From an uncultured Erysipelotrichaceae bacterium (GTDB taxonomy: Bacteria > Bacillota_I > Bacilli_A > RF39 > UBA660): a DNA stretch of 64,000 bases. Positions 1 through 64,000 of this stretch are shown piece by piece. The translations under genes were made by a program, and so were the position numbers. Location of the stretch: the NCBI GenBank assembly GCA_902764145.1, contig CACWUS010000001.1, positions 21,678 through 85,677 of the forward strand, written 5' to 3'. The notes beneath the pieces are model-generated. The model did no database searches. It worked only from the letters and a program-made list of their open reading frames with translations, and was not told where the DNA came from. Every line of letters begins with the position of its first letter. The first letter of the stretch is position 1.

Positions 1-2
1 TA

Positions 3-1484
3 ATGGATGCTATCATAGGAGAATTAGATGATCCAACTGCACAAAAACAAAAATTGTATCATGTTGATTTAACTAATACAGGAAATTTACTCGTATATGG
101 AATTCCTGGATCAGGAAAAGAAAACTTACTTACAACAATGATTACATCATTATGTTTAAATCATACTCCAGAAGAATTAAATATTTATATATTAGATTTT
201 GGAGCTGAAACACTTTCTAAGTTTAAAGACTTTCCTCAAGTAGGAGATGTAGTATTCATAGATGATGAAGAAAGAATAAGTAGTTTATATACATATTTAA
301 CAAAAGAAATTAATAGAAGAAAAACACTATTTACTGATTATTCTGGTTCTTATATAAACTATATAAAAAATAGTGGCAAATCACTTCCAAATATAGTTTG
401 TTTCATACATCAATTTGAAAATATGAATGAAAATTTAAATCCTCTAGCTGAAAAGTTTATAAACTTATTTAAAGAAGGAACAAAATTTGGAATAAACTTT
501 GTAATAACAAATTCACTTATCACTGGAATAAGACTTAAAACAATACAATTATTCCCTAATAAATTAGCACTTAAATTAAATGATAATTCAGATTATAGAT
601 ATGTAGTTGACGCACCAAGAGATTTAATACCAGCCAATCATTTTGGAAGAGGTATCGCAAAACTAGAAAAACCATTAGAATTTCAAACAGCTTATATCTC
701 AAAACCAGATGACATAAATATAACTATTCAGACAATGGTTAATGATTATAAAAAATTAAAGCTTAAAAAAGCACCAAGAATTCCTAGTATGCCAGACTTC
801 TTACTTGTAGATCAATTTATAAATGAAAAATATGATTTAACCAATATACCAATAGGTATTTCTAAAAACAAATTATCTATTTGCACATATGATTTTTCAG
901 TTAATTATACTCCAATACTTACAAATGACTTAAAAGCAAATATGCATTTCATATATGCACTAATTGAATTATTAAAACAAATACCAAATACAAAAATAAG
1001 AATAATAGATGTACTAAAATTATATGAAAATTATCAAGGAATAAAAGTATATAACGAAGACTTTGATACAATAATTAAACAAATCAGAATAGAAGCACTC
1101 GATGATTTAAAAAATGATTACAACAATTTATTCATAATAATTGGATTAGGAGCATTTAAAAATAATGTTCCTGATAAAACACAAAGAACATTCAATTTTG
1201 TATTTGAAGACATTAAAAAATATACAAAAAATAGATTTATTATTTATGATGATTACAATTCTTATAAGAGTTTAGAAGTAGAACCTTGGTTTGTTAAAAA
1301 TATAGACAAATCTACAGGTATATGGTTAGGTGAAAATGCTACTAATCAATTATCAATAAAAATGCCTAACTTATCTCTAGAAGAAAGAAAAATGGTATTT
1401 AGTCAAATCGGTTACATAGTAAAAAATAGCTCACATACAATAATTAGATATGTAGTAGATAAGGAGTTCGATGATGAAAAATAA
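3..1484 (+). CDS. essC: Type VII secretion FtsK/SpoIIIE-family ATPase EssC, C-terminal part (5' end lies outside the window)
   Basis: Walker A GIPGSGKENLL plus a second degenerate P-loop domain. Followed by a YukD-like gene and a WXG100-like gene array. Confidence 0.8.
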   Translation: MDAIIGELDDPTAQKQKLYHVDLTNTGNLLVYGIPGSGKENLLTTMITSLCLNHTPEELNIYILDFGAETLSKFKDFPQVGDVVFIDDEERISSLYTYLTKEINRRKTLFTDYSGSYINYIKNSGKSLPNIVCFIHQFENMNENLNPLAEKFINLFKEGTKFGINFVITNSLITGIRLKTIQLFPNKLALKLNDNSDYRYVVDAPRDLIPANHFGRGIAKLEKPLEFQTAYISKPDDINITIQTMVNDYKKLKLKKAPRIPSMPDFLLVDQFINEKYDLTNIPIGISKNKLSICTYDFSVNYTPILTNDLKANMHFIYALIELLKQIPNTKIRIIDVLKLYENYQGIKVYNEDFDTIIKQIRIEALDDLKNDYNNLFIIIGLGAFKNNVPDKTQRTFNFVFEDIKKYTKNRFIIYDDYNSYKSLEVEPWFVKNIDKSTGIWLGENATNQLSIKMPNLSLEERKMVFSQIGYIVKNSSHTIIRYVVDKEFDDEK

Positions 1485-1728
1485 AGTATTAACAGAAATA
1501 TATGTACCACAACTAGATGAAGAATATGACATATATTTACCATTAAATAAAAACATTGCTAATATTATTGAACTTATTTGTAAAAGCATATCAGAAATAA
1601 AACGTATAGAAAAAATCGATTTTGATAATTATTCATTATATAATAGAGAAACTGGTACAAAATACGCACCAAACAGAATAATAAAAGAAACTGATATAAG
1701 AAATGGATTTAGATTAATAATGATGTAA
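1471..1728 (+). CDS. EsaB/YukD-like ubiquitin-fold T7SS accessory protein
   Basis: 85 aa. YDIYLPLNKNIANIIELI and the C-terminal IRNGFRLIMM resemble S. aureus EsaB (YDLAVPAYLPIKNLIALV ... ADGDILKLL). AAGGAG sits upstream; the start could be 1471 or 1474. Confidence 0.5.
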   Translation: MMKNKVLTEIYVPQLDEEYDIYLPLNKNIANIIELICKSISEIKRIEKIDFDNYSLYNRETGTKYAPNRIIKETDIRNGFRLIMM

Positions 1729-1753
1729 AAAAGACCTAGAAAGGTCTTTTTTT
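1727..1753. terminator. Bidirectional intrinsic terminator between convergent T7SS genes
   Basis: AAAAA-AGACCT-agaa-AGGTCT-TTTTTT. Confidence 0.7.
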
Positions 1754-1782
1754 ATATACAAAAAAAGAATGATAAATCATTC

Positions 1783-2091
1783 TTAATTTACATAAAAATC
1801 CTTAGCAGTTATTTCAGTAGATTCAATTTTAGAAACATCACTACATATATTATCAATAGCATTATTAAAATTATTACTACTATCTTCTATACCATTAATG
1901 ATATTAATACAATCGCCTGCTATATCCTCTACTAAATTTGGAATATTTTTTAAATAACCACCACTATTTAAACTAGGTATATCAAATGAATTAACTATAT
2001 TTTTGGCTTTTCTAACATTAGTAACTGCATTATTAACATTCTTAATAACATTATCTTTTACTTTAGAGGAAACATATAATACATTTGTCAT
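1783..2091 (-). CDS. Small helical protein, last gene of the T7SS substrate-like array
   Basis: 102 aa, N/I/D-rich and helical. Tightly packed with the upstream WXG-like genes. Confidence 0.5.
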   Translation of the reverse strand: MTNVLYVSSKVKDNVIKNVNNAVTNVRKAKNIVNSFDIPSLNSGGYLKNIPNLVEDIAGDCINIINGIEDSSNNFNNAIDNICSDVSKIESTEITAKDFYVN

Positions 2092-2094
2092 AAA

Positions 2095-2367
2095 CTACTT
2101 TTCAGCAGCTGATACAGATTCTATTTCAGAACCAATAGCATATAAAGTATCAACTAATTTAGTTAAAGAATTACCAAAATTAGTATACTTAACCTTATCT
2201 ACAGTTGCTTTTTCTTTATATAAACTTGCTGCCTCTCCTTCCCATCCACTAGTATTTATCACATTATCAAAGAAAGTTTCAACATTGTCATTAACAGCTT
2301 CAACACAAGTACTAAAATTACTAACTAATTCATTATACTTATTAGTATCAACTTTTAATTTACTCAC
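2095..2367 (-). CDS. WXG100-family protein
   Basis: 90 aa with a central W-E-G (TSGWEGEAASLY) between two predicted helices. Confidence 0.65.
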   Translation of the reverse strand: MSKLKVDTNKYNELVSNFSTCVEAVNDNVETFFDNVINTSGWEGEAASLYKEKATVDKVKYTNFGNSLTKLVDTLYAIGSEIESVSAAEK

Positions 2368-2710
2368 TGCCTTTTTCCCTTTCCTTTCTAATTAAATAAT
2401 CATAGTAACCAATGGATCCATCAATACTAGATATTTTGTTATTAATTTCAGGAATTATAGTATTTTGTATCTTACTAATAATACCATTAATCTTAGTTTT
2501 TTGCTTACTAATGTTATTCTTATCAATACCAGAGCCATCAATAGTAAAACTACTACTAACACCAGTATTTGCTAACTCTAAATCATCACATGGTTTACTA
2601 AGACAAGGAATAAGTGAATTATTTAAAGAAGTCTTTAAATTAACATATCTTGCCCTTTCACCATTTAATGATTCTATTTGCCTATAATAATATAATTCAT
2701 TTTCTGTCAT
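2360..2710 (-). CDS. Small coiled-coil protein in the T7SS array (possible YwqH-like chaperone; uncertain)
   Basis: AGGTGA lies 5 nt before the ATG at 2710; the track start at 2719 is a GTG inside that RBS. Overlaps the next gene by 8 nt. Confidence 0.5.
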   Translation of the reverse strand: MTENELYYYRQIESLNGERARYVNLKTSLNNSLIPCLSKPCDDLELANTGVSSSFTIDGSGIDKNNISKQKTKINGIISKIQNTIIPEINNKISSIDGSIGYYDYLIRKEREKGSE

Positions 2711-2722
2711 TATATTCACCTA

Positions 2723-3064
2723 TTAATTCATTTTATTAATATTAACTAAATCACCTTGATCAGCTGGTGCAGCTTCAACAGCAGAAACACCAATAGCTGC
2801 TTGTTGAGATTCATATGCAGCTTTAACTTCCATCAATTTTTCTTTGAATTCATCAAAGTGTCTTACAATTGAATTTATTTGTGCAGCTGTTTCATCAATA
2901 TAGCCATCTATAGTAGCTATTTGTTGTGCACCATAAACTCCATCACTATATTGAATTTCATAAGTTTTAATTCTATTTAAATAATCTTCTACAGTAGTCA
3001 TATAGCTTTCAATAGCAGCTTGCATGTTTGGTATTTCATCATACTTAATTGCCATTGTATCCAT
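2723..3064 (-). CDS. ESAT-6/WXG100-like protein lacking the Trp (VYG in place of WxG)
   Basis: 113 aa helix-turn-helix hairpin pattern (IKYDEIPNMQAAIESY ... DGVYGAQ). AAGGAGTGA RBS. C-terminus is GDLVNINKMN. Confidence 0.6.
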   Translation of the reverse strand: MDTMAIKYDEIPNMQAAIESYMTTVEDYLNRIKTYEIQYSDGVYGAQQIATIDGYIDETAAQINSIVRHFDEFKEKLMEVKAAYESQQAAIGVSAVEAAPADQGDLVNINKMN

Positions 3065-3095
3065 ACAACATCACTCCTTTCTAATATATTAATTA

Positions 3096-3428
3096 TTATC
3101 CTATTAAGTTTTGTTGGAAAGTTTCCCATTGCTCTATTATGCTTTGAGCTTCCTTGCTAACTGCTTGTCTATAATTTTCAATTTTATCTTTTACATCTTG
3201 TGCATGAGTATGAAATTTTTCTAAATAATTTTGGCAGTCAACACCACTCCATCCAGCTTGTAGTGCAGAATCAACTGATGCGTAATTCATAATAGCATCT
3301 TCAGCCTCTTGAATTACTTGATTAAAATTATCTAATGCTGTTTGAACAGCGCTTTTTGTAATACCAGAAGACCAATCTGCTCCTCCGCCTGCACCAAATC
3401 TTTGAATATTTAATTTAATAGTTGACAT
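3096..3428 (-). CDS. WXG100-like protein with an N-terminal KLNIQRFG leader
   Basis: 110 aa with W-S-G (QAGWSGVD). GGGAGGTGA RBS. N-terminus MSTIKLNIQRFGAGGG. Confidence 0.65.
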   Translation of the reverse strand: MSTIKLNIQRFGAGGGADWSSGITKSAVQTALDNFNQVIQEAEDAIMNYASVDSALQAGWSGVDCQNYLEKFHTHAQDVKDKIENYRQAVSKEAQSIIEQWETFQQNLIG

Positions 3429-3741
3429 TTACAAGTTCACCTCCCTCTTCTTTTGATATTTCACTTATTGATATACTTGATTGTTCTTGTTTGAATGATT
3501 CTAATAACTTTTTAAAATCATCTATATATGTTTGTAAATTACTTAAAAACATATCATACTGATCCTCAAATATAGTATATTTGTTTTTTATAGAATCACC
3601 TATTTCTCCTTCAACACTAGATGATATCTTAGAAATCATACTACTAGCATCATTCAAATTCTTAGATATCAAATCATAACTAGCTTGAATGTTTGAAATA
3701 GATGCGAGCAAGTCACTTTCTCTAATTGTAATATTGTCCAT
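3415..3741 (-). CDS. Small helical T7SS-associated protein (first gene of the array)
   Basis: 108 aa. AGGTGA RBS. C-terminus GGELVNVNY. Overlaps the next gene by 14 nt. Confidence 0.55.
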   Translation of the reverse strand: MDNITIRESDLLASISNIQASYDLISKNLNDASSMISKISSSVEGEIGDSIKNKYTIFEDQYDMFLSNLQTYIDDFKKLLESFKQEQSSISISEISKEEGGELVNVNY

Positions 3742-3820
3742 ACAATCACCTATATCCTTACTTTAAGTGTAATCTAATTTTTTTTATATTACAATATTTT
3801 TTATATTTACTTTACACATA

Positions 3821-3846
3821 AAATAAAAACCATATAAATATGGTTT
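3821..3846 (-). terminator. Intrinsic terminator after htrA
   Basis: AAACCATAT..ATATGGTTT stem followed by TTTTATTTT on the minus strand. Overlaps the stop codon. Confidence 0.6.
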
Positions 3847-4924
3847 ATTCACTTTCACCTAAGGTAATTTTTAATGTTTTATGTTCGGTTCCTCTAATAA
3901 TTTCTATATCAACAGTATCACCTGAATTATATTTAGATAAATAGTATTTTAGTCTAGCTGAATTGCTAACACTATATTCACCTATTTTTACTATTACATC
4001 TCCCTTTACAATTCCAGCTTTACTAGCAGGTCCATTACTTGAAACAGAAAATACTACAACACCTGATATTATAGAGGAATCTATTTTAATACCTTCTCTT
4101 CTTAACATATATGAAGATGTTGCTATATCACCCATACTAATACCTAATAGTGGTCTATTTACTTTTTTACCACTAACTATTTGTTTAGCATAATTCATTG
4201 CTTCTTCAATTGGAATAGCAAATCCAATACCTTCTATTTCAGATTGAACAATCTTCATTGAATTTATACCTATAACTTCTCCACTAACATTACATAATGG
4301 CCCTCCACTATTTCCTGGATTTATAGCTGCATCAGTCTGCATAACATTCATAACCCAATCATTAGTTGTAGAATTGACAGATACCTCTACCATTCTATCT
4401 TTTCCACTTAATATTCCTCTTGTTACTGTACCTGCATAATCAGAACTCATTGGAGATCCAATTGTAAATACAGTGTCTCCTACTTTAGTATTCTCATTAC
4501 TTCCAATTTTGGCCACACTCTTAATATACTTTTTGTCTATTTTTAATATTGCTATATCTGCATACTCATCACTACCAATAACACTACAATCTATGGTTTC
4601 ACCACTCATTAGCATTACTTTAACTTCACTAGCTTTATCAATAACATGATGATTAGTCATAATAAATCCATTTTCATCATAAATAAATCCAGATCCAATA
4701 CCAGCTAATCTAGACTTTTGGTAGTTTTCAACAACCACAACAGAATCATATATATTATCTATTCCATCAGATATACCATTATCATTTACTGTTACGTCTT
4801 TTTGGACTTTAGTAATAATGTTTTTACTTTCAATATCATAATTAGAAATATAATAATACATACAATATGCACCTACACATATTCCAATTAATATTGTTAA
4901 AAAATATATTAATACTTTTTTCAT
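3845..4924 (-). CDS. htrA: Membrane-anchored HtrA/DegP-type serine protease with a PDZ domain
   Basis: Contains GNSGGPL, HHV and DIAIL catalytic-triad context plus a C-terminal PDZ. AGGAGG precedes the ATG at 4924; the track start at 5002 overlaps the upstream gene. Confidence 0.85.
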   Translation of the reverse strand: MKKVLIYFLTILIGICVGAYCMYYYISNYDIESKNIITKVQKDVTVNDNGISDGIDNIYDSVVVVENYQKSRLAGIGSGFIYDENGFIMTNHHVIDKASEVKVMLMSGETIDCSVIGSDEYADIAILKIDKKYIKSVAKIGSNENTKVGDTVFTIGSPMSSDYAGTVTRGILSGKDRMVEVSVNSTTNDWVMNVMQTDAAINPGNSGGPLCNVSGEVIGINSMKIVQSEIEGIGFAIPIEEAMNYAKQIVSGKKVNRPLLGISMGDIATSSYMLRREGIKIDSSIISGVVVFSVSSNGPASKAGIVKGDVIVKIGEYSVSNSARLKYYLSKYNSGDTVDIEIIRGTEHKTLKITLGESE

Positions 4925-4931
4925 AAGCCTC

Positions 4932-5864
4932 CTATGACAAGTAAGATATTTGTTTATAGTTATCTGGGAATCCCATTCTATATAATACTTTTTGAACATC
5001 AATAGATTTTAATTTAGATGATAACCAATCAATTTCATAATCTATTTCATTCATCATCATTTTAAAATCACTATAAGTTAACATATGCTTTAATATTATG
5101 ATTAATGCAAAAATATCATGCTTTCCATAAATATATTCATCATCAACTTTAGGAATATCTAATTCAGCATGGAATTTAGTATCACTAATAGCTTTTTGCG
5201 TTTCATGGTTATATAAAATATCTTCATGAGCACATAAATTCCTATAATTAGACAAAATAGCCAAATAATCTCCAAGTGACTCTGAATCAATATTAGTGTA
5301 ATAAGAAGCAATTTCTTCCTTATCTTCTTGTTTTAATATAGTAAATAATTCTCCCATTAATCCAAAACTTAATACTTTAACACCTACCCAAAGAGGTATA
5401 TATCCATAATTATTAATATAATGACTTGTAGCTGCATGTTGATATCCATTTATTCTAATTTGCCTTTTAAGTTTTCTAATTAAATCATTTATTTGTCTAC
5501 TTTTTTCCTTATTTCTATCAAAATTATCCACATTTAAATAATCTTTTTCTTTATAACCATACTTTTTACTTAAAACATAACTAAATATAGACTTATAGTT
5601 ATTTTCAACAATAAGTAAGTTTTTAAAAATAATATTTCTAAAATATCTATCAAATTTAAAAAGTGAATGTAATTCTTCGAAAGTTGAACCATCAATAAAT
5701 CTTTTAGAACCAGTCACTAAAAAAGGAGATCTATAGCCATTTAAAAAGAAATAGTTTTCTCTTAACAATACTTCTTTTGCACTATCATAATCTTCAATTG
5801 TAAGACCTTTGCTTTTTAAAATGTCCAATTGTTCTTCAATTGTTTTAAAAACCTTTGCTGCCAT
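4932..5864 (-). CDS. Abi_2 (AbiD/AbiF-like) abortive-infection family protein
   Basis: The N-terminus MAAKVFKTIEEQLDILKSKGLTIED..LLRENYFFLNGY is typical of the Abi_2 family. AGGAGAG RBS precedes the ATG at 5864. A possible promoter is TTTTAA-17-TATAAT at 5888-5916. Confidence 0.7.
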   Translation of the reverse strand: MAAKVFKTIEEQLDILKSKGLTIEDYDSAKEVLLRENYFFLNGYRSPFLVTGSKRFIDGSTFEELHSLFKFDRYFRNIIFKNLLIVENNYKSIFSYVLSKKYGYKEKDYLNVDNFDRNKEKSRQINDLIRKLKRQIRINGYQHAATSHYINNYGYIPLWVGVKVLSFGLMGELFTILKQEDKEEIASYYTNIDSESLGDYLAILSNYRNLCAHEDILYNHETQKAISDTKFHAELDIPKVDDEYIYGKHDIFALIIILKHMLTYSDFKMMMNEIDYEIDWLSSKLKSIDVQKVLYRMGFPDNYKQISYLS

Positions 5865-5940
5865 TAGACCCACTCTCCTATGTTAAGATTATATCATTTT
5901 TATATTAATTTTAAAACACATTTTTTGTAATTTAACACAT

Positions 5941-5967
5941 TAAAAAAAGTTCAAAATTGAACTTTTT
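5941..5967 (-). terminator. Intrinsic terminator after the GNAT gene
   Basis: AAAAAGTTCAA..TTGAACTTTTT followed by a T-run on the minus strand. Confidence 0.65.
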
Positions 5968-6532
5968 ATACTCTGACTAATTCCTTAGACTTTCTATGTT
6001 TTAAATAATCTTTTTTAGTTATTTCAACCATATATTCATCATAATACTCACCATTATAATAATATGCTTCTCTAAACTTTCCAGCAACTTTATACCCAGC
6101 CTTTTTAGCTGCTTTCAAAGAAGCTTCATTAAAAGCATATATTCCTGAAAATAAAGTATTAGCATTCAATATTTCAAAAGCAAACTTAGTTACAAGTTCT
6201 AATGCTTCAGTTCCATAGCCTTTTCCTCTATCCTCTTTTTCTCCAATAAAGCCACCAACATGATATCTTTTAGAAACTTGATCCTTTAATTCAAGACCAT
6301 AACTTCCTATCATAGTATCAGAATTTTTGTCAATAATACTAAAATTAAAGTTATCACTTTTAGATTCTCTTTCAATCCATTCCTTTTCAGCTAATTCACT
6401 AAAAAGAAGTTTCATACTACCAAGACCTCTTGATAAAGTTTCATCATTAAGCCATTTTGTATAAATCTTATAATCTTCTATATTCATTGGTGATAAATAT
6501 ATTCTTTTTCCTTCATACTTTTTATAATACAT
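5966..6532 (-). CDS. GNAT N-acetyltransferase (RimJ/RimL-like)
   Basis: Acetyl-CoA motif RGKGYGTEA with the overall GNAT pattern. Confidence 0.8.
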   Translation of the reverse strand: MYYKKYEGKRIYLSPMNIEDYKIYTKWLNDETLSRGLGSMKLLFSELAEKEWIERESKSDNFNFSIIDKNSDTMIGSYGLELKDQVSKRYHVGGFIGEKEDRGKGYGTEALELVTKFAFEILNANTLFSGIYAFNEASLKAAKKAGYKVAGKFREAYYYNGEYYDEYMVEITKKDYLKHRKSKELVRV

Positions 6533-6540
6533 AATTCCTC

Positions 6541-6942
6541 CTATATTTTAACAACTTTTGTATCTATACTATCTCTAAATACATAATATCTTTGATATAA
6601 AAATTCGGTAACTAAATTTAATAACATATTTATTCCTGTAACTAAATAATCATTCCATCCTATACTAGTTAAATAATCACCAAGCAGTGTACTAAGAGGT
6701 GTAAAAATTAAATAGTAAATAAATACTTTAAACATAGCCTTTGGTACATTATTACTAGATTGAAAAGTAAATTTTCTATTTAAAGTAAAATTCCATAAAA
6801 CCGATAAAACCAATGCTATTAAATACCTTGGCCAATAATCTAAATTAGTATTTTCTGTTAATAGTGCAAAACTTCCCATTTCTATCAATCCTGCACTAAT
6901 AGAAAAAAATACAAATTTTAATACCCTAACAAATTCTTTCAT
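6541..6942 (-). CDS. GtrA-family membrane protein
   Basis: 133 aa, four predicted TM segments, and a NFTLNRKFTF motif typical of GtrA-like proteins. Confidence 0.7.
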   Translation of the reverse strand: MKEFVRVLKFVFFSISAGLIEMGSFALLTENTNLDYWPRYLIALVLSVLWNFTLNRKFTFQSSNNVPKAMFKVFIYYLIFTPLSTLLGDYLTSIGWNDYLVTGINMLLNLVTEFLYQRYYVFRDSIDTKVVKI

Positions 6943-6980
6943 ATTGTTTCACCAATACAAGTATACATTATTTTCAAAGC

Positions 6981-7006
6981 AAAAAAAAGTCTAATTTATT
7001 AGACTT
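6981..7006 (-). terminator. Intrinsic terminator
   Basis: AAGTCTAAT..ATTAGACTT followed by a T-run on the minus strand. Confidence 0.6.
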
Positions 7007-7833
7007 CATAAATGTATTTCCTTTTCTTTTTTTCTGCTACAACTAAAATTAATTAGAACATCTTTATCAACATATCCAACATTTTTATATGCTTTGTTTG
7101 ACGGTAAATAATTATAATCTGTATATAAAGAAACATGATAACCACTAGACAATGCTTTATTAGTTAATTGATATATTATATTTGAAGCATAACCCTTTCC
7201 CCTTGCTTCAGGAATAGTATATACACCCGACATTTTAGCATTTCCATCTATAACACTATAATTTGCTTGACAAACTATTTCACCATTATCATTTTTCCAA
7301 ACATAATATGACCCTCCAGCAAGTCTTTTCTCAAAATGCTCTTTTGCTTCACTCATAGATAATTCTCTTACATCAGTTATTTCTCTAGATTCACAATATA
7401 TAAAATTAACTAAAATATCTTCATCATCTTTAGTTGCTAAAGTCATATATCCATCAACTTTTTTAGGAGAAATTGTTTTATCACAAACTAAATATCCCAT
7501 TTCAAAATAATAGTCACTAAGTCCCTCAAAATTATCAGCTACTAACAATTCATATAATTCTCTTTTACAAGTAAATCTTGTATCTCGATCTAATCTATAT
7601 AAATTAATTGCTTCTTCTAATTCATTTAATAATGATTTGTCAAAATTATCTCTTGTCCATATCCAAGTTGGATATATAGTATTACCACGACATAATACAT
7701 AATTTTCTTCATCACTATATAATTCCAATGTATCACTATCTAAATTTTGTAAAATTAATAAAAACTTATATTTATCATTTTGAAATTCATGACTTTTAAA
7801 TATTTTATTATCTGGTTTTATAGCCTTAATCAT
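7006..7833 (-). CDS. GNAT-family acetyltransferase (two-domain, 275 aa)
   Basis: C-terminal GNAT motif ARGKGYASNII. Confidence 0.7.
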   Translation of the reverse strand: MIKAIKPDNKIFKSHEFQNDKYKFLLILQNLDSDTLELYSDEENYVLCRGNTIYPTWIWTRDNFDKSLLNELEEAINLYRLDRDTRFTCKRELYELLVADNFEGLSDYYFEMGYLVCDKTISPKKVDGYMTLATKDDEDILVNFIYCESREITDVRELSMSEAKEHFEKRLAGGSYYVWKNDNGEIVCQANYSVIDGNAKMSGVYTIPEARGKGYASNIIYQLTNKALSSGYHVSLYTDYNYLPSNKAYKNVGYVDKDVLINFSCSRKKEKEIHL

Positions 7834-7888
7834 GATATCACTTCCTTTAATAATTATATCATACTTTAGTAATTTACTTTTTATTAAA

Positions 7889-7914
7889 CAAAAAAATCCG
7901 AATAATCGGATTTT
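7889..7914 (-). terminator. Intrinsic terminator after rpsI
   Basis: AAAAAAA-TCCGA-ataa-TCGGA-TTTT. Confidence 0.7.
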
Positions 7915-7938
7915 ATCTTTAGTACATAGAAATATATA

Positions 7939-8334
7939 TTAACGCTTACTAAATTGTGGTGCTCTACGTGCTTTCTTAAGTCCATATTTCTTTCTTTCCT
8001 TAATTCTAGCATCACGAGTAACCATTCCTGCTTCTTTTAATGCTGGTCTATTTTCTCCATTTGCAAGCATTAAAGCTCTTGTAATACCTAATCTAATAGC
8101 ACCAGTTTGTCCTGAAAAACCTCCACCTTTAACAACAACAGTTACATCGAATTTATCTTTAGAATCAACTAATTCTAAAGGTTGAACTAAATCCATAACT
8201 AATGTTTCATAAGGCATGTAATCTTTAACATCTTTTCCATTTACAGTAATATTTCCTTTTCCAGGAGTTAGTGTTACTTTAGCAACACTTCTTTTTCTTC
8301 TACCTATTGCTGTATATTTAGTTTTTTCTGCCAT
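7939..8334 (-). CDS. rpsI: 30S ribosomal protein S9
   Basis: Full-length match to the S9 pattern ([19 protein letters not shown] ... RAPQFSKR). Confidence 0.95.
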
Positions 8335-8335
8335 A

Positions 8336-8767
8336 TTACTTTACCTCTAATCTTTCTGGTTTTTGAGCTTCATGTTTATGTTCACTTCCTGCATAAACAA
8401 ATAATTGTCTATAGATTTGTCTACCAAGTCTATTCTTAGGAAGCATTCCTTTTACAGCTCTTTCTACCATTTCTACTGGATATTTTTCTCTCATAGTTCT
8501 TGCAGTTCTTTCTCTTAATCCACCTGGATATCCACTATGATTATAATAAATCTTTTTATCTAGTTTGTCCCCAGTTAAATTAACTTTTTCAGCATTAATA
8601 ATAATTACGTTGTCACCACAAGCAACATGTGGAGTATAAGTTGGTTTATGTTTTCCTCTTAATACATAGGCAGCTCTTTCAGCAACTTTACCTAAGTTCT
8701 TACCTTCTGCATCAATAACATACCACTTATGTTCAACGTCTTCTTTCTTTAACATAAATGTTTTCAT
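8336..8767 (-). CDS. rplM: 50S ribosomal protein L13
   Basis: Contains [13 protein letters not shown] and LPKNRLGR. Sits immediately upstream of rpsI. Confidence 0.95.
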
Positions 8768-8860
8768 TATTTTCCCTTCCTAATTTCAATGCCATCGTAT
8801 TTGCAACTACGATATTTCTTTCCCACAGAAACTGCATTTCCATTAAAATGTACCGGGAAT
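8768..8860 (-). promoter_or_regulatory. Candidate rplM 5' leader (possible L13 autoregulatory leader)
   Basis: About 90-nt transcribed leader with hairpin ATCGTA-gttgcaaa-TACGAT between a consensus promoter and the RBS. Not verified against the Rfam L13 leader. Confidence 0.35.
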
Positions 8861-8889
8861 ATTATATAAAAAGTATATTAAATTGTCAA
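8861..8889 (-). promoter_or_regulatory. Sigma-A type promoter of rplM-rpsI
   Basis: Perfect TTGACA-17 nt-TATAAT on the minus strand. Confidence 0.65.
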
Positions 8890-8993
8890 ACAATTTTTAA
8901 CAATTTTATTTTTTTTGACACAAAACGACTACCTTTCATATTGACTTTAATTAATTAAAATTATAAAATTACTATATAATAAGGAGGTTGCTA

Positions 8994-10052
8994 GTGAAGA
9001 ACAAAGGTTTAATATTTTTCATTACATTCTTATTTCTATTATCCACTTCAGCAAGTATAGTTGGCTATTTAGAAAGTAAAAAAGAAAACAATGAAAAACC
9101 ACCAGTAGAAAACAAAGATACAATTACATATGAATACTATTTAGAAGATGTTCTTCAAACAAGTATACCAACTAATAATGATAATGAAGAGCAAACATAT
9201 ATATTTAATAGATATCAATGCGATAATGATGTAACTGGAAGATTTGATAATGATGATTGGAAATTTATCCCAAGCGAAGAAAAAAATGCAACTTGTAAAA
9301 TTTACTTTGTTAAATCATTCTATGATATTACAATTACAGCAGCTAATGGAACTGTTAGCGAAAATAATCCAACTACAATAGAAAGAGAAAATGATGGAAA
9401 ATTTATAGTTATACCAAATGAAGGATATGAATTTAAAGAAGTTAACTGTTCAAATGATAAAAAAGCAACATTTGATACAAATAAAAATATATTAAGTATA
9501 AATGTTATTATGGAAGATATTGCCTGCAAAGTAAATTTTGAAATAAAATCACTCAGAGCAGACATAATAGTTAAAAATGGAGATGGCACAACAACAGAAA
9601 CAGTTAATTATGGAGAAAGTATTACTGCAATAGTACAACCAAAAGATGGTTACGAAAACCCAAAAATAACTTGTACAAACAATCAAGAAGCAACATTTGA
9701 TAATAATAAAATTACAATTGAAAAACTTACTGACAATACTAAATGTAATGTCGAATTTGTTAAGGTTAAACCTGTTACATTTGACTTATCATTTGATGAA
9801 TTAGATGAAGATACAAAAGAAAAAATTCAAATCATAACAGGAAGTACTGATACAGTTAAAGTTAGTACAGATGGTTCTTACTCATTAACAATTAAAGCTA
9901 ATGAAGGTTTTGAAAATTATAAAGCAAAAGTTGTTTGTGGTAAAAATACAATAGTTCCTACTCCAAGTGAAGATGGATCATATATATATACAATATCTGG
10001 ATTAACTGAAAACACAAAGTGTACTATCACTGCACAAGAAAATGTAAATTAG
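8994..10052 (+). CDS. Secreted or membrane-anchored protein with four tandem beta-repeat modules (divergent InlB B-repeat-like)
   Basis: AAGGAGG lies 6 nt before the GTG at 8994. N-terminal hydrophobic anchor. Repeated GY(E/F)xxxxxC...TKC(N/T)V modules. Confidence 0.6.
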   Translation: MKNKGLIFFITFLFLLSTSASIVGYLESKKENNEKPPVENKDTITYEYYLEDVLQTSIPTNNDNEEQTYIFNRYQCDNDVTGRFDNDDWKFIPSEEKNATCKIYFVKSFYDITITAANGTVSENNPTTIERENDGKFIVIPNEGYEFKEVNCSNDKKATFDTNKNILSINVIMEDIACKVNFEIKSLRADIIVKNGDGTTTETVNYGESITAIVQPKDGYENPKITCTNNQEATFDNNKITIEKLTDNTKCNVEFVKVKPVTFDLSFDELDEDTKEKIQIITGSTDTVKVSTDGSYSLTIKANEGFENYKAKVVCGKNTIVPTPSEDGSYIYTISGLTENTKCTITAQENVN

Positions 10053-10076
10053 TTTTCTTTATAGAAAACTTTTTTA
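10051..10076 (+). terminator. Intrinsic terminator
   Basis: AGTTTTC-tttata-GAAAACT-TTTTTT. Confidence 0.65.
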
Positions 10077-10123
10077 TTGCAAATAAACTATTAAAATGAT
10101 AAATTAACTATGAGGAAAAAATT

Positions 10124-11107
10124 ATGTGGAAAATAGGTAACATTGAAATAAAAAATAGAATTGTGTTTGCTCCTATGGCTGGAATATCAAATGAAAGTTT
10201 TAGACATATTATAAAAGAAATGGGAGCTGGTTTAATATATTCAGAAATGATTAGTAATATGGGAATCATTTATAATAGTAAAAATACTTTAGATTTATTA
10301 AAAATAAATGATTTTGAAAGACCAATTAGTATCCAAATATTTGGAAGTGATAAAGATAGCTTTATAAGTGCTGCTAAATATGTATGTGAAAATATAAAGC
10401 CAGATATTTTGGATATTAATATGGGATGCCCTGTTCCAAAAGTTGCATTAAGATCACAAGCTGGTGCTTCACTATTAAAAGATCCAAAAAAGATATTTGA
10501 TATTGTTTCATCTGTTGTTAAAGTTGCAAATGTTCCAGTTAGTGTAAAAATCAGAGCTGGATGGAATAAAGAAACAATCAATTGTGTAGAAGTTGCTAAA
10601 CTAATAGAAAAAGCTGGTGCATCATTAATAGCTATTCATCCAAGAACAAGAGAACAAGGATATTCTGGAAAAGCAGACTGGTCACTAATAAAAAAAGTAA
10701 AAGAAAGCGTGTCAATTCCAGTAATAGGAAATGGTGATATCAAAACAATATATGATGCTAAAAAAATGTTAGAAGAAACAAAATGTGATGCTGTAATGAT
10801 TGGTAGAGGTGCAATTGGCAACCCTTGGTTTATAAAAGAATGTATTGAATATGTAGAAAATAACAATATTATTGATAAACCAAGTTATAAAGAAATAATT
10901 GATATGATAGTTAAACATTATAATTTAATAAAAACAAATATAAATGAAAGAAAAGCAATACTTGATATAAAAACACATGCACTTGCATATTTAAAAAGCA
11001 TTCCAAAATCAAAAGAATTAAAAACACAAATAGCCCTTTGTAAAACAGAAAAAGAATTTTTAGAATGTATAGATAAACTATATGAACATATTAAAACATT
11101 AGCATGA
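10124..11107 (+). CDS. dusB: tRNA-dihydrouridine synthase
   Basis: Contains [21 protein letters not shown] and [13 protein letters not shown] motifs. Confidence 0.9.
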
Positions 11108-11117
11108 AAAAAGAGCG

Positions 11118-11155
11118 AAAATACTAGTATTTTCTTGTATTACTAGTATTTTTTG
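11118..11155 (+). terminator. Intrinsic terminator after dusB
   Basis: 12-bp stem AAAATACTAGTA / TACTAGTATTTT followed by TT. Confidence 0.65.
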
Positions 11156-11184
11156 TTATATAATAATTCTTGAGGAGGATTTTT

Positions 11185-12621
11185 ATGAAAAAGACTGGAT
11201 TATTCAAAATAATCATGTTTATACTATTAGGAATGGTAGTAGCAACTTGGATTTTTTCAGCAAGCTATTTTAATGAAGGAAACCTAGCAGAACTTGGTAT
11301 GTACAATATCGGATTCTTTGACTTTTTTTCATTAATATTTGGATCATTTGAATTTGCATATTTTCTTCAAATATTCATTTTACTACTTTCTATTGGTGCT
11401 TTATATGGAGTACTTGGAAAAACTGGTAAATACAGAGCTTGGATTGAAAAAATAGCAAATTATTTTAAAGGAGTAGAATTTATATTCTTATTAATTGTTG
11501 CATTCTTAATTGCTGTTTTGACTTCAGTATTTGATTATGGTTACTTAATATTATTATTCTTCCCACTACTTGTAAGTACTATACTTGCAATGGGGTATGA
11601 TAAAGTAACTGCTTTAGTTACAACAGTTGGTGCAGTATTAATAGGAACTATAGGTAATATTGTCGGAAATGCAACTAGCGGTGTTGTAGCTGATATAATT
11701 GGAATAGAAGCAACAAGCGGATTTTACTATAAGCTAGGATTATTAATTTTATCATTAATACCTCTAGTATTATATTTATCTAAAGCTAAAAAAACAAAGA
11801 AAACTACTAAGGCATTAGAAGAAGAAGATATGTTTATTGGTGAAAAAGAACCAAATAAATATTCAATTGCTTCAATAATTGTTATATTCTCATTATTATT
11901 TGTTCTATTAATAATTGGATGTACAGCTTGGAACAATTCATTTAAAATTGATATTTTTTCAAAACTACATGAAAATGTAACAACTTGGAGTCCAAAACTT
12001 CCATACATTCATATAACAACTGATGGAATAGAAACTGGTAGTGAAAAAGTTGCTATATTTACAAAATTATTTGGTACAGTATCTGCTTTTGGTGAATGGC
12101 GTTATGCAGAAATGTCTATGATATGCTTAATTGCTGCAGTAGTACTTGGATTACTTTATAGAGTAAAAGGTATATTTGCTGCTATGGCAGATGGTGCTAA
12201 AAAAATGTTAAAACCTGCATTCCTAGTAATGATGGCATACACAGTTGTATACTTTGCTGGAAATCAAATGATTTTCCCTACAATTGCAAAACTTATACTT
12301 AGTATATCTGGTAAATTTAGTGTTATATTAAGTAGTATAGTTCTTGCTTTAGGTTCAGTATTACATGTTGATATTCTATATGTAGCAAACTATGTTGTTC
12401 CACAACTAGCTGCATATGACGTAGATAAATCACTTGTAGCCCTACTAACACAAAGTATATATGGTGTTACAATGTTTGTAGCTCCTACTAGTGCATTCTT
12501 AGTATTTGGATTATCATATTTAAATGTTCCATATAAAGAATGGATTAAAAAAACATGGAAACTAGTAGTTACATTACTTGCAGTAGTATTAATTATATTA
12601 TTAATAGCAAAATTTGCTTAA
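11185..12621 (+). CDS. YfcC/DcuC-type multi-pass membrane transporter
   Basis: GAGGAGG RBS precedes the ATG at 11185. About 12 predicted TM segments with YfcC-like organisation. Confidence 0.7.
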   Translation: MKKTGLFKIIMFILLGMVVATWIFSASYFNEGNLAELGMYNIGFFDFFSLIFGSFEFAYFLQIFILLLSIGALYGVLGKTGKYRAWIEKIANYFKGVEFIFLLIVAFLIAVLTSVFDYGYLILLFFPLLVSTILAMGYDKVTALVTTVGAVLIGTIGNIVGNATSGVVADIIGIEATSGFYYKLGLLILSLIPLVLYLSKAKKTKKTTKALEEEDMFIGEKEPNKYSIASIIVIFSLLFVLLIIGCTAWNNSFKIDIFSKLHENVTTWSPKLPYIHITTDGIETGSEKVAIFTKLFGTVSAFGEWRYAEMSMICLIAAVVLGLLYRVKGIFAAMADGAKKMLKPAFLVMMAYTVVYFAGNQMIFPTIAKLILSISGKFSVILSSIVLALGSVLHVDILYVANYVVPQLAAYDVDKSLVALLTQSIYGVTMFVAPTSAFLVFGLSYLNVPYKEWIKKTWKLVVTLLAVVLIILLIAKFA

Positions 12622-12625
12622 GAAG

Positions 12626-12651
12626 GAATGTTAATAAACATTCTTTTTTTT
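12626..12651 (+). terminator. Intrinsic terminator
   Basis: GAATGTT-aata-AACATTC-TTTTTTTT. Confidence 0.7.
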
Positions 12652-12685
12652 GCATTAAAATAGTTAAACAATTCATAATATTAAT

Positions 12686-13993
12686 ATGATTACATATGAA
12701 AAAGAATTAATTAACATTTTAAAACAAAGTGAAAAAGAAGCAATTAATTTAAATCACCAATACGTAGGAACAGAACATATATTACTAGCTATATTAAACA
12801 CTAATAATAGTTATAGAGAAATACTAAACTGCAATAATATTAACTATGAAAAAATATTAAAAAATATTAAAGCACTAAATAATAATAACTATAATTATTT
12901 AATTTACACACCATTATTAAAAAAATTACTTATAATATCAAGTGAAAATAATGTAATAAAATTAAATAATCTTATAAAAAATATAATAAAGAATAATGAA
13001 GGAATAGCAATTACAATACTAAACAAATTAAATGCTAATCTATTAAATATTTATAACCAAATCAATAATAAAATAGAAATACAATATGGTATAAATTTAA
13101 ATGATGAAAAAAAACATGAACCAACATTTGAAAGAGAAAAGGAAATTAATGAGATTATTGAAGTCTTATGTAGAAAAAATAAAAACAATCCACTTTTAAT
13201 TGGAAAAGCAGGAGTAGGAAAAACAGCTTTGGTAGAAGAATTAGCATATAGAATAAAAAACAAAAAGGTACCAAATTATCTATTAAATTACAAAATAATT
13301 TCGATTAATTTATCACAAATAGTAAGTGGAACAAAATATAGAGGAGAATTTGAAGAAAAATTAAATAACATTATAAAAGAAATTGAATCAAATAGTAATA
13401 TTATATTGTTTATAGATGAAATACATACTTTAATAGGCGCAGGTGGTTCTGAAGGAGCAATAGATGCAGCAAATATATTAAAACCATCCTTAGCTAGAAA
13501 TAAAATCAAATGTATAGGTGCTACCACTATAGAAGAATATAATAACACAATATTAAAAGATAAAGCACTAAATAGAAGATTTAATAAAATAATAATAGAA
13601 GAACCAACAAAAGAACAAACAATAAAAATTCTTAAAAATACAAAAAAATATTATGAAAAATATCATAATGTAAAAATAAATGATAAGCAAATAGAAACTA
13701 TAGTTAATTTATCAAGCAAATATATTTTAGACAAATCTGAGCCAGATAGAAGTCTAGATGTTCTAGATAAAATATGTACTAAAACTAAATTGAATAATAA
13801 AGAAAATAATAAAATTGAATTTTTAATCAGTGAAAAAGAACAAAATATTCTAAATAAAAAATTCAAAGAAGCAACAATTATAAATAAAAAAATAGATAAT
13901 TTATTAAATAAAAAAAAGAAAGTCACTGATACAGTAATAAAAAGTATTTTTGAAATAAATACATCAAATAATATTGGATTTAAACCATCCTAA
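12686..13993 (+). CDS. ClpC/ClpA-like AAA+ protein with a Clp_N domain and the D1 module only (no D2)
   Basis: Clp_N (YVGTEHILLAIL), Walker A GKAGVGKTALVEEL, Walker B ILFIDEIHTLIGAGG and a sensor region. Ends after a short K/N-rich coil with ...NNIGFKPS. No obvious SD sequence. Confidence 0.75.
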   Translation: MITYEKELINILKQSEKEAINLNHQYVGTEHILLAILNTNNSYREILNCNNINYEKILKNIKALNNNNYNYLIYTPLLKKLLIISSENNVIKLNNLIKNIIKNNEGIAITILNKLNANLLNIYNQINNKIEIQYGINLNDEKKHEPTFEREKEINEIIEVLCRKNKNNPLLIGKAGVGKTALVEELAYRIKNKKVPNYLLNYKIISINLSQIVSGTKYRGEFEEKLNNIIKEIESNSNIILFIDEIHTLIGAGGSEGAIDAANILKPSLARNKIKCIGATTIEEYNNTILKDKALNRRFNKIIIEEPTKEQTIKILKNTKKYYEKYHNVKINDKQIETIVNLSSKYILDKSEPDRSLDVLDKICTKTKLNNKENNKIEFLISEKEQNILNKKFKEATIINKKIDNLLNKKKKVTDTVIKSIFEINTSNNIGFKPS

Positions 13994-14043
13994 TAACTTT
14001 ATAATTTAAAAGATATATGTTAATATTATTATAGGTGATTTAA

Positions 14044-14715
14044 ATGTTAATAGAATTAGTTTTAATAGCTTTGATTGTTTTTCTACCTTTAATAGCTCAG
14101 TCAAACATAACTTCAACATATAACAAATATTCTAAAATTTCAAATAGCAAAAAACTATCAGGAAAAGATGTAGCAAGAATGATATTAGATAGAAATGGCC
14201 TACATAACGTAACAATTGGAGAAATATCTGGTAATCTAACAGATCATTATGATCCAAGAAATAAAAACATTAGACTTTCTCAAAATATTTACAATGGAAC
14301 CTCAATAGCTTCAGTTTCAGTAGCCGCACATGAGTGTGGTCATGCAATACAAGATAAAGAAAGCTATTCTTTTCTAAGATTTAGAACAGCATTAGTACCA
14401 ATAGTAAATTTTACATCACGTATATCTTCAATCTTAATTATAATTGGATTTGCTTCAGAATTATTAAATTTAGTTAAAATAGGAATCTTACTTTTATGTA
14501 TTGGACTTTTATTTCAATTAGTTACTTTACCAGTTGAATTCAATGCATCTAATAGAGGTAAAAAACAATTACAAGAATTAGGCTTAATAGATAAATCAGA
14601 TATAAATGGATCTAACAAAGTATTAAAAGCAGCTGCTTATACATATGTTGCAGGATTCTTATCTACTGCACTACAAATACTAAGGTTAGTACTAATTAGT
14701 AGAGATAGAAATTAA
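14044..14715 (+). CDS. Membrane zinc metallopeptidase (YugP-like, HExxH)
   Basis: HECGHAIQ motif, N- and C-terminal TM segments, AGGTGA RBS. Confidence 0.8.
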   Translation: MLIELVLIALIVFLPLIAQSNITSTYNKYSKISNSKKLSGKDVARMILDRNGLHNVTIGEISGNLTDHYDPRNKNIRLSQNIYNGTSIASVSVAAHECGHAIQDKESYSFLRFRTALVPIVNFTSRISSILIIIGFASELLNLVKIGILLLCIGLLFQLVTLPVEFNASNRGKKQLQELGLIDKSDINGSNKVLKAAAYTYVAGFLSTALQILRLVLISRDRN

Positions 14716-14735
14716 GACTTTAAAAGTCTTTTTTT
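14714..14735 (+). terminator. Intrinsic terminator
   Basis: AAGACTT-taa-AAGTCTT-TTTTT. Confidence 0.65.
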
Positions 14736-14740
14736 ATATA

Positions 14741-14770
14741 AAAAAAATAATAGTTTAATAACTATTATTT
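14741..14770 (-). terminator. Intrinsic terminator after rpsR
   Basis: 10-bp stem AATAATAGTT/AACTATTATT followed by a T-run on the minus strand. Confidence 0.65.
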
Positions 14771-14776
14771 AATTAA

Positions 14777-14989
14777 CTATTTTGTATATGGTAATAAAGC
14801 CATATATCTAGCTCTTTTAATTTGATTAGCAATGTGTCTTTGATGTTTTGCACATGCACCAGTCATACGTCTAGGTAATATTTTACCTTTTTCATTTATA
14901 TATTTAGATACAATAGCAACATCTTTATAATCAACTGATTTTCCAGCACACATTTGGCAAATCTTTTTTCTTCTATAAAATTCAGCCAT
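14777..14989 (-). CDS. rpsR: 30S ribosomal protein S18
   Basis: Contains DYKDV..LSKYI-like and [13 protein letters not shown] motifs. Lies in the rpsF-ssb-rpsR operon. Confidence 0.95.
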
Positions 14990-15000
14990 TATTTTCCTCC

Positions 15001-15471
15001 TTAAAATGGTAAATCATTATCACTTAGTGATACTTCTTTATCATAATTTTCATATGGATCAGAGGCAGGAATATCATATTCTGGCATTTCGTCTATTGGT
15101 GCTTCACTAGGAGCATCAACATATTGACTATTAGATGAAGAACTATTTCCTTCATTTTTACCACCGACAAATTCAACATTTTCAACTACAACTTCTGTAA
15201 CATATCTCTTAGTTCCATCTTGAGCATCATAGTTTCTTGTTTGAACTCTACCATCTAAACAAATCATACTTCCTTTCTTAAAAAACTTAGAAATAAAATC
15301 TGCAGTTTGTCTAAATGCTACACAAGGTAAAAAATCAGCATCATAGTTACCATCTTTATTTTTAAAATTTCTATTTACTGCTACTGTGAAATTAACAGTA
15401 GAAAAGCCAGCACTTGTACTTCTAACTTCTGGATCCTTTGTTAGTCTTCCAACTAAAATAATCTTATTCAT
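15001..15471 (-). CDS. ssb: Single-stranded DNA-binding protein
   Basis: OB-fold N-terminus [15 protein letters not shown] and an acidic tail ending DNDLPF. Confidence 0.95.
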
Positions 15472-15473
15472 TA

Positions 15474-15761
15474 CTACTCCTCTTCTCTTATGACAATATG
15501 TCTTAAGATATTTTCATCGATTTTAGCTTTACGATCAAATTCTTTAACAGCAGCAGCAGTAGCTTCTACATTAAATACATAGTAGTTTCCTCTTAATTGC
15601 TTGTTAATAGGATATGCTAATTTCTTTTGTCCCATATCCTTAGTATTAATGATTTTAGATTTCATATCAGTTAGTACTTTTTCAAAAGCAGCTACTGTAT
15701 CTTTACTAGTCTTTTCATCAATATCAGCTCTAACAATGAACATAATTTCATATTTATTCAT
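15474..15761 (-). CDS. rpsF: 30S ribosomal protein S6
   Basis: MNKYEIMFIV start preceded by AAAGGAGGTG. The track start at 15839 runs into the promoter. Confidence 0.9.
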   Translation of the reverse strand: MNKYEIMFIVRADIDEKTSKDTVAAFEKVLTDMKSKIINTKDMGQKKLAYPINKQLRGNYYVFNVEATAAAVKEFDRKAKIDENILRHIVIREEE

Positions 15762-15827
15762 TACTACACCTCCTTTTGGTCTAAACGGCTTCATAAATGA
15801 AGCAAGGAACTTTTTTCGTTCGAAAGT

Positions 15828-15856
15828 ATTATAGCACACTCTAAACTATTAAACAA
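15828..15856 (-). promoter_or_regulatory. Promoter of rpsF-ssb-rpsR
   Basis: TTGTTT-17 nt-TATAAT on the minus strand. Confidence 0.55.
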
Positions 15857-15868
15857 TATGTTTTTTTT

Positions 15869-15900
15869 AAAAAAATATCAATCTTTATGATTGATATTTT
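15869..15900 (-). terminator. Intrinsic terminator after argS
   Basis: 12-bp stem AAAATATCAATC/GATTGATATTTT followed by a T-run on the minus strand. Confidence 0.7.
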
Positions 15901-17627
15901 TACATTTTACTTGGTATTTCAATAGCAAGTATATTAAGTAATTTACTACAAGTATTATAAATTAGTTTTAATAAAGAAACATAACTATCTTTCTTTTCAT
16001 TATCACTTTCATTTATTATATTTGTTTCACCATAAAATTTATTAAATAAACTACTTATTTCAAACAAATATTCACATATATAACTTAAAGTTTTTTCAGT
16101 ATATGCTTGATTTAAAATCCTAGATAATTCAAGTAATTTTAAATATATATTTCTTTCAGTTTCACTATAAATACTAATTATTTTTTCACTATTTATATTA
16201 ACTTTATCTAATATAGATTTTATTCTCACCATTGTATATAAAACATATGGCCCTGTTTTTCCTTCAAAAGAACAAAATTTTTCAATATCAAACACATAAT
16301 CAGTTGTTCTATAAGGTAATAAATCTGCATATTTAATTGTTGCTACAGTTAATTTATCTAAAATGTTATTTTTTTCATTACCATCTTCATACTTATTCAT
16401 TTTTTTAGATAATTCTTCTCTAATCATAGATAGTAAATCGTTTAATTGTAGAACACCACCATCTCTTGTTTTGAATGGTTTTCCATCTTTTCCATTCATT
16501 GTTCCAAATGAATAATGTTTTAATTTAACATCTTCACTTACTAAATTAGATTTATAAGAAGCTCTAAAAACTTGTTCGAAATATAGTCCTTGTCTTGCAT
16601 CAACTACATACCATAATTCATCTGGTTTAAAATCACTATGCATTCTATTATAAATAGTAGCTAAATCACGCGTTGCATAAATAGATGCTCCATCATTTTT
16701 AATAACAATTAAAGGTGGAATTTCAATCTTATCATCGCTCTTAGCAACATCAATAACTTTTGCGCCTTCACTTTCATACATATATGGCTCTAAAACTTTA
16801 AGCGTTTTATCAATATATTTAAGAGAACTAAGTTCACCTTCCCATAATTCAAAATTACAATTTAAATAGTCATAAGTTTTTCTTATTTCATTACTAGATA
16901 CTTCAACAATATCTTTCCACATACTGAAGTATGGTTCTTCACACATGTCTACTTTTGCTGTTATTTCTCTTACTTCTTCCATTCTAAGAGGGTTTTCTTT
17001 AGCATCCTTACTTGCTTCAGGATAATAAATGGCTAACTCTTCCGGAGTAATTTCTAGTTTAGGATATTTACCTTTATAATTAGAATCAAAATAGCACAAA
17101 TCAGGTTTTCTTTTCTTTATTTCAGAAATAACCATACCAGATTGTCTTCCTAAATCTCCTAAATGAACATCACCAATAACATTATTTCCCAATACTTTAG
17201 CTAGTCTCTTTAATGCTTCTCCAATATTAGCACTTCTCATATGACCAACATGAAGACTCTTAGCTGCATTAGCTCCTCCATAATCAATTAATATATTTTT
17301 AGATTCATATTTATCTATTAAATTATCAAAATCATTAATAGATTCATTCATTCTTTTTAATAAAAATTCATCATTTATACTTACATTTATAAATCCAGGT
17401 CCAGCTATATTAACATTAGTAAATCTATCATCAAAATTATCTATAATATTTTGTGCTATTTCACGAGGATTCTTTCCATATTTTTTTGCCAAACTCATTG
17501 CACTATTAATTTGAAACTCACCTAAATCACGTCTGGAAGAAGACTCCAAAGTTACTTCTTCTATTTCATAACCACATTTTTTAAATACATCCTGCAAATA
17601 TTTTTCAGTTTCTTTAATAAAACTCAT
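15900..17627 (-). CDS. argS: Arginine--tRNA ligase
   Basis: HVGHMRS (HIGH-type) motif and full-length class I ArgRS pattern. GGGAGAGGA RBS precedes the ATG at 17627. Confidence 0.92.
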   Translation of the reverse strand: MSFIKETEKYLQDVFKKCGYEIEEVTLESSSRRDLGEFQINSAMSLAKKYGKNPREIAQNIIDNFDDRFTNVNIAGPGFINVSINDEFLLKRMNESINDFDNLIDKYESKNILIDYGGANAAKSLHVGHMRSANIGEALKRLAKVLGNNVIGDVHLGDLGRQSGMVISEIKKRKPDLCYFDSNYKGKYPKLEITPEELAIYYPEASKDAKENPLRMEEVREITAKVDMCEEPYFSMWKDIVEVSSNEIRKTYDYLNCNFELWEGELSSLKYIDKTLKVLEPYMYESEGAKVIDVAKSDDKIEIPPLIVIKNDGASIYATRDLATIYNRMHSDFKPDELWYVVDARQGLYFEQVFRASYKSNLVSEDVKLKHYSFGTMNGKDGKPFKTRDGGVLQLNDLLSMIREELSKKMNKYEDGNEKNNILDKLTVATIKYADLLPYRTTDYVFDIEKFCSFEGKTGPYVLYTMVRIKSILDKVNINSEKIISIYSETERNIYLKLLELSRILNQAYTEKTLSYICEYLFEISSLFNKFYGETNIINESDNEKKDSYVSLLKLIYNTCSKLLNILAIEIPSKM

Positions 17628-17704
17628 AAAATCCTCTCCCTTCATAAACAAGATTATATCATAAGATAAAATTTTTTCAATATCAGCCTTACTTTTTGAC
17701 ATTT

Positions 17705-17990
17705 TTAATAAAATATGCTAATATTATTACTGTGTGGAGCATTATGCTAGTCAAGCATACCACCCGAAGATGGGGCTAAAAATCCATTAATTGTACAAAA
17801 AGATACTTTATATATTTTGCTTCTTTCGCCCAGACTGGGGTGAATATATAATTTTAGATTTAAGGATATTATATAATGGCATATATACAAATTCCTTTTA
17901 TCGCATCGTAGATTATGAACGTACATGACGTGAGTGAATTATTGGGATAAAAAATTGAAAAATAATTTGCAACAGCGTATAAAAGTGGAC
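17705..17990 (-). promoter_or_regulatory. Probable T-box leader of argS (extent uncertain)
   Basis: The minus strand reads TTCGGGTGGTATGC (17755-17765), matching the T-box core GGGTGGTA. Hairpins lie downstream and an aaRS gene follows. Stem I hallmark motifs were not recognised by eye. Confidence 0.45.
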
Positions 17991-18210
17991 TTTGCTTGTC
18001 TGGGAAAACCTCTAGCGTGTCTTTATTATAAAGATTGAAGTGCGGACTAAGTGGTGATCGAGTGATCACATAAGGTAACTAGTGATTTGTATTTTCAAAG
18101 AGAAATCGCCTACAGGTAACTAAGGGTAGATACAAGAGAAACTCAACTCGACCAAAGCCGTAAAATTAATTTATAATAATCCATACAATCTTTTTTTTTA
18201 GGAGAAAAAA

Positions 18211-18729
18211 ATGAAAAAAGACAATTGGATATTAAAAGCATTTTTACTTACATTTTTTATAGCACTATTCTTTAATGCTTTTTCAAATATCATAACAAAT
18301 AAATTTGATAATATTATAGTACTTACACTACTTTCTATTATTTTTATCTTAATAGGAATAATATTTGATATTATAGGTACCGCCGTTTTAACAGCAGAAG
18401 AATCAACCTTTCATGCTAAAAGTTCTAAAAGAATAAAAGGTGCTAAAGAAGGTGTATATTTAATTAAAAACGGAAGCAGGATAGCTTCTATATGTAATGA
18501 CGTTATAGGTGATATTTGTGGCATAGTAAGTGGTTCTATATCAGCAATGATTGGATTACTACTATCAAATAAACTGAATATATCACCAGTCATTTCAATA
18601 TTAATAATAAGTTCTATTATTTCATCATTAACAGTAGGTGGTAAAGCAATAGGTAAAAAGTATGCTATTAAAAATAGTGATGATATAATTTTTAAAGTAG
18701 CAAAAGTATTAAATAAAATTAAAAAATAA
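18211..18729 (+). CDS. Integral membrane protein, unknown function
   Basis: 172 aa, four hydrophobic segments. AGGAGAAAAAAA precedes the ATG. Confidence 0.6.
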   Translation: MKKDNWILKAFLLTFFIALFFNAFSNIITNKFDNIIVLTLLSIIFILIGIIFDIIGTAVLTAEESTFHAKSSKRIKGAKEGVYLIKNGSRIASICNDVIGDICGIVSGSISAMIGLLLSNKLNISPVISILIISSIISSLTVGGKAIGKKYAIKNSDDIIFKVAKVLNKIKK

Positions 18730-18740
18730 AAAGATTCAGA

Positions 18741-20543
18741 TTATCTATTACTTCTGAATCTTTCTTTTTGATCTAATATTTTTTTTCTAATTCTAATTGC
18801 ATCAGGTGTAACTTCAACAAGTTCATCTGATTCTATGAATTCTAAAGCCTCTTCAAGAGTAAATACTCTAGCTCTTGGAAGCGTAATAGCTTCATCACTA
18901 CTTTTACTTCTTGTATTAGAAAATTCCTTATTCTTACATGGATTTACATTTAGATCATTTTCTTTATTATGAATACCTACTATCATTCCCTCATAAACAT
19001 CAACTGAAGGTTCTACAATCATATATCCTCTATCTAATAAATTATATAATGCATATCCAAATGTTTTTCCATTTTCCATAGAAACAAGAACACCATTTTT
19101 ACGTCCACTAATTTCTCCAGCATAAGGTTTATAAGTATCAAAACTTCTTACCATAATCCCTTCACCTTTTGTATTAGTAATAAAGCTATTTCTATATCCA
19201 ATTAAACCTCTAGTTGGACAACTAAATTCAAGCCTTACATAATTTTCTTCTGAAGGTTCCATCAATTCCATAGTACCTTTTCTTTCACTTATATCTTGAA
19301 TAACTGTTCCACTATAATCATTTGGTACATTTATAATTACTTTTTCATAAGGTTCACACTTAACACCATCTATCTCTTTAAAAATAACTTCAGGTTTTGA
19401 TACACTAAGTTCATAACCTTCTCTTCTCATATTTTCAATTAATATAGATAAATGAAGTTCTCCACGACCAGAAACTTTAAATCCATCTCCAGTTGGCAAT
19501 TCTTCTACTTCAAGTCCAACATTTCTTTCAAGTTCAGCCATCAATCTATCCCTTAAATGTCTACTTGTTACAAATTTACCAACCTTACCAGCAAAAGGAG
19601 ATGAATTAACAAGAAAATTCATTGATAGAGTTGGCTTTTCTATCTCTATACTAGGTAATGCATCAACATTATTAGGATCACATATTGTATCTCCAATTGA
19701 TATATCTGGACATCCTGCTATTGTAACTATATCACCAAAGTATGCTTCATTAACTTCTTTTTTCTTAATACCTTCGTTTACAAATATTTTAGTAATTCTT
19801 TCTTTAGAAAGACTACCATCATTTTTAGATATAGTAACCATTTGACCAGTTTTAATTTTTCCTCTGTTTATTCTACCTATACCAAGTCTACCAATATAAT
19901 CATCATAATCAAGAGATGAAATTTGAAATTGTAATGGATCATTTTCATTTCCCTCAAATGGTTTAGTAGTTTCAATAATTGTATCTAATAATGGATATAT
20001 GTTATCATTTGAATCATTTTCCTCATACTTTGCGATTCCTTCTTTAGCAATACCATATATTATTTTAAAATCTAATTGATCATTGTCTGCACCTAGCTCA
20101 CAAAATAAATCAAAAGTCATATTAACAACTTCCTCAGCACGAGCATCTTTTTTATCTATCTTGTTGATAAATAAAATAGGTTTTAAACCATTCTTTAAAG
20201 CTTCCTTAAGTACAAATCTAGTTTGTGGCATAGGACCCTCAGCACTATCAACTAGTAAAACAACAGTATCAACAGTCTTAATAATTCTCTCAATTTCACT
20301 AGAAAAATCAGCATGACCCGGAGTATCAACAATATTCATCTTATAACCTTTATACCTAATAGCACAATTCTTAGCAGTTATAGTGATACCACGTTCACGT
20401 TCCAAATCACCACTATCCATGACACAATCAACAACAGTTTCATTATCTCTAAAAACTCCACCTTGTTTTAATAATGCATCTACTAGCGTACTTTTTCCTG
20501 CATCAACATGAGCAACTACTGCAAAATTAATAATTTTATCCAT
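18741..20543 (-). CDS. typA: Translational GTPase TypA/BipA
   Basis: Contains AHVDAGKSTL, DTPGHADF and NKIDK. Start set at MDKIINFAVV. Confidence 0.93.
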   Translation of the reverse strand: MDKIINFAVVAHVDAGKSTLVDALLKQGGVFRDNETVVDCVMDSGDLERERGITITAKNCAIRYKGYKMNIVDTPGHADFSSEIERIIKTVDTVVLLVDSAEGPMPQTRFVLKEALKNGLKPILFINKIDKKDARAEEVVNMTFDLFCELGADNDQLDFKIIYGIAKEGIAKYEENDSNDNIYPLLDTIIETTKPFEGNENDPLQFQISSLDYDDYIGRLGIGRINRGKIKTGQMVTISKNDGSLSKERITKIFVNEGIKKKEVNEAYFGDIVTIAGCPDISIGDTICDPNNVDALPSIEIEKPTLSMNFLVNSSPFAGKVGKFVTSRHLRDRLMAELERNVGLEVEELPTGDGFKVSGRGELHLSILIENMRREGYELSVSKPEVIFKEIDGVKCEPYEKVIINVPNDYSGTVIQDISERKGTMELMEPSEENYVRLEFSCPTRGLIGYRNSFITNTKGEGIMVRSFDTYKPYAGEISGRKNGVLVSMENGKTFGYALYNLLDRGYMIVEPSVDVYEGMIVGIHNKENDLNVNPCKNKEFSNTRSKSSDEAITLPRARVFTLEEALEFIESDELVEVTPDAIRIRKKILDQKERFRSNR

Positions 20544-20707
20544 GAAAATCATCCCTTTCTCATGCGCCTATTAATAATACACTATTTTAGAATATTTTTC
20601 AAGAAAAATCTTATTATAATGTAAAATATCATCTACAGTAACAAATTATTACTTACAATAAATGGTTAAAAGATGCAATTAATGGCAAAATAATAATAGG
20701 TGTTAAG

Positions 20708-20968
20708 ATGAAAGAAGACTATATTTTCAAAAATGAAAAAGAACTATATTTTACCATTGGAAAGAATATAAGATATTACAGAAAACTATATAGTTTAAAT
20801 AAAAAAGAACTCACACAAGAGTCCCTAGCTGAAATTGCAAATGTATCAACATCCTTAATAGGTAATTTAGAAAGCAAAAAAACATATCAAGGAATAAGTA
20901 TATATAATTTGTATAAAATTAGTAAAATATTAGAAATACCTATTGAATATTTTTTTGTTGATCGATAA
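20708..20968 (+). CDS. XRE-family HTH regulator (paralog A)
   Basis: LTQESLAEIANVSTSLIGNLES...LYKISKILEIPIEYFF. Confidence 0.7.
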   Translation: MKEDYIFKNEKELYFTIGKNIRYYRKLYSLNKKELTQESLAEIANVSTSLIGNLESKKTYQGISIYNLYKISKILEIPIEYFFVDR

Positions 20969-21215
20969 CAATTGATTCAAAAAATTTATCAATAGAAGTA
21001 TCTAATACTATTGAAATTTTATATAAAGTTAATAAAGCCATTCCTTCACTACCTTTAGTACTTTCAAATTTTCTAATATATTCTGGTGACTTACCAATAT
21101 CAAGTGCTAGTTGCTCTTGAGTTATACCATTTATTTTTCTATACTTGATTACGTTATAAGCAATAGTTTCAATTATATTTTCATTAAAATTGAACTCTCT
21201 TTTAAATCTTGTCAT
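20940..21215 (-). CDS. XRE-family HTH regulator (paralog B)
   Basis: ITQEQLALDIGKSPEYIRKFES...LYKISIVLDTSIDKFF. Its 3' end overlaps paralog A by 29 nt. Confidence 0.7.
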   Translation of the reverse strand: MTRFKREFNFNENIIETIAYNVIKYRKINGITQEQLALDIGKSPEYIRKFESTKGSEGMALLTLYKISIVLDTSIDKFFESIVIDQQKNIQ

Positions 21216-21317
21216 ACTACCACCTAAGAATAATTTTACATTGTTTTTAAATTAATTAATGTAATGTTATACTATACATTTTTAATTATTTATTTTATAA
21301 TTTAAATGGTGAAATAA

Positions 21318-21560
21318 ATGACTCAGAAGGAACTAAATATAATAATTGGTAAAAATATAAAAAAGTATAGAAAAATATGCAATAAAAAATTTACACAAGA
21401 ACAATTAGCAGAAGCAATCGATGTATCAGTTTCACTAATAAGCAATTTAGAAAGTGAAAAAATAAATATGGGCATAAGCATATCTAATCTTTATAAAATA
21501 TCAGTTGTATTAAACGTTCCTATTAATAAATTTTTTGAGGATAATAATTATGAAAAATAG
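21318..21560 (+). CDS. XRE-family HTH regulator (paralog C)
   Basis: FTQEQLAEAIDVSVSLISNLES...LYKISVVLNVPINKFF. Confidence 0.7.
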   Translation: MTQKELNIIIGKNIKKYRKICNKKFTQEQLAEAIDVSVSLISNLESEKINMGISISNLYKISVVLNVPINKFFEDNNYEK

Positions 21561-22068
21561 CTTAAATAACATATCTGATATTAATTCTTTTCTAAAAGAA
21601 AAAGACTTTAAAAAATTACTAAAAAAAATAGATTCAAAAAAGAAGATTAAAATAAATAATAAAATAATTCATAAAAAAAACTTATCGCACAAAGAACAAT
21701 TCCTATACAACCTAGATATGTATATAAACTTCATTAAATCAAAAGTATTTATTAATCAGTTCGAATTAAGATATATTATATATTTAACTTTATTTAATAG
21801 AAATAACAATATACTTTTTCATGATGTTTATTACTATGAAGACACAAATTATTATATAAATAAATTTATTAAAATGTTTATGTCAAATTATTTAAAAAAT
21901 TATAGATTTCTTTCAAAATATATTAATATTAAAAAAAGAAATTTTACTGAACTAATCGACATAATAAATAAAAATAAAAAAAGAACATATGTCTATTTTG
22001 AAGATATCAACATAAACAATATGAACTTTTATATTCCTTTAATATTAAATATTGAATCTAATTCATAA
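21550..22068 (+). CDS. Hypothetical K/N/Y-rich protein, translationally coupled to XRE paralog C
   Basis: GAGGA RBS. The ATG at 21550 overlaps the XRE stop by 11 nt. No recognisable domain. Confidence 0.5.
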   Translation: MKNSLNNISDINSFLKEKDFKKLLKKIDSKKKIKINNKIIHKKNLSHKEQFLYNLDMYINFIKSKVFINQFELRYIIYLTLFNRNNNILFHDVYYYEDTNYYINKFIKMFMSNYLKNYRFLSKYINIKKRNFTELIDIINKNKKRTYVYFEDININNMNFYIPLILNIESNS

Positions 22069-23134
22069 AAACATCATATATATTTTTATAACAGAAAGTT
22101 ACTCTATTCGTACCTTTCTTTTTTTCTTTAATTAAAAAACCTTGATCTACTAATTTATTTAATACCTTATTAACAGAATTAATATGTAAATTACACTCAT
22201 CAACTAAATCATGTGTAGTAAATACTATCTTTTTTAATATAACAGGATATACCTTAAATATAGTAGTACCCCCAATAGAATTCTTAAATAATTCATAATC
22301 ACTTTCATAAATTTTATTTAACTTTCTAATTCTTTTTATATTAATAGTGCATTGTTCAATAAAACATTGTAACAATAATTTGATAAATTTATTAACATCT
22401 TCCTCTATTTCACCACTTAAAGATGTAAAATATGTATTTTTTAAATTTTCCAAACTTTCAGATATAAATAACAAAGGAGGTTCCTTTTTATACATAGAAA
22501 ATTGAAGGGCAATTAATAATCTTCCTATTTTACCATTCCCAGAAACATAAGGATGAATTTTTTCAAATTGATAATGACTGATAATGGTAGAAATTAAATA
22601 TGGATCATCATTACTTTTAATATATTCAATTAACTCTTTCATTAAATCATTTACTTCTGTATACACAGGGGGAACAAATGAAACACTAGAGCCAGCTATT
22701 CCAGGTTTAAGTAAGAAATTTTGAGTCCTTCTAAATTTTCCACTTCCTTTAGTTTTACTATCCTTTTTGCAATTTAAAAATAACATCTTATTAATCTTGT
22801 TTAAAGTATCGATATTTATTTCACCTTTTGATGAATCAGAAGCACCTATTACTAATGATTGCTTAAGATTATTGAATTCTATTACTTCATTAGTTTTATT
22901 TAAATACTGTGAATGAAACATATATTCTTTGTCAATTTTACTTCCATCTAATTTAAATGAATAATAAGTATCCGAAATAAAAGCAGTTTCTAAAAAAGAT
23001 TTATAATCATACTTAAGATTTCTAAGATATCCTTTATATTCACCATATATTTCTTCTGCTTCACACAACAAATTATATAGTTCACCATTCTTATTATATT
23101 CTAATGGTAGTTTCTTAGCTTTATATGGTTCCAT
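22058..23134 (-). CDS. Fic-family protein with a C-terminal winged-helix domain and a degenerate Fic motif
   Basis: HPYVSGNGKIGR versus canonical HxFx(D/E)GNGRxxR. GGAGG RBS. Confidence 0.8.
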   Translation of the reverse strand: MEPYKAKKLPLEYNKNGELYNLLCEAEEIYGEYKGYLRNLKYDYKSFLETAFISDTYYSFKLDGSKIDKEYMFHSQYLNKTNEVIEFNNLKQSLVIGASDSSKGEINIDTLNKINKMLFLNCKKDSKTKGSGKFRRTQNFLLKPGIAGSSVSFVPPVYTEVNDLMKELIEYIKSNDDPYLISTIISHYQFEKIHPYVSGNGKIGRLLIALQFSMYKKEPPLLFISESLENLKNTYFTSLSGEIEEDVNKFIKLLLQCFIEQCTINIKRIRKLNKIYESDYELFKNSIGGTTIFKVYPVILKKIVFTTHDLVDECNLHINSVNKVLNKLVDQGFLIKEKKKGTNRVTFCYKNIYDVFMN

Positions 23135-23220
23135 ATTTTACCTCCATATATATAATATCACATTTATATAAAAAAATATACATAGTTTAGAATAAATATG
23201 TATATTTTATTTATTTGAAC

Positions 23221-23573
23221 AAAAAAAATAATTAAGTTCTGATAAAACTTAACTATCCTAGTTTAAAGAAATTAGATTACAATCGTTATAAATAATTTTT
23301 TTATTATAATATTCTAAATATTATCAGTATCTAGCGTAATCCCTTATCTTTTTGAGTTTCTTTCTCAATGATACATCATCGTTCAAGGTAGATAAGAATC
23401 TATTATTTCATATTTAAGAAATAAAATATTAACATATTTTAGCAAGTTAATACTAGAATATATTAAATAAATAGATTTTTTTCACCAAAATAATTAATAT
23501 AAATATTTTAATTTAATAAAAATTTTTTAAATTTAAACTAAACTATTATTATTTATACACTTATTATATTGAA
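23221..23573 (-). ncRNA. Candidate cis-regulatory long leader RNA, copy 1 (upstream of fic); unclassified
   Basis: Conserved core at 23311-23400. Terminator hairpin TTAAGTT-ttatcag-AACTTAA plus a T-run at 23221-23258. Paralogous to copy 2. Confidence 0.5.
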
Positions 23574-23580
23574 CAATATG

Positions 23581-23609
23581 ATTTTATCAATAATAAATAC
23601 AATTGTCAA
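23581..23609 (-). promoter_or_regulatory. Sigma-A type promoter of leader copy 1
   Basis: TTGACA-17 nt-TAAAAT on the minus strand. Confidence 0.55.
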
Positions 23610-23633
23610 TAAGGTTAAATAAGATACTGTAAA

Positions 23634-23987
23634 CTAAGTTGGATTAGGAAAATCCAAAAGACCATATCCTTCACCATTAATCCAATAAATCTTTTTATTT
23701 TTAATTTTAAAATTATAAACAATTCTATATTTAACATCTTGATCATTTTTATATATAAATTCTAAATCTATGGAACCATTCTTATTTGGTATAAATTTCC
23801 AATGATTTTCGCTTTGTTCAGAAAGAACAAGATTATTGTTACTAGCTCTATATTCCCAAACATAATTTTCATCATTAAAATTATAATCTATTGAAATTGA
23901 ATTTTCATACACTCCTAAATATGGATTATAAAATAGTATTATAAGTAACAAAACAGCTGTAACTCCAAAAATTATATAATATCTCAT
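23634..23987 (-). CDS. Small secreted or membrane-anchored protein, unknown function
   Basis: 117 aa, N-terminal hydrophobic segment, AAGGAGA RBS. Confidence 0.6.
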   Translation of the reverse strand: MRYYIIFGVTAVLLLIILFYNPYLGVYENSISIDYNFNDENYVWEYRASNNNLVLSEQSENHWKFIPNKNGSIDLEFIYKNDQDVKYRIVYNFKIKNKKIYWINGEGYGLLDFPNPT

Positions 23988-24004
23988 AAATTCTCCTTAT
24001 ACAC

Positions 24005-24677
24005 AAAAAGCAATCAGTCCTGATAAAACTTGATTGCCTTGAGTTTCCGAAAAAAAGATTATAATCATTTATATTAAAGTAGATACTTTAATATAAATAC
24101 ATTCTAAATATTATCAGTATTTAGCATAATCCCTTATCATTTTGAGTTTTACTTTCTCAACGATATATCATTTGTCCTTGGTAGATAAGATATCTATTTC
24201 TTAAATTAATAAGAATATTTATTTAATTATTGAAATATAAATATATAATTAAATATCAATAAATTAATACTAATAAATAATATATATATTTATTAGATAT
24301 AAATAATTAAGATAACTACTAATATATATAAATAATAATTTAATATTATTTGTATATAACAAAATGTAATCAAGTTAATTATTTATATGAGAATAAATAA
24401 TTAAAAATAATAATTAAATATATAAGTATAATTAATAAATTAATATTAAATATAAATATATATAATTACTACTATAACTATTTAATTTAAATAATAATAT
24501 TGAATATAAATTAATAATTAATAAATTAATATTAATTGTTAAAATATAAAAATCAATAATATTACTATAAAATAATTAAATAAAATTATAGATTTTTTCA
24601 CCAAAATAATTAATTGATGATTTATATATATAAATAATTAAATTTATAATATAAATATCCTTTAATTATCTATTGGA
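24005..24677 (-). ncRNA. Candidate cis-regulatory long leader RNA, copy 2 (upstream of the 117-aa gene); includes a ~380-nt AT-only insertion
   Basis: Conserved core at 24101-24195. Terminator hairpin CAATCA..ttatcag..TGATTG plus TTTTT at 24005-24040, ending 17 nt before the ATG. Confidence 0.5.
24205..24586. repeat. Extreme AT-only low-complexity tract
   Basis: About 380 nt with only a few percent G+C by eye. Recurring ATTAATAAATTAATATTA-type words. No ORF. Confidence 0.6.
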
Positions 24678-24684
24678 CAATTTT

Positions 24685-24713
24685 ATTTTATCAGTCTTTT
24701 AATAATGTGTCAA
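24685..24713 (-). promoter_or_regulatory. Sigma-A type promoter of leader copy 2
   Basis: TTGACA-17 nt-TAAAAT on the minus strand; homologous in layout to 23581-23609. Confidence 0.55.
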
Positions 24714-24722
24714 TACTTTTTT

Positions 24723-24753
24723 AAAAAAAAGAATAATTTTTTTAAAATTATTC
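24723..24753 (-). terminator. Intrinsic terminator after the hydrogenase-like gene
   Basis: 10-bp stem GAATAATTTT/AAAATTATTC followed by eight T on the minus strand. Includes the stop codon. Confidence 0.6.
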
Positions 24754-26244
24754 TTTTCCTAGTAGCACTTTTTTATTTTCAAAATTACTTTGAAAGATTT
24801 TTTTTGAATTATTAGATCCTGGATTTTCTAAATATTTTTTATAAATTTCTTTTAATTCTTTATTATTATATACAAATCTATTTTTTGAATTTTTATCAAG
24901 TAAGTATATTTTCTCACTCAAATCCTTAATATTTTCTATATTATTACAATTTTCATATATAGCTTGTCCACCACCATTAATACAACCTCCCTTACAAAAG
25001 GATACTTCAATCAAATGGTATTGTTTATACAAACTATTTTCTAGTAATTTTTCTAAGCTTTTCATATCTGTTACTACAGCTACCTTTAATTTCAAACTAT
25101 TAGTATTAATTGTTGCTTCTCTTATATCTTCATTTCCTCTTAATTCATATATATCAATCTCATCTTTTGCTAAATCTTTTTTATTAATAACCCTGTAAAC
25201 TGTTCTTATAATAGATTCTGTTTGACCACCTGAAACACTAGATAGATAACCACTGCCGCTTATTTCTCCAACTATGGAATCATAATTACTACTATCTATT
25301 GTCTTTAAATCTATATCTTCATCTTTAATTAACAATAACAATTCATTTGTTGTTATAAAGTAATCTGTATTTACATTTTTTTCTTTTCCATATAATTTAT
25401 AAGCTGAACAATTAGAAATACTAACAGTTACAATTCTTTTTCTATCAAAACCTTTTTTCTCACAAAAATAATTTTTTATAATTTCATCTTCCATTTCAAT
25501 AGGTGTTTTACAATAAGATAAATTATTTAATAGTTCAGGATGATATATTTCAGCATATTTTATCCATGATGGACATGAAGAAGTAAATAAAGGTAATTTC
25601 TCTTTTTTACTTATTCTTTCAATTAATTCAAATGATTCCTCAAATGATAATAAGTCAGATCCAAATGATGAACTAAAAATATAATCAAATCCTATTTTTC
25701 TTAAAATTCCTATTGTCTTTTTTTCGGCCACACTTATATCATCTATATTATATATTTTGCCTATTGTTAAAAATACACTTGGAGATAATATTGCAATCAC
25801 TATTTTTTCATTAGCATCCATTATCTGTTTTACTTTTCTATATTCAGACTTTATTGATAAAGCCTTTGTAGGACAACTTAAAACACATTGTCCACAACCT
25901 GTACAAATAGGATTATTACATATATTTAAATCATATGTTAAGTTAGCTATATTTTCACAAACTTTTTTACATTGACCACAATTAATACATTTATCATTAT
26001 TTTTTTCTATTGAATAGTTATCATCACTCAATAGAATACATTTATCATTTTCATTTTTATTAATAATTCTTGATTTTTTTTCTTCTTTTGCTTCTTCTAA
26101 CATTGATTCAATAATAGCGTCTATTTCATTATTAGCTATATCTTCAACCACATGAAAAGAATCTGATCCACACTTTGGACATTTTGAAATATTTTCTTCA
26201 AGTTCTATTTTAAATCTACAACTATCACATAAGTATTCTTTCAT
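24748..26244 (-). CDS. [FeFe]-hydrogenase-like protein with non-canonical H-cluster motifs (sensory-type candidate)
   Basis: N-terminal Zn-ribbon CDSC..CPKC. Two 4Fe-4S motifs, CINCGQCKKVC and CTGCGQCVLSC. L1 TSSCPSW, L2 SNCSAYK, L3 EVSFCKGGCINGGGQ. C-terminal small-subunit-like domain. Confidence 0.8.
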   Translation of the reverse strand: MKEYLCDSCRFKIELEENISKCPKCGSDSFHVVEDIANNEIDAIIESMLEEAKEEKKSRIINKNENDKCILLSDDNYSIEKNNDKCINCGQCKKVCENIANLTYDLNICNNPICTGCGQCVLSCPTKALSIKSEYRKVKQIMDANEKIVIAILSPSVFLTIGKIYNIDDISVAEKKTIGILRKIGFDYIFSSSFGSDLLSFEESFELIERISKKEKLPLFTSSCPSWIKYAEIYHPELLNNLSYCKTPIEMEDEIIKNYFCEKKGFDRKRIVTVSISNCSAYKLYGKEKNVNTDYFITTNELLLLIKDEDIDLKTIDSSNYDSIVGEISGSGYLSSVSGGQTESIIRTVYRVINKKDLAKDEIDIYELRGNEDIREATINTNSLKLKVAVVTDMKSLEKLLENSLYKQYHLIEVSFCKGGCINGGGQAIYENCNNIENIKDLSEKIYLLDKNSKNRFVYNNKELKEIYKKYLENPGSNNSKKIFQSNFENKKVLLGKE

Positions 26245-26286
26245 TAGTTCACCTAATATTAATTATATCATAGTTTTAAAATTCAG

Positions 26287-27678
26287 TTAACATTTATCAA
26301 TTTCAAAGTAAAAAGTTGTTCCTTTTCCTTTTTTGCTAAATACTCCATAATTATAATTATGTTTTTCCAGTATGGATTTAACTATCGATAATCCTAAACC
26401 TGTTCCTATAGTATTTCTTTTATGTTTTTTTTCGTTATGATAATATTTATCCCATATTACTTTATATTCATTTTTATCAATACCTTTTCCAGTATCTTTA
26501 ATTTCTATTCTTATTTTTTTTGAATCTTCTACTAAATTCACATATACTTTTTTATCTTTCCCAGTATAATTGATCGCATTATTTATTAAATTATAAATAA
26601 CTTGTTCAATTCTTTTCTTATCAGAATAAACATTAATTTTTCTATTATCCATAATGTTATAAATAAATTCATATCCTTCATTATCTATTAATATATAATA
26701 TTTTTGCAAAACATTTCTTATCACTTCATTTATATCAAATTTTTCTAATTTTAATTCATCAATATTAGGTTGTAATTTAGATAAATTTAATATATCTCTA
26801 ACTAATATATTTAATCTTTCAGTTTCATCTATTATTATATTCATATTTTCTTTCTTTTTTGAAACAGATTGATTATCTAAATCTCTACTCATTTCAGCAT
26901 AAGCTTTAATCATTGTTAACGGAGTTTTTAAATCGTGGCCAACATTTGCCATCAAATCTCTTCTTAATTCATCTGTTTTTGATAATTCAATTTTAACTTT
27001 TTCCAAAGTGTTTGATAATTCATTTATTTCTTCAATATTGCTATTTGTTGAAAATTTAATATTAAAATTTCCCTTTGAAAGTTCATTCGCGGTTTTATTT
27101 AATTTCTCTATAGGCTTTGATAATTCTTTAGAAATAATTATACCTACAATAATTGATATTAACACAAGCAAAAGAACAGCCTGAAAATATTGCCTCTTTA
27201 ATAGGACAATTGTAGAATCTAATGGCTCAATAGACGTACTTAAAAAAATGTATGTGTTCTCATCATACTTAATAGCTTTAATCATTGTTTTTTTTTTAAA
27301 TCTATTGTTTTTTATTAAAATTGTTTCTTCATCTTTTTCTTCTTTTAAAAATTTGTTTATATATCTATTGATACTTTTTTTGTCACTAAAAATACAACCC
27401 TTATTAAACATTGTTGATATATTTTTATTATTTCCTTCATCATAAACAGAAACACATATGCCATTTTCATATGCTAAATCTTCCAATTTAGTATTGGAAA
27501 TATCACTTGTATTTTTAATTGTTTTTGATATTTTTTCTAATTGTCTAGTTTTATATTTTTCATAATATGTATTTAAAGATAGAATTTGTATAATATATAA
27601 TAATATTAAAACAAAAAATATAAATAATAATAACCATTTTAATATTATATATTTGATTTTTCTATTCCTTTGTTTCAA
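26287..27678 (-). CDS. Sensor histidine kinase (2 TM, HAMP, HisKA, HATPase)
   Basis: H-box NVGHDLKTPLT and G-box GTGLGLSIVK. Overlaps the response regulator gene by 17 nt. Confidence 0.88.
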   Translation of the reverse strand: MKQRNRKIKYIILKWLLLFIFFVLILLYIIQILSLNTYYEKYKTRQLEKISKTIKNTSDISNTKLEDLAYENGICVSVYDEGNNKNISTMFNKGCIFSDKKSINRYINKFLKEEKDEETILIKNNRFKKKTMIKAIKYDENTYIFLSTSIEPLDSTIVLLKRQYFQAVLLLVLISIIVGIIISKELSKPIEKLNKTANELSKGNFNIKFSTNSNIEEINELSNTLEKVKIELSKTDELRRDLMANVGHDLKTPLTMIKAYAEMSRDLDNQSVSKKKENMNIIIDETERLNILVRDILNLSKLQPNIDELKLEKFDINEVIRNVLQKYYILIDNEGYEFIYNIMDNRKINVYSDKKRIEQVIYNLINNAINYTGKDKKVYVNLVEDSKKIRIEIKDTGKGIDKNEYKVIWDKYYHNEKKHKRNTIGTGLGLSIVKSILEKHNYNYGVFSKKGKGTTFYFEIDKC

Positions 27679-28318
27679 ACTTATACCCCATTCTTCTGAC
27701 TGTTATTATCAAATTTCTATATTCACCTAAATTATTTCTCAACATTTTTATATGAGTATCTATTGTTCTATCATTTCCTATATAATCATAATTCCATACT
27801 TTGTTTAATAATTGCTCCCTAGATAAAGCAATTCCTTTATTATTAATAAAATAAACTAATAAATCATATTCTTTTGGCGTTAGAGTTAGTTCTTTATTTT
27901 TTATATACACACTGTGTCCTAAAAAATCAACCTTTAAATCTTTATAAATAAATATTTTCTCTTCACCTTTGTATCTTTTTGTGACAGCATTAATTCTTGC
28001 CATTAATTCTTTTGGACTGAATGGTTTAACCATATAATCATCAATTTCTAAATCAAAACCAGATAATATATCATATTCTTCACCTCTAGCAGATAAAATA
28101 ATTGTAGGAATGCTACGTTTTTGCTTAATCATTTTATATGCGGTGAATCCATCCATTTTAGGCATCATTACATCCATGACTATTATATCAGCATTTTCTG
28201 CTTTCTTTACAGCTTCAATTCCATTTTCAGCCTCTATTACTTCATAATTGTTTTCTAAACAATATTCTTTTATAACTTCTCTTATTAATTTTTCATCATC
28301 GGCAATCAATACTCTCAC
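27662..28318 (-). CDS. OmpR-family response regulator
   Basis: Receiver domain (VLIADDE, DVMMPKMDG) plus a winged-helix domain (VRRMGYKF). GTG start preceded by GAGGTGA. Confidence 0.9.
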   Translation of the reverse strand: MRVLIADDEKLIREVIKEYCLENNYEVIEAENGIEAVKKAENADIIVMDVMMPKMDGFTAYKMIKQKRSIPTIILSARGEEYDILSGFDLEIDDYMVKPFSPKELMARINAVTKRYKGEEKIFIYKDLKVDFLGHSVYIKNKELTLTPKEYDLLVYFINNKGIALSREQLLNKVWNYDYIGNDRTIDTHIKMLRNNLGEYRNLIITVRRMGYKFETKE

Positions 28319-28383
28319 AATATCACCTCATAATTAATATAATATTTAATTATGAAATTTTAGTGAAAATATATGTATTTTTG

Positions 28384-29187
28384 TTAAAACTCATTAACAT
28401 AGTAATTTGAACAATTAAAACCACTACATTTTATTTCATAAAAATCTACTATTTTTCCATTTTTACTTATTATAACTATAGGATAAACATTGTCATAAAA
28501 ATTGATACTATTTTCTATTTTATTATTTAATTCACTTAAATAATTTATTAATCTATCATTTAAATCATTTGTATCAAAGTAATAGACATCTTCGGTAGTA
28601 GAAATCCATTTTTCCATCACATCCAAAGCAAGAGCACAATCAACACTAGTGCATTTATCACCAATAAAAACTATTTTTGAATAATCATTACTATTTATTA
28701 TTTCTTTTAATTTTGATTCATTAATTCTAATAAATTCTTTAGCCTGTAGTTTATCATTTTTATACTCAACTATACTTTTACCAAAGAATGATTTAAATTC
28801 ATAATTAATAGTTTCATCTAATGAATCAAAAAATTTATTAATCTTATTATCTATTATTATATTTAAACTATTATCATTATTATTTTGTATTTTAATATTT
28901 TTATTACAATCAAGAGCAAGACTATTATTTTTTTTATTAAAGTAATATGAACTACAGTTAGAATAATCATCCTTTGAGGAATTAACTGATAGTTTATTAT
29001 AAATTATGTTATTTTTTTCAATAATTAAAGAATCATAATAACCATTATTATAATTATATTTATACCATATTCTATTATATAATTTTTCATCTATTGTGTT
29101 AGAACTAAATCTAACATACTGAAATATAACAAAGAATATTGCAACTATTATTAAAATCATAGCATTTACTATATTATTATTTTTCAT
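28384..29187 (-). CDS. Membrane-anchored N-rich hypothetical protein
   Basis: 267 aa with an N-terminal TM segment. Several Cys pairs in the C-terminal half. Confidence 0.55.
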   Translation of the reverse strand: MKNNNIVNAMILIIVAIFFVIFQYVRFSSNTIDEKLYNRIWYKYNYNNGYYDSLIIEKNNIIYNKLSVNSSKDDYSNCSSYYFNKKNNSLALDCNKNIKIQNNNDNSLNIIIDNKINKFFDSLDETINYEFKSFFGKSIVEYKNDKLQAKEFIRINESKLKEIINSNDYSKIVFIGDKCTSVDCALALDVMEKWISTTEDVYYFDTNDLNDRLINYLSELNNKIENSINFYDNVYPIVIISKNGKIVDFYEIKCSGFNCSNYYVNEF

Positions 29188-29222
29188 ATTATTATGATAA
29201 CAAAAAAACTATTATTTTTCAA

Positions 29223-29486
29223 TTACTTATTAGTATTAGAGTAATAGTTAAATTCTGTTATCTCTCTAGATACTATATCTAATTCTTCATCTTCACTTTC
29301 TAAAAGTACTTCATCTATTAAATAAATTAATTCATTTATATTACCACATTTTAAAGGATCTATACCATTTCTTAATAAAACTTCTATTTGATAATCAGAT
29401 AAAAAAATTCCTTTTCGTATTTCTTTGTGCATATATTTTTGACTTTGAAGATCTTCAATATTTATTTCTTGATCATTTATTATCAT
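29223..29486 (-). CDS. Hypothetical acidic protein
   Basis: 87-aa ORF, co-oriented and closely spaced with its neighbours. No recognisable domain. Confidence 0.45.
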   Translation of the reverse strand: MIINDQEINIEDLQSQKYMHKEIRKGIFLSDYQIEVLLRNGIDPLKCGNINELIYLIDEVLLESEDEELDIVSREITEFNYYSNTNK

Positions 29487-29513
29487 ATTTCACCTCTAAA
29501 TAAAAAATCACTA

Positions 29514-29714
29514 TTAATCAGTGATTCCATATTTATCTTTGAATTTTTGTACGTTTCCAGTTTTAACTGTTTTAAATTTACCTGTATAAAATGAATGACA
29601 TTTATTACATGACTCTAATTGTATTTCACTTTTTGTTGATCTTACCTCAAATTCATTTCCACAAGCACATTTTACTTTACAAGTTTTTAATTCTGGATGA
29701 ATTCCCTTTTTCAT
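29514..29714 (-). CDS. rpmE: 50S ribosomal protein L31 (Cys-containing type A)
   Basis: MKKGIHPE...CACG...CNKCHSFYTGK. Confidence 0.92.
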   Translation of the reverse strand: MKKGIHPELKTCKVKCACGNEFEVRSTKSEIQLESCNKCHSFYTGKFKTVKTGNVQKFKDKYGITD

Positions 29715-29769
29715 ATTTTTATCCTCCTCGCCATAACTAATTGATAGTTATAGAAATAACTTCATGAGT

Positions 29770-29798
29770 ATTATACATAGTTTTTCTTAATAAATCAA
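29770..29798 (-). promoter_or_regulatory. Promoter of rpmE
   Basis: TTGATT-17 nt-TATAAT on the minus strand. Confidence 0.55.
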
Positions 29799-30274
29799 GT
29801 CCTAAATTCATTTAATATTACATTAATTTTACTTTTATTAATTAATTTTACATCTTTTATTTTATTTGAAATATTACAATAATTAACTATTATTATTTTT
29901 GAAGTTGATATTTTATTTATTTCAGTTATCAACTTGATTAAATAATCTATTTTAAGTCTATTTGCTCTTTTGTTTTCTTTACAAGTATTTTTATTGGCAC
30001 TTATAACTATATAATCTGATGAATATATTAATTTATTCAAGTAAATTTTCTTGTTTTTACTCGTAATATAATCATTATTTTTTATACTATTAATCAATTC
30101 TTTATATGTTATTTTATCATACAAAAAATATTTTATATTATAATTATTATTTATAATTTCTATTTTCTCTTCACCAATTACAAGTATATTTTCCTTCTTG
30201 TTTGGCATAAATCTATAAATTGTTATACAAGTACTTATAGACAATAAAAAAATAACGAGTATTTTTTTCTTCAT
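29795..30274 (-). CDS. Hypothetical exported protein
   Basis: 159 aa with an N-terminal signal/anchor (MKKKILVIFLLSISTC). Confidence 0.5.
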   Translation of the reverse strand: MKKKILVIFLLSISTCITIYRFMPNKKENILVIGEEKIEIINNNYNIKYFLYDKITYKELINSIKNNDYITSKNKKIYLNKLIYSSDYIVISANKNTCKENKRANRLKIDYLIKLITEINKISTSKIIIVNYCNISNKIKDVKLINKSKINVILNEFRT

Positions 30275-30294
30275 GAAAATTCACCTAGTAAATA

Positions 30295-31548
30295 TTACTC
30301 AGTTATTTCTATTTTAGCACCTATATTTTGTAATTTTGTTGTTAAATGACTATATCCTCTTAGTATTACATCACAATTTTCAATTACAGTTGTTCCTTCT
30401 GCAATCAAACCAGCTATCAAAAGAGATGCTCCTCCTCTTAAATCTGTTGCTATTACATTAGTTCCTTTTAACTTTCTTGGACCTTTAATTTCTAATTTGT
30501 TTAAAGTTAAAATATTTGTAATGGCACCCATTCTATTTAAATCATATGTATTTCTAAATCTATTTTCATACAAAGTTTCTTCAACAATAGACTTACCTTT
30601 TGCCTGCGTTAATAGTGTTGTTATAGGTTGTTGCAAATCAGTTGGAAATCCTGGAAAAACAAGTGTTTTCACCTTGACCGCTCTTAAATTTTCACATCTA
30701 GAAATAGTCATAGTATCCCCATCAATAACAAAATCGATTCCTATTTCTTTTAATTTTATTAATAAGGCCTCTATATGTTCTTTAATAATTCCTTTAATTT
30801 TTAAATTATCACCAAGTAGCGCACCAATAATTATATATGTCCCACTTTCTATTCTATCTGGAAATACCTCTATCACAGCATCTGTTGTTTTTCTTGTGCC
30901 AACTATTTCTATTCTTTTTGTTCCAGCACCTCTTACTTCAATTCCCATATTAATTAAAAATGATGCTACATTTACTATTTCAGGTTCCATAGCTGCATTT
31001 TCAATTATAGTTGTTCCTTCTGCACCTGTTGCTGCCAACATTATATTTATTGTTGCCCCTACGCTTGGAAAATCAAAATATATGGTTTTTCCTACTAATT
31101 TTTCTGCTGTTATAGTATATCTGTTTTTAACAATTTCAACCTTCGCACCCAACTCTTCAAAACCTTTAATATGAATGTCAATTGGTCTTGCTCCTATATT
31201 ACATCCACCAGGAAAAGAAATCTCCACTTTACCATACTTTGCAAGCAAAGCACCCATAAAGTAATAAGAAGCTCTCATTTGTACACTAAGTTCTTCAGGA
31301 ATTGGAACATTCTTCATTTTTGAAGAATCTATATATAATGCATCATCTTTTTGTTCAATTTTGCAATTTAGTAATTCCATTATTTCTATTAAATAGCCAA
31401 TATCTTTTATTTCCGGCACATTATAAATTACACTCTTTTTATTAGCTAAAACAGCAGCAGGAAGCAATGCTACTGCACTATTTTTAGCACCACTAATTTT
31501 AACTTCACCAGATAATAGATTTTGACCTTCTATCGTTATTTTTGACAT
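30295..31548 (-). CDS. murA: UDP-N-acetylglucosamine 1-carboxyvinyltransferase
   Basis: Full-length MurA pattern, including the active-site Cys context GGCNIGARPID. Confidence 0.93.
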   Translation of the reverse strand: MSKITIEGQNLLSGEVKISGAKNSAVALLPAAVLANKKSVIYNVPEIKDIGYLIEIMELLNCKIEQKDDALYIDSSKMKNVPIPEELSVQMRASYYFMGALLAKYGKVEISFPGGCNIGARPIDIHIKGFEELGAKVEIVKNRYTITAEKLVGKTIYFDFPSVGATINIMLAATGAEGTTIIENAAMEPEIVNVASFLINMGIEVRGAGTKRIEIVGTRKTTDAVIEVFPDRIESGTYIIIGALLGDNLKIKGIIKEHIEALLIKLKEIGIDFVIDGDTMTISRCENLRAVKVKTLVFPGFPTDLQQPITTLLTQAKGKSIVEETLYENRFRNTYDLNRMGAITNILTLNKLEIKGPRKLKGTNVIATDLRGGASLLIAGLIAEGTTVIENCDVILRGYSHLTTKLQNIGAKIEITE

Positions 31549-31638
31549 AATTCACCTAAAAAGCCTTTCTAATTATAATATACTATTAAAAGTTATAATA
31601 ATCAATGAATTATGTGTTTTTTAGATATTATTTTTACA

Positions 31639-32148
31639 TTAAAATATTTTTTTAATTACTTCTATTATTCTTATATTATATTTACTATTTTCATCTTTAT
31701 TTTCGTAATCTAATAGACATAAAGAAGGATATAATATGCAAAAATAATTGTTTCCTTTACCTTCACCTATTTCAATAACTAAAGACTTATATAATCCCTC
31801 TTCATATTTTTTTCCTTTGTAATATTTTTGCGGTATTTTGTTTAATCCATATGATATATTAAAACTTTTATCATAATTATTTGACTCAAATAGATTATTA
31901 ATTTTATCTTCTATTTTTTTTAAATTATCATATATATTTTTTTCTGTTTCATCTGAACTGTTTGTTTTAGTAAACAATATGCTCGATAATTCAGTAACTA
32001 CTTTTTCTTTCATAGCAATATCTTCAATAGAATTACTATTTGCGACTACTCTAAATCTTATTGAGTCCTCAGTAATATTATATTCATTATTAACAATTAG
32101 GTACATTAGCACAATTATACTTAAGAAAATTATTATTTTTTTCATCAT
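31639..32148 (-). CDS. spoIIR: Stage II sporulation protein R-like
   Basis: IRFRVVANSNSIEDIAMKEKV and GEGKGNNYFCILYPSLC match SpoIIR hallmarks. Confidence 0.75.
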   Translation of the reverse strand: MMKKIIIFLSIIVLMYLIVNNEYNITEDSIRFRVVANSNSIEDIAMKEKVVTELSSILFTKTNSSDETEKNIYDNLKKIEDKINNLFESNNYDKSFNISYGLNKIPQKYYKGKKYEEGLYKSLVIEIGEGKGNNYFCILYPSLCLLDYENKDENSKYNIRIIEVIKKIF

Positions 32149-32191
32149 AAAACCAACCTTTCAATTTAATAATGGTTGGTTTATCAATTTA

Positions 32192-32932
32192 TTATTCATT
32201 TTTAATAAAGACATATCGATCTTTTCCAGAATAGTCCTTTTCTATAGTTATTTCTACATTCTTTAAATATTTATTAATAATCTTTTTTATACTTTCTGCC
32301 TGTTTATATCCTATTTCAAATGCAATTAAATATTTTGAATTCAAATTATTCTTAATGTTTTTTAGTATTTCTTCATAATAATATAATCCATTATTATCAG
32401 CATATAGTGCTAGGTGTGGTTCATATAATTTAACACATTCCATTATTTCCTCATCATAAGAAATGTATGGTGGATTACTAATAATTAAGTCAAATTTTTC
32501 ACTTAATCCATCTAACATATTATTTTTTACAAAATTAATATTTATTTTATTTTCAATTGCATTTTTTTGAGCCAGTTCTAAAGCTTTATCAGAAATATCA
32601 ATTGCCATTACATCACTATCTATTTGTTTTTTTAGAGCTATAGCAATAGATCCACTACCAGTACCTAAATCCAATATTTTAATTTTTTTATTAAATAATT
32701 TTTTAGAATAATTAATTGTTTTTTCCACTAACAATTCCGTTTCATATCGAGGTATTAGTACATTTTCATTAACATTTATTTTATAACCATAAAAATTAAC
32801 ATACCCAATCAAGTATTGAATTGGGTATTTATTTAATAATTTATTATAATCGTTTTCTATATCTTTACTTACTTTTAATAATTCATTTATTTCAGTATCA
32901 GATATTCCTAATTTTAATAACTTATCCTTCAT
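32192..32932 (-). CDS. prmC: Release-factor glutamine methyltransferase
   Basis: Contains DLGTGSG and NPPY. Overlaps prfA by 11 nt. Confidence 0.88.
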   Translation of the reverse strand: MKDKLLKLGISDTEINELLKVSKDIENDYNKLLNKYPIQYLIGYVNFYGYKINVNENVLIPRYETELLVEKTINYSKKLFNKKIKILDLGTGSGSIAIALKKQIDSDVMAIDISDKALELAQKNAIENKININFVKNNMLDGLSEKFDLIISNPPYISYDEEIMECVKLYEPHLALYADNNGLYYYEEILKNIKNNLNSKYLIAFEIGYKQAESIKKIINKYLKNVEITIEKDYSGKDRYVFIKNE

Positions 32933-33983
32933 GTTCCTCTAAACGCATTCTTTCATCTTCGGCAATTAAAGCTTCTATTAAGTCTTCTAAATCACCTTCC
33001 ATAATTTTATCTAAATGCATTACTGTATAATTAATTCTATGATCAGTTAACCTATTTTGTGGATAATTATATGTTCTGATTTTTTCAGATCTGTCTCCTG
33101 TACCAATTTTGCTTCTTCTTTCATTACCAAGTTTTTCATCTTGTTCTCTTTGCTTTAAATCATATAATCTTGTTTTTAATATTTGTAAAGCTCTTTCTTT
33201 ATTTTTTATTTGACTTCTCTCAACTTGACAATAAACAACAATATTTGTAGGTATATGTGTTACTCTAACTGCTGAATCTGTTGTATTAACACATTGTCCA
33301 CCAGCTCCACTACTTCTTGTGATATCTATTCTAATATCACTATCTTTTATTTCAATATCTATTTCTTCCACTTCAGGCATTACAAGAACTGTCGCTGTAG
33401 ATGTATGAACTCTACCAGCAGATTCAGTCTCTGGTACTCTTTGAACTCTATGAGCACCACTTTCATATTTAAGTTTAGAATAAACTGCTTCACCACTTAA
33501 CATGAATTCTATTTGTGCATATCCTCCACTTTCACCTTCTACTGAATGAGTTACTTCAAGTTTCCATCCTTGCTTTTCAGCATATTTAGAATACATTCTA
33601 AATAAATCTCCAGCAAAAATATTTGCCTCATCTCCACCTGCAGCTCCTCTTATTTCCATAATTACATTTTTTTCATCATTTGGATCTTTTGGTAAAAGCA
33701 TTATTTTTAATTTATTTTCTAAATCTTCTTTTTCATTATGCAAGTTATCTAATTCTTCTAATGCAAAATCTTTCATATCTGGATCTTTAGACATCTCTTT
33801 AGCTGCTTCAATATCATCTAAAACTGTTTTATATCTCTTATAAGTTAAAACCGTTTTTTCTATAGAATTCTTTTCTTTAGAAATTTCTTGCATTTTTTTA
33901 TAATCTTCATATACTTCTGGCTTTAATAATTCTTCTGTTAATATATTATATCTTTCCTCAACAATTTCTAATCTTTCTTTCAT
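32922..33983 (-). CDS. prfA: Peptide chain release factor 1
   Basis: GGQ motif (SGAGGQCVNTT) and RVPETES (PxT). Confidence 0.95.
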   Translation of the reverse strand: MKERLEIVEERYNILTEELLKPEVYEDYKKMQEISKEKNSIEKTVLTYKRYKTVLDDIEAAKEMSKDPDMKDFALEELDNLHNEKEDLENKLKIMLLPKDPNDEKNVIMEIRGAAGGDEANIFAGDLFRMYSKYAEKQGWKLEVTHSVEGESGGYAQIEFMLSGEAVYSKLKYESGAHRVQRVPETESAGRVHTSTATVLVMPEVEEIDIEIKDSDIRIDITRSSGAGGQCVNTTDSAVRVTHIPTNIVVYCQVERSQIKNKERALQILKTRLYDLKQREQDEKLGNERRSKIGTGDRSEKIRTYNYPQNRLTDHRINYTVMHLDKIMEGDLEDLIEALIAEDERMRLEEHEG

Positions 33984-34022
33984 ATTTCCTTCCTTTCATA
34001 TTTATAATATTAAAGAAGTAAT

Positions 34023-34463
34023 CTACATATCTATATCGTCTTCATATCCTTCATCTACTATGACTAGATCTTTTAAATCATCTTCTTCCTTATCATCATC
34101 CATTTCATCTAGTTCATCATAATAATCACTTTCATCTTCATCTTTGTCTATATCTTCTTCAGGTAATACTTCATCATCTAATTCATCTTCTATTTCTTTT
34201 ATACTTATTTCTGCAGTATGATTTTCTCTTAAATCCCAATACCCTTTTTCTAGTTGTATAAATCTTTTTTCAGTAGCAAGTAATGCAAAGAAGTCTCCTA
34301 TTTGATTTTCAAAAGCACCTTCTCCTAGATTTAATGTATCACATATTATTTTAAATATATCATTAATTTTCATCTTTTTACCTTTTTCTTTTAAAATAAT
34401 ATATGCAATATCATCAAAAGGTAATGTTTCTAGTTCATCAATACTTATTGTTTTAAATTTCAT
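34023..34463 (-). CDS. rpoE: DNA-directed RNA polymerase delta subunit
   Basis: N-terminal HARE-HTH-like domain followed by a long D/E-rich tail. GAGGAGG RBS. Confidence 0.8.
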   Translation of the reverse strand: MKFKTISIDELETLPFDDIAYIILKEKGKKMKINDIFKIICDTLNLGEGAFENQIGDFFALLATEKRFIQLEKGYWDLRENHTAEISIKEIEDELDDEVLPEEDIDKDEDESDYYDELDEMDDDKEEDDLKDLVIVDEGYEDDIDM

Positions 34464-34580
34464 TTTTTGTAGGCCTCCTCAAGACTAGTGTCTTCTTCCA
34501 TTAAAATTATACTTATTTTTTATAATAAATCAAGTATTTTTTGTATATTTAATTACATAATAATAATAGGTGAATTTTAG

Positions 34581-36503
34581 GTGAAAAAATTTATATTTTT
34601 AGTTAAATTGATAATATTATTATTTTTTATAATTACTATTTTTTGTCTTTCTTTATATGTATATGCTTATATAACACCAAAGTTTAATATAAATGTATCA
34701 GATAGTATTACATATTATGATAAATATGGTAATAATATATTTGATAAAAATAATAATTATGTAAAACTAAATGAAATAAATGATAATGTTAAAAATGCAA
34801 TAATATCAATAGAAGATAAAAATTTTTATTCTCATAATGGATTTGATATTTTAAGAATAATAAAAGCAATAATTATAAACCTTACAAGCAGAGAAATCAA
34901 ACAAGGAGCATCAACTATATCTCAGCAATATGTCAAAAATTTGTATTTATCCTTTGATAAAACATGGAAAAGAAAAATAGAGGAAGCTTTAATTACTATT
35001 GAATTAGAAACTCATTATTCAAAAGATGAAATATTAGAAGGATATTTAAATACTATTGATTTTGGTGCTGGTAATTATGGTATAAAAAGTGCGAGTAATT
35101 ATTATTTTAATAAAGAACCAATTGATTTAACTATAGAAGAAGCTAGTATACTTGTTGGAATTCCAAAAAGTCCTAACTATTATAATCCTATTACAAACTA
35201 TGATAAATCTAAAAAGCGACAAATGGATGTCTTAAAAAGTATGTATAAAAATAATTATATTACTAAAGAAGATATAGAAAAAATATACAATAAAAAACTA
35301 AATTTCTATGGAAAATACAAGAAATCAGAATTATCTAGCATATATTATTATAGAGATGCTGTATTAGATGAAATGTCAACTATCAAGGAAATTCCAAATT
35401 CATTAATAAATTTAGATGAATTAAAAATATACACAAATTTAGATGTTGATGTACAAAAACTCTTGGATAATAATATTACTAAAGAAATGAAAAATACAAC
35501 AATGCAAGTTGCTTCTTTAGTAATAGAGTCAAAAACAGGTAAAATAATTTCTCTAATTGGTGGAAAAGATTATTCAATTTCTCAATTTAATAGGGCAACT
35601 AAATCAAAAAGGCAAGTTGGTTCAACAATTAAACCATTTTTGTATTATACAGCACTAGAAAATGGTTTTACACCTTCTTCTACCTTTCTAAGTGAAAGGA
35701 CTACTTTTAATCTTGGGGATGAAACATATTCACCTAAAAATGCTAATAACATATATGCAAATAGAAATATTTCAATGTTAAGTGCAATAGCTTATTCTGA
35801 TAATATTTATGCTCTTAAAACACATCTTTTTTTAGGTACTGATATGCTAGGTAAAACAATTGAAAGAGTAAAAATAAAAGAAAAAGTAAATAACAATGCT
35901 TCTTCAGCCCTTGGTACAACAGAAATAAATATTATTGATTACAGTAATGGTTTTATTACATTAGCAAATGAAGGAAAACATGAACAACCTCATATAATAG
36001 AAAAAATAACTGATAGTAATAATAATATTTTATATGAATATAAATATAAAAATGATTATATATTAAACAAAAAATATGTCTATATACTAAACAATCTTTT
36101 AACTTCAACTTATGATTACAAATTAGTTAATTATACATCACCAACACTAATTAGTATTTCAAATTTGCTAGATAGCAAATATGCAGTTAAAAGCGGTAGT
36201 ACAAAAAGTGACTATTGGACTATTGGTTATAACAATGATTATCTAGTAATGGTATGGAATGGAAATGATAAAAATGAAGAAGTAAAACCATCAGAATCAA
36301 AAATACCAAAAAAAATATGGGCAAATACTATAGTAAATATTAAAGAAAACAAAAAAGGCTGGTATGATATTCCTAAAGGAATAACTATTGATGAAATAGA
36401 TACAATTAATGGAAATTCTAAGTATAAAGGATACGTTTGTTTTTATGAAAAAGGTACAGAACCAAGTTATGATTATGATTTTGAATTTTTTAATAATTTT
36501 TGA
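34581..36503 (+). CDS. Class A penicillin-binding protein (glycosyltransferase + transpeptidase)
   Basis: GT51 motif EDKNFYSHNGFD plus STIKP and KSGST. GTG start preceded by AGGTGA. Confidence 0.88.
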   Translation: MKKFIFLVKLIILLFFIITIFCLSLYVYAYITPKFNINVSDSITYYDKYGNNIFDKNNNYVKLNEINDNVKNAIISIEDKNFYSHNGFDILRIIKAIIINLTSREIKQGASTISQQYVKNLYLSFDKTWKRKIEEALITIELETHYSKDEILEGYLNTIDFGAGNYGIKSASNYYFNKEPIDLTIEEASILVGIPKSPNYYNPITNYDKSKKRQMDVLKSMYKNNYITKEDIEKIYNKKLNFYGKYKKSELSSIYYYRDAVLDEMSTIKEIPNSLINLDELKIYTNLDVDVQKLLDNNITKEMKNTTMQVASLVIESKTGKIISLIGGKDYSISQFNRATKSKRQVGSTIKPFLYYTALENGFTPSSTFLSERTTFNLGDETYSPKNANNIYANRNISMLSAIAYSDNIYALKTHLFLGTDMLGKTIERVKIKEKVNNNASSALGTTEINIIDYSNGFITLANEGKHEQPHIIEKITDSNNNILYEYKYKNDYILNKKYVYILNNLLTSTYDYKLVNYTSPTLISISNLLDSKYAVKSGSTKSDYWTIGYNNDYLVMVWNGNDKNEEVKPSESKIPKKIWANTIVNIKENKKGWYDIPKGITIDEIDTINGNSKYKGYVCFYEKGTEPSYDYDFEFFNNF

Positions 36504-36504
36504 C

Positions 36505-36535
36505 AAAAAAAATCTACATAATTTGTAGATTTTTT
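36505..36535. terminator. Bidirectional intrinsic terminator
   Basis: AAAAAAA-ATCTACA-taatt-TGTAGAT-TTTTT. Confidence 0.7.
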
Positions 36536-36539
36536 ATTT

Positions 36540-37736
36540 TTATTCTTCTATTTTTGTTCCACAATTACCACAAAATTTTCCAGTAACCATTTCATGACAA
36601 TTAGGGCACTCTTTTCCTTCTGTAGGAGCAGGTTCACTTTCTTCTATTTTTTCTTTTACTTCTTCTTTGTTAGGTTTTACTACTCCACCAAATATACTTC
36701 CCATTTCTGGTTGTTGATTTTGTGGATTATATAATCCTTCTCCATTATTTCCTTGATTAACAGCATTCATCATATTACCAGCTGCTTGTCCTGCCATATT
36801 CATTCCCATGAATCCCATCATTGCACCATTTGCATTTGATGCTGCATTTCTCATAGCATCAGCTGAAGCAGAAGCCATTAAACCAGATTGTAAGCTTTGA
36901 TTAGAGAAAATAGTAGCTTCATCAATCTTATTAACTTTAGCCATAGACTCATCAGTAAGATTAATATCTCCTATTGCAACATCTGTGATTTCTAAGCCAT
37001 AATTTTGTCTCCATGATTCATCTAAACATGTATTCATTTCATTAGAAATATCTCCATTATATAAACCAATATCTCCAAATGAAACTTTATTTTTTCTCAT
37101 AACAACAGAGATTGCTTGAGTTACTTGTTCTACAAATTTATTTTGTAATTGTGTACCAATTATTTCTTCATAAGTTACAGTATCAGCTGGATGTGCACCA
37201 ATTACATTATTAACTAGTAAAATTGGATCTACAACTCTAAATGCATATTCTCCAAAAAAAGTTACTTCCAACATTCCATATTTTTCATCTGTAATTTTTT
37301 TTGGTTGTGGTGAACCAAATTTATTACCAGTAATAGTCAATAAATTAACATAGTAAACTCTTTGATCTTTAGCAGTTTGACCACCATAAGTAAAACGTTT
37401 ACCTATTGTTTTGAAAGTATCTATGATTCCTTTTCCTAAACCACCTGTAAAAATACTTGGTTCACTACTTGTATCATAATAAAATGTACCAGCATCAGCA
37501 GTAAATTCTTTAATTTCACCATTGTCTATAATCATCATAGCCATTCCTTGTGGAACAACAATAGTACTTCCATTAGATATTACTCCTTCAGATGGATTTT
37601 TGTTTCCCTCTCCATGATTAACAATTCCTCTTTGAATAAGAACATTTTTTGCAATTGCTGGGCAATTTACAAATTCTTTAAATTGATCACCAAGAGCTGT
37701 AGTTGTAGCATTAGATAATGCTTTAATTAATCCCAT
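36540..37736 (-). CDS. YdjI-like SPFH-domain protein with a C-terminal zinc ribbon
   Basis: Overall resemblance to B. subtilis YdjI. M/N/G-rich linker, then CPNC...CGNCG. Confidence 0.75.
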   Translation of the reverse strand: MGLIKALSNATTTALGDQFKEFVNCPAIAKNVLIQRGIVNHGEGNKNPSEGVISNGSTIVVPQGMAMMIIDNGEIKEFTADAGTFYYDTSSEPSIFTGGLGKGIIDTFKTIGKRFTYGGQTAKDQRVYYVNLLTITGNKFGSPQPKKITDEKYGMLEVTFFGEYAFRVVDPILLVNNVIGAHPADTVTYEEIIGTQLQNKFVEQVTQAISVVMRKNKVSFGDIGLYNGDISNEMNTCLDESWRQNYGLEITDVAIGDINLTDESMAKVNKIDEATIFSNQSLQSGLMASASADAMRNAASNANGAMMGFMGMNMAGQAAGNMMNAVNQGNNGEGLYNPQNQQPEMGSIFGGVVKPNKEEVKEKIEESEPAPTEGKECPNCHEMVTGKFCGNCGTKIEE

Positions 37737-37825
37737 AAATCATACCTCTTTTCTTTATACTAAATTTAGTATAACATATTTTTAAATCTAATAAAATATT
37801 TTTTATAATTTATGAGAAAAGAATG

Positions 37826-38926
37826 CTATTTTGCATTCTTATCTATTTCTATTATTATTTGATATTTATCAGGTAAATCCACTTCATGTTTTTTAACCAG
37901 TGGACTATTTATTGAATAAATAAATTCCCTAATTTCTGAAATCATTTTTGGCAAATGAGAAGAATAAATACTGTTATCTTTTATATCAATTTCTTCTTTT
38001 TTATTATCTTCTTCATTTTCCTTTATTTCTTCCATATGACTACCTAAATCAATGAAATTATTTTTATTATTATTTAAATCATTATTGATAATATTATCAT
38101 AATAACTTTCTTGTTTGTTTTGTACTTCTTTCTCTATTCTTCTTATACTGTCTTCAAATCTTACTTGAAATGGATTCATTTCTTCTCTTTGTTTTTCTAC
38201 ATCTTCATTCAAATTATCTTCTTGAATAACAAATTTTGGCTTTTTATCTTCTATATTAGATATTTCATTGTTCTCAATAAACTTTCTTATTCCTTCTGGA
38301 ATATCATCTTCTATTGAACTTTTATTTAATAATTTACTTATTTCATCTTCTGTTTGCCTAACTGTTAATTTTTCACTTATTATTCTATTTAATAATTCAA
38401 TTTGTTTTTCAGAATCATTTAATGATAACAAACTCCTAGCATGTCTTTCGGATATTTTATTATATAATAAGGCATCTTGAACTTTTTTAGGTAAATTTAA
38501 TAACCTGATTTTGTTAGCTATAGATGATTGGCTCACTCCTAATTTATTAGATATTTCATCTTGTGTGAATCCCCTATCTATTAATTTTTTAAATGATTGA
38601 GCTTCTTCAATTACTGTTAAATTTTTTCTTTGTAAATTTTCAAGTAATGCTATTTCAGCACTAGTATTGTCATCAGTATTATTAATAATTGCTGGTATAG
38701 TTTTTAATCCTGCTAAAACAGAAGCCTTGTATCTTCTTTCACCCGCAATTATTTCATATTTATCTCCAATTTGCCTTAAAACTATTGGCTGAATAATACC
38801 ATATTTTACTATAGATTCTGATAAATCATTTAGTTCTTTTTCATCAAATGCCAATCTTGGTTGAAACCTATTAGGTAAAATATCTTCTACAGAAACATTA
38901 ACAATTTTATCTTTAAACTCATTCAT
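37826..38926 (-). CDS. noc: ParB-family protein of Noc type (nucleoid occlusion protein homolog) with a long internal insertion
   Basis: GERRYKAS and ENLQRKNL boxes. HTH region GVSQSSIANKIRLLNLP..KISERHARSL resembles B. subtilis Noc rather than Spo0J. C-terminus DKYQIIIEIDKNAK is Noc-like. Located after rsmG. Confidence 0.75.
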   Translation of the reverse strand: MNEFKDKIVNVSVEDILPNRFQPRLAFDEKELNDLSESIVKYGIIQPIVLRQIGDKYEIIAGERRYKASVLAGLKTIPAIINNTDDNTSAEIALLENLQRKNLTVIEEAQSFKKLIDRGFTQDEISNKLGVSQSSIANKIRLLNLPKKVQDALLYNKISERHARSLLSLNDSEKQIELLNRIISEKLTVRQTEDEISKLLNKSSIEDDIPEGIRKFIENNEISNIEDKKPKFVIQEDNLNEDVEKQREEMNPFQVRFEDSIRRIEKEVQNKQESYYDNIINNDLNNNKNNFIDLGSHMEEIKENEEDNKKEEIDIKDNSIYSSHLPKMISEIREFIYSINSPLVKKHEVDLPDKYQIIIEIDKNAK

Positions 38927-39030
38927 ACCCTTTTTCCTTTTTCCCTATTCTAAAATAATTTTAATTCATTTTTAAATTTTTATCAAGTAAATTTAAGATA
39001 TTTACATAAACATATAAAAAGTATGATTTT

Positions 39031-39735
39031 TTATTTCATACTTTCTTTTTTTATTATTTTATATTCTCTTGGATATTTATTATCTGTTTTTTTATTTTTT
39101 TTGAAAATAAGAATTGTTCTATTTGAACCATCAATAGGAAGCTTATAATTTATCTTATTTTCTAATAAATAACCAAGAATCTTCGCTTTATTAATAGATT
39201 TTTCTAATTCTTCATCAACATTAGCTTTTAATGGAATGAATAAACCATTTAATTTTAATGATGCTACTGATAATTCTAAAATAATATCTAGTGATGATAC
39301 AGCTCTACATGTAATAATATCAAAAACCTCTTTATTATTTTTTGCATATATTTCCATTCTATTATTTATTATTTCTACATTTTTTAAACCTAATTTATTT
39401 TTAATTTCATTTAGAAATAATATTTTTTTTGAATTAGATTCTATTAAAGTTATTTTCGACGTATTAAATATTATTGCTATAACCATTCCAGGAAAGCCTG
39501 CCCCTGTTCCAAAATCACATATTTTTTTGTTGCTTAAATTGATTGCTCTAATTAAACATAATGAATCATAAAAATGTTTTAAATAAATATCTGCTTCATC
39601 AAGAATTGTAGTTAAGTTAAATTTTTTGTTCCATTCTATTAATAAATTTTTATATTTTTCTAGTTTTTCTAATTGATCACTATTTAATTCTATATTAATT
39701 TTTTTACATTCTTTTATAAAAATTTCTTTATTCAT
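39031..39735 (-). CDS. rsmG: 16S rRNA (guanine527-N7)-methyltransferase
   Basis: Contains DFGTGAGFPG. Synteny mnmG-rsmG. Confidence 0.9.
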   Translation of the reverse strand: MNKEIFIKECKKINIELNSDQLEKLEKYKNLLIEWNKKFNLTTILDEADIYLKHFYDSLCLIRAINLSNKKICDFGTGAGFPGMVIAIIFNTSKITLIESNSKKILFLNEIKNKLGLKNVEIINNRMEIYAKNNKEVFDIITCRAVSSLDIILELSVASLKLNGLFIPLKANVDEELEKSINKAKILGYLLENKINYKLPIDGSNRTILIFKKNKKTDNKYPREYKIIKKESMK

Positions 39736-41599
39736 TATTATATTCCTTTTTTAAATAAACAAGTAACATTGTTATATCCGATGGATTAACACCACTAATT
39801 CTTGATGCTTGTCCTATTGTTATTGGTCTAATAAGAGATAGTTTTTGTTTTGCTTCCGTTGCTATATTTTTTACTTTATTATAATCAATATCTTCTGGTA
39901 TTTGCTTTTCCTCTAATTTTAACATTTTATTTACTTCAGATTTTGTTTTATTAATATATCCCTCATATTTTATATTTGTCTCAACTATATCTATAATTTC
40001 TTTTGATTCTTTTATATTTAAATATTTTAATAAATCTTGTAAGTCTATTTCTGGTCTTTTTATTAATTCTATTAATTTAATTTTTCCATTTATTAATGAA
40101 GAATTTTTGTTTTTTAAATAATTATTATTATTCATATTATTTTCAAAGAAATTATTATTTAAATATTTTTCTAAATCATTTATTTTTTTTAATTTTTCTT
40201 TATATATACTATATTTTTCATCATCTATTAATCCTAAACTTCTACCATACTCAGTTAATCTTAATGCAGCATTATCATGTCTTAATAATAATCTAAATTC
40301 TGCTCTTGATGTTAATAATCTATATGGCTCAGTTATTCCTTTATTAATTAAATCATCTATTAAAACACCAATATATGCTTCATTTCTTTTTAGAATGAAT
40401 GGACTTTTATTATCAATTTTTAATACAGCATTTATTCCTGCCATTAATCCTTGTGCAGCAGCTTCTTCATATCCACTTGTTCCATTAATTTGACCGGCAG
40501 TAAATAAACCATTTATTTTCTTTGTTTCTAAATTCATTTTAAGTTCAGTTGGATCTATGGCATCATATTCAATTGCATATCCATATTTAGTTATTATACA
40601 TTCTTTTAACCCATCCATTGTATGAAGTAGTTTTTCTTGAATATTATGAGGCATTGTAGTAGAAAAACCTCCAACATAATATTCAATATCATCGCTTCTT
40701 TCAGGTTCTAAAAATATTTGATGTCTATCTTTATCACTAAATTTTACAACCTTGTCTTCAATTGAAGGACAATATCTTGGACCAACTCCTTTTATCATTC
40801 CACTATAAAGAGCACATTTATCCAAATTTTCCTTTATTATTTTATGAGTTTCTGGGTTTGTATAAGTTAAATAACATGGTTTTTGATTTTCTACATCATA
40901 CGTTGGCTCGTAAAAATTACTAAAAGATAATTTTTCATTATCACCATACTCAATTTTAACTTCATCAAAGTTTATTGAACTCTTTAAGATTCTTGGTGGT
41001 GTTCCAGTTTTTAATCTTATTATTTTTAGTCCATTTTTTTTGAGAGATTCACTCAAAAACATTGAATTTTTTTCTCCATGTGGACCACCTTTATAACTTT
41101 CATGAGCGCATAAAATATCTGAATTTAAATAAGTCCCCGTTGTAAGAATTACACATTTGCTTTCTTCTTTTTTCCCATCTTCCGTAATAATACCTTTTAC
41201 TTCATTTTTTTCAACTATTAATTCTTTTACAAAATTTTCTTCGACATCTAAATTTTTTTGATTCTTTAATGTTTTTATCATTTCTTTAGGATAATTTACT
41301 TTACATCCTTGTGCCCTCAAAGATCTTACTCCTGGGCCTTTTTTAACATTTAACATTTTAATTTGTAATAATGTTTTATCGGTATTATAACCCATTTCTC
41401 CACCTAGAGCATCTATTTCTCTAACAACTATACCTTTAGCAGATCCACCTATAGATGGATTACATGGCATATCTGCTATATTTTTTATATTGCCAGTAAT
41501 TAACAATGTTTTTTTACCCATTCTAGCACTAGCTAAAGAAGCTTCACATCCTGCGTGACCTCCTCCAACTACAATAATATCGTATTTCATATATATCAT
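39728..41599 (-). CDS. mnmG: tRNA uridine 5-carboxymethylaminomethyl modification enzyme MnmG
   Basis: Contains YDIIVVGGGHAGCEA. Full-length GidA pattern. Alternative start at 41590. Confidence 0.95.
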   Translation of the reverse strand: MIYMKYDIIVVGGGHAGCEASLASARMGKKTLLITGNIKNIADMPCNPSIGGSAKGIVVREIDALGGEMGYNTDKTLLQIKMLNVKKGPGVRSLRAQGCKVNYPKEMIKTLKNQKNLDVEENFVKELIVEKNEVKGIITEDGKKEESKCVILTTGTYLNSDILCAHESYKGGPHGEKNSMFLSESLKKNGLKIIRLKTGTPPRILKSSINFDEVKIEYGDNEKLSFSNFYEPTYDVENQKPCYLTYTNPETHKIIKENLDKCALYSGMIKGVGPRYCPSIEDKVVKFSDKDRHQIFLEPERSDDIEYYVGGFSTTMPHNIQEKLLHTMDGLKECIITKYGYAIEYDAIDPTELKMNLETKKINGLFTAGQINGTSGYEEAAAQGLMAGINAVLKIDNKSPFILKRNEAYIGVLIDDLINKGITEPYRLLTSRAEFRLLLRHDNAALRLTEYGRSLGLIDDEKYSIYKEKLKKINDLEKYLNNNFFENNMNNNNYLKNKNSSLINGKIKLIELIKRPEIDLQDLLKYLNIKESKEIIDIVETNIKYEGYINKTKSEVNKMLKLEEKQIPEDIDYNKVKNIATEAKQKLSLIRPITIGQASRISGVNPSDITMLLVYLKKEYNNE

Positions 41600-42949
41600 C
41601 TACTTTCCAAGACAAAATTTACTGAAAATTTCATCTAATAATTCTTCCTTATATACATTTCCAGTAATTTCACCCAATGTTTCCCATAATAGTTTAATAT
41701 TTATTTCCATTAAATCAATAGGAATATCTTTTTTTATTTCATTTTCTATATCTTCTGATATTTTAAGACATTTTTTTAATAAAGAAATTTGTCTTACATT
41801 TGATATATAAGTAAAATCTGAATTAGAAATATCATCTAAATTAAACATTTCAAATATTTTTTGTTTTATTATTTCAACACAATTTTTATTTTTTGCACTA
41901 ATATTTAAACTATCATATTTTTCCAATTCTTTTACTTTTTTATTTCCTAAATCTATCTTATTATAAATAACCAATACTTTTTTATTTTTAATATTATCGA
42001 GTACCTTTTTATCTTCATAATCAAAATTACTAGATGAATCTAATACAAATAATACTAAGTCAGATTCTTTAATTTTACTTATACTTTTTTCAATTCCAAT
42101 TGATTCAACTAATTCATCCGTTTCTCGTATTCCAGCAGTATCATATAAATATACATCTATACCATTTATTAGTATATTTCCTTCAACTATATCTCTTGTT
42201 GTACCCTTTATATCAGTAACTATTGCTTTTTCTTCACCTAATAAAGAATTTAATATACTACTTTTTCCAACATTTGGCTTTCCAACTATTGCAACATTTA
42301 AACCATTTTTTACTATTAAACCATTGTTACTAGAATCAATTAATTCTTCTATTTTATTCTTAATTTCAATATTCTTTTCATTTATTAATTCTTTTGTAAC
42401 TATGACAGCATCTTCATATTCAGGATAATCTATATTTACTTCTATATTTGCAATTAATGATAATAATATTTCTCTTAAAGAATTTATTCTATTTGATATT
42501 TCTTTATCAATACCTTTCATAGACATTTTTCTTGCTGATTCAGTTTTTGCATTAATCATATCAGAAACTGATTCTGCTTCTATCAAATCTATTCTACCAT
42601 TTAAAAATGCTCTTTTTAAAAATTCACCAGGTTCTGCTAATCTTGCTCCATTGTTTAATAATAATTCCATTATTTTTTTTACTGGAGCTTTACCACCATG
42701 TGTATTTATTTCAACAATATCTTCAGTAGTAAAAGATCTAGGACTTTTAAAAACAGAAACTAAAACTTCATCTATTTTTTCTTTTTCATCTACAATAAAA
42801 CCATAAGTGATTGTATGTGATTCTTTTTTTGTTAAATCTTTATCAAATATTTTATTAACAATTTCTATGGATTTATTTCCACTAATTCTAATTAAATTAA
42901 TTGAACTTTCTCCAACTAATGTTCCAATAGCACAAATTGTATCATTCAT
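41600..42949 (-). CDS. mnmE: tRNA modification GTPase MnmE
   Basis: MNDTICAIGT start preceded by an AAGGGA RBS. Contains GKPNVGKSS and the C-terminal CLGK. Confidence 0.93.
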   Translation of the reverse strand: MNDTICAIGTLVGESSINLIRISGNKSIEIVNKIFDKDLTKKESHTITYGFIVDEKEKIDEVLVSVFKSPRSFTTEDIVEINTHGGKAPVKKIMELLLNNGARLAEPGEFLKRAFLNGRIDLIEAESVSDMINAKTESARKMSMKGIDKEISNRINSLREILLSLIANIEVNIDYPEYEDAVIVTKELINEKNIEIKNKIEELIDSSNNGLIVKNGLNVAIVGKPNVGKSSILNSLLGEEKAIVTDIKGTTRDIVEGNILINGIDVYLYDTAGIRETDELVESIGIEKSISKIKESDLVLFVLDSSSNFDYEDKKVLDNIKNKKVLVIYNKIDLGNKKVKELEKYDSLNISAKNKNCVEIIKQKIFEMFNLDDISNSDFTYISNVRQISLLKKCLKISEDIENEIKKDIPIDLMEINIKLLWETLGEITGNVYKEELLDEIFSKFCLGK

Positions 42950-43023
42950 ATATAGTCCCTTTCTTTCCACAAGATTATAGCATAATTGCATTTTATTGTA
43001 AATAAAAAGAGTATTTAGTACTC

Positions 43024-43647
43024 TTATTTTTCTTCAACATTCTCATTATATTTAATTACTACACATCTATTAGGTTCTTCTCCTTCACTTTCAGTAGTAA
43101 TGTATTTAAATCCTTGAAGTGCTGAATGAACAATTTTTCTTGTATATGCATCCATTGGATCTAATTTTACAGAAGACTTTGATAAAGTTACTTCTCTTGC
43201 TATTTTTTTAACTTTTTTTTCTAAAAAATATGTTTGTTTTTGTTTATAACCTTCAACATCTACAAATACATTTATATATAAATCTGTTGCATTAAATATT
43301 GCTTGTCTTAAATATATTTGAATTGAATCTAATATATGACCTTTTTTACCTATTAAAACCGAATTATTCTGTGAAAATATTTCATATTTAATTTGCCCAT
43401 CTCTAATTTTAGTTTCGATGTTTGTTTGTATATTTAATGATAGAAGTAACTCTTTTAATAATTCTTTTCCTAAACTTGCTATATCTGATAATTTAATTAC
43501 CTCTATAGTATATTTTTTACCACTAAATAATCCACCTTTTTCTTCATAATATTTAGTTATTACTTCATTTTCTTTTAATTTTAATTCATCTAATGCTTTT
43601 TCTAATAATCCTTCTTCACTCTTAGCTTGAAATTTGTACTTCTCCAT
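43024..43647 (-). CDS. khpB: Jag/KhpB RNA-binding protein (KH + R3H)
   Basis: R3H context LDPMDAYTRKIVHSAL. Synteny with yidC. Confidence 0.85.
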   Translation of the reverse strand: MEKYKFQAKSEEGLLEKALDELKLKENEVITKYYEEKGGLFSGKKYTIEVIKLSDIASLGKELLKELLLSLNIQTNIETKIRDGQIKYEIFSQNNSVLIGKKGHILDSIQIYLRQAIFNATDLYINVFVDVEGYKQKQTYFLEKKVKKIAREVTLSKSSVKLDPMDAYTRKIVHSALQGFKYITTESEGEEPNRCVVIKYNENVEEK

Positions 43648-43651
43648 AATT

Positions 43652-44560
43652 CTAATTCTTACCTTTCTTTAATAATAAATTTTGTATTACTGTAAAACCA
43701 TTTGATACAATCCAATATAATGCAATTGATGTTGGTAAACTAAATGAAACTATTGTTATAAATACAACCATAAATGTACTCATCATTTTCATTTGTTTTG
43801 CCTGAGCATCATCACCCGTATTATTCATATTTTTAAATGAATAATAAGTAGCTCCTAATATTAATAATATTAAAATTATATACCAATAATTTCCTTGACT
43901 AAATCCTTCTAAAGGTGTTGTTCCAAGATTGAAAACTAGAAAATCATTTTCAAAGAATGCAGGGACTCTATAAACTGCTTCTAAAAAAGCAAAGAATATT
44001 GGTAATTGAAGAAAAGCAAATAAACAACTAGACATAGGATTAATATTATATTTTTTGTATATTAACATCATTTCTTGACTTTTTGCCATCATTGATTCTT
44101 TGTCATCTTTTCCACTATATTTTTTCTCTAATCTATTTAAATCACTTTGAGCTTTCTTCATATTTTCACTCATATTAGTAGATTTTTTAGAAATTGGATA
44201 TAAAGCTAATCTAAGAATTAAACCAACAATCATTATTGCAAGACCATTATTTTTTACAATTAAACCAACTTTAACTATTATCCATGCTAATGGTTTAACA
44301 AAAAATGATGTCCATAAACCTTCATATCCCCCAGAATTAATTTTTAATTTTTTACATTCTGGTAATTTATCATATTCAACTAATAATTTATCAGGATTAT
44401 TTTTATAAATTTCTATTAATTCTTTACTTTCTGGCTTACAAAGAATATTTGAAACATATTGCTTTTGTGTTTTTTCATCTTCAGAAGTAATTGTAAATCT
44501 CTTTGTACAACCTCCAAGTGTTATTAAAATTAATAATAATATTAGTATTTTTTTATTCAT
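43652..44560 (-). CDS. yidC: YidC/SpoIIIJ membrane protein insertase (lipoprotein)
   Basis: Lipobox LGGC. YidC TM pattern. Confidence 0.9.
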   Translation of the reverse strand: MNKKILILLLILITLGGCTKRFTITSEDEKTQKQYVSNILCKPESKELIEIYKNNPDKLLVEYDKLPECKKLKINSGGYEGLWTSFFVKPLAWIIVKVGLIVKNNGLAIMIVGLILRLALYPISKKSTNMSENMKKAQSDLNRLEKKYSGKDDKESMMAKSQEMMLIYKKYNINPMSSCLFAFLQLPIFFAFLEAVYRVPAFFENDFLVFNLGTTPLEGFSQGNYWYIILILLILGATYYSFKNMNNTGDDAQAKQMKMMSTFMVVFITIVSFSLPTSIALYWIVSNGFTVIQNLLLKKGKN

Positions 44561-44561
44561 A

Positions 44562-44879
44562 TTATATTCCTTTCATTATTTTAAATAATTCATCATTAAT
44601 TATTTTATAATCAATATCTAAAATGGATTTCCTTAATATTATAACATAGTCACAAGAATTATTAAAACTATTTTTCATTAATATATCTTTAATTCTTCTT
44701 TTATACAAATTTCTAATATATGCTTTTCCTATCTTCTTACTTACACTAATACAATATCTATTATAATCATATTTATTAATAGCATAATAAATTATAAAAT
44801 ACTTATTAATGATTTTTTTTGATTTTTCTAATAATTTTTGAATTTCTTCATTCTTTTTAATAATATATTTTTTATTCAT
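44562..44879 (-). CDS. rnpA: RNase P protein component
   Basis: Basic 105-aa protein located between rpmH and yidC. Confidence 0.85.
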   Translation of the reverse strand: MNKKYIIKKNEEIQKLLEKSKKIINKYFIIYYAINKYDYNRYCISVSKKIGKAYIRNLYKRRIKDILMKNSFNNSCDYVIILRKSILDIDYKIINDELFKIMKGI

Positions 44880-44934
44880 ATTTCACCAACAAATTAATTA
44901 TATAAAAAAAATTACTTAATTAAAAGTAATTTAA

Positions 44935-45057
44935 TTATTTTGCTAATTCTTTTCTTCCTTTTGCTCTTCTAGATTTTAATACACTAGATCCTTTTCTAGA
45001 AAAGAAACCAGAAGTTTTACTTTTTTTACTGTTATTAGGTTGAAATGTTCTTTTCAT
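44935..45057 (-). CDS. rpmH: 50S ribosomal protein L34 (absent from the ORF track)
   Basis: Manual translation gives [49 protein letters not shown]. Confidence 0.9.
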
Positions 45058-45409
45058 TAAATATTCCTCCGTTCTTTAATTGATGATTTTGATTATATAA
45101 TATCAATTAATATTTGTCAATTGTAATAATTAAAAATATTATGTTAACTTATCAACAGTATATTAACATTATTATGTTAACTTATCAACAACTTATTAAC
45201 ATAATATTTATTTTTTTATTACAAAATTGTTGATATTGTTAGTAATATATATTTTTGCCTTTAAAAACCAATATTTTTTTATTTACAAAATGTTTATAAA
45301 TTGTTAATATAATTGTTAATATTAATTTTTGTTTTGACATTAAAAAAAGTTGTCTTATAATTTAATTAGAAGGAATAAAAAGACTTTTTTTAGAAAGGAA
45401 TAGTAATTT
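45058..45409. other. oriC, upstream DnaA-box cluster and AT-rich unwinding region
   Basis: TTATCAACA at 45149-45157 and 45182-45190, each inside a perfect 20-bp direct repeat. TTATTAACA at 45193-45201. Inverted boxes at 45228-45236, 45302-45310 and 45314-45322. Confidence 0.75.
45334..45361 (+). promoter_or_regulatory. dnaA promoter
   Basis: TTGACA-16 nt-TATAAT. Confidence 0.55.
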
Positions 45410-46804
45410 ATGACAAATGATATCATTTGGGAAAAATTTTTGTCTATAATACAAAAAGAAGTATCACCAATTACTTTTAATTGTATTATTAAACAATTAA
45501 AACTATATTCATATAATAATAGTAAAATGATAATCACAACTTCAGAAAATAATGAATTACTATTAGAAAAAGTTAAACAGAATTATTCAAATTTAATAGA
45601 AAATATAATGAATGAAATCACACAAGATTCATGTGAAATACATTATTTATTAAAAAATGAAATAAATGATTCTACTAATATAATTGAAAATAATAATATA
45701 CAAACAAAGAATTTTGAAGAAACTTTAGAAAATGACTTATCAAATTATAAATATAATAGTAATTTTATATCAAAATATACATTTGATACATTTGTAGTTG
45801 GTGAATCAAATAAACTAGCTTATGGAACTGCTAAAGCGGTTGCTCAAAATCCAGGAAAATTATATAATCCCTATTTTATTTATTCAAATAGCGGACTTGG
45901 TAAAACTCACTTAATGCATGCAATTGGTAATTATATAGTTACTCATTCTGATAAAAGAGTCTTATATATAACAGCAGAACAATTTTCTAATGATTATATA
46001 TCAATAGTAAATACAAAAAATAGCAATAGCAATATTTCTTATTTAGAAGCTTTTAGAGAAAAATACAGAAATGTAGATGTATTAATGATAGATGATATAC
46101 AGTTTTTAGAAAAAAAAGAAAAATCTCAAGTTGAGTTTACTAATACTTTTAATGAATTATATTATAATGAAAAACAAATAATTATTGCATCTGATAAATC
46201 TATAGAAGATTATAAATATTTAGAAGATAGACTGAAAACTAGATTTAGATGGGGATTAACAGAATCAATTAGTCCCCCAGAATTAGAATTAAAGAAAAAT
46301 ATTATAAAGAATAAGATAATGGTTAATAATTTTGATCTTTATCTTGATGATTCTATTATTGATTATATTGCTAATAATTGTGGAAGTGATATTAGAAATA
46401 TTGAAAATTCAGTTACAAGATTAGTCGCATATAAATCTATATTTAATTTAGATGAAATAACACTAGGTATAGCAAAAGAAGCATTAAATGAATATACAGA
46501 CAAACCTATGTATAAAACAAACTCTGTTGAAAAGATAATTGATGTTGTTGCAAAATTCTATGGAATTGATAGTTCTATGATAAAAGGAAAAATGAAAAAG
46601 AAAAATATTGCTGATGCAAGAGCAATTACTATGTATTTAAGTAGAATATTAACAACTGAAAGTTTGCAGAGAATTGGTTTACTTATAGGAGGTAGAGATC
46701 ATTCAACAGTAATTTATTCTTATGAAAAAATATCAAATGAATTAAAAACAAATATTAAGTTACAAGAGGAAATAAGATTGTTAAAAAATAAAATAAGTGA
46801 ATAA
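45410..46804 (+). CDS. dnaA: Chromosomal replication initiator DnaA
   Basis: Contains GLGKTHLMHAIGN, DDIQFL and a domain IV HTH (DHSTVIYSYEKI). Confidence 0.97.
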   Translation: MTNDIIWEKFLSIIQKEVSPITFNCIIKQLKLYSYNNSKMIITTSENNELLLEKVKQNYSNLIENIMNEITQDSCEIHYLLKNEINDSTNIIENNNIQTKNFEETLENDLSNYKYNSNFISKYTFDTFVVGESNKLAYGTAKAVAQNPGKLYNPYFIYSNSGLGKTHLMHAIGNYIVTHSDKRVLYITAEQFSNDYISIVNTKNSNSNISYLEAFREKYRNVDVLMIDDIQFLEKKEKSQVEFTNTFNELYYNEKQIIIASDKSIEDYKYLEDRLKTRFRWGLTESISPPELELKKNIIKNKIMVNNFDLYLDDSIIDYIANNCGSDIRNIENSVTRLVAYKSIFNLDEITLGIAKEALNEYTDKPMYKTNSVEKIIDVVAKFYGIDSSMIKGKMKKKNIADARAITMYLSRILTTESLQRIGLLIGGRDHSTVIYSYEKISNELKTNIKLQEEIRLLKNKISE

Positions 46805-46935
46805 TTTATTAATTTTTAACAAAATAAAAGTGTTATTAACATCTTATAATCAAGAAAAAATAGACATTTATATAAGTTATTAACATAATCAACATTTAAT
46901 AATAATATTAATAATAAAAATAAGGAGGTTATAAA
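46805..46935. other. oriC, downstream DnaA-box cluster (dnaA-dnaN spacer)
   Basis: TTATTAACA at 46833-46841 and 46877-46885. TAATCAACA at 46886-46894. Confidence 0.55.
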
Positions 46936-48054
46936 ATGAAATTATTAATAGAAAAAAATAAATTATTAGAAAGTTTAAATCCTGTTAGTAGAGCGTTATC
47001 TACTAGAAATATTATTCCTGTATTAAATGGAATAAAATTTGAATTAAAGAAAGAGGGGTTATATTTAACAGCAACAGATAATGATATAACAATACAAAGC
47101 TTTATTGATAAGAAAAATATAAAAAGTATAGATGAAATAGGATGTTCAATTGTGTATGGTAAAACTTTATTAGAGATAATTAAAAGATTACCAGATACAG
47201 ATATATTAATTGAAAATTATGAAAGTAATGAAATATCATTCAAAACAAATACAGCATCATATAATTTTAATTGTTTTGCTATTGAAGACTTTCCTAATAT
47301 TAAATTAGATGACATGAAAGATCCTATAATTTTATCAAGTATTAAATTTAAAGAAGTAATAAATAAAACATCTTTTGCTTGTTCTGTTCAAGAAAGTAGA
47401 CCATTACTTACTGGTGTAAATATTAAAATTCAAGGTGACTTATTTGAATGTACAGCTACAGATTCATATAGATTATCTAAAGTTAGTATTAACATTAATA
47501 AAACTATTCAAAATAATATTAATATAGTTATACCAGCTAGAAATATTAATGAGTTTGCTAAAACAATTGAAGAAGATTGTGAAATGGAAATGTATGTATT
47601 TAATAATAAAGTTATATTTAAAAACAATAATTTAATATTTCAAACTTCTTTACTAAATGGAAATTATCCAAACACAGATAATTCAATAGCTAAAGAATTT
47701 AAATATATTGTAAAAGCTAATTTAAAAGATTTATTTAATACACTTGACAGAGCTTCTTTATTAACCCAATCTAAAGATAAAAATATAATAGATGTTGAAA
47801 TTAATAAAAATTATTTAACAATAAAAGCGACAAATATTGAAATGGGAAAAGTAGAAGAAAAAATAGAAATAGAAAATGAAACAAATAATTCAATAAAGAT
47901 ATCATTTAGTGCTAAATATATGTTAGAAGCATTAAAAATGTTTAATAATGAGTATGTATATTTATTATTAAATGGTGAAATAAATCCAATTGTATTAAGA
48001 GAAATAGATAATAAAGAGTTAACAGAATTAATTTTACCTATGAAAACTTATTAA
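46936..48054 (+). CDS. dnaN: DNA polymerase III beta sliding clamp
   Basis: Full-length DnaN pattern. AAGGAGG RBS. Confidence 0.95.
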   Translation: MKLLIEKNKLLESLNPVSRALSTRNIIPVLNGIKFELKKEGLYLTATDNDITIQSFIDKKNIKSIDEIGCSIVYGKTLLEIIKRLPDTDILIENYESNEISFKTNTASYNFNCFAIEDFPNIKLDDMKDPIILSSIKFKEVINKTSFACSVQESRPLLTGVNIKIQGDLFECTATDSYRLSKVSININKTIQNNINIVIPARNINEFAKTIEEDCEMEMYVFNNKVIFKNNNLIFQTSLLNGNYPNTDNSIAKEFKYIVKANLKDLFNTLDRASLLTQSKDKNIIDVEINKNYLTIKATNIEMGKVEEKIEIENETNNSIKISFSAKYMLEALKMFNNEYVYLLLNGEINPIVLREIDNKELTELILPMKTY

Positions 48055-48079
48055 AAAAACGATTTTCGTTTTTTTTTTA
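48053..48079 (+). terminator. Intrinsic terminator after dnaN
   Basis: AAAAAACGA-ttt-TCGTT-TTTTTTTTT. Confidence 0.7.
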
Positions 48080-48088
48080 TAATTTTTA

Positions 48089-48133
48089 GACAAAATGTGA
48101 CAAAATTCGACAAAAGAATTATGTTAGTATAAT
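48089..48133 (+). promoter_or_regulatory. Promoter region of the comK-like gene with three helically phased GACAAAA repeats
   Basis: GACAAAAT at 48089, GACAAAAT at 48099 and GACAAAAG at 48109, exactly 10 bp apart. TTCGACA at 48106-48112 sits at the -35 position. TATAAT at 48128-48133. Confidence 0.5.
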
Positions 48134-48163
48134 ATTCAATTTTTAAAGAAAGGGGGATAATTT

Positions 48164-48625
48164 ATGGAATATGAAATAAGCTATGACACACAAGTAATAC
48201 TTCCTATTAAGGAAAATAAATCAAAAATAATTGAAGAAAATGATGAATATTATATTGATAATTCTCCTATAAATATTCTAGAACACAGTTGTGAATACTT
48301 TGGTAGTTCTTATGAAGGAAGAAAAGAAGGCACAAAGAAATTATTAGGAATAACACATAAATCTCCAATTATAGTTGAAGAAACAAGAAAAATAATATTT
48401 TTTCCAACTATGTCACCAGAAAACAAAAATTGTGTTTGGATAAATTTAGAAAAAATAGAAAAGTATTATGAAGTAGATCATAAAAAATCAGTAATAGAAT
48501 TTAAAAATGGCGATGTTTTAGAATTTGAAATATCTATAGGTTCTTTATCTAATCAAATATTAAGGGCAACAAGATTAAAATATGTATTAGAAGAAAGAAT
48601 TAACTTAAAAGAAGATAATAATTAA
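48164..48625 (+). CDS. comK: ComK-family transcription factor
   Basis: SCEYFGSSYEGRKEGT..HKSPIIV..FFPTMSP..CVWI matches B. subtilis ComK SCRFFGSSYAGRKAGT..HKPPIMV..FPTLS..CGWI. Confidence 0.8.
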   Translation: MEYEISYDTQVILPIKENKSKIIEENDEYYIDNSPINILEHSCEYFGSSYEGRKEGTKKLLGITHKSPIIVEETRKIIFFPTMSPENKNCVWINLEKIEKYYEVDHKKSVIEFKNGDVLEFEISIGSLSNQILRATRLKYVLEERINLKEDNN

Positions 48626-48731
48626 AAAATTATCTTTTTTTATACTTATTTTCATGATATAATTAATTGTGTGTGTAGGAGTACCTAAAATATATAAAAA
48701 TTAAAATTTAGGGGGAAAAAGAGGTTTAAAA

Positions 48732-49811
48732 ATGAATATTACAAAAATTGAACTACTTAATTTTAGAAATTATAATAAGAAAATTTTTGATAATTTTTCA
48801 AATTTAAATATTATTATTGGTAAAAATGGAATAGGAAAAACATCAATAATAGAAGCAATATATTTAGGTAGTTTAGCTAAATCTTTTAAGACAAATAATG
48901 AATATTCAATAATAAATAACAATTCTGATTTTTTTAAAATAAAAATTTACTATTTTGATTATGGTCCTAAGAAAAATTTAGAAATATTGTTAGATAAAAA
49001 TGGAAAGAAAACTAAAATTAATTCTAAAATACAAAAAAGATTAAGTGATTTTATATCGCAATATAGAATAATATTACTTTCTCCAGATGAATTGAAATTA
49101 GTAAAGTCGTCACCAAATACACGAAGAAATTATCTAAATATACAAATATCTCAACTTCATAGGGAATACATATATTATTTAAATAATTATAACAATTTAA
49201 TAAAGAATAAAAATGATTACTTAAAAAAATTAATGTTAAATAGCAATTTAGATTCTAGATATTTAGATATTATAGATGAAAAAATAGTAGAAGAAGGAAT
49301 TAAAATATATAATTATAGAAAAAAATATATTGAATTAATAAATAAATATATTAATATATTTTTTAATAAATTTAGTGAAAAAAGTACTTTATTTATTAAA
49401 TATATTTCAGATTTTGAAATAAATGATATTAATAAATTAACAAAAGAATTAAAAAAAATAAGAAATAAAGAAATAAATGTTGGAATGACTTCATTTGGTG
49501 TTCATAGAGATGATTATGAATTTATACACAATGGTAACAATTCTAAAGAGTTTAGTTCACAAGGAATACAAAAGCTTATTATATTATCAATGAAATTATC
49601 TGAGGTAGAAATATTTAAAAATGAATATAATATTTCACCAATATTATTATTAGATGATTTATTTAGTGAATTGGATGAAAAAAATAGAAATAAAATTTTT
49701 AAATCTTTAAATAAAAATAATCAAATATTTATTACTACAACAGATTTAAAAAATATAAATAAAAAATTAATAGAAAAAGCCAAAATATTTAATTTAGATG
49801 AGAGGGTGTGA
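48732..49811 (+). CDS. recF: DNA replication and repair protein RecF
   Basis: Walker [14 protein letters not shown], signature SQGIQK, and [11 protein letters not shown]. Confidence 0.92.
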
Positions 49812-49816
49812 ATAAA

Positions 49817-51736
49817 ATGAATGATGATTATGGCGTAAAAGATATACAAGTATTGGAAGGATTGGAAGCGGTAAGAAAAAGACCAGGTATGTACATTGGT
49901 ACAACTGATGTAAAAGGATTACATCATTTAGTATGGGAAATAGTTGATAATGCAATTGATGAAGCATTAGCAGGTTATTGTAACAATATAGAAATAATTG
50001 TTAATAAAGATAATTCAATAACAGTAAAAGATAATGGGCGTGGTATTCCTGTTGGTATTCATCCAAAAACAGGTATTTCAACAGTAGAAACTGTATATAC
50101 AGTGTTACATGCAGGTGGCAAATTTGGTGGTGGTGGATACAAAGTATCTGGAGGATTACATGGTGTAGGTGCATCAGTAGTTAATGCTCTTTCAAAATGG
50201 GTTACTGTAACAGTATATAAAGATGGAAAAATATATGAAACTAAATTCGCAGATGGTGGAAAAACAATTCAAAAACTAACAGAAATTGGAAAATGTGAAA
50301 AAAATAGAACTGGAACAACAGTTACCTTTAAGCCAGATCCAGAAATATTTGATACTGATATTTACGATTATGAAACACTCAAAGTAAGAACTAGAGAATT
50401 AGCTTTTTTAAATAAAGGACTTCAATTAACATTAAGAGATGATAGAGATGAAGAAGATACTCAAGGAGATAAATTTATATATGAGGGTGGAATTAGTGAA
50501 TATGTAAAATTCATTAATCAAGGAAAAACTCCAATTCATGATGATATTATTCATTTAACTGGTGAAAAAGATGGAATTATATTTGAAGTAGCTATGCAAT
50601 ACAATGATGGATATAATGAAAATATTTATTCATTTGTTAATAATATTAATACTCATGATGGAGGAACACATGAAGATGGTGTTAAAAGAGCATTAGTTAG
50701 AACAATTAATGCATATGCAAGAAAAAACAACATATTAAAAGAAAAAGATGAAAATTTAAGAGAAGATGATGTTAAAGAAGGATTAACAATGATTATTTCT
50801 TGTAAACATCCAAATCCACAATTTGAAGGACAAACAAAAGGAAGATTAGGAAATTCTGAAGTTAAAAATTTAGCCGATAGTGTATTTGCTGAAGGATTTG
50901 AAGAATTTTTATTAGAAAATCCAGAAGATGCAAGAATTATTATTAATAAGGCAATATTGGCTAGAAATGCTCGTATGGCTGCTAAAAAAGCTAGAGAAGC
51001 AACAAGAAAAAGTGATTTAACTACTACTAATTTTTTTGGAAAACTTTCTGATTGTAAAAGTAAAGATCCAACTATTTCAGAAATATTTATAGTCGAGGGA
51101 GATAGTGCAGGTGGATCTGCTAAAAAAGGAAGAGATTCCATGACTCAAGCAATTCTTCCTTTAAGAGGTAAAATATTAAATGTTGAAAAAGCAAGATTAG
51201 ATAGAGCATTAGGAAATGAAGAAATTAAGACAATTATTACAGCTTTTGGTACCGGAATTGGAGAGTATTTTGATTTATCAAAACTAAGATATGATAAGAT
51301 TATCATTATGACAGATGCTGATGTTGATGGTGCTCATATTAGAGTTTTATTATTAACCTTATTTTACAGATTTTTTAGACCGATTGTTGAAGCTGGACAT
51401 GTTTATGCTGCTCAACCACCATTATTTAGAATAATGCATGGAAAAACCAGAAAATATACATTAACAGAGCAAGAAAAGGATGAATATTTAGCATCACTTC
51501 CTGAAAATGTTAGAAATAGGGCAGAAATAGCAAGAATGAAAGGTTTAGGAGAAATGGATGCTGAAGAATTAAATGAGACAACAATGGATATAAATAAAAG
51601 AGTTTTAAGAAAAATAACTGTTACAGATTGTATTGCAGCAGATGCAATTTTTGAAAAATTAATGGGCGATGAAGTTGAGCCAAGAAGAGCATTTATTGAG
51701 GAAAATGCTATTAATGTTAAAAATTTAGATATATAG
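49817..51736 (+). CDS. gyrB: DNA gyrase subunit B
   Basis: Contains [23 protein letters not shown] and [13 protein letters not shown] at 49817 follows GAGAGGGTG. Confidence 0.97.
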
Positions 51737-51746
51737 GAGGTTTATT

Positions 51747-54254
51747 ATGGAAGAAGAAATTAAAGAAGAAAATACTAATTACGAAGAAAATGAATACAAC
51801 GGAACATTTCATGAAAGAGACAGTCATCAAGAAAATAATATTGTTGATGAAGTAAAGGATTCTTTTCTTGACTATTCAATGAGTGTTATTACATCAAGAG
51901 CTATACCAGATTTAAGAGATGGATTAAAACCAGTTCATAGAAGAATTCTTTGGTCAATGTATGAAGAAGGCAATACTCCGGATAAACCTCATAGAAAATC
52001 AGCAACAACTGTTGGTAATGTAATGGGTCATTATCATCCACATGGCGATAGTTCAATATATGATGCTATGGTTCGTTTAGCACAAGATTTTAATCAAAGA
52101 TACATGTTGATAGATGGTCATGGAAATTTTGGTAATATTGAAGGTGATGGTGCTGCTGCTTATCGTTATACTGAAGCAAGATTAGCCAAAATATCACTTG
52201 AATTACTAAGAGATATTAATAAAAATACAGTTGATATGGATGATAATTTTGATGTTACAAGAAAAGAGCCAAAAGTATTACCATCAAGGTTTCCAAATAT
52301 ATTAGTCAATGGTTCTATGGGAATTGCTGTTGGTATGGCAACAAATATTCCTCCACACAATTTATCTGAAGTTATAGATGGATGTGTTGCTTATATAGAT
52401 AATCCTGACATTGATACAGAAGGTTTAATGCAATATATTAAAGGCCCAGATTTTCCAACAGGTGGAATAATACTTGGAAATTCAGGAATAAAAAAAGCAT
52501 ATGATACAGGTAGAGGAACTATAACTATTAGAAGTAAAGCAGAAATTGAAGAACATAATGGGCATAATGCAATTGTATTTACTGAAGTACCTTATGGGGT
52601 TAATACAATGGAACTTAAAAATAAAGTTGCTGAGCTTGTCCACACTAAAGTAATAGAAGGAATTACTGATTATCATACTGACTTAAAAGATGGAGTAAAG
52701 ATCACAATAACTTTAAAAAAAGATGCAAATCCACAAGTGGTTTTAAATAATTTATATAAACATACTGCTTTTCAAGTAAATTATGGAATAATATTTTTAA
52801 TGTTAGATGGCTTAACACCTAGAACATTAGGATTAAAAGAAATAATAACAAAATATATTGATCATCAAAAAGAAGTAATTATAAGAAGAACACGTTTTGA
52901 TTTAGATAAAGATGAAAAAAGAGTTCATATATTAAATGGATATAAAATTGCACAAGATAATATAGATGAAGTAGTTAAGATTATTAGAGGTGCAATGGAT
53001 GATACAGATGCTAAAGAAAAATTAATGTCTAGATTTGAATTAGATGAAATTCAAGCAGATTCTATTTTAGAATTAAGACTAAGAAGATTAACAGGATTAG
53101 AAAGAGATAAAATAGAAGAAGAATTAAAAAATTTACTATTAGAAATAGAAGAATTAAAATCAATTCTAGCTTCTGAGCAAAAAGTATTGGAAATTATTAA
53201 AAAGGAAATGTTAGAAATTAAAAACAAATACGGGGATGATAGAAAAACAACAATAGACATGACAGCAATTGAATATATCGAAGATGAGGCTTTAATTCCT
53301 CAAGAAGAAGTTGTAATTACATTAACTAATAAAAATTATATTAAAAGATTACCAAAAGATACATATAAATCCCAACATAGAGGTGGAGTTGGTATTAAAG
53401 GTATTACAACAACAGATGAGGATTTTGTTGAACAATTAATATCATTAAATACACATGATTATATATTGTTTTTCTCAAATAAAGGTAAAGTTTATAGATT
53501 AAAAGGATATAAAATACCTGAATATTCAAGAGTTGGAAAAGGATTACCTATTATTAATCTATTATCACTTGAAAAAGATGAAAAAATTAATACAATGGTA
53601 AAGATTAATAATAAAAATTCAAACAAATGTTTGTTATTTTGCACTAAAAATGGTTTAGTTAAACGTACACTACTTAGCGAATTCGATAATATTAGACAGA
53701 CTGGAAAAATTGCCATTACACTAAAAGATGATGATGAATTAATATCTGTAAAATCTTGTGATGATAATACTCAAATACTAATGTGTTCTTCTGGAGGAAG
53801 AATGGTTAGATTTACTGCAAGTGAAATTAGAATAATGGGGAGAACAGCTTCAGGCGTAAGAGGTATTAATTTAAGTAATGACATTTGTATTGGATGTGAA
53901 GTTTCAGATAATAATAGTTTATTGCTTGTTGTAACTGAAAATGGATATGGTAAGAAAACATCTATTGAAGAATATAGGCAAACTAAGAGAGGAAGCAAAG
54001 GAGTTAAGACTTTAAATATTTCCGAGAAAAATGGAAAAGTCGTTGGATTCAAATCAACAAATAACAATGTTGATCTTATGATAATAACTACTCTTGGCAT
54101 AATAATAAGATTAGATGTTAATGCAATATCTGAAATGGGAAGAGTAACAAAGGGAGTAAAATTAATTAATCTTAAGGATAATAATAAAGTTGCATCAATA
54201 TCATTGGTTGAAAAAGAAATTGATGATGAATCAGATGAAAATATAGAAAATTAA
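51747..54254 (+). CDS. gyrA: DNA gyrase subunit A
   Basis: Contains DGLKPVHRR, AAAYRYTEARL and C-terminal beta-pinwheel repeats. Confidence 0.97.
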   Translation: MEEEIKEENTNYEENEYNGTFHERDSHQENNIVDEVKDSFLDYSMSVITSRAIPDLRDGLKPVHRRILWSMYEEGNTPDKPHRKSATTVGNVMGHYHPHGDSSIYDAMVRLAQDFNQRYMLIDGHGNFGNIEGDGAAAYRYTEARLAKISLELLRDINKNTVDMDDNFDVTRKEPKVLPSRFPNILVNGSMGIAVGMATNIPPHNLSEVIDGCVAYIDNPDIDTEGLMQYIKGPDFPTGGIILGNSGIKKAYDTGRGTITIRSKAEIEEHNGHNAIVFTEVPYGVNTMELKNKVAELVHTKVIEGITDYHTDLKDGVKITITLKKDANPQVVLNNLYKHTAFQVNYGIIFLMLDGLTPRTLGLKEIITKYIDHQKEVIIRRTRFDLDKDEKRVHILNGYKIAQDNIDEVVKIIRGAMDDTDAKEKLMSRFELDEIQADSILELRLRRLTGLERDKIEEELKNLLLEIEELKSILASEQKVLEIIKKEMLEIKNKYGDDRKTTIDMTAIEYIEDEALIPQEEVVITLTNKNYIKRLPKDTYKSQHRGGVGIKGITTTDEDFVEQLISLNTHDYILFFSNKGKVYRLKGYKIPEYSRVGKGLPIINLLSLEKDEKINTMVKINNKNSNKCLLFCTKNGLVKRTLLSEFDNIRQTGKIAITLKDDDELISVKSCDDNTQILMCSSGGRMVRFTASEIRIMGRTASGVRGINLSNDICIGCEVSDNNSLLLVVTENGYGKKTSIEEYRQTKRGSKGVKTLNISEKNGKVVGFKSTNNNVDLMIITTLGIIIRLDVNAISEMGRVTKGVKLINLKDNNKVASISLVEKEIDDESDENIEN

Positions 54255-54259
54255 ATATA

Positions 54260-54275
54260 TGTTCCACGTGAAACA
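54260..54275. promoter_or_regulatory. parS site (copy 1)
   Basis: TGTTCCACGTGAAACA, an exact match to the Bacillus-type parS consensus TGTTNCACGTGAAACA. Confidence 0.8.
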
Positions 54276-54284
54276 TAAAAAAAA

Positions 54285-54300
54285 TATTTCCCGGGAAATA
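54285..54300. promoter_or_regulatory. Noc-binding-site-like palindrome (may double as the gyrA terminator hairpin)
   Basis: TATTTCCCGGGAAATA contains the B. subtilis NBS core ATTTCCCGGGAAAT. It is part of the 22-bp perfect palindrome AAATATTTCCCGGGAAATATTT. Confidence 0.65.
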
Positions 54301-54313
54301 TTTTAAAGCAATA

Positions 54314-54329
54314 TGTTCCACGTGAAACA
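54314..54329. promoter_or_regulatory. parS site (copy 2)
   Basis: TGTTCCACGTGAAACA, identical to copy 1. Confidence 0.8.
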
Positions 54330-54337
54330 TAAATAAC

Positions 54338-54366
54338 TTGAAATTTAATTAATTATTGTATATAAT
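54338..54366 (+). promoter_or_regulatory. Promoter of the SRP RNA gene
   Basis: TTGAAA-17 nt-TATAAT, 6 nt upstream of the predicted RNA 5' end. Confidence 0.65.
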
Positions 54367-54372
54367 CTATTT

Positions 54373-54444
54373 GTGCAACAGATATAAATATGAACTAGGT
54401 CAGGATTGGAAAATAGCAGCCTTAAGTATTTTATCTGTGTGCAC
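54373..54444 (+). ncRNA. ffs: Small (4.5S-like) signal recognition particle RNA
   Basis: AGGTCAGGATTGGAAAATAGCAGCC matches the domain IV consensus AGGUCAGG..GGAA..AGCAGCC. The closing helix pairs GTGCAACAGAT with ATCTGTGTGCAC (one bulged G), followed by TTTTATTTT. Conserved position next to tadA-dnaX. Confidence 0.8.
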
Positions 54445-54462
54445 TTTTATTTTGAGGTAAAA

Positions 54463-54864
54463 ATGGATGCAAAAATTAAAAAATTAAAAAATATGAATAA
54501 GAAAGCAATTAAGAATGGAGATATTCCAGTTTCAGCAATGATAATTAAAAATAATAAAATTATTTCAAAATCTTACAACAAAAAATATAAAAATAACAAT
54601 CCAATTCATCATGCAGAAATACTAGCAATTATAAAAGCATGTAAAAAATTAAAGACTACAAATTTGATTGATTGCGAGTTGATAACAACATTAAAACCAT
54701 GTATTATGTGTGAATCTGTAATAGCGGAAGTGAAAATTAGGAAAGTTTATTATATATTAGAAAAAAATAAAGAAGTGAATAAAAAAATCGAATATATTAA
54801 AATAAATAAAGAAAACGATATATTTAAAAAAGAATTAAAAAAATTTTTTGAATTAAAAAGATAG
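54463..54864 (+). CDS. tadA: tRNA-specific adenosine deaminase
   Basis: Contains HAEILAI and PCIMC. GAGG RBS. The track start at 54406 (TTG) would run through the SRP RNA. Confidence 0.85.
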   Translation: MDAKIKKLKNMNKKAIKNGDIPVSAMIIKNNKIISKSYNKKYKNNNPIHHAEILAIIKACKKLKTTNLIDCELITTLKPCIMCESVIAEVKIRKVYYILEKNKEVNKKIEYIKINKENDIFKKELKKFFELKR

Positions 54865-54907
54865 ATTAAAAACTGTAAATTTGATACAATAAATGCAGGA
54901 GGTTTTT

Positions 54908-56524
54908 ATGTCAGAATATATAACTTTATATAGAAAATACAGGCCCAAAAACTTTTCAGAGGTTGTAGGGCAAACAACAACAATAACTATTTTAAAAAAT
55001 AGTATAAAATTAAATAAGATTGGACATGCTTATATTTTTGCTGGTCCGAGAGGAACAGGAAAAACAAGTGTAGCTAAAATATTTGCAAGAGCAGTTAATT
55101 GTTTAAATAATAATGATGGGGATCTTTGTGGTAAATGCGGCAACTGCAAGAAAAATATTGAAGAAGAAATAGATATTGTTGAAATTGATGCAGCTAGTAA
55201 TAATGGTGTTGATGAAATTAGAGAAATACGTAATAATGTAAAATTATTACCTTCTAATTTAAAATATAAAATATATATAGTTGACGAAGTACATATGCTG
55301 TCTGATAGTGCATTCAATGCTTTATTAAAAACACTAGAAGAACCTCCAAGTCATGTAATTTTTATATTAGCCACTACTGAAATAAATAAAATTCCTTCAA
55401 CTGTTTTATCAAGATGTCAAAAATTTAATTTTAAAAAATTAAATAACAAAGAAATAAAAGAAAGAATTAAATATATATGTGAAAAAGAAGATCGATTAAC
55501 AAATATAGACGATTCTTGTATTGAATTAATATCAAGATTAAGTGATGGTGGATTGAGAGATGCAATTAATCTACTGGATCAAGCTCTATCTATTAATAAG
55601 GAAGTTACAATTGATGAAATTTATGATTTGTTAGGATTAATAGATGATGATAGTCAATTTGAATTAATTGAAAATATTATTTCCAAAAATATAAAATCAG
55701 TGATTAAAATTATTAATAATCTATATGATAGTGGAAAAAATATTCCTGCCATTTTAAACCAAATTTTAATAAAAATTGAAAATATAATCATATACAACAA
55801 TACAGAAAAATACTTTGATGAAAAATATGAAAAAAAATTAATTAAATTTTCTAAGGTAGATTCAGATAAAATAATAGAACTATGCAAACAAATGTTTGAA
55901 TTAATTTATAATTTAAAGAAAAATACTGATCAAAAGATTTTGGTTGAAATTTATTTTATTAAAATGACTTTTATTTTTAATGAAAATATAAAAATAGAAA
56001 ATAATAGCATAATAAACGATGATAAAAATAATCAAGAGGAATTTACAAATGAAAATAAAATTTCGTTTGAAGAAAAGAAAATTTTAATTAATAATTGCTT
56101 ATGTTTGGCAAATAAAAAATTAAAATTAGATTTTTTAAATAACTATGGCTTAATTAATAATTATATTTCTGATAAAAAATATAATTCAATTGCTAATTTA
56201 TTATTGAAAGCAACTCCAGAAGTTGTTTCCAATAAATATATATTATTTACTTTTAAGAAAAATTTTGAAGTTATTTTATTTGATAAAAACATTGAAATAA
56301 TAGTAAAATTTTTAAAATTATTATATAATAATGAATATGAGGTTATAGGTGTTTCTTCAGAAGATTGGAAAAAAATTAAAGAAGATTATATAAATAATAT
56401 TAAAAATGGAAAAAAATATGAATTTATAGAAATTAATAAAAATAACAAGTCTTCTAAAAAAAATAATAACATTGAAGATAAAATAGAAAACATTTTTGGA
56501 GATATACATATAACAGAAGAATGA
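54908..56524 (+). CDS. dnaX: DNA polymerase III subunit tau/gamma
   Basis: Contains GPRGTGKTS, a Zn module CGKCGNC, and NALLKTLEEPP. AGGAGG precedes the ATG at 54908. Confidence 0.93.
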   Translation: MSEYITLYRKYRPKNFSEVVGQTTTITILKNSIKLNKIGHAYIFAGPRGTGKTSVAKIFARAVNCLNNNDGDLCGKCGNCKKNIEEEIDIVEIDAASNNGVDEIREIRNNVKLLPSNLKYKIYIVDEVHMLSDSAFNALLKTLEEPPSHVIFILATTEINKIPSTVLSRCQKFNFKKLNNKEIKERIKYICEKEDRLTNIDDSCIELISRLSDGGLRDAINLLDQALSINKEVTIDEIYDLLGLIDDDSQFELIENIISKNIKSVIKIINNLYDSGKNIPAILNQILIKIENIIIYNNTEKYFDEKYEKKLIKFSKVDSDKIIELCKQMFELIYNLKKNTDQKILVEIYFIKMTFIFNENIKIENNSIINDDKNNQEEFTNENKISFEEKKILINNCLCLANKKLKLDFLNNYGLINNYISDKKYNSIANLLLKATPEVVSNKYILFTFKKNFEVILFDKNIEIIVKFLKLLYNNEYEVIGVSSEDWKKIKEDYINNIKNGKKYEFIEINKNNKSSKKNNNIEDKIENIFGDIHITEE

Positions 56525-56539
56525 AAGGAATGATTATAT

Positions 56540-56833
56540 ATGAATATGCAAGCAATGATGGCGCAAGCTCGTAAATTACAAAGAGATATTGAAAAAGCTA
56601 CATCTGAAATTAATGAATCAATTTTCAAATATGAAAACGATAATATTTTAGTTGAATGTCTTGGTAGCAATGAGTTAAAAAAAATAGAAATTAAAAATGA
56701 TGCTATTTTAGAAGATAAAGATATGCTTGGTGATATTATTTTGGTGGCAGTAAATGATGTTATTAATCAAATAAATAAGGTAAAAGAAGAAAAACTTGGA
56801 AAATACACTAATGGTTTAGGGGGATTATTTTAG
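56540..56833 (+). CDS. ybaB: Nucleoid-associated protein YbaB/EbfC
   Basis: MNMQAMMAQARKLQRDIE... Synteny dnaX-ybaB-recR. Confidence 0.9.
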   Translation: MNMQAMMAQARKLQRDIEKATSEINESIFKYENDNILVECLGSNELKKIEIKNDAILEDKDMLGDIILVAVNDVINQINKVKEEKLGKYTNGLGGLF

Positions 56834-56835
56834 TA

Positions 56836-57435
56836 ATGTATTTACCTAAAAGCTTTGAAAATTTAGTAAATAATTTAACAATATTACCTGGAATAGGTGA
56901 AAAAACTGCTGAAAGATATGTTTATGCTTTATATGAAAAAGAATATGATGAAGTTGAAAATTTATCTAAATCTTTAATTGAGTTTAAAAAAAACATTAAA
57001 AATTGTAGTATTTGTGGATGTTTAAGTGATTTTGATATTTGTGAAATATGCTCAAGTGAGGACAGGGATAAATCTACTATTTGTATAGTTGAGGATTCAA
57101 AAAGCGTATTTTTTATTGAAAGAACAAATAAATATAAAGGATATTATCATGTTCTTAATGGTTTAATATCGCCAATTGAAGGAATTAATCCTGAGGATTT
57201 GAATATTGAATCACTTGTTAAAGACAGAATTAATAAAGGCATTAAAGAAATAATTATAGCTCTAAACCCATCAATAGAAGGTGAGGTAACATCATTATAT
57301 ATACAAAAAATACTAGAAAAATTTGATGTGAAAGTATCTAGACTATCATATGGAATTCCAATGGGAAGTGATATTGAATATTTAGATCCTATAATGATTT
57401 CAAAAGCCTGGGATGACAGAAAAATAATATCATAG
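56836..57435 (+). CDS. recR: Recombination protein RecR
   Basis: Contains LPGIGEKTAER, a C4 zinc finger and a Toprim domain. Confidence 0.95.
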   Translation: MYLPKSFENLVNNLTILPGIGEKTAERYVYALYEKEYDEVENLSKSLIEFKKNIKNCSICGCLSDFDICEICSSEDRDKSTICIVEDSKSVFFIERTNKYKGYYHVLNGLISPIEGINPEDLNIESLVKDRINKGIKEIIIALNPSIEGEVTSLYIQKILEKFDVKVSRLSYGIPMGSDIEYLDPIMISKAWDDRKIIS

Positions 57436-57465
57436 AAGAAAAAAGAAAAGCATAAAATTATATAG

Positions 57466-57660
57466 GTGTTTAATATGATTGTTAATATATTACAAAAATT
57501 TGTATATTCTTTATGTTTATTATATACAATAAATATAATAATTAGTAAAACAGGTAATACTGTTCCAATAAATGTATATACAATTTTAGTAATATATTTT
57601 TTTGACTTTTTTGGAATAATAGCTATAATATATTTAAAATATTATTTGTTTGGAGGTTAA
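57466..57660 (+). CDS. Small membrane protein, possible BofA (pro-sigma-K processing inhibitor) homolog
   Basis: TVPINVYT resembles BofA HVPINLVT. Position after recR matches B. subtilis. Start is uncertain (57466 or 57475). Confidence 0.4.
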   Translation: MFNMIVNILQKFVYSLCLLYTINIIISKTGNTVPINVYTILVIYFFDFFGIIAIIYLKYYLFGG

Positions 57661-57661
57661 T

Positions 57662-58435
57662 TTGAGTAAATTATTTGAATATTTTAATAAAATAAATAAC
57701 GAAAAAAAGCTTGTTCAATCCTACATTATAGGAAATACTAAGTATGATTTAATTAAAGAAGAATTAAATCAAGTTTTTGAATCTTTCTTTTTTAATGGTG
57801 AAAATGCATATAATATTGATATTCAAATTTTAAAAAATGATGAAGAAAAAATTTCAAAAAATGAAATAAGTGATTTACTTGAAAATATTTATAAAACATC
57901 ACAATTCAATAATAAAAAAATTTATGTTATTGATGAATGTGAAAAATTAAATGACTCTACATATAATGCTTTATTAAAAACTTTAGAAGAACCTCCAAAT
58001 GGTGTATATGCATTTTTAATAACAAAAAATATTGATGCAGTTAAATCAACAATTGTTAGTAGATGCCAAAAAATATTTATAAGTAATATTAGTGAGGATA
58101 TAAATTCAGAATATTATGAAATAGCAGATGAGATGATTAGTGAGTTAGAAAAGAATGAGTTAAGTTTTATTTTTAAAGATTATATTTTTTATAATAAAAT
58201 AAAAGATAAAAATGAGTTATATTTAATTCTTAAAATTATATTAAATAAATATAACCAAAATTTAAGTATCTCGATTGAAAAAGATGATAATAGTCATATA
58301 AATAAATTGTGTAAAAAAATATTAATAATTAATGATATAATAAGTATGCTAGATTATAATTTAAACAAAAATTTATGTTTGGATAGATTAGTTATAGAAA
58401 TGTGGAGATGTAATAATGAAACTAGTTGGAATTGA
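57662..58435 (+). CDS. holB: DNA polymerase III delta-prime subunit
   Basis: Contains NALLKTLEEPP and SRCQ. TTG start lies 5 nt after GGAGG (57652-57656). Confidence 0.78.
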   Translation: MSKLFEYFNKINNEKKLVQSYIIGNTKYDLIKEELNQVFESFFFNGENAYNIDIQILKNDEEKISKNEISDLLENIYKTSQFNNKKIYVIDECEKLNDSTYNALLKTLEEPPNGVYAFLITKNIDAVKSTIVSRCQKIFISNISEDINSEYYEIADEMISELEKNELSFIFKDYIFYNKIKDKNELYLILKIILNKYNQNLSISIEKDDNSHINKLCKKILIINDIISMLDYNLNKNLCLDRLVIEMWRCNNETSWN

Positions 58436-59219
58436 ATTTAAAAAGAACGGAAAAATATATATATTTAACAGTAATAATCTAGAATTAAATATTGAAGATT
58501 TTGTTATTGTTGATACAGAAAGAGGACAACAATTTGGAAGAGTGTCATCCATTAATATTAAAGATGATAATTTAAACCACTCAAATGTTATAAGAATAGC
58601 TGATAAAAAAGATGAAAAGCAAAATCAAAAAAATATATCAGACGCAAAAAATGCATTGAATAAGGCAGAAGAACTTATTAAAAAATTAAATTTAGATATG
58701 AAATTAATAGATGCATATTATACTTTTGATAGAAAACAGTTGGTATTTCAATTTTTATCAGATAATAGAGTAGATTTTAGAGAATTGGCTAAACAATTAG
58801 CATCTATATATAAGACACGAATTGAATTAAGACAAGTTGGTGTTAGAGATAAAGCAAAAGAAATTTCTGGAATTGGTCAATGTGGAAGAAAAATATGTTG
58901 TTCGTCATTTTTAAATGATTTAGATTCAGTTGGAATAGCACAGGTAAAAAATCAAAATTTATCTTTAAATCCCACTAAAATAAATGGTTTATGTGGAAGA
59001 CTTTTATGTTGTTTAAAATATGAGGACAATTTATATAGTGAATTAAGAAAAGGACTACCTGAAGTAGGAGATAAAGTAAAATATAATGGAGTAGAGGGAA
59101 CTGTAATATCATTAGATATACCAAGAAGGAAATATTCTATGTTAACAGATGATAACACAAAAGTAGAAGTTGTTGTTCCAATTAGCAAAAATGAAGGAAA
59201 AAAAAGAAATAATAATTAA
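58416..59219 (+). CDS. ricT: PSP1-domain protein YaaT/RicT
   Basis: PSP1 C-terminal pattern with Cys cluster CGRKICCSSFL..CGRLLCCLKYE. Confidence 0.85.
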   Translation: MKLVGIEFKKNGKIYIFNSNNLELNIEDFVIVDTERGQQFGRVSSINIKDDNLNHSNVIRIADKKDEKQNQKNISDAKNALNKAEELIKKLNLDMKLIDAYYTFDRKQLVFQFLSDNRVDFRELAKQLASIYKTRIELRQVGVRDKAKEISGIGQCGRKICCSSFLNDLDSVGIAQVKNQNLSLNPTKINGLCGRLLCCLKYEDNLYSELRKGLPEVGDKVKYNGVEGTVISLDIPRRKYSMLTDDNTKVEVVVPISKNEGKKRNNN

Positions 59220-59928
59220 TGATTTACTAAATTATAATAATTTAAAAATAATACAAAATAAAGATTATTTTAATTTTAGTTTAGATTCTGTACTATTACC
59301 TAATTTTGTATTATTAAGTCCAAATACTAAAAACATTTTAGATTTATGTACCGGAAATGCCCCAATTCCACTAATATTATCAACAAAAACAAAAGCGAAT
59401 ATAATAGGCGTTGAGATTCAGAAGGAAATATATGATTTGGCAAAAAAAAGTATTAAATTAAATAATATCAATAGTATTAGTTTAATAAATGATGATGTTA
59501 AAAATATAACAAAAAAATTTGAAACTGATAGTTTTGACATTATTACATGTAATCCACCATACTTTAAATGTAATGAAAATAGTATTTTAAATGATAATGA
59601 TATCAAATCAATAGCTAGGCATGAATTGAAAGTAAATATTGAAGATATAATAAGAATATCAAAAAAGCTTCTAAAAAATGGTGGTTCATTGAATATTGTA
59701 CATAGAACTGATAGATTGATTGAAATAATAGATTTAATGAAAAAAAACAATTTAGAACCAAAAAGAATACAATTTATTTATCCTAAAAAAAACAATGATT
59801 CAAATATAGTACTTATTGATGGAAGAAAAAACGGTAAACCAGGATTAAAAATTTTAAAGCCATTAATTGTTCACAATGAAGATGGGAGTTATACAAAAGA
59901 GGTTTTAAATCTATTTGGAGGTAATTAA
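59191..59928 (+). CDS. SAM-dependent methyltransferase (YabB / tRNA m6A37-type)
   Basis: Contains DLCTGNAP and NPPYF. Start is uncertain (59170 TTG or 59191 ATG). Confidence 0.72.
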   Translation: MKEKKEIIINDLLNYNNLKIIQNKDYFNFSLDSVLLPNFVLLSPNTKNILDLCTGNAPIPLILSTKTKANIIGVEIQKEIYDLAKKSIKLNNINSISLINDDVKNITKKFETDSFDIITCNPPYFKCNENSILNDNDIKSIARHELKVNIEDIIRISKKLLKNGGSLNIVHRTDRLIEIIDLMKKNNLEPKRIQFIYPKKNNDSNIVLIDGRKNGKPGLKILKPLIVHNEDGSYTKEVLNLFGGN

Positions 59929-60765
59929 ATGATACAAAAAAGTTATGAAAAAAACATTTATGGCAATTTATATTTAGTACCTACACCTATAGGAAATCTT
60001 GAGGACATTACGTTAAGAGCAATAAACACTTTAAAAATGGTTGACATGGTATATGCTGAAGATACTAGAGAAACAATAAATCTGTTAAAGCATTATGATA
60101 TAAATAAGAAAATAGAATCTTGTCACAAATACACTGAAATGAAACATAAAGATAAAATAATACGTTTATTAAAAGAAGGAAAAAATATAGCATATGTAAC
60201 TGATAGAGGAACACCACTAATTAGTGATCCAGGAAATGTAATAGTTGATGAGTGTATTAAAAATAATATTAATGTAATATCATTACCTGGTCCAAATGCT
60301 TTATTACCTGCTTTAAATATGTCAGGTATTAGTAATGAAAGGTTTTTGTTTTTTGGATTTCTTAATAGTAAGAAAACATTAGCAAAAAAACAATTATTAA
60401 AATTAAAAAATATAACAGTACCAATAATATTTTATGAATCACCCTATCGTCTTAAAAATACAATAGAAATTATGTATGAGATATTGGGAAGTAGAAAAGC
60501 ATCTATTATTAGAGAAATATCAAAGATACACGAAGAAATAATAAGAAGTAATTTACCTAATTTAATTAATGAATGCAACAATATAAAAGGAGAAATTGTT
60601 ATTATAGTTGCAGGAAATAATAATGATGAAGAAGAAAATATTAATTATAAAGAAAAAGTAATTGAATATGTTGAAAAGGGATATTCTAAAAGAGATGCAA
60701 TTAAAAAAATATCATTAGAATACAATATTAATAAAAATAAAATATATAATGAGGTAAAGGAGTAA
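59929..60765 (+). CDS. rsmI: 16S rRNA (cytidine1402-2'-O)-methyltransferase
   Basis: PTPIGNLEDITLRAINTLK with the tetrapyrrole-methylase fold pattern. Confidence 0.9.
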   Translation: MIQKSYEKNIYGNLYLVPTPIGNLEDITLRAINTLKMVDMVYAEDTRETINLLKHYDINKKIESCHKYTEMKHKDKIIRLLKEGKNIAYVTDRGTPLISDPGNVIVDECIKNNINVISLPGPNALLPALNMSGISNERFLFFGFLNSKKTLAKKQLLKLKNITVPIIFYESPYRLKNTIEIMYEILGSRKASIIREISKIHEEIIRSNLPNLINECNNIKGEIVIIVAGNNNDEEENINYKEKVIEYVEKGYSKRDAIKKISLEYNINKNKIYNEVKE

Positions 60766-60767
60766 AA

Positions 60768-61322
60768 ATGAAATTAATCGTAGGTTTGGGTAATCCAGGA
60801 AAAAAATATGAAAAAACAAGACATAATTGCGGTTTTATGGCTATTGATTATTATGCAAAAAAATACAATTTAACAAGTAAAAAAAAGTATAATGGCGAAT
60901 ATTTTGAAAAAATAATAAATAGTGAAAAAATAATTTTTTTAAAACCTCAAACCTATATGAATTTATCAGGAGAATGCGTACTAAGCTTTGTGAAATATTT
61001 TGACATAAATACAGATGACATTTATATCATATATGATGATATTGATTTTGAGTTAGGAACTTTCAAAATTAAGAGAGATGGTAGTTCGGGTGGACATAAT
61101 GGAATTAATAATATAATTAAGCTTCTTAAAACTGAAAAATTAAAGAGAATTAGAATAGGAATTTCAAAAAATGATATTCCATTAGAAGATTATGTATTAA
61201 AAAAATTAAATGAAGAAGAAATGAATAAAATAAATGAATTATTACCTTTAATTAGCGAAATAATAGATAATATCCCATTAATGAATATAGATGATTTGAT
61301 GCAAAAATATAATAGGAATTAA
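60768..61322 (+). CDS. pth: Peptidyl-tRNA hydrolase
   Basis: MKLIVGLGNPGKKYEKTRHNCGF...GGHNG. Confidence 0.95.
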   Translation: MKLIVGLGNPGKKYEKTRHNCGFMAIDYYAKKYNLTSKKKYNGEYFEKIINSEKIIFLKPQTYMNLSGECVLSFVKYFDINTDDIYIIYDDIDFELGTFKIKRDGSSGGHNGINNIIKLLKTEKLKRIRIGISKNDIPLEDYVLKKLNEEEMNKINELLPLISEIIDNIPLMNIDDLMQKYNRN

Positions 61323-61323
61323 T

Positions 61324-64000
61324 ATGAAAAACTTATTAGCACTTAAACTTTTTGATTTTGATATTAATAATATTAGGAAAATATCAACAAATAAAAATGA
61401 AATATATAATCAGTTATTATTATATATCTTTTTTAAGTGTAACAAAAATCTAATAGTTGTATTTCCTACTTTAAATGAAGCAACTGAAACATATAATGAA
61501 TTAAAAAACTATATGGATGAAGTCTACTTGTTTCCCGAAGATGACTTTATGAATAAAAGAGCAATAGCAGCATCTCCAGAATTATTATATATGAGAGTAA
61601 ATCTTCTTAATAAATTAAATGATATAAATAATAAAATTATTATTGTACATTTAAATAGTTTTATAAAAAAACTCCCAAATAAGAAAGATTATATAAATAA
61701 TAGAATAAGTTTAAAAGTTGGAAATACAATAAATAGAGAAGATTTTTTAAAAAAATTATCATCAAATGGATATAAAAGAGAAAGTGTAGTTTATAATGTT
61801 TCTGATTATTCAGTACGAGGTTTTGTGATTGATATTTTTCCAATAAATTCAGAAAGACCTATAAGAATTGAATTATTTGATGATCAAATAGAAAAAATTA
61901 AATATTTTGATATTGTAACTCAAAAATCTGATAAAGAAGTTAACGAAGTGTTAATAGGTTCCATTAAAGATGATTTTGGAGAAAATAATTCTTCAATAAG
62001 AAATTTTATTGATAATAATCTTGTAATTTTTAATAATATTAATCAAATAAAAGAACAAGAAAAAATGATATTGCCACAAATAAAATATTTAAATATAGAT
62101 AAAGAAATTTTTAAATTATCTTCACTAATTGAAAAAGATGATATATATATTGATACAATAAATAATAAAAATAGTGATTTGGTAATTAATGCAAATTCAA
62201 TTGAAAAATATAATTTGAATAAAAACAAATTTGTTAATGATATTATTAAAACAAATGGTACTTTATTTACTAATGATGAAAAATTAATTATAGATTTAAG
62301 AAGAATTAATAATACAATTAATATAGAAAAAAATGTGCTTAATCATGGATTTATATATAATGGTAATTATTATTATTCTGAATATGATTTAACTGATAAT
62401 TATAGAAAAAAAGAAATTATAAATGATAATAGTTACGGAAATAAGATTTTTTCAATCGATGATATAAATATTGGTGATTATGTAGTTCATAGAAAATCAG
62501 GAATAGGAATATATAAAGGAATTACAACAATTGAAAAGAATGGAATGAAAAAAGATTATCTTCTAATACAATATAAAGGAAATGACAAATTATACATGCC
62601 TGTTGAAGATATAACTAAGTTATATAAGTATACAGCAAAAGAAGGAAGTAAGCCTGTAATCAACAAATTAAATAGTGTTGAATGGACAAAAACAAAATTA
62701 AAAATAAAAGAAAGAATCAAAAATATAACTGCAGAATTGCTAAAGATATATAAAGAGAGAAACAAAGCAACAGTGGAACCTTTTAAAAAAGATGATGAAA
62801 ATCAACTAATGTTTGAAAGTGAATTTGAATATGAAGAAACAGTAGATCAATTAAAAGCAATTGATGAAATAAAATCTGATTTAGAAAAGCCTAGGCCAAT
62901 GGAAAGATTATTATGTGGTGATGTTGGATATGGTAAAACTGAAGTAATATTTAGAGCAATTTTTAAGACAGTACTTAATGGTAAACAAGTGGCCTATTTA
63001 TGTCCAACAACACTACTTTCTCATCAACAATATGATAATGCATTAAAAAGGTTTGTTAATTATGGAATAAATATAGATATTATTAATAGACATTATTCTA
63101 ATAAACAAGTTCAAGAAAAAATTAAAAGACTTAAAGAAGGAAAAATAGATGTAATATTTGGTACTCATAGACTATTAAGTAAAGATGTCGAATTTAAAGA
63201 TTTAGGACTATTAGTTATAGATGAAGAACACAGGTTTGGTGTTGAACAAAAAGAAAAAATTAAAGAATTAAAATCAAATGTACATGTATTATCTGTTTCA
63301 GCCACTCCAATTCCAAGAAGCTTACAGATGTCTCTTGTAGGTATAAGAGATTTATCACTAATAGAAAGTGCTCCTAAAAATAGGTATCCTGTTCAAACAT
63401 ATGTTATTGAATATAATGAAATGTTAATAAGAGAAGCGATATTAAAAGAAATATCAAGAGATGGACAATCTTATATCTTATATAATAATGTAACAAATAT
63501 GGAAACTCTTGTTAAAAAATATAAAGAACTAATTCCGGAAGCAAGAATATGTTTTGCACATGGAAAAATGAGTAAAAATGAAATGCAAGATATTATTTAT
63601 GATTTTACAAATAGAAAATATGATGTACTAGTCAGTACAACAATAATTGAAAATGGAATAGATATTCCAAATGCGAATACAATAGTAGTTATAGATAGCG
63701 ATAAATTTGGATTAAGTCAGTTATATCAAATTAGAGGAAGAGTTGGAAGAAGTGATAAAATAGCATATGCATATTTAATGTATAAAAAAGAAAAAGTTTT
63801 AAATACAAATGCCATTAAAAGACTAGATGCAATAAAAGAGTTTACTGAACTTGGAAGTGGATATAAAATATCAATGAGAGATTTAGCTATAAGAGGAGCG
63901 GGGGATATTTTAGGAAAAGAGCAAGCAGGATTTATAGACTCTATTGGAGTAAATATGTACTTAGATTTAATAAATGAGGAAGTAAATGGAATAGAACAAG
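61324..64000 (+). CDS. mfd: Transcription-repair coupling factor Mfd, N-terminal ~890 aa (3' end outside the window; absent from the ORF track)
   Basis: Manual translation from the ATG at 61324 stays open to the window end. Contains a CarD-like GDYVVHRKSGIGIYKG and helicase motifs CGDVGYGKTEV, VIDEEHRFG, SATPIPRS and RGRVGRS. Confidence 0.92.
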   Translation, partial: MKNLLALKLFDFDINNIRKISTNKNEIYNQLLLYIFFKCNKNLIVVFPTLNEATETYNELKNYMDEVYLFPEDDFMNKRAIAASPELLYMRVNLLNKLNDINNKIIIVHLNSFIKKLPNKKDYINNRISLKVGNTINREDFLKKLSSNGYKRESVVYNVSDYSVRGFVIDIFPINSERPIRIELFDDQIEKIKYFDIVTQKSDKEVNEVLIGSIKDDFGENNSSIRNFIDNNLVIFNNINQIKEQEKMILPQIKYLNIDKEIFKLSSLIEKDDIYIDTINNKNSDLVINANSIEKYNLNKNKFVNDIIKTNGTLFTNDEKLIIDLRRINNTINIEKNVLNHGFIYNGNYYYSEYDLTDNYRKKEIINDNSYGNKIFSIDDINIGDYVVHRKSGIGIYKGITTIEKNGMKKDYLLIQYKGNDKLYMPVEDITKLYKYTAKEGSKPVINKLNSVEWTKTKLKIKERIKNITAELLKIYKERNKATVEPFKKDDENQLMFESEFEYEETVDQLKAIDEIKSDLEKPRPMERLLCGDVGYGKTEVIFRAIFKTVLNGKQVAYLCPTTLLSHQQYDNALKRFVNYGINIDIINRHYSNKQVQEKIKRLKEGKIDVIFGTHRLLSKDVEFKDLGLLVIDEEHRFGVEQKEKIKELKSNVHVLSVSATPIPRSLQMSLVGIRDLSLIESAPKNRYPVQTYVIEYNEMLIREAILKEISRDGQSYILYNNVTNMETLVKKYKELIPEARICFAHGKMSKNEMQDIIYDFTNRKYDVLVSTTIIENGIDIPNANTIVVIDSDKFGLSQLYQIRGRVGRSDKIAYAYLMYKKEKVLNTNAIKRLDAIKEFTELGSGYKISMRDLAIRGAGDILGKEQAGFIDSIGVNMYLDLINEEVNGIEQ

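What the first reader, a model, noticed from the sequence alone, without database searches (positions are those of the whole stretch)
3096..3428. WXG100-like protein carrying an N-terminal leader resembling the Prp-cleaved extension of ribosomal protein L27 and phage capsid proteins
What is seen: the protein begins MSTIKLNIQRFG-AGGGADW and then continues as a WXG100-like helical hairpin (QAGWSGVD).

Background: Firmicute L27 starts with an extension of the form M-x-K-(L/M)-N-L-Q-x-F-A, which the cysteine protease Prp removes just after FA. Staphylococcal phage capsid and scaffold proteins use the same KLNLQxFA signal.

Interpretation: KLNIQRFG followed by a Gly-rich linker closely mimics that signal. 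I know of no type VII substrate processed this way. It would imply proteolytic maturation of a T7SS-associated protein by a ribosome- or phage-linked protease. Alternatively, the gene could be a phage-derived module recruited into the locus.
Basis: partly seen in the sequence, partly recalled or inferred. Interest (0 to 1): 0.65.

Follow-up and report, generated by a model that had tools for sequence, protein, structure and literature searches.

The report
Secreted WXG100-like protein with Prp-type leader
A small protein made for export by a type VII secretion system starts with the same 11-residue leader that the protease Prp removes from ribosomal protein L27 and from phage structural proteins, which makes it a candidate for the first non-ribosomal cellular substrate of that protease.

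Summary

- **The gene.** It lies on the minus strand (3096..3428). A GGAGGTG ribosome-binding site sits 9 nt upstream. It encodes MSTIKLNIQRF|GAGGGADW followed by a confidently modelled WXG100 helical hairpin.
- **The setting.** It sits in a conserved minimal T7SSb-like cluster: EssC, a YukD-like protein and six small helical proteins.
- **The family.** An exhaustive search found a rare family of about 30 cluster representatives. About 18 carry the leader and about 11 syntenic relatives genuinely lack it. Across 20 leader-bearing sequences, P3 Gln and P1 Phe are invariant, which are the Prp-critical positions; P2 varies.
- **The same leader elsewhere.** The codon pattern for KLNIQxF[G/A] recurs as an N-terminal leader in low-GC contigs. 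It occurs on phage head, scaffold and tail proteins, one with the identical octapeptide KLNIQRFG. It occurs on L27 in rplU-prp-rpmA operons, eight with the identical heptapeptide KLNIQRF. Unexpectedly, it also occurs on bL32 and on a YebC-like protein.
- **Prior work.** No paper I found links Prp to type VII secretion.
- **Limits.** The prp and L27 genes of this genome could not be retrieved. Cleavage itself is untested.

Best explanation: Prp cleaves between F11 and G12 in the cytoplasm before export (confidence about 0.6).

The parts
3096..3428 (-). Gene for the 110-aa pro-form of a WXG100-like T7SS small protein (leader, Gly-rich linker, helical hairpin).
   Evidence: ORF and translation. 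One member per T7SS cluster by family HMM. AlphaFold hairpin and Foldseek hits to EsxB/EsxA.
3396..3428 (-). Leader, residues 1-11 (MSTIKLNIQRF). The Prp-type recognition sequence occupies P7-P1 = KLNIQRF. The predicted scissile bond is F11|G12.
   Evidence: Motif conserved in 20 family sequences, with Q and F invariant. Identical heptapeptide in L27 of 8 low-GC operons. Identical octapeptide in a phage protein of L022. Prp determinants from PMC9261936.
3372..3395 (-). Gly-rich flexible linker, residues 12-19 (GAGGGADW). It would become the N-terminus of the mature protein.
   Evidence: pLDDT below 50 for residues 12-19. Length and sequence vary but stay Gly-rich across the family. Leaderless homologues start within this stretch of the alignment.
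3243..3251 (-). WxG turn (W60-S61-G62) between the two helices.
   Evidence: W60, G62 and D64 are invariant in 29 sequences. The turn lies between helices 50-59 and 63-108.
3096..3128 (-). Conserved C-terminal tail (QWETFQQNLIG, plus the stop codon). W101, F104 and Q105 are conserved. It is a candidate export signal next to the N-terminus in the hairpin.
   Evidence: W101 and F104 are invariant and Q105 is at least 90% conserved. The export-signal role is inferred.
3438..3444 (-). Shine-Dalgarno sequence GGAGGTG, 9 nt upstream of the ATG.
   Evidence: A GGAGGTG-type Shine-Dalgarno sequence (weaker, GGGAGAG, in L012) lies the same distance before the start in all seven family loci aligned.
3415..3741 (-). 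Upstream partner gene, 108 aa, helical and weakly LXG/ESAT-6-like, ending ..GGELVNVNY. Its stop overlaps the target's start by 14 nt, which suggests translational coupling.
   Evidence: The same arrangement occurs in L001, L010, L013 and L009.
1783..3064 (-). Four further small helical genes of the same operon (113, 119/116, 90 and 102 aa). Two give weak WXG100 hits.
   Evidence: Syntenic in all related loci.
1471..1728 (+). YukD/EsaB-like 85-aa gene, convergent with the small-protein operon. The match is weak.
   Evidence: Pfam YukD E = 0.2 only. Position and size are conserved next to essC in all loci.
3..1484 (+). 3' part of essC (FtsK/SpoIIIE T7SS ATPase). The full gene encodes 1532-1540 aa in related contigs.
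   Evidence: TIGR03928 EssC E = 5.9e-62 and Pfam FtsK_SpoIIIE. Full length seen in L003, L010, L011 and L040.

Best explanation
The gene encodes the precursor of a WXG100-like substrate or accessory protein of a minimal T7SSb-like system in an uncultured, very low-GC member of the Bacilli.

Proposed sequence of events:
1. The first 11 residues (MSTIKLNIQRF) are a propeptide of the L27/phage type.
2. The cytoplasmic cysteine protease Prp, encoded between rplU and rpmA, binds K-L-N-I-Q-R-F. It buries P1 Phe and P3 Gln and cuts between F11 and G12.
3. This leaves a 99-residue protein with a flexible Gly-rich N-terminus. That product is co-linear with the naturally leaderless members of the family.
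4. The mature hairpin then pairs with its operon partners and is exported through EssC.

Shown here:
- the translated, conserved, modular leader;
- its identity to real L27 and phage leaders from similar organisms;
- the WXG100 fold;
- the T7SS context.

Inferred, not shown:
- that this organism has Prp and a matching L27 leader;
- that cleavage happens;
- that the leader delays partner binding or EssC recognition until it is removed. In the hairpin the N-terminus lies beside the conserved C-terminal tail.
For: 1. The leader is real and under selection. A GGAGGTG-type Shine-Dalgarno sequence lies before it in all seven family loci aligned. There are synonymous differences inside it and no alternative start.
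2. The family is real. Exhaustive phmmer gave 30 hits, one of them spurious. About 18 members carry the leader. About 11 more distant members lack it, and one of those (P0034) has stop codons just upstream of its ATG.
3. Across 20 leader-bearing sequences: P3 Q 20/20, P1 F 20/20, P6 L/F 20/20, P5 N/D/E, P4 I/L/T, P1' small (G/S/A/N). Only P2 is free. These are the positions that structure and mutagenesis show to matter for Prp. P3 Gln to Ala or Glu is uncleaved, P1-P3 are the main determinants, and P1' must be small (PMC9261936). P1 Phe to Ala is uncleaved (2026 preprint).
4. Exact-pattern scans for KLNIQxF[G/A]:
   - In viral contigs, 22 of 25 hits are N-terminal leaders of major head, scaffold, major tail and tail proteins. 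They include MIKLNIQRFG... and several other F|G sites.
   - In metagenomes, about 80 of 121 hits are N-terminal.
   - 18 of those hits are L27, and 8 of them read KLNIQRF|A. All 17 with upstream DNA lie in rplU-prp-rpmA operons, and in the 12 Prp sequences aligned the His/Cys dyad is intact.
5. The leader and linker are disordered, so accessible (pLDDT below 50). As in L27, a flexible stretch follows the site.
6. Cutting at F|G gives an N-terminus co-linear with the leaderless homologues.
7. A YebC-like protein (MKLNIQLF|GRAYEVRK) and bL32 (MKLNIQLF|AVPFRK) show the leader placed exactly in front of canonical mature N-termini, once with Gly at P1'.
8. The named Prp relatives from these contigs are from 'Bacilli bacterium' and 'Mollicutes bacterium' MAGs. 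The closest named relative of the target locus carries the same label.
Against: - The prp and L27 genes of this genome were not seen. They are absent from the window and from 10-kb flanks, and the species is not in the genome collection.
- Prp enzymes are reported to be tightly co-adapted to their own L27. C. difficile Prp does not cut an S. aureus-type peptide. A match to L27 of other low-GC organisms is therefore suggestive, not proof.
- P2 is Arg here, whereas the structurally studied S. aureus Prp buries Phe at P2.
- P1' is Gly, whereas L27 always has Ala or Ser.
- No cleavage data exist.
- No known T7SS substrate needs N-terminal processing.
- Some family members do without the leader, so it is not essential for the core function.
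- Degenerate leaders exist (P0011, P0025, P0023).
Confidence: 0.6

Rival explanations
1. The leader is a functional but uncleaved N-terminal extension, for example a short strand that docks onto an operon partner, YukD or EssC. Its likeness to the Prp site would then be convergence or a historical leftover.
For: - The leader is dispensable in part of the family.
- P2 and P1' differ from the L27 consensus.
- Degenerate versions persist in some lineages.
- No cleavage evidence exists.
Against: - The invariant positions are exactly those Prp needs (Q at P3, F at P1), along with hydrophobic P4/P6 and small P1'.
- The identical hepta- and octapeptides serve as leaders on L27 and on phage proteins in organisms of the same GC range.
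- The relaxed motif is expected at an N-terminus in about 1e-5 of proteins.
Confidence: 0.15
2. The leader is removed by a different protease. Candidates are the transglutaminase-like (DUF553) Cys-His protein encoded beside essC, the membrane-anchored HtrA-like protease next to the operon, or an Rrp-like alternative L27 protease.
For: - A DUF553 transglutaminase-like protein flanks essC in three of the four clusters whose essC-distal flank could be read. Pfam E = 3e-7 and 2e-6, above the cut-off, in L010 and L011.
- HtrA lies directly upstream in the window, in L003-L008 and in L013/L014.
- A second L27-processing protease exists in S. pneumoniae TIGR4.
Against: - The DUF553 protein is also present in the leaderless cluster L011, so it does not track the leader.
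- It is absent beside essC in the leaderless cluster L040.
- HtrA is extracytoplasmic and has no such sequence specificity. It is missing from L001 and L010.
- The motif is the Prp motif and is shared with proteins encoded nowhere near these proteases.
Confidence: 0.1
3. The leader is a Prp decoy or inhibitor, not a substrate to be matured. One version has it competing with phage capsid precursors or pre-L27 in the producer. Another has it delivered by the T7SS into a rival Firmicute to block that cell's essential Prp.
For: - T7SSb systems mediate interbacterial antagonism (established knowledge).
- Prp is described as essential in Firmicutes (PMC9261936 abstract).
- P2 and P1' deviate from L27.
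- An Abi_2 gene lies nearby in the window.
Against: - There is no toxin domain.
- A stoichiometric peptide decoy is an inefficient inhibitor.
- Phage proteins with the same F|G and P2 Arg/Lys variants are presumably real substrates.
- The Abi_2 neighbour is not seen in the more distant related clusters (L001, L010, L011, L013, L040).
Confidence: 0.07
4. The start codon is mis-called and the leader is not translated.
For: None beyond the general risk of start mis-annotation. The first five codons overlap the upstream gene.
Against: - A strong Shine-Dalgarno sequence lies at the right distance, with no alternative start before Met47.
- Amino-acid conservation with synonymous changes extends downstream of the 14-nt overlap.
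Confidence: 0.02

Closest known systems
WXG100 / EsxA-EsxB family of T7SS substrates (Pfam PF06013, TIGR03930)
   Same: - About 100 residues in a helix-turn-helix hairpin with W-x-G at the turn.
- A conserved C-terminal tail.
- Encoded beside EssC with other small helical proteins.
- Best structural matches are B. anthracis EsxB, S. agalactiae and S. aureus EsxA, and CFP-10/ESAT-6.
   Different: - Sequence scores fall below the family cut-offs.
- It forms a separate rare family of about 30 cluster representatives.
- It carries an N-terminal 11-residue leader plus a Gly-rich linker, which no described WXG100 protein has.
N-terminal extension of ribosomal protein bL27, removed by Prp (S. aureus, S. 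pneumoniae; PMC9405229, PMC9261936, PMC12324487)
   Same: - Position at the extreme N-terminus, 11 residues here against 8-16 in L27.
- Same motif: K-L-(N/D)-(L/I)-Q-x-F followed by a small residue.
- The heptapeptide KLNIQRF is identical to L27 of 8 low-GC metagenomic operons.
- A flexible segment follows the site.
   Different: - The cargo is a secretion-system protein, not a ribosomal protein.
- P1' is Gly, Ser or Asn more often than Ala.
- P2 is often Lys or Arg.
- The leader is optional within the family, whereas it is described as essential for L27 function.
Leaders of phage 80alpha scaffold gp46 and capsid gp47, cleaved by host Prp
   Same: - Same motif class (KFNLQFF|A, KLNLQHF|A).
- In low-GC phage contigs the exact KLNIQxF[G/A] leader sits on head, scaffold and tail proteins, including KLNIQRFG.
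   Different: - The body of the protein has no phage homologue.
- The gene is in a chromosomal T7SS cluster, not a prophage.
Proposed Prp site at the N-terminus of Firmicute and spirochete FlhB (PMC9405229)
   Same: A secretion-apparatus protein carrying an L27-like N-terminal motif. It is proposed from sequence only.
   Different: FlhB is a membrane component of the flagellar type III export gate. Here the carrier is a soluble T7SS substrate-like protein, and the motif match is much closer.
Double-glycine leaders removed by C39-peptidase ABC transporters
   Same: A short N-terminal leader followed by glycines on a small exported protein.
   Different: - The consensus is different (LSxxELxxIxGG against KLNIQxF|G).
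- The glycines here follow the conserved Phe and vary in number.
- No C39 ABC transporter was seen among the called genes of the locus or its 10-kb flanks.

Membership tests
WXG100 superfamily (T7SS small substrates) | About 100-residue helical hairpin with a W-x-G turn. | tested here: met
   AlphaFold pLDDT 84, helices 25-59 and 63-108, W60-S-G62 at the turn. W60 and G62 invariant. Foldseek top hits are EsxB/EsxA.
WXG100 superfamily (T7SS small substrates) | Score above the curated threshold of PF06013 / TIGR03930. | tested here: not met
   17.5 bits against a 27.3 cut-off (Pfam). 17.2 bits against 44.85 (NCBIfam). It is a divergent relative, not a member of the curated family.
WXG100 superfamily (T7SS small substrates) | Encoded next to an EssC/EccC FtsK-SpoIIIE ATPase. 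| tested here: met
   EssC (TIGR03928, E = 5.9e-62) lies 1.6 kb away. The synteny holds wherever the contig reaches essC.
WXG100 superfamily (T7SS small substrates) | Actually secreted through the T7SS. | not testable with these tools
   Needs a secretome comparison of wild type against an essC mutant.
Prp substrates (L27-type N-terminal propeptide) | Motif at the extreme N-terminus: hydrophobic P6 and P4, N/D at P5, Q at P3, F at P1, small P1'. | tested here: met
   K5-L-N-I-Q-R-F11|G12. Q and F are invariant in 20 family sequences. Requirements taken from PMC9261936 and the 2026 preprint.
Prp substrates (L27-type N-terminal propeptide) | Hydrophobic or aromatic P2 (F, L or H in studied substrates). 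| tested here: inconclusive
   P2 is Arg here. However, L27 of 8 low-GC rplU-prp-rpmA operons also has Arg at P2 (KLNIQRF|A), and phage leaders have R, K, M, H or Y.
Prp substrates (L27-type N-terminal propeptide) | prp present in the same genome, with a matching L27 leader. | not testable with these tools
   Absent from the window and 10-kb flanks. The species is absent from the genome collection. Attempts to link by accession and by sample failed. All 17 comparable low-GC L27 loci have prp.
Prp substrates (L27-type N-terminal propeptide) | Cleavage at the predicted bond. | not testable with these tools
   Needs mass spectrometry or an in vitro assay.
T7SSb (Firmicute type VII secretion system) | The full core set: EssC, EsaB/YukD, and the membrane components EssA, EssB and EsaA. 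| tested here: inconclusive
   EssC is clear. YukD is only weak (E = 0.2). No EssA, EssB or EsaA domain appears on any called gene within 10 kb in four cluster types. They could be elsewhere or too divergent to detect.
Phage structural protein with Prp-type leader | Homology of the protein body to a phage head, scaffold or tail family, or a prophage context. | tested here: not met
   No significant tblastn hit in 50,697 phage records (best E = 0.6). The neighbours are housekeeping genes and the cluster is syntenic across species.
Double-glycine (C39) leader peptides | The LSxxELxxIxGG consensus and an adjacent C39-ABC transporter. | tested here: not met
   The leader sequence does not fit. No such transporter was seen among the called genes of the locus or its flanks.

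The most novel reading that the evidence does not exclude
In a clade of uncultured, very low-GC Bacilli and Mollicutes-like bacteria, the Prp leader may be a portable maturation tag. It would be used well beyond L27: on a T7SS WXG100-like protein, on ribosomal protein bL32 and on a YebC-family regulator, as well as on phage head and tail proteins. Prp would then be a general pro-protein convertase that ties secretion-substrate maturation to the ribosome-assembly protease. This family would be its first secretion-related substrate.
Probability: 0.45. Interest if true: 0.8.

Novelty: new variant of a known kind. Interest (0 to 1): 0.64.

Why it matters
Prp is described as essential in Firmicutes and is being pursued as an antibiotic target. 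The groups working on it state that it is unknown whether it has any cellular substrate other than L27 (PMC12324487). This family offers a concrete candidate that can be tested by cloning, and bL32 and YebC offer two more.

For type VII secretion it would be the first substrate made as a precursor with an N-terminal propeptide. That raises the question of whether processing gates partner binding or recognition by EssC.

The natural pairs of leader-bearing and leaderless homologues in otherwise identical clusters provide a ready-made comparison.

Tried and rejected
1. **L27, Prp and L21 in the window and T7SS loci.** tblastn and an HMM search of the window and all T7SS loci found none.
2. **Genome collection.** The single-protein scan found only one relative, a 'Bacilli bacterium' MAG at 60% identity, and not the window's own species.
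3. **Linking a Prp to the same MAG or species.** The accession-number route failed because accessions are mostly not held. The sample co-occurrence route gave no shared samples (P0104). Shared flanking genes between the L27 loci and the window gave no orthologues.
4. **Word-index homology search.** It found only 2 and then 8 relatives. The exhaustive search was needed.
5. **Crude PSSM from published L27 leaders.** It penalises P2 Arg and P1' Gly, so the target scored only about 7.5 bits, no better than the best background ORF start. I replaced it with the direct pattern scans.
6. **Phage origin of the gene body.** Rejected.
7. **Double-glycine leader.** Rejected on sequence and context.
8. **Promoter and terminator scan of the operon.** Uninformative.
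9. **P0017 (1303 aa).** It is a spurious FN3-repeat hit to the linker region.
10. **Pattern hits inside MoaD, transaldolase, Prs and AAA ATPases.** These are native strands, not leaders.

Full report
**What is at the coordinates**

The ORF 3096..3428 is on the minus strand and encodes 110 residues:

MSTIKLNIQRFGAGGGADWSSGITKSAVQTALDNFNQVIQEAEDAIMNYASVDSALQAGWSGVDCQNYLEKFHTHAQDVKDKIENYRQAVSKEAQSIIEQWETFQQNLIG.

- A GGAGGTG Shine-Dalgarno sequence lies 9 nt upstream of the ATG, at 3438..3444.
- No other start codon occurs in the first 25 codons, and the next Met is residue 47. A downstream start would therefore delete helix 1.
- The start overlaps the stop of the upstream 108-aa gene by 14 nt.
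- The window is 24.2% GC and chromosomal. It carries rplM-rpsI at 7.9-8.8 kb and, by my reading of the ORF list rather than a family search, a dnaA-dnaN-recF-gyrBA-type run of ORFs at 45-54 kb.

**Context**

- The window begins inside essC (TIGR03928, E = 5.9e-62), followed by a small YukD-like gene.
- Convergent with these is an operon of six small helical proteins (108, 110, 113, 119, 90 and 102 aa). The target is the second.
- An HtrA-like protease gene and an Abi_2 gene follow.
- Contigs of the same species and of five more distant relatives show the same layout with a full-length EssC of about 1535 aa.
- In three of the four cluster types whose essC-distal flank could be read, a 174-190-aa transglutaminase-like (DUF553) protein lies beside essC. 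L040 has a 622-aa protein there instead.
- No EssA, EssB or EsaA domain appears within 10 kb.
- A family HMM finds exactly one member per cluster.

**Fold**

- With the 29-sequence family alignment, AlphaFold gives mean pLDDT 84. Helices span 25-47, 50-59 and 63-108, joined at W60-S-G62. Residues 1-7 and 12-19 have pLDDT below 50.
- Most of the first 30-odd Foldseek PDB matches are Esx/WXG100 or PE proteins. B. anthracis EsxB gives probability 0.99 and target-normalised TM-scores of 0.6-0.74. E-values are weak, as expected for a two-helix fold.
- Pfam and NCBIfam WXG100 models hit below their cut-offs.
- The protein is therefore WXG100-like in fold, motif and context, but it is not a member of the curated family.

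**The family and the modular leader**

- The word-index search found one relative. The exhaustive phmmer search of 1.84 billion representatives found 30, one of them spurious.
- About 18 carry the leader. Examples:
  - MSNIKFNLQMF|AGG
  - MSTGIKLNIQMF|ASW
  - MESIKINLNIQRF|ANE
  - MSKFKLNIQLF|GDGG
  - MESKMEFNIQKF|AEG
- About 11 more distant members begin 8-10 residues before the conserved xGV(S/T) box and have no leader.
- One leaderless member, P0034, lies in the same kind of cluster. It has its own Shine-Dalgarno sequence and stop codons upstream.
- A few members have decayed leaders: MNLNIVMYSEGG and MSKGSSGGNLNIQSTTHG.
- Residue counts over 20 leader-bearing sequences:

| Position | Residues |
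|---|---|
| P7 | K 15/20 |
| P6 | L/F 20/20 |
| P5 | N 12, D 6, E 2 |
| P4 | I 16, L 3, T 1 |
| P3 | Q 20/20 |
| P2 | K 7, L 6, R 3, M 2, I 1, Y 1 |
| P1 | F 20/20 |
| P1' | G 10, S 5, A 4, N 1 |

- Codon alignments show synonymous differences within the leader.
- Cutting after the Phe gives an N-terminus co-linear with the leaderless homologues.

**What Prp needs**

- The published L27 motif is MLxx(D/N)LQ(F/L)F'A(S/H)KK. Real L27 leaders with Ile at P4 exist, as in Erysipelothrix, Fusobacterium and T. lettingae.
- The S. aureus Prp-peptide structure shows that P1-P3 are the main determinants. The P3 Gln is buried and essential, and Q to A or E is not cleaved. The P5 Asn makes an intrapeptide hydrogen bond, P4 and P6 are hydrophobic contacts, and P1' must be small.
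- P1 Phe to Ala abolishes Prp cleavage in S. pneumoniae.
- The family conserves exactly these positions and varies at P2.

**Does this exact leader exist on accepted substrates?**

I scanned two collections for the AT-rich codon pattern AAATTAAATATTCAANNNTTYGS, which encodes KLNIQxF[G/A].

*Viral contigs (IMG/VR).*
- 22 of 25 hits lie within a few codons of a start codon, most with an obvious Shine-Dalgarno sequence, in contigs of 26-36% GC.
- PHROGs assigns them to major head, head scaffolding, major tail, tail and tail-needle families.
- Variants include KLNIQLFG, KLNIQFFG and KLNIQ[K/M/R/H/Y]FA. L022 has MIKLNIQRFG..., the same octapeptide as the target.

*Metagenome contigs.*
- The scan stopped at its 120-locus limit. 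About 80 of 121 matches are N-terminal.
- 18 are L27. Eight of these read ...KLNIQRF|A(H/Q/R)(K/V)K..., identical to the target from P7 to P1, in contigs of 22-28% GC.
- All 17 L27 loci with upstream sequence have rplU-prp-rpmA, and in the 12 Prp sequences aligned the GH...GKDIVCA dyad is intact.
- The named relatives of these Prp proteins come from 'Bacilli bacterium' and 'Mollicutes bacterium' MAGs. The one named relative of the target locus carries the same label.

Arg at P2 and Gly at P1', the two features that looked atypical, therefore both occur in leaders of this class from organisms of the same composition.

**Unexpected by-product**

- About 24 hits are ribosomal protein bL32 reading MKLNIQLF|AVPFRK.... 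The Pfam L32 model starts exactly at the Ala.
- One hit is a YebC/TACO1 protein reading MKLNIQLF|GRAYEVRK....
- In both, the leader precedes the canonical mature N-terminus.
- I found no paper on either.
- This suggests the leader is portable among cellular proteins in this clade, which makes a T7SS carrier less of an oddity.

**What could not be done**

- rplU-prp-rpmA is not in the window or in any 10-kb flank.
- The species is not in the genome collection.
- Attempts to tie a Prp to the same MAG or the same samples failed.
- Because Prp enzymes are reported to be narrowly adapted to their own L27, the same-genome comparison remains the key missing test.
- Cleavage itself is untested.

**Literature**

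- No paper in the library joins Prp with WXG100 or type VII secretion.
- A 2022 review proposes FlhB as a possible second substrate, from sequence alone.
- A 2025 preprint states that it is unclear whether Prp acts on other substrates, and that none could be found in S. pneumoniae.

**Conclusion**

- The reading that best fits is a Prp-type propeptide, cut at F11|G12, on a divergent WXG100-like protein of a minimal T7SSb-like cluster (confidence about 0.6).
- The rivals are:
  - an uncleaved functional extension (0.15);
  - cleavage by another protease, such as the cluster's transglutaminase-like protein or HtrA (0.10);
  - a Prp decoy (0.07);
  - a mis-called start (0.02).
- It is a new variant of known kinds, a WXG100 substrate combined with a Prp leader. 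It has moderate to high interest because it gives a testable answer to an open question about Prp substrates and adds a processing step to T7SS biology.

Noticed in passing
L043:493-699(-), L097:1475-1678(+), L118:767-976(-), L144:7967-8176(-), and about 20 more of L041-L160: Ribosomal protein bL32 carries the same leader (MKLNIQLF|AVPFRKVSKT...) in many low-GC (24-31%) metagenome contigs. The Pfam L32 model begins exactly at the Ala after the Phe. I found no publication on an L32 propeptide or on its processing by Prp.
   Followed up: partly
L115:1-248(-): A YebC/TACO1-family protein starts MKLNIQLF|GRAYEVRK..., which places the leader in front of the canonical mature N-terminus with Gly at P1'. 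The contig is 23% GC.
   Followed up: partly
L015-L039 (for example L017:4322-5326(-), L020:11277-11927(-), L026:8984-9460(-), L016:11575-13755(+), L022:6591-7466(+)): In low-GC phage contigs the KLNIQxF[A/G] leader is on major tail, tail and tail-needle-like proteins, not only on head and scaffold proteins. This is a wider use than the capsid and scaffold cases described for 80alpha. No prp homologue lies in the retrieved phage regions.
   Followed up: partly
Just left of window coordinate 1: L003:16585-17157(-), L010:8784-9350(-), L011:17438-17962(-): A 174-190-aa transglutaminase-like (DUF553) protein with a GNCWE...H motif lies directly beside essC in three of the four cluster types whose flank could be read, with or without a leader on the WXG protein. 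It may be a cysteine protease or transglutaminase component of this T7SS variant.
   Followed up: partly
Window 1..3741 and L003, L010, L011, L040: The T7SS cluster looks minimal: EssC, a YukD-like gene, usually the DUF553 protein, and six small helical proteins. No EssA, EssB or EsaA domain is detectable within 10 kb.
   Followed up: partly
Window 3415-3447(-), 2723-2758(-), 1783-1806(-): Three of the operon's small proteins end in related tails: ..EEGGELVNVNY, ..DQGDLVNINKMN and ..AKDFYVN. The target family ends ..FQxxN(V/L)I(S/G). This may be a shared export signal.
   Followed up: no
Window 3845-5002(-); L013:2023-3156(+); L010:168-1538(+): A membrane-anchored HtrA-like S1C protease, or in L010 and L013 an M14 carboxypeptidase, lies directly upstream of the small-protein operon in several leader-bearing clusters. 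Neither was seen in the two leaderless clusters examined (L011, L040). The sample is too small to call this a correlation.
   Followed up: no
P0011, P0023, P0025 (family members): Decayed leaders occur: MNLNIVMYSEGG (Q to V, F to Y), MSKGSSGGNLNIQSTTHG (Phe lost) and MGLNKIINGIKDLVEFG. This indicates repeated loss of the leader within the family.
   Followed up: no
Window 4932-5873(-): An Abi_2 (abortive-infection-like) gene sits between the HtrA-like gene and acetyltransferase genes, next to the T7SS cluster. It recurs in the contigs of the same species (L003-L008) but was not seen beside the clusters of the more distant relatives.
   Followed up: no

Follow-up and report, generated by a model that had tools for sequence, protein, structure and literature searches.

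PGK RNA is a catalogued family of structured bacterial RNA (Rfam RF03040), typed by Rfam as Cis-reg and represented by a model of 92 positions with a gathering cutoff of 50.8 bits, and we take it to be a product of the 2017 screen for "224 candidate structured RNAs". It is not mentioned in the main text of the paper on that screen (PMC5737381), and no relevant follow-up work was found in the searchable literature on PGK motif, PGK RNA or RF03040. Other described systems share single features with the locus reported here. An aptamer loop that kisses a loop of the expression platform has a precedent in the corrinoid riboswitch (L5-L13; PMC10327014). RCd22, an abiF-motif RNA that comes from a motif of the 2017 screen, acts in cis and in trans with AbiF (bioRxiv 10.1101/2025.04.15.648962), and SoFic, an effector of abortive infection, is toxic and depends on an antitoxin (PMC12249575). 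Cryo-EM of the large RNAs OLE, ROOL and GOLLD revealed conserved, often invariant loops that form intermolecular kissing bridges (bioRxiv 10.1101/2024.12.08.627333).

We analyzed two tandem units, copy 1 and copy 2, in a 64,000-nt stretch of DNA from an uncultured Erysipelotrichaceae bacterium (the window, in whose numbering all positions are given). Both units and all of their features lie on the minus strand.

Family membership and layout of the two units

A covariance model search of the 2-kb region matched the core of copy 2 (24196-24104) to RF03040 with 81.0 bits (E = 1e-10) and that of copy 1 (23403-23314) with 75.3 bits (E = 1.2e-9). Both ~92-nt cores aligned end to end with model positions 1-92, including the GAGAAAG..AAACUC of the consensus, and both contained the consensus helices, P1 around P2 and the 3' hairpin P3 with its 7-nt CUGAUAA loop. 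No other Rfam family matched in 22900-24900, even at E ≤ 1. The initial annotation had found the units not placeable in any known class and had named a significant match to a known Rfam family as refuting a new one; the comparison with Rfam returned two full-length matches above the cutoff, and the candidate "new class" is a known Rfam family. These data confirm that the two repeated units are true copies of an already catalogued, functionally unexplained bacterial RNA. A pgk gene was absent from the window and from 108 related loci, as judged by a tblastn search.

Relatives of the two units were found in uncultured low-GC gut and rumen Bacilli, where we collected 97 distinct complete units, while the viral contigs scanned for the unit gave 0 matches. 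As all collected sequences belong to one clade, the covariation counts given below do not count independent events. The copy-1-type and the copy-2-type paralog are both kept across many MAGs, so the recent segmental duplication that had been raised as a caveat does not account for the pair. The relatives bore out the earlier description of a real, conserved and structured RNA that brings its own promoter, a long leader and an intrinsic terminator, and all four parts assigned to each tandem unit were found in place.

Each unit opens with a promoter that consists of a -35 element TTGACA, a 17-nt spacer and a TG-extended -10 element TAAAAT, at 24685-24713 in copy 2 (-35, 24713-24708; -10, 24690-24685) and at 23581-23609 in copy 1 (-35, 23609-23604; -10, 23586-23581). 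Both promoters, reported before at these positions, scored 11/12, and the same promoter type lies ahead of 60+ distinct units in relatives. Promoter-like elements that follow some of the terminators are consensus matches only. Transcription is predicted to start at about G24678 in copy 2 and about G23574 in copy 1, giving predicted transcripts of 674 and 354 nt, respectively; the start sites, 3' ends and RNA stability of both units are predictions. Predicted lengths among the relatives ranged from 301 to 979 nt with a median of 459 nt, and the alignments thus point to a folded RNA of 300-1000 nt, well beyond the 92-nt Rfam model.

Predicted fold of the RNA and its terminator

The core of copy 2 (24104..24196) comprises P1, formed by CUUAUC (24189-24184) and GAUAAG (24138-24133), the stretch GGACAA (24177-24172), P1a (24171-24160), P2 (24159-24143) and P3 (24124-24104) with its loop L3, CUGAUAA (24117-24111). 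Copy 1 (23314..23403) folds alike, with P1 at 23396-23391/23348-23343, P1a at 23380-23367, P2 at 23367-23353, P3 at 23334-23314 and L3 at 23327-23321, so that the shared fold described earlier, comprising P1, a first hairpin (P1a), a second hairpin (P2) and a further hairpin (P3), was recovered entirely. P1 and P3 covary in relatives, as does P1a, which lies outside the Rfam consensus, and P2 covaries in second copies (AGAG/CUCU, UUAAG/CUUAA).

P3 and a variable hairpin that follows it, P4, both lie within a further helix, P5. In copy 2 this three-way junction (24056..24132) is formed by GGAUUAU (24132-24126) and AUAAUCU (24062-24056), with P4 at 24099-24066; in the 3' domain of copy 1 (23221..23342), P5 is GGAUUAC (23342-23336) with GUAAUCU (23280-23274), and P4 lies at 23309-23286. 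Double changes occurred at 6 of the 8 pairs of P5 and at 8 of the 12 pairs of P4. Over 42 distinct full-length 3' parts, 96.1% of the cells could pair and 32 pairs showed double changes, a level reached by none of 500 shuffles, and slid controls paired at 37-45%. RNAalifold independently recovered P2, P3, P4, P5 and the terminator, and the P5/P4 junction of copy 2 was also predicted independently in the MFE structure.

A conserved stretch of the core that had appeared unpaired, CUAAGGACAA, probably pairs with the transcript's own 5' end, in a helix termed P-LR. In copy 2, UUGUCC (24675..24680), which includes the predicted 5'-terminal GUCC of the RNA, would pair with GGACAA (24177-24172), and in copy 1, UUGUUC (23571..23576) would pair with GAACGA (23384-23379), a compensatory variant of GUCC/GGAC. 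The compensatory variants of the helix comprise GUAC/GUAC, GUUC/GAAC, AGACC/GGUCU and GCUUAG/CUAAGC, and G.U wobbles were seen as well. The strands paired in 91% of cases in register vs 32-49% when slid, and the cognate pairing of copy 1 was calculated at -9.8 kcal/mol vs -6.7 and -4.3 for the cross-pairings. P-LR is thus supported by four or five probably independent compensatory variants, but few lineages carry the weight. A competing 7-bp pairing of a 5' UAGAUAA with the P1 5' arm UUAUCUA, contiguous with P-LR and exclusive of P1, occurs in most units and is lost where P1 is CUAAUC/GAUUAG and the 5' element has diverged; it was not adopted.

Between the 5' end and the core lies the block shared by the two copies, of which 22 nt (23477-23498 and 24593-24614) are 100% identical. 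The block forms one strand of a helix, PB, that closes a modular AU-rich hairpin region. In copy 2 (24588..24614) it reads AUUAAUUAUUUUGGUGAAAAAAUCUAU, kept as UAGUGAAAAAAUUCUAU in most species, and its 3' end, AUCUAU (24593-24588), forms the 5' strand of PB with AUAGAU (24197-24192) as the 3' strand. In copy 1 (23470..23498), AAUCUAUU (23477-23470) pairs with AAUAGAUU (23404-23397). The duplex energies of cognate PB strands were not matched in any of 10,000 permutations, and compensatory variants exist. The region inside PB of copy 2 (24216..24587) is variable and consists of repeated UUAAUAUUAAUUUAUUA-type hairpin modules (direct repeats D2, D3, D5 and D6), with the module loop motif at 24530-24519, 24444-24433 and 24268-24257; three of the four exact matches to the module motif in the window fall in this region, and the module covaries in relatives. 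It is followed by a small hairpin, P0 (UUCUUA-UUAAUU-UAAGAA, 24215-24198, which together with the PB 3' strand spans 24192..24215), that becomes GCUUA/UAAGC in two relatives (L015 and L020).

Both units end in a conserved box, with the consensus AAACUNGRA, and an intrinsic terminator. Copy 2 (24005..24047) carries the box GAAACUCAAGG (24047-24037) and a terminator hairpin (24037-24010) with U5 (24009-24005), made up of an outer stem, a 1-nt bulge, an inner stem GUU/GAC and the 7-nt loop UUAUCAG (24026-24020). Copy 1 carries the box UAAACUAGGA (23265-23256) and an AU-only terminator (23256-23228) with the same loop (23245-23239) and U8 (23228-23221). Both elements of hairpin and U-run (24037-24005 and 23256-23221) fold as expected in the MFE structures; a simple terminator scan was empty at the locus because it demanded at least three G-C pairs. 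The terminator stems had been said to differ completely between the copies, which holds for the outer stem but not for the inner AAGUU..(A/G)ACU and the loop, which are common to both. All 10 pairs of the terminator stem covary, and the loop is invariant in 42 of 42 sequences.

L3, CUGAUAA, is the exact complement of the terminator loop UUAUCAG in both copies. L3 was CUGAUAA in 117 of 117 true members collected with loop-agnostic anchors and in all 97 distinct complete units. The terminator loop was UUAUCAG in 96 of these 97, over 60 distinct pairs of terminator arms whose stems covary, and the sole variant (L074) is uncompensated. The putative kissing pair therefore lacks covariation, both loops being invariant, but the complementarity of 7/7 is kept in 96/97 units. 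The loop-loop match noted at the outset is kept in almost every relative.

Candidate competitors of the terminator were examined in the alignment of relatives, and none amounted to a conserved, mutually exclusive antiterminator. L3 plus the 3' arm of P3 against the 5' arm and loop of the terminator gave 13/14 pairs in copy 1, of which only the 7 in the loops are conserved in relatives. Pairing of the invariant AAUGAUU with AAUCA in the 5' arm of the terminator is a majority feature only, as the arm varies with no compensating change. The P2 5' arm UUGAG against the AAACUCGAA box was set aside since position 3 of the box varies (C, A or G) and P2 is invariant, and GUGAAAAAA of the shared block against the U-rich linker offered only A/U pairing with no covariation.

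Downstream genes and the fic control module

We compared the genes that follow the units. Copy 2 is followed by a ribosome-binding site, AAGGAG (23998-23993), and the gene of an exported protein of 117 aa, anchored at its N terminus, that weakly resembles chagasin (I42), the two together spanning 23634..23998; 16 of 27 homologs of the protein matched Inhibitor_I42, with a best E of 1.1e-5, and a profile search of the family against PDB gave nothing significant. The U-run of copy 2 ends 17 nt before the ATG, in agreement with the previous proposal that this gene needs read-through, and read-through appears to be its only evident route of expression. Among the 62 units that precede such small-protein genes, the distance from the end of the terminator loop to the ATG is at most 37 nt in 31, leaving no space for a promoter there.

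Altogether 93 distinct unit contexts were classified: 62 before a small-protein gene, 21 before a fic region, 7 before other genes, and 3 on contigs too short to tell. All downstream genes share the orientation of their units, and the gene start is no more than ~110 nt away in all of the approximately five independent contexts. The other downstream genes encode proteins of 118 aa (next to efp), 440 aa and 166 aa, the last with a gene for a 513-aa protein after it, and the downstream genes as a whole share no common pathway. An ORF belonging to the unit is lacking in several cases, copy 1 among them; in one locus with three units (L092), the middle one stands directly before the promoter of the next.

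Copy 1 precedes a gene for a SoFic-like Fic and winged-helix protein of 358 aa with the variant motif HPYVSGNGKIGR (22058..23134). The protein matched PADLOC SoFic over its full length with E 1.5e-57 and scored below the cutoff of the NCBIfam equivalog. The terminator of copy 1 had been placed just upstream of fic, but an 86-nt stretch intervenes, which precedes fic in every species and holds a second hairpin with a U-run and a -10-like element. This putative control module (23141..23207) consists of a palindromic hairpin, AUAUACAUA..UAUGUAUAU, with U7 (23207-23170), an extended -10-like element, TGATATTAT (23160-23152), and a ribosome-binding site, GGAGG (23145-23141). Its parts were present in 61 and 63 of 64 distinct fic upstream regions, with or without a PGK unit, and the 21 units before fic sit ahead of this module. 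Copy 1 is not the leader of fic, which carries a conserved hairpin and a promoter-like module of its own. Throughout the main clade, fic is never more than one gene away from the RNA, and the locus is a syntenic region of the core genome, not a mobile island. An OLE RNA lies ~5 kb away in the window and is syntenic in relatives.

Possible roles and comparison with known systems

The comparison shows that the PGK units belong to the family, that they conserve the helices and two invariant, complementary loops, and how they are laid out among the genes. On this basis, we propose with moderate confidence that each unit is a gene complete in itself, producing a large structured RNA of an extended PGK type, in which a kissing-locked terminator would define the 3' end and set the leak into the next gene. 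Transcription from the strong sigma-70-type promoter would start at GUCC/GUUC, which would pair with GGAC/GAAC inside the core in P-LR, pseudoknotted with P1; the AU-rich modular hairpin region closed by PB would follow, then the core with P1, P1a, P2 and P3, then P5 around P3 and the variable P4, next the AAACUNGRA box, and last a terminator whose 7-nt loop complements L3. The kissing pairing would make the terminator hairpin part of the RNA fold, would fix and protect a discrete 3' end, and would set the leak past the weak, AU-rich terminator. In copy 2, where this leak would be the only evident route to the exported I42-like protein, the RNA would double as a 5' leader that attenuates; copy 1, which lacks an ORF of its own, is followed by the separate control module of fic. 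In this proposal, the transcription start sites, the formation of the kissing pair, its intra- or intermolecular nature, its influence on termination and any role in trans are inferred. The co-orientation with a near gene and the Rfam type Cis-reg suit a dedicated cis-regulator at least as well as an RNA that stands alone.

Such a cis-regulator might be a ligand- or factor-responsive transcription attenuator, whose core would bind an effector and thereby control the docking of L3 on the terminator loop. This riboswitch reading is possible, though we do not favor it. It agrees with the invariable co-orientation of the unit with a near downstream gene, with the half of the small-protein genes that leave no space for another promoter, with the retained terminator loop complementary to L3, with the corrinoid precedent and the Rfam type mentioned above, and with the many invariant single-stranded junction nucleotides (GAGAAAG, AAACUCAAAA, AAAUGAUU and AAACUNGRA). 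However, no conserved mutually exclusive antiterminator was found among the candidates examined, the downstream genes lack a common pathway, ORF-less units carry their own promoters, and the variable expansion of 200-700 nt between the 5' end and the core is atypical for aptamers.

A role as antitoxin or regulator of the SoFic-like protein, like that of type III toxin-antitoxin RNAs, is unlikely; here an abundant RNA, ended by its own terminator, would bind or repress the toxic Fic/wHTH protein in cis and in trans, as RCd22 does for AbiF. The full-length match to PADLOC SoFic, the position within one gene of fic in the main clade, and the succession of promoter, structured RNA, terminator and toxin gene, which resembles ToxIN and RCd22-AbiF, would suit this role, but 7 of the 93 distinct units stand in contexts without fic within the fetched loci, the non-canonical motif of the Fic protein makes its toxicity doubtful, the RNA lacks tandem repeats, and neither the syntenic core-genome position nor the absence of the unit from viral contigs favors it. 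We consider it very unlikely that the kissing is intermolecular, with L3 of one molecule bound to the terminator loop of another in dimers or head-to-tail multimers like those of OLE, ROOL and GOLLD: the presence of two invariant 7-nt loops, each the perfect complement of the other, in a single large RNA of many helices would permit this, and the sequence data are equally compatible with both modes, but the constant short linker with the box between P5 and the terminator fits intramolecular docking. The absence of any RNA function, by recent duplication, chance in a window of 24% G+C, many of whose AT-rich repeats are of chance origin, or a DNA operator formed by the inverted repeat CTGATAA/TTATCAG, is hardly credible and already contradicted by the Rfam E values, by the compensatory changes and G.U wobbles in every helix of 97 distinct units, by the maintenance of both paralog types across species, and by half-sites that lie 73-137 bp apart, each exactly in a hairpin loop.

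For the self-contained RNA that we prefer, the larger fold, P-LR and the L3-complementary terminator loop provide concrete, mutable targets in what has been an orphan motif. If kissing controls termination, this would be a regulatory design undocumented for terminator loops, and the SoFic-like neighbor tentatively suggests that uncultured gut bacteria may control a gene of the defence or toxin type by means of an RNA. More speculatively, PGK RNA could be, in place of a small cis-regulatory motif, an ornate, modular noncoding RNA of 300-1000 nt in gut Bacilli with reduced genomes, its 5' end and terminator both locked onto the core, its loops serving as a new expression platform or a multimer bridge, and working with SoFic-like and I42-like proteins.

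In comparison with the described systems, the core of both units is no different from the RF03040 model in P1, P2, P3 and L3, and P1a, the pairing of CUAAGGACAA with the 5' end, PB, the modular region, P4/P5, the box and the terminator loop lie outside the model or are unannotated in it. The corrinoid riboswitch resembles the PGK unit in having a core loop complementary to the loop of a 3' hairpin, so that the state of the fold could be passed on by tertiary docking instead of an exchange of strands. The corrinoid riboswitch shows no likeness to the unit in sequence or in Rfam, and no cobalamin aptamer model matched 22900-24900 at E ≤ 1; its partner is a separate hairpin, P13, whereas that of the PGK unit is the terminator's own loop, its kissing involves 3-4 pairs vs 7 contiguous Watson-Crick pairs here, and an antiterminator was not found in the PGK unit. 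A generic riboswitch is matched in the terminator, but not in a conserved or covarying antiterminator or in a pathway common to the downstream genes. As to T-boxes, Rfam gave no T-box match, and neither a UGGN bulge nor a T-box sequence appeared in the alignment (A1). A link to tRNA is limited to the identity of L3 with the anticodon loop of E. coli tRNA-Ile(GAU); a tRNA-Ile gene was absent from the window and from 60 loci, and the only tRNA gene found was a tRNA-Trp (L026).

The RCd22/abiF-motif RNA and ToxIN share with the PGK unit a structured RNA with its own promoter and terminator directly 5' of a defence-type toxin gene. Of type III toxin-antitoxin systems, only this terminator-before-gene layout is matched; the PGK unit has AU-rich hairpin modules instead of tandem repeats, its neighbor is a Fic protein with a variant motif and not an RNase, and, unlike RCd22-like systems, PGK RNA also occurs away from fic. 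With OLE, ROOL and GOLLD, the PGK unit has in common a length of several hundred nt, numerous helices that covary, variable hairpins at the periphery and invariant loops able to kiss, whereas PGK RNA is smaller, is confined to one clade, and always lies directly upstream of a co-oriented gene.

Identity and relatives of the two cores

The layout of two units proposed by the initial annotation on the minus strand (23221-24713) was found in every part. The promoters of copy 2, which precedes the gene for a small exported protein (24713-24685, −), and of copy 1, which points toward fic (23609-23581, −), both read TTGACA-17-TAAAAT with a TG-extended −10 and were the top two promoter matches in the region. 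Comparison of the copies showed a shared block of 22 identical nucleotides (24593-24614 and 23477-23498, −) and cores of 86-87% identity, and the terminal hairpins and U-runs of both copies folded as predicted in single-sequence folding. The element had been described as fitting no known riboswitch class; however, an Rfam scan covering the whole window gave four above-threshold matches, two of which were the cores, assigned to RF03040 “PGK RNA” (type Cis-reg). Both covered the full 92-position model, with 81.0 bits for copy 2 (24196-24104, −) and 75.3 bits for copy 1 (23403-23314, −), where the gathering score is 50.8. In a search of the 2-kb region, the cores had E-values of 1e-10 and 1.2e-9, and no other credible Rfam match was observed there. 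The core thus belongs to a known family, an outcome that the initial annotation had itself listed as refuting its reading, and the element, a standard member of that family, is of a kind already known. We take RF03040 to come from a 2017 screen, the main text of which does not carry the name; no discussion of the PGK RNA family was found in the literature searched. The extended architecture and the family-wide complementarity to the terminator loop described below lie outside the Rfam model and are, to our knowledge, new. A bacterial small SRP RNA (RF00169, 54.4 bits) was also present in the window at 54370-54450 (+).

Relatives were collected by two pattern scans, neither of which specified a loop. 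The first, of one genome per species, gave 40 loci, and the looser second scan, of metagenomes, gave 68, about ten of which were chance matches in coding DNA; 97 distinct complete units were left after removal of duplicates. The true members from both scans all came from uncultured low-GC MAGs, labelled Bacilli, Mollicutes, Mycoplasmatota, Tenericutes, Erysipelotrichaceae, and Clostridium sp. CAG:524 and CAG:1000, with sources including human gut, rumen, and rabbit (Lapin-labelled MAGs); G+C makes up 24.2% of the window. None of the viral contigs scanned carried the motif.

Complementarity of L3 and the terminator loop

As initially noted, the 7-nt loop L3 of hairpin P3, CUGAUAA (24111-24117 and 23321-23327, −), is the exact complement of the terminator loop UUAUCAG in both copies. 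When relatives were anchored without regard to the loops, L3 was CUGAUAA in all 117 true members. A hairpin with a UUAUCAG loop and a U-run followed L3 at 73-137 nt in 93 of the 97 distinct units under a strict test, and in three further units this loop was closed by a weaker pair. The sole unit with an altered terminator loop, on metagenome contig Ga0172377_10489229 (minus strand near 127), had UGAUCAG with an unchanged L3, leaving one uncompensated mismatch, which may be a sequencing error, as the contig is 1 kb long and of low coverage. The terminator arms occurred in 60 distinct versions, and all ten stem pairs showed compensatory changes in A1, an alignment of 42 full-length 3' parts. The seven loop-loop pairs were invariant in 42 of 42 sequences of A1, so that covariation cannot prove the kissing pair. 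A terminator loop that keeps both its length and its sequence as the stem below it changes is nevertheless unexpected without function. By our own arithmetic, perfect complementarity of two 7-nt loops has a chance of about 6e-5 per loop pair at uniform base composition, and a higher one in AT-rich sequence. L3 also agrees at all positions with the 7-nt anticodon loop of E. coli tRNA-Ile(GAU), and within the terminator loop lies an Ile codon, AUC, with a purine after it; this likeness may be coincidence.

Helices outside the Rfam model

The structure of A1 (P1, P1a, P2, P5, P3, P4, and the terminator) was derived by eye. It paired 96.1% of cells, with 32 pairs changed on both sides, and beat all 500 column shuffles; slid by 1-3 columns, it paired only 37-45%. 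P5, a helix absent from the Rfam model, joins (A/G)AUUAUG 3' of P1 with CAUAAU(U/C) 3' of the variable hairpin P4, forming the closing helix of a three-way junction in which P3 sits. Double changes were observed in six of its eight pairs (for example AUAAUG/CAUUAU, AUUAAG/CUUAAU, AUCAUA/UAUGAU, and UCACA/UGUGA; AUUAC/GUAAU in copy 1 of the window). RNAalifold independently recovered P2, P3, P4, P5, and the terminator, and minimum free energy folds of each window copy alone contained P3, P4, P5, and the terminator. The hairpin initially listed as the first within P1, here P1a, covaried in relatives, and P2, invariant in main copies, was compensatory in second copies (AGAG/CUCU and UUAAG/CUUAA).

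Most units with enough upstream sequence (64 distinct) had a promoter close to the consensus, 150-735 nt 5' of the core, with a conserved UUGUCCAAUAGAUAA directly 3' of the −10, at the predicted start. In the long-range helix P-LR, GUCC at the predicted 5' end is complementary to GGAC within the core's conserved “unpaired” stretch CUACUAAGGACAAAUG. Two-sided changes occurred in independent lineages (GUAC/GUAC, AGACC/GGUCU, GCUUAG/CUAAGC, and, in copy 1 of the window, GUUC/GAAC), together with several U.G wobbles, and cognate duplexes were more stable than cross-pairings. In a MAFFT-registered alignment, P-LR paired 91% of cells versus 32-49% when slid, and at most 4 of 500 shuffles reached the observed values on four of five measures. 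Coming from few lineages, these changes argue with moderate strength for P-LR, which crosses P1 and would thus form a pseudoknot.

The shared block was conserved as AUUAUnUAGUGAAAAAAUUCUAU in most species, and its 3' end pairs with AUAGAA directly 5' of P1 to form the helix PB (AUCUAU/AUAGAU in both window copies; elsewhere, among others, GUUCUA/UAGAAC, UUCUAA/UUAGAA, UUUCUA/UAGAAA, UUCC/GGAA, and AUCCUAU/AUAGGAU). None of 10,000 permutations of the partners matched the cognate PB pairings. Within PB lie a small hairpin, P0, and a covarying AU-rich hairpin module in at least one copy; window copy 2 has three or four such modules, which account for its long leader. The predicted RNAs span 301-979 nt from predicted start to U-run (median 459), and 674 and 354 nt for the window copies. 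On the minus strand of copy 2, three elements contain GAUAA (5' UAGAUAA, 24666-24672; P1 3' arm, 24133-24139; L3) and only two contain UUAUC (P1 5' arm, 24183-24189; terminator loop, 24020-24026). A 7-bp pairing between the 5' UAGAUAA and the P1 5' arm is possible in most units, excepting the CUAAUC-P1 lineages, and these elements might form a conformational switch.

Genomic setting and possible roles

The locus was syntenic in relatives, in the order response regulator, histidine kinase, [FeFe] hydrogenase, RNA unit, small exported protein, one or two further RNA units in many genomes, Fic/winged-helix protein, 177-aa protein, three XRE regulators, TypA, and, at several loci, OLE RNA. Among 93 distinct units, 62 preceded the small-protein gene, 21 preceded the fic region, and 7 lay elsewhere (beside efp, together with a 118-aa protein; ahead of a 440-aa protein; ahead of a 166-aa and then a 513-aa protein); in the remaining three, the contig ended too early to tell. 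The 117-aa exported protein (23634-23987, −) has an N-terminal anchor and a conserved C-terminal GLLDYPNPY and belongs to a clade-specific family; 16 of 27 homologs showed a sub-threshold likeness to the chagasin-type inhibitor I42 (best E = 1.1e-5), and a sequence search gave no relative of solved structure. At one locus from a divergent group (L016, 4865-5321, +), the RNA terminator and the usual 117-aa gene are separated by an inserted 151-aa ORF that has a promoter of its own, TTGACA-17-GATAAT; our impression is that its N-terminus resembles an IS605 OrfB/TnpB-type transposase.

In copy 2, 17 nt containing the RBS separate the U-run from the ATG, and half of the units before the small-protein gene likewise leave no room for a promoter, so that this gene depends on read-through, as first proposed. 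Copy 1 had been read as the leader of fic, but every fic gene has its own conserved module, with the small-protein gene in front of it in 43 cases and an RNA unit in 21. Of the 64 distinct upstream regions, 61 contained a palindromic hairpin AUAUACAUAU..AUAUGUAUAU plus U-run, and 63 contained an extended −10-like element, TGTGnTAnnAT. In the window, this module (23207-23141, −) comprises the hairpin AUAUACAUA..UAUGUAUAU with its U-run, the −10-like element, and an RBS. Copy 1 is therefore an ORF-less unit inserted ahead of the fic control region. The sequence-level conservation of the palindrome suggests a DNA operator as much as a terminator, used perhaps by a neighbouring XRE regulator or by Fic's own winged helix. 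One relative (L092) has three units, with the next promoter directly after the middle one. Copy-1-type paralogs in many MAGs are recognisable by two diagnostic traits, the box AAACUAGGA and a terminator stem made up of A and U only (UUAAGUU/AACUUAA), indicating that the duplication is old, not recent as initially cautioned, and that both copies are maintained.

Along its entire length, the Fic protein (22058-23134, −) matched PADLOC's SoFic model (E = 1.5e-57), and it fell below the NCBIfam equivalog cutoff. A clade-conserved variant, HPYVSGNGKIGR, replaces the canonical motif (Ser for Asp/Glu, Lys for Arg), the protein also has a variant inhibitory-helix-like SFKLDG, and it may not be an AMPylase. 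Between fic and typA (20708-21560 and 21535-22068) lie the 177-aa protein and three small genes of the XRE HTH family, the orientation of which alternates, all syntenic in most relatives and matched by PADLOC “control protein”/capH-type models; the 177-aa protein had no family match. OLE RNA (RF01071, 218.6 bits) lies beyond typA at 17718-18200 (+), some 5 kb away from the PGK RNA copies, and likewise in L013 (7447-7927); three further MAG loci carry it (L051, 2740-3220; L077, 3505-3985; L078, 5146-5272). The Bacilli that carry it here are host-associated, with reduced and very AT-rich genomes, and are not classical extremophiles.

Taken together, these features suggest in the first place a discrete structured RNA, given the strong promoter, the 5' end paired into the core, the modular variable region, the terminator hairpin tied to L3, the ORF-less paralogs, and the unrelated downstream genes. 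Beyond the base pairing itself we infer each step: the kissing pair would make the terminator hairpin part of the RNA fold, define and protect the 3' end, and set the leak into the next gene, which at copy 2 would amount functionally to an attenuator. The initial interpretation holds in part: the need for read-through at copy 2 stood and the new class did not. The main alternative to a discrete RNA, ligand- or factor-controlled attenuation through the kissing loop, is favoured by the co-orientation of the downstream gene with the unit in every case, and we regard it as possible but rather unlikely; no conserved pairing competing with the terminator was found in the relatives examined. Less probably, the RNA might serve the SoFic-like protein as its antitoxin or regulator, as the AMPylating defence protein SoFic is toxic and is paired with a small antitoxin (PMC12249575) and RCd22-AbiF offers a precedent (bioRxiv 10.1101/2025.04.15.648962); also a lesser candidate is intermolecular kissing, as in OLE, ROOL, and GOLLD (bioRxiv 10.1101/2024.12.08.627333). 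Ligand- or factor-controlled attenuation would work like the L5-L13 kissing loop of the corrinoid riboswitch, the docking of which stabilises an expression-platform hairpin (PMC10327014).

Follow-up and report, generated by a model that had tools for sequence, protein, structure and literature searches.

Directly downstream of gyrA, in the origin region of an uncultured organism with a genome of 24% GC, two parS sites enclose a Noc-binding site (NBS). We propose, at a probability of roughly 0.55, that this triplet is the minimal version of a lineage-wide, origin-proximal composite centromere, which would serve two paralogous CTP clamps of the ParB family as a dual loading zone. The triplet is the smallest form of a conserved origin-proximal element, which reaches 8–11 units where it is drawn out into arrays. 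The components are each known. The novelty lies in their combination, in the invariant position of the composite and its multiplication into arrays, in the phase preference between its two types of sites and in the truncated Noc with which it is paired. Full-text literature searches on parS, NBS, Noc and ParB recovered no description of interleaved parS/NBS clusters, and those on Noc yielded no natural Noc proteins described as being without the membrane helix. Similarly, spo0J, soj and noc go unmentioned in published surveys of the gene content of RF39, RFN20 and ML615J-28.

The triplet and its setting near the origin

The window (the whole stretch of 64,000 nucleotides that was analysed) displays the triplet in an intergenic gap between gyrA and dnaX, on the same side of the origin as dnaA:

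45410..46804, + strand: dnaA, from ORF order and the gene calls in L001
51747..54254, + strand: gyrA, with Pfam DNA_topoisoIV and six DNA_gyraseA_C repeats; stop codon at 54252-54254
54259-54276: 18-bp A-parS-T form of parS-1, conserved in the lineage
54260..54275, unstranded: parS-1, TGTTCCACGTGAAACA, an exact match that begins 5 nt past the gyrA stop codon
54285..54300, unstranded: Noc-binding site (NBS), TATTTCCCGGGAAATA, within a perfect 24-bp palindrome at 54281-54304
54314..54329, unstranded: parS-2, TGTTCCACGTGAAACA, the same 16-mer as parS-1
54338..54366, + strand: SRP RNA gene promoter-like site of the sigma-70 type, TTGAAA-17-TATAAT, 11/12 matches
54370..54450, + strand: ffs, the small SRP RNA gene, directly 3′ of the cluster (Rfam RF00169, 54.4 bits)
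54463..54864, + strand: tadA (tRNA adenosine deaminase), from Pfam and the gene call in L190
54893..56524, + strand: dnaX, which borders the gap on its downstream side; begins at 54908 in the public gene call

Both parS sites are exact matches to the 16-bp consensus TGTTNCACGTGAAACA and form, together with their flanks, a 23-bp direct repeat (54257-54279 and 54311-54333); the NBS is an exact 16-mer and its palindrome agrees with the consensus ATTTCCCGGGAAAT. Exact matching thus bears out the two parS 16-mers and the one NBS, all within 70 bp, that the first-pass annotation had reported, and its assignment of these sites to the Bacillus-type parS and Noc-site categories agrees with the published consensus sequences and with 22-bp in vitro oligos (PMC8429893). 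The perfect palindrome around the NBS, which it had given as 22 bp, is in fact 24 bp long. No parS or NBS match with up to three mismatches exists in the 64-kb window besides the three sites. Accordingly, what had been a by-eye impression, that no other CACGTG- or CCCGGG-centered site is present, is correct by a whole-window count: CACGTG occurs twice and CCCGGG once, every one of them within the three sites. The further suggestion that such sites were very unlikely to arise by chance also stands, with base composition predicting ~8e-6 exact matches for parS and ~2.5e-5 for the NBS (~1e-5 per motif), and with shuffled windows, which contain a mean of 0.23 parS matches, never reaching the observed four (0 of 100). 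All three motifs are retained in a second, independent assembly of the same species as the window, where the spacer between parS-1 and the NBS is 2 nt shorter.

The gene gyrA forms the upstream border of a conserved gyrA-dnaX gap, with the synteny being retained in 106 of 120 listed species loci. The sole recurrent ORF of this gap is tadA, which is present in 75 of 76 loci. The promoter-like site of the SRP RNA gene starts 9 bp downstream of parS-2, and the 5′ end of ffs (TGTGCAACA) recurs beside the clusters of other species; a candidate third conserved motif of the clusters was rejected on account of the enriched sequence being this very ffs 5′ end. We also rejected the presence of a reader gene inside the long gyrA-dnaX gaps, where the ORFs other than tadA are translations of the repeats. 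These arrays hence call for caution in annotation, as they yield spurious repeat ORFs (MFHVKH...).

The gene order on one side of the origin is rpmH-rnpA-yidC-jag-mnmE-mnmG-rsmG and on the other dnaA-dnaN-comK-recF-gyrB-gyrA, and the cumulative GC skew has its minimum at 44–46 kb of the window. From these we infer that oriC lies in the rpmH-dnaA gap just upstream of dnaA, about 9 kb from the cluster. The same distance of ~9 kb in the first-pass annotation fits both the skew minimum near 45 kb and the position of dnaA at 45410. As DnaA boxes show no enrichment across the window overall, we place oriC by gene order and GC skew; within the clusters, DnaA-box 9-mers are only ~4-fold enriched.

Distribution of the composite locus across the lineage

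When 185k species, each represented by a single genome, were scanned for NBS cores with a parS no more than 30 bp away, at least 120 loci were recovered. All 120 of the listed loci, which form a biased sample as they were chosen for a P-N pair (where P is parS and N is NBS), are found in the gyrA-dnaX gap, with their GyrA proteins being 46–87% identical to that of the window. They belong to low-GC uncultured MAGs labelled Bacilli, Tenericutes or Erysipelotrichaceae, though these record labels are unreliable, with some bins carrying Muribaculaceae or Bacteroides; going by such titles, the lineage would be one of RF39/RFN20-like Bacilli. These MAGs come from the guts of humans, ruminants, rabbits, chickens and mice. 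As IMG/VR yielded no match to the P-N pattern, a phage or plasmid origin of the cluster was rejected.

A second sample consisted of metagenome loci picked solely by the similarity of the GyrA C-terminal domain, independently of the motifs. Among its 45 ingroup members in which 300 nt or more follow gyrA, both site types are present within 1.5 kb after gyrA in 43, the exceptions being one locus with the NBS only and one with neither site. None of the five outgroup loci (GyrA 51–56% identical, GC 30–49%) have sites after gyrA. Thus, the question raised in the first-pass annotation, as to whether the motifs are conserved at this position in related genomes, is answered in the affirmative by both the pattern-selected and the GyrA-selected loci.

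The sites are also strongly concentrated in the gap. Across 108 loci with both genes, the gyrA-dnaX gaps (147 kb in total) contain 532 parS and 234 NBS, as compared to two parS and 47 NBS in 708 kb of flanks outside the gap, which amounts to a 24-fold higher density of the NBS in the gap than in the flanks. As many as 30 of these 47 flanking NBS represent one conserved position inside dnaX. With a one-mismatch threshold, the gaps contain a median of four and a maximum of nine parS sites.

Architectures, site classes and spacing

The clusters are highly variable in their architecture, and a tight coupling of P and N is not universal. P-N-P triplets resembling that of the window are seen in loci L008, L011, L023, L029 and L086, long runs of parS with a single NBS in L031, L095 and L110, and in one subgroup the NBS lies 205 bp from the first parS. 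Tandem arrays comprise 8 units of 64 bp in L016, 9 units of 75 bp in L070, 84-bp units in L041, 76-bp units in L101 and 11 units in L053. Overall, units of 64, 75, 76, 82 and 84 bp have been amplified in different species, with both sites being present in each. The first site after gyrA is parS, rather than the NBS, in 49 of 76 loci.

In a scan of site classes across the 120 listed loci, all base combinations were allowed at both discriminating positions of every half-site. This yielded 518 parS-class, 335 NBS-class and ~15 other sites, with no mixed sites combining a parS half with an NBS half among the ~870 detected. Two discrete classes without mixed half-sites fit two homodimeric readers. 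The lineage parS logo shows 1.8–2.0 bits over 18 bp (A-TGTTNCACGTGNAACA-T) and that of the NBS displays conserved A/T-rich flanks; both lineage forms agree with the in vitro oligos of PMC8429893. About 180 of 517 parS-class sites deviate at position 5 and/or position 12 from the perfect palindrome: 107 of these are TGTTCCACGTGAAACA, which is asymmetric with a broken dyad, and 73 are TGTTCCACGTGGAACA. The spacers are unrelated between species in both sequence and length, while the motifs remain exact, and the presence of exact motifs beside freely changing spacers indicates that the motifs are under selection, as judged from sequence conservation. Consistent with this, the divergence per site in four arrays is 0.07 in the motifs versus 0.16 in the spacers, with one array showing the opposite.

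The centre-to-centre distances between adjacent P and N sites peak near 26, 36, 45, 56, 67 and 79 bp. When one genome per species is considered, the Rayleigh statistic has its peak at 10.5 bp (n=276, nR2=14.2), as against nR2 values of at most 3.2 at the control periods of 7–8 and 13–14 bp. Collapsing the spacers shared by descent leaves 206 classes with nR2=7.55 (Monte-Carlo p ~6e-4, phase ~0.4 turn) and R ~0.19, with phylogenetic non-independence being removed only in part by this procedure. P-P distances show no periodicity. The helical-phase preference between P and N is thus real but weak, and it would be compatible with two bulky dimers seated at neighboring sites, each on a roughly opposite helix face to the other.

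A truncated Noc-type protein and the predicted parS reader

Only one ParB-family gene is found in ~80 kb around oriC, 16 kb from the cluster, and it codes for a Noc-type protein with the following immediate neighbors:

36540..37736, − strand: SPFH/Band_7_1 protein, from Pfam, whose C-terminal tail is Cys-rich (zinc-ribbon-like); downstream of the Noc-type gene
37826..38926, − strand: Noc-type ParB-family CTPase of 366 aa, with Pfam ParB_N and HTH_ParB
39031..39735, − strand: rsmG (gidB), after which the Noc-type gene comes next; synteny in L001-L006, L127 and L128

The ParB_N domain of this protein is recovered by Pfam with an e-value of 1e-32. Sequence comparisons place the protein nearer to Noc than to ParB/Spo0J: the tblastn identity is 46% to Noc versus 42% to Spo0J, and comparison with PDB entries gives 202 bits for Noc (7NFU) versus 158 bits for Spo0J (6SDK). 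Its best NCBIfam family is TIGR04285 (nucleoid occlusion protein), which aligns over model positions 1–217 of 255 with 267.1 bits, below the 315-bit cutoff.

According to Jalal et al. 2020 (PMC7383237), parS and the NBS differ at two positions per half-site, the reading of which falls to residues 173 and 201. In the NBS, A1 is recognised by Q173 and C6 by R201, with a single Lys at either 179 or 184 being enough, while the parS-specific variants always retain R173 (PMC7383237). Residues 173/179/184/201 of the window protein are Q-K-N-R. All 120 listed homologues possess Q173 and R201, with 118 of them showing Q-K-(N/S/T)-R or Q-R-N-R and the remaining two QKGR and QKYR. Under the rule of PMC7383237, which derives from the Caulobacter ParB and B. 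subtilis Noc scaffolds and not from this protein, Q173/R201 along with Lys 179 predict a specificity for the NBS and not for parS, making the Noc-type protein the predicted reader of the NBS that would not read parS. The QKNR, QKSR and QRNR variants are absent from two supplementary files of Jalal et al. 2020. The CTP-binding/hydrolysis motifs GERR and ENLQR show at least 95% conservation among the 120 listed homologues, and their conservation renders CTP-dependent clamping by the Noc-type protein plausible.

At its N-terminus, the protein has 14–22 residues ahead of PNRFQPR in the listed homologues (14–19 in 119 of 120) versus 39 in B. subtilis Noc, and in the alignment to Geobacillus Noc 7NFU the first aligned Noc residue is 25. 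The start codon of the Noc-type ORF is the first to follow a stop, and hence no upstream extension is possible. By these alignments, the N-terminal amphipathic membrane-targeting helix is absent from every listed homologue. Conversely, an acidic insertion of ~150 aa is present before the C-terminal dimerisation strand, with a conserved (I/L)NPFQ-helix-YYD module. The SPFH gene is found beside the Noc-type gene in three diverged genomes, including those with 55–64% identical Noc-type proteins, and the SPFH protein is a possible partner of the Noc-type protein.

Tblastn searches of the window with soj/spo0J probes and Noc found only the Noc-type gene, and hmmsearch and phmmer --max against all six-frame ORFs of the window recovered no second ParB and no ParA/Soj. 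Weak matches from the ParB/ParA searches were rejected as being three XRE-type HTH proteins (20708-21560) and a tetrapyrrole-methylase (rsmI-like) gene (59929-60765). Nor does soj-spo0J adjoin the Noc-type gene on contigs whose Noc-type protein is 100%, 64% or ~55% identical; ~16 kb of extra flank, reached via pth and a left-end gene, contains no ParB or ParA, and the gyrA-dnaX gaps of other species contain no canonical ParB/Soj. Taken with the exact parS conserved over 18 bp, the specificity rule and the lack of mixed half-sites lead us to predict that a dedicated canonical ParB for parS, of the R173/G201 type, is encoded elsewhere in the genome.

Relationship to known parS, Noc and iterated systems

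In B. subtilis, origin-proximal parS sites are bound by Spo0J (ParB), which loads SMC. The parS sites of the lineage share with these the 16-bp consensus TGTTNCACGTGAAACA and the location near the origin (PMC7333895, PMC7053999), and the 18-bp core of the lineage agrees with the in vitro parS oligo (PMC8429893). However, the Bacillus parS sites are singly dispersed over hundreds of kb and are often intragenic, whereas those of the lineage are gathered in one intergenic gap and interleaved with the NBS. Further, unlike in Bacillus, neither spo0J nor soj was found in the ~80 kb near oriC.

Iterated centromeres are known from sopC of plasmid F, and clustered chromosomal parS sites are found near parAB in other phyla. 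Like the arrays of the F sopC type, those of the lineage are made up of tandem palindromic ParB-type units whose copy number varies among relatives. In contrast to the one site class and one protein of the former, the lineage units combine two site classes and, by our prediction, two paralogues, and the array is chromosomal and away from the reader genes.

In Bacillus, noc follows rsmG in the canonical block rsmG-noc-soj-spo0J. The Noc-type gene of the lineage likewise comes after rsmG, but soj-spo0J does not follow it. The Noc/NBS system itself was reportedly described by Wu et al. in 2009. The lineage has the same NBS consensus as B. subtilis and S. aureus Noc (PMC4331003, PMC8429893, PMC5540599), and its paralogue resembles Noc in its Q173/K179/R201 and CTP-binding motifs. 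NBS copies of the lineage also occur outside the cluster, as in the 47 of the flanks. However, while Bacillus Noc requires its N-terminal amphipathic membrane helix for nucleoid occlusion (PMC8429893), the lineage protein is without this helix, falls below the NCBIfam Noc cutoff and possesses the long acidic NPFQ insertion. Moreover, the Bacillus NBS are described as scattered, whereas those of the lineage are concentrated beside parS, sometimes in arrays. The natural sites of the lineage fall into precisely the two classes of the specificity switch in PMC7383237, a study that treats the ParB and Noc systems separately and includes no natural DNA with alternating sites. Spo0J and Noc reportedly affect Z-ring placement in B. 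subtilis jointly (Hajduk et al. 2019, PMC6852036). This offers a precedent for joint action of the paralogues on division and on the chromosome near the origin, though the interaction is a genetic one, and the abstract of that article describes no binding sites that the two proteins share or that lie next to each other.

Weighing the alternative explanations

The main rival of a dual loading zone holds that there are two independent readers without any interplay between ParB and the Noc-type protein and that the juxtaposition of their sites is incidental, with the gap being the only large non-coding stretch near oriC, in a reduced genome of 24% GC, that tolerates GC-cored 16-bp palindromes, and with tandem duplication co-amplifying its contents. 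Such a view accommodates the spacing, which ranges from 16 to over 100 bp, the variable order, in which either site type may lead, and the species with long parS runs and one NBS or with the NBS at a distance of 205 bp. It is also in keeping with the occurrence of the NBS elsewhere, e.g., inside dnaX, as would be expected of scattered Noc sites, and with the regular arrays being diverged tandem repeats, whose 1:1 ratio is explicable by duplication alone. Nevertheless, it leaves unexplained a 10.5-bp periodicity that is seen in the P-N but not in the P-P spacing; it also sits poorly with the amplification of differently sized units that each include both sites, the 24-fold enrichment of the NBS in the gap and the presence of both types in 43 of 45 unbiased loci. 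We hence regard incidental juxtaposition as rather unlikely, though as deserving serious consideration. The first-pass annotation had alternatively suggested that one protein might read both sites; on this view, Spo0J/Soj would have been lost and the Noc-type protein, as the only ParB-family protein, would bind both parS and the NBS as the centromere-binding protein. This notion draws on the single ParB-family gene around oriC, the shrinkage of the rsmG-noc-soj-spo0J block to rsmG-noc-like in three diverged genomes, a loss of the membrane helix suggestive of a changed function, the presence of N or S instead of K at position 184, and the dual-specificity variants in the published scan (82 of 362 strong NBS binders; PMC7383237). 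It is disfavoured by the invariant Q173 and R201 of the listed homologues, given that the published parS-specific variants always have R173, by the ~870 sites with no mixed half-sites and hardly any intermediates, which a relaxed reader should tolerate, and by the 18-bp conservation of parS, as would be expected of a dedicated reader. Accordingly, we deem it quite improbable.

Another suggestion of the first-pass annotation, that the NBS palindrome is the gyrA terminator, belongs with the broader idea that the palindromes function as RNA or DNA structures, i.e., as a terminator, a processing hairpin or a cruciform. The element does sit straight after the gyrA stop codon, and its 91-nt RNA folds as one long hairpin with a parS-1:parS-2 stem and the NBS at its tip (-23.6 kcal/mol, z=-5.5), but a long hairpin of this kind is expected from any pair of near-palindromic repeats. 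There is no U-tract past the stem and no terminator-like site was called in 54100-54600; the NBS hairpin taken alone is weak at -6.3 kcal/mol, as it has just a single G-C pair beyond the loop, and the run of U belongs to the stem. The 107 asymmetric parS sites break the dyad at positions that ParB tolerates, a terminator would have no place inside the coding sequence of dnaX, where an NBS is found, nor in arrays that reach 11 units, and parS, not the NBS, most often comes first after gyrA. Together with the exact agreement with two known protein-binding consensus sequences, these observations make a structural role exceedingly improbable and speak against the terminator. Finally, there might be no canonical ParB, with the Noc-type protein serving both classes, either alone or with a non-ParB partner, or the paralogous clamps might engage in physical cross-talk on the composite units, such as heterotypic loading, mutual roadblocking or co-condensation; we consider this pair of variants unlikely, and under either of them the parS+NBS unit would be a single functional centromere module rather than two chance neighbors.

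A proposed dual loading zone for two paralogous clamps

We favor the composite centromere as a dual loading zone, in which the NBS would be read by the Noc-type protein (37826-38926) and parS by a separate, predicted canonical ParB. The dimers of the two might nucleate adjacently with a preference for roughly opposite helix faces, and both would then close as clamps and spread over a shared few hundred to few thousand bp beside oriC. The loading of two paralogous CTP clamps on one DNA segment is rendered plausible by the Noc-type paralogue being encoded just 16 kb away. Such a scheme starts from the observed sites, their position and conservation, the two site classes, the spacing periodicity and the residues and truncation of the Noc-type protein; a distinct binder for each site, their simultaneous occupancy, the loading of clamps and a functional coupling between them would follow if it is right.

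The loss of the membrane-targeting helix makes tethering of the Bacillus type improbable, and the Noc-type protein would probably act without such tethering of the DNA to the membrane. It might more likely mark or organise the origin region, via its conserved linker module and/or its SPFH neighbor.

Implications

ParB and Noc are the textbook example of paralogous CTP-switch clamps, and four residues, along with two bases in each half-site, account for the divergence of their specificities. Hitherto, each has been treated as a system of its own, with its own sites. In the present clusters, the two site types lie 16–60 bp apart across well over 100 species, with a helical-phase preference, and are at times co-amplified. 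These clusters thus offer a natural substrate for asking if two different ParB-family clamps can load, slide and condense on shared DNA, whether ParB and Noc-type clamps block or aid one another, and what role a Noc takes on after the loss of its membrane anchor. If our proposal holds, the cluster would define the centromere of a large, uncultured branch of Bacilli with reduced genomes that is related to the Mycoplasmatales.

NBS copies and DNA elements around the parS/NBS clusters

Noc-binding sites (NBSs) also occur outside the clusters. In 30 loci a copy lies inside the dnaX coding sequence at a conserved position, some 1020-1175 nt into the gene (L008 3792; L011 4702; L086 3685; L009 3555; and 26 other loci), and the window carries no such dnaX-internal copy. 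A human-gut subgroup (L163-L188) has an additional NBS in the recF-gyrB gap. Within the parS/NBS clusters, DnaA-box 9-mers (TTATCCACA) are about 4-fold enriched relative to the flanks in the cluster regions of 12 species loci; there are none in the window's parS-NBS-parS triplet. Just past the triplet lies a promoter-like site for the SRP RNA gene, ffs:

54338-54366, +: SRP RNA promoter-like site, TTGAAA-17-TATAAT

This site starts 9 bp past parS-2, so that ffs transcription could be affected by a nucleoprotein complex of ParB or Noc at the triplet. The 18-bp parS ATGTTTCACGTGAAACAT reads in translation as MFHVKH, and therefore the tandem arrays of relatives give rise to spurious repeat-containing ORFs (L016, L041 and L009), which gene callers may annotate.

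Genomic context and genome labels

The window holds a ComK-family gene between dnaN and recF:

48164-48625, +: ComK-family gene (Pfam PF06338, E = 6.5e-48)

Matches to comK at the same position were found in 27 of the 120 species loci listed, as well as in L001 and L127, and this placement is conserved across the lineage. Structured RNAs are also present, with an OLE RNA and two PGK RNA motifs occurring in a gut or rumen organism of 24% GC:

17718-18200, +: OLE (ornate large extremophilic) RNA gene (218.6 bits)
23314-23403 and 24104-24196, -: two PGK RNA motifs

The left part of the window encodes:

3-1484 (+) and 1783-3741: FtsK/SpoIIIE-family ATPase and ORF run at the window's left end (in L192, 9324-16179)
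20708-21560: three adjacent small XRE-type HTH genes
22058-23134, -: 358-aa ORF adjoining the HTH genes

The ATPase, of 1532 aa, is accompanied by a run of ~100-aa ORFs, and together they may constitute a module for type VII-like secretion or for DNA transfer. The XRE-type HTH genes gave weak matches to the ParB profile, which we rejected as false. At a flank position roughly corresponding to that of the 358-aa ORF, the relative L127 has a Fic-domain gene, noted here as a lead only.

Several locus-bearing species-representative MAGs (L010, L011, L014, L017, L029, L030 and L035) are titled Muribaculaceae, Bacteroides helcogenes or Mycoplasma. Yet their gyrA/gyrB share 55-91% identity with those of the window, at a GC content of 25-37%, and mislabelling or contamination of the bins is the probable explanation.

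The Noc-type protein and its neighbor

The product of the Noc-type gene at 37826-38926 on the minus strand has an otherwise variable acidic insertion that contains a conserved module (residues ~245-285), in which (I/L)NPFQ is followed by a helix, FxDxIxxIEE, and then YYDxII. This NPFQ module was found in 109 of the 120 Noc-type homologues listed. In the window, L127 and L128, the Noc-type gene is each time followed by an SPFH/Band_7_1 gene:

36540-37736, -: SPFH/Band_7_1 gene (L127, 11174-12364; L128, 11330-12487)

Its product has a Cys-rich, zinc-ribbon-like C-terminal tail. We speculate that this SPFH/Band_7_1 protein may take the place of the membrane helix that the Noc-type protein has lost.
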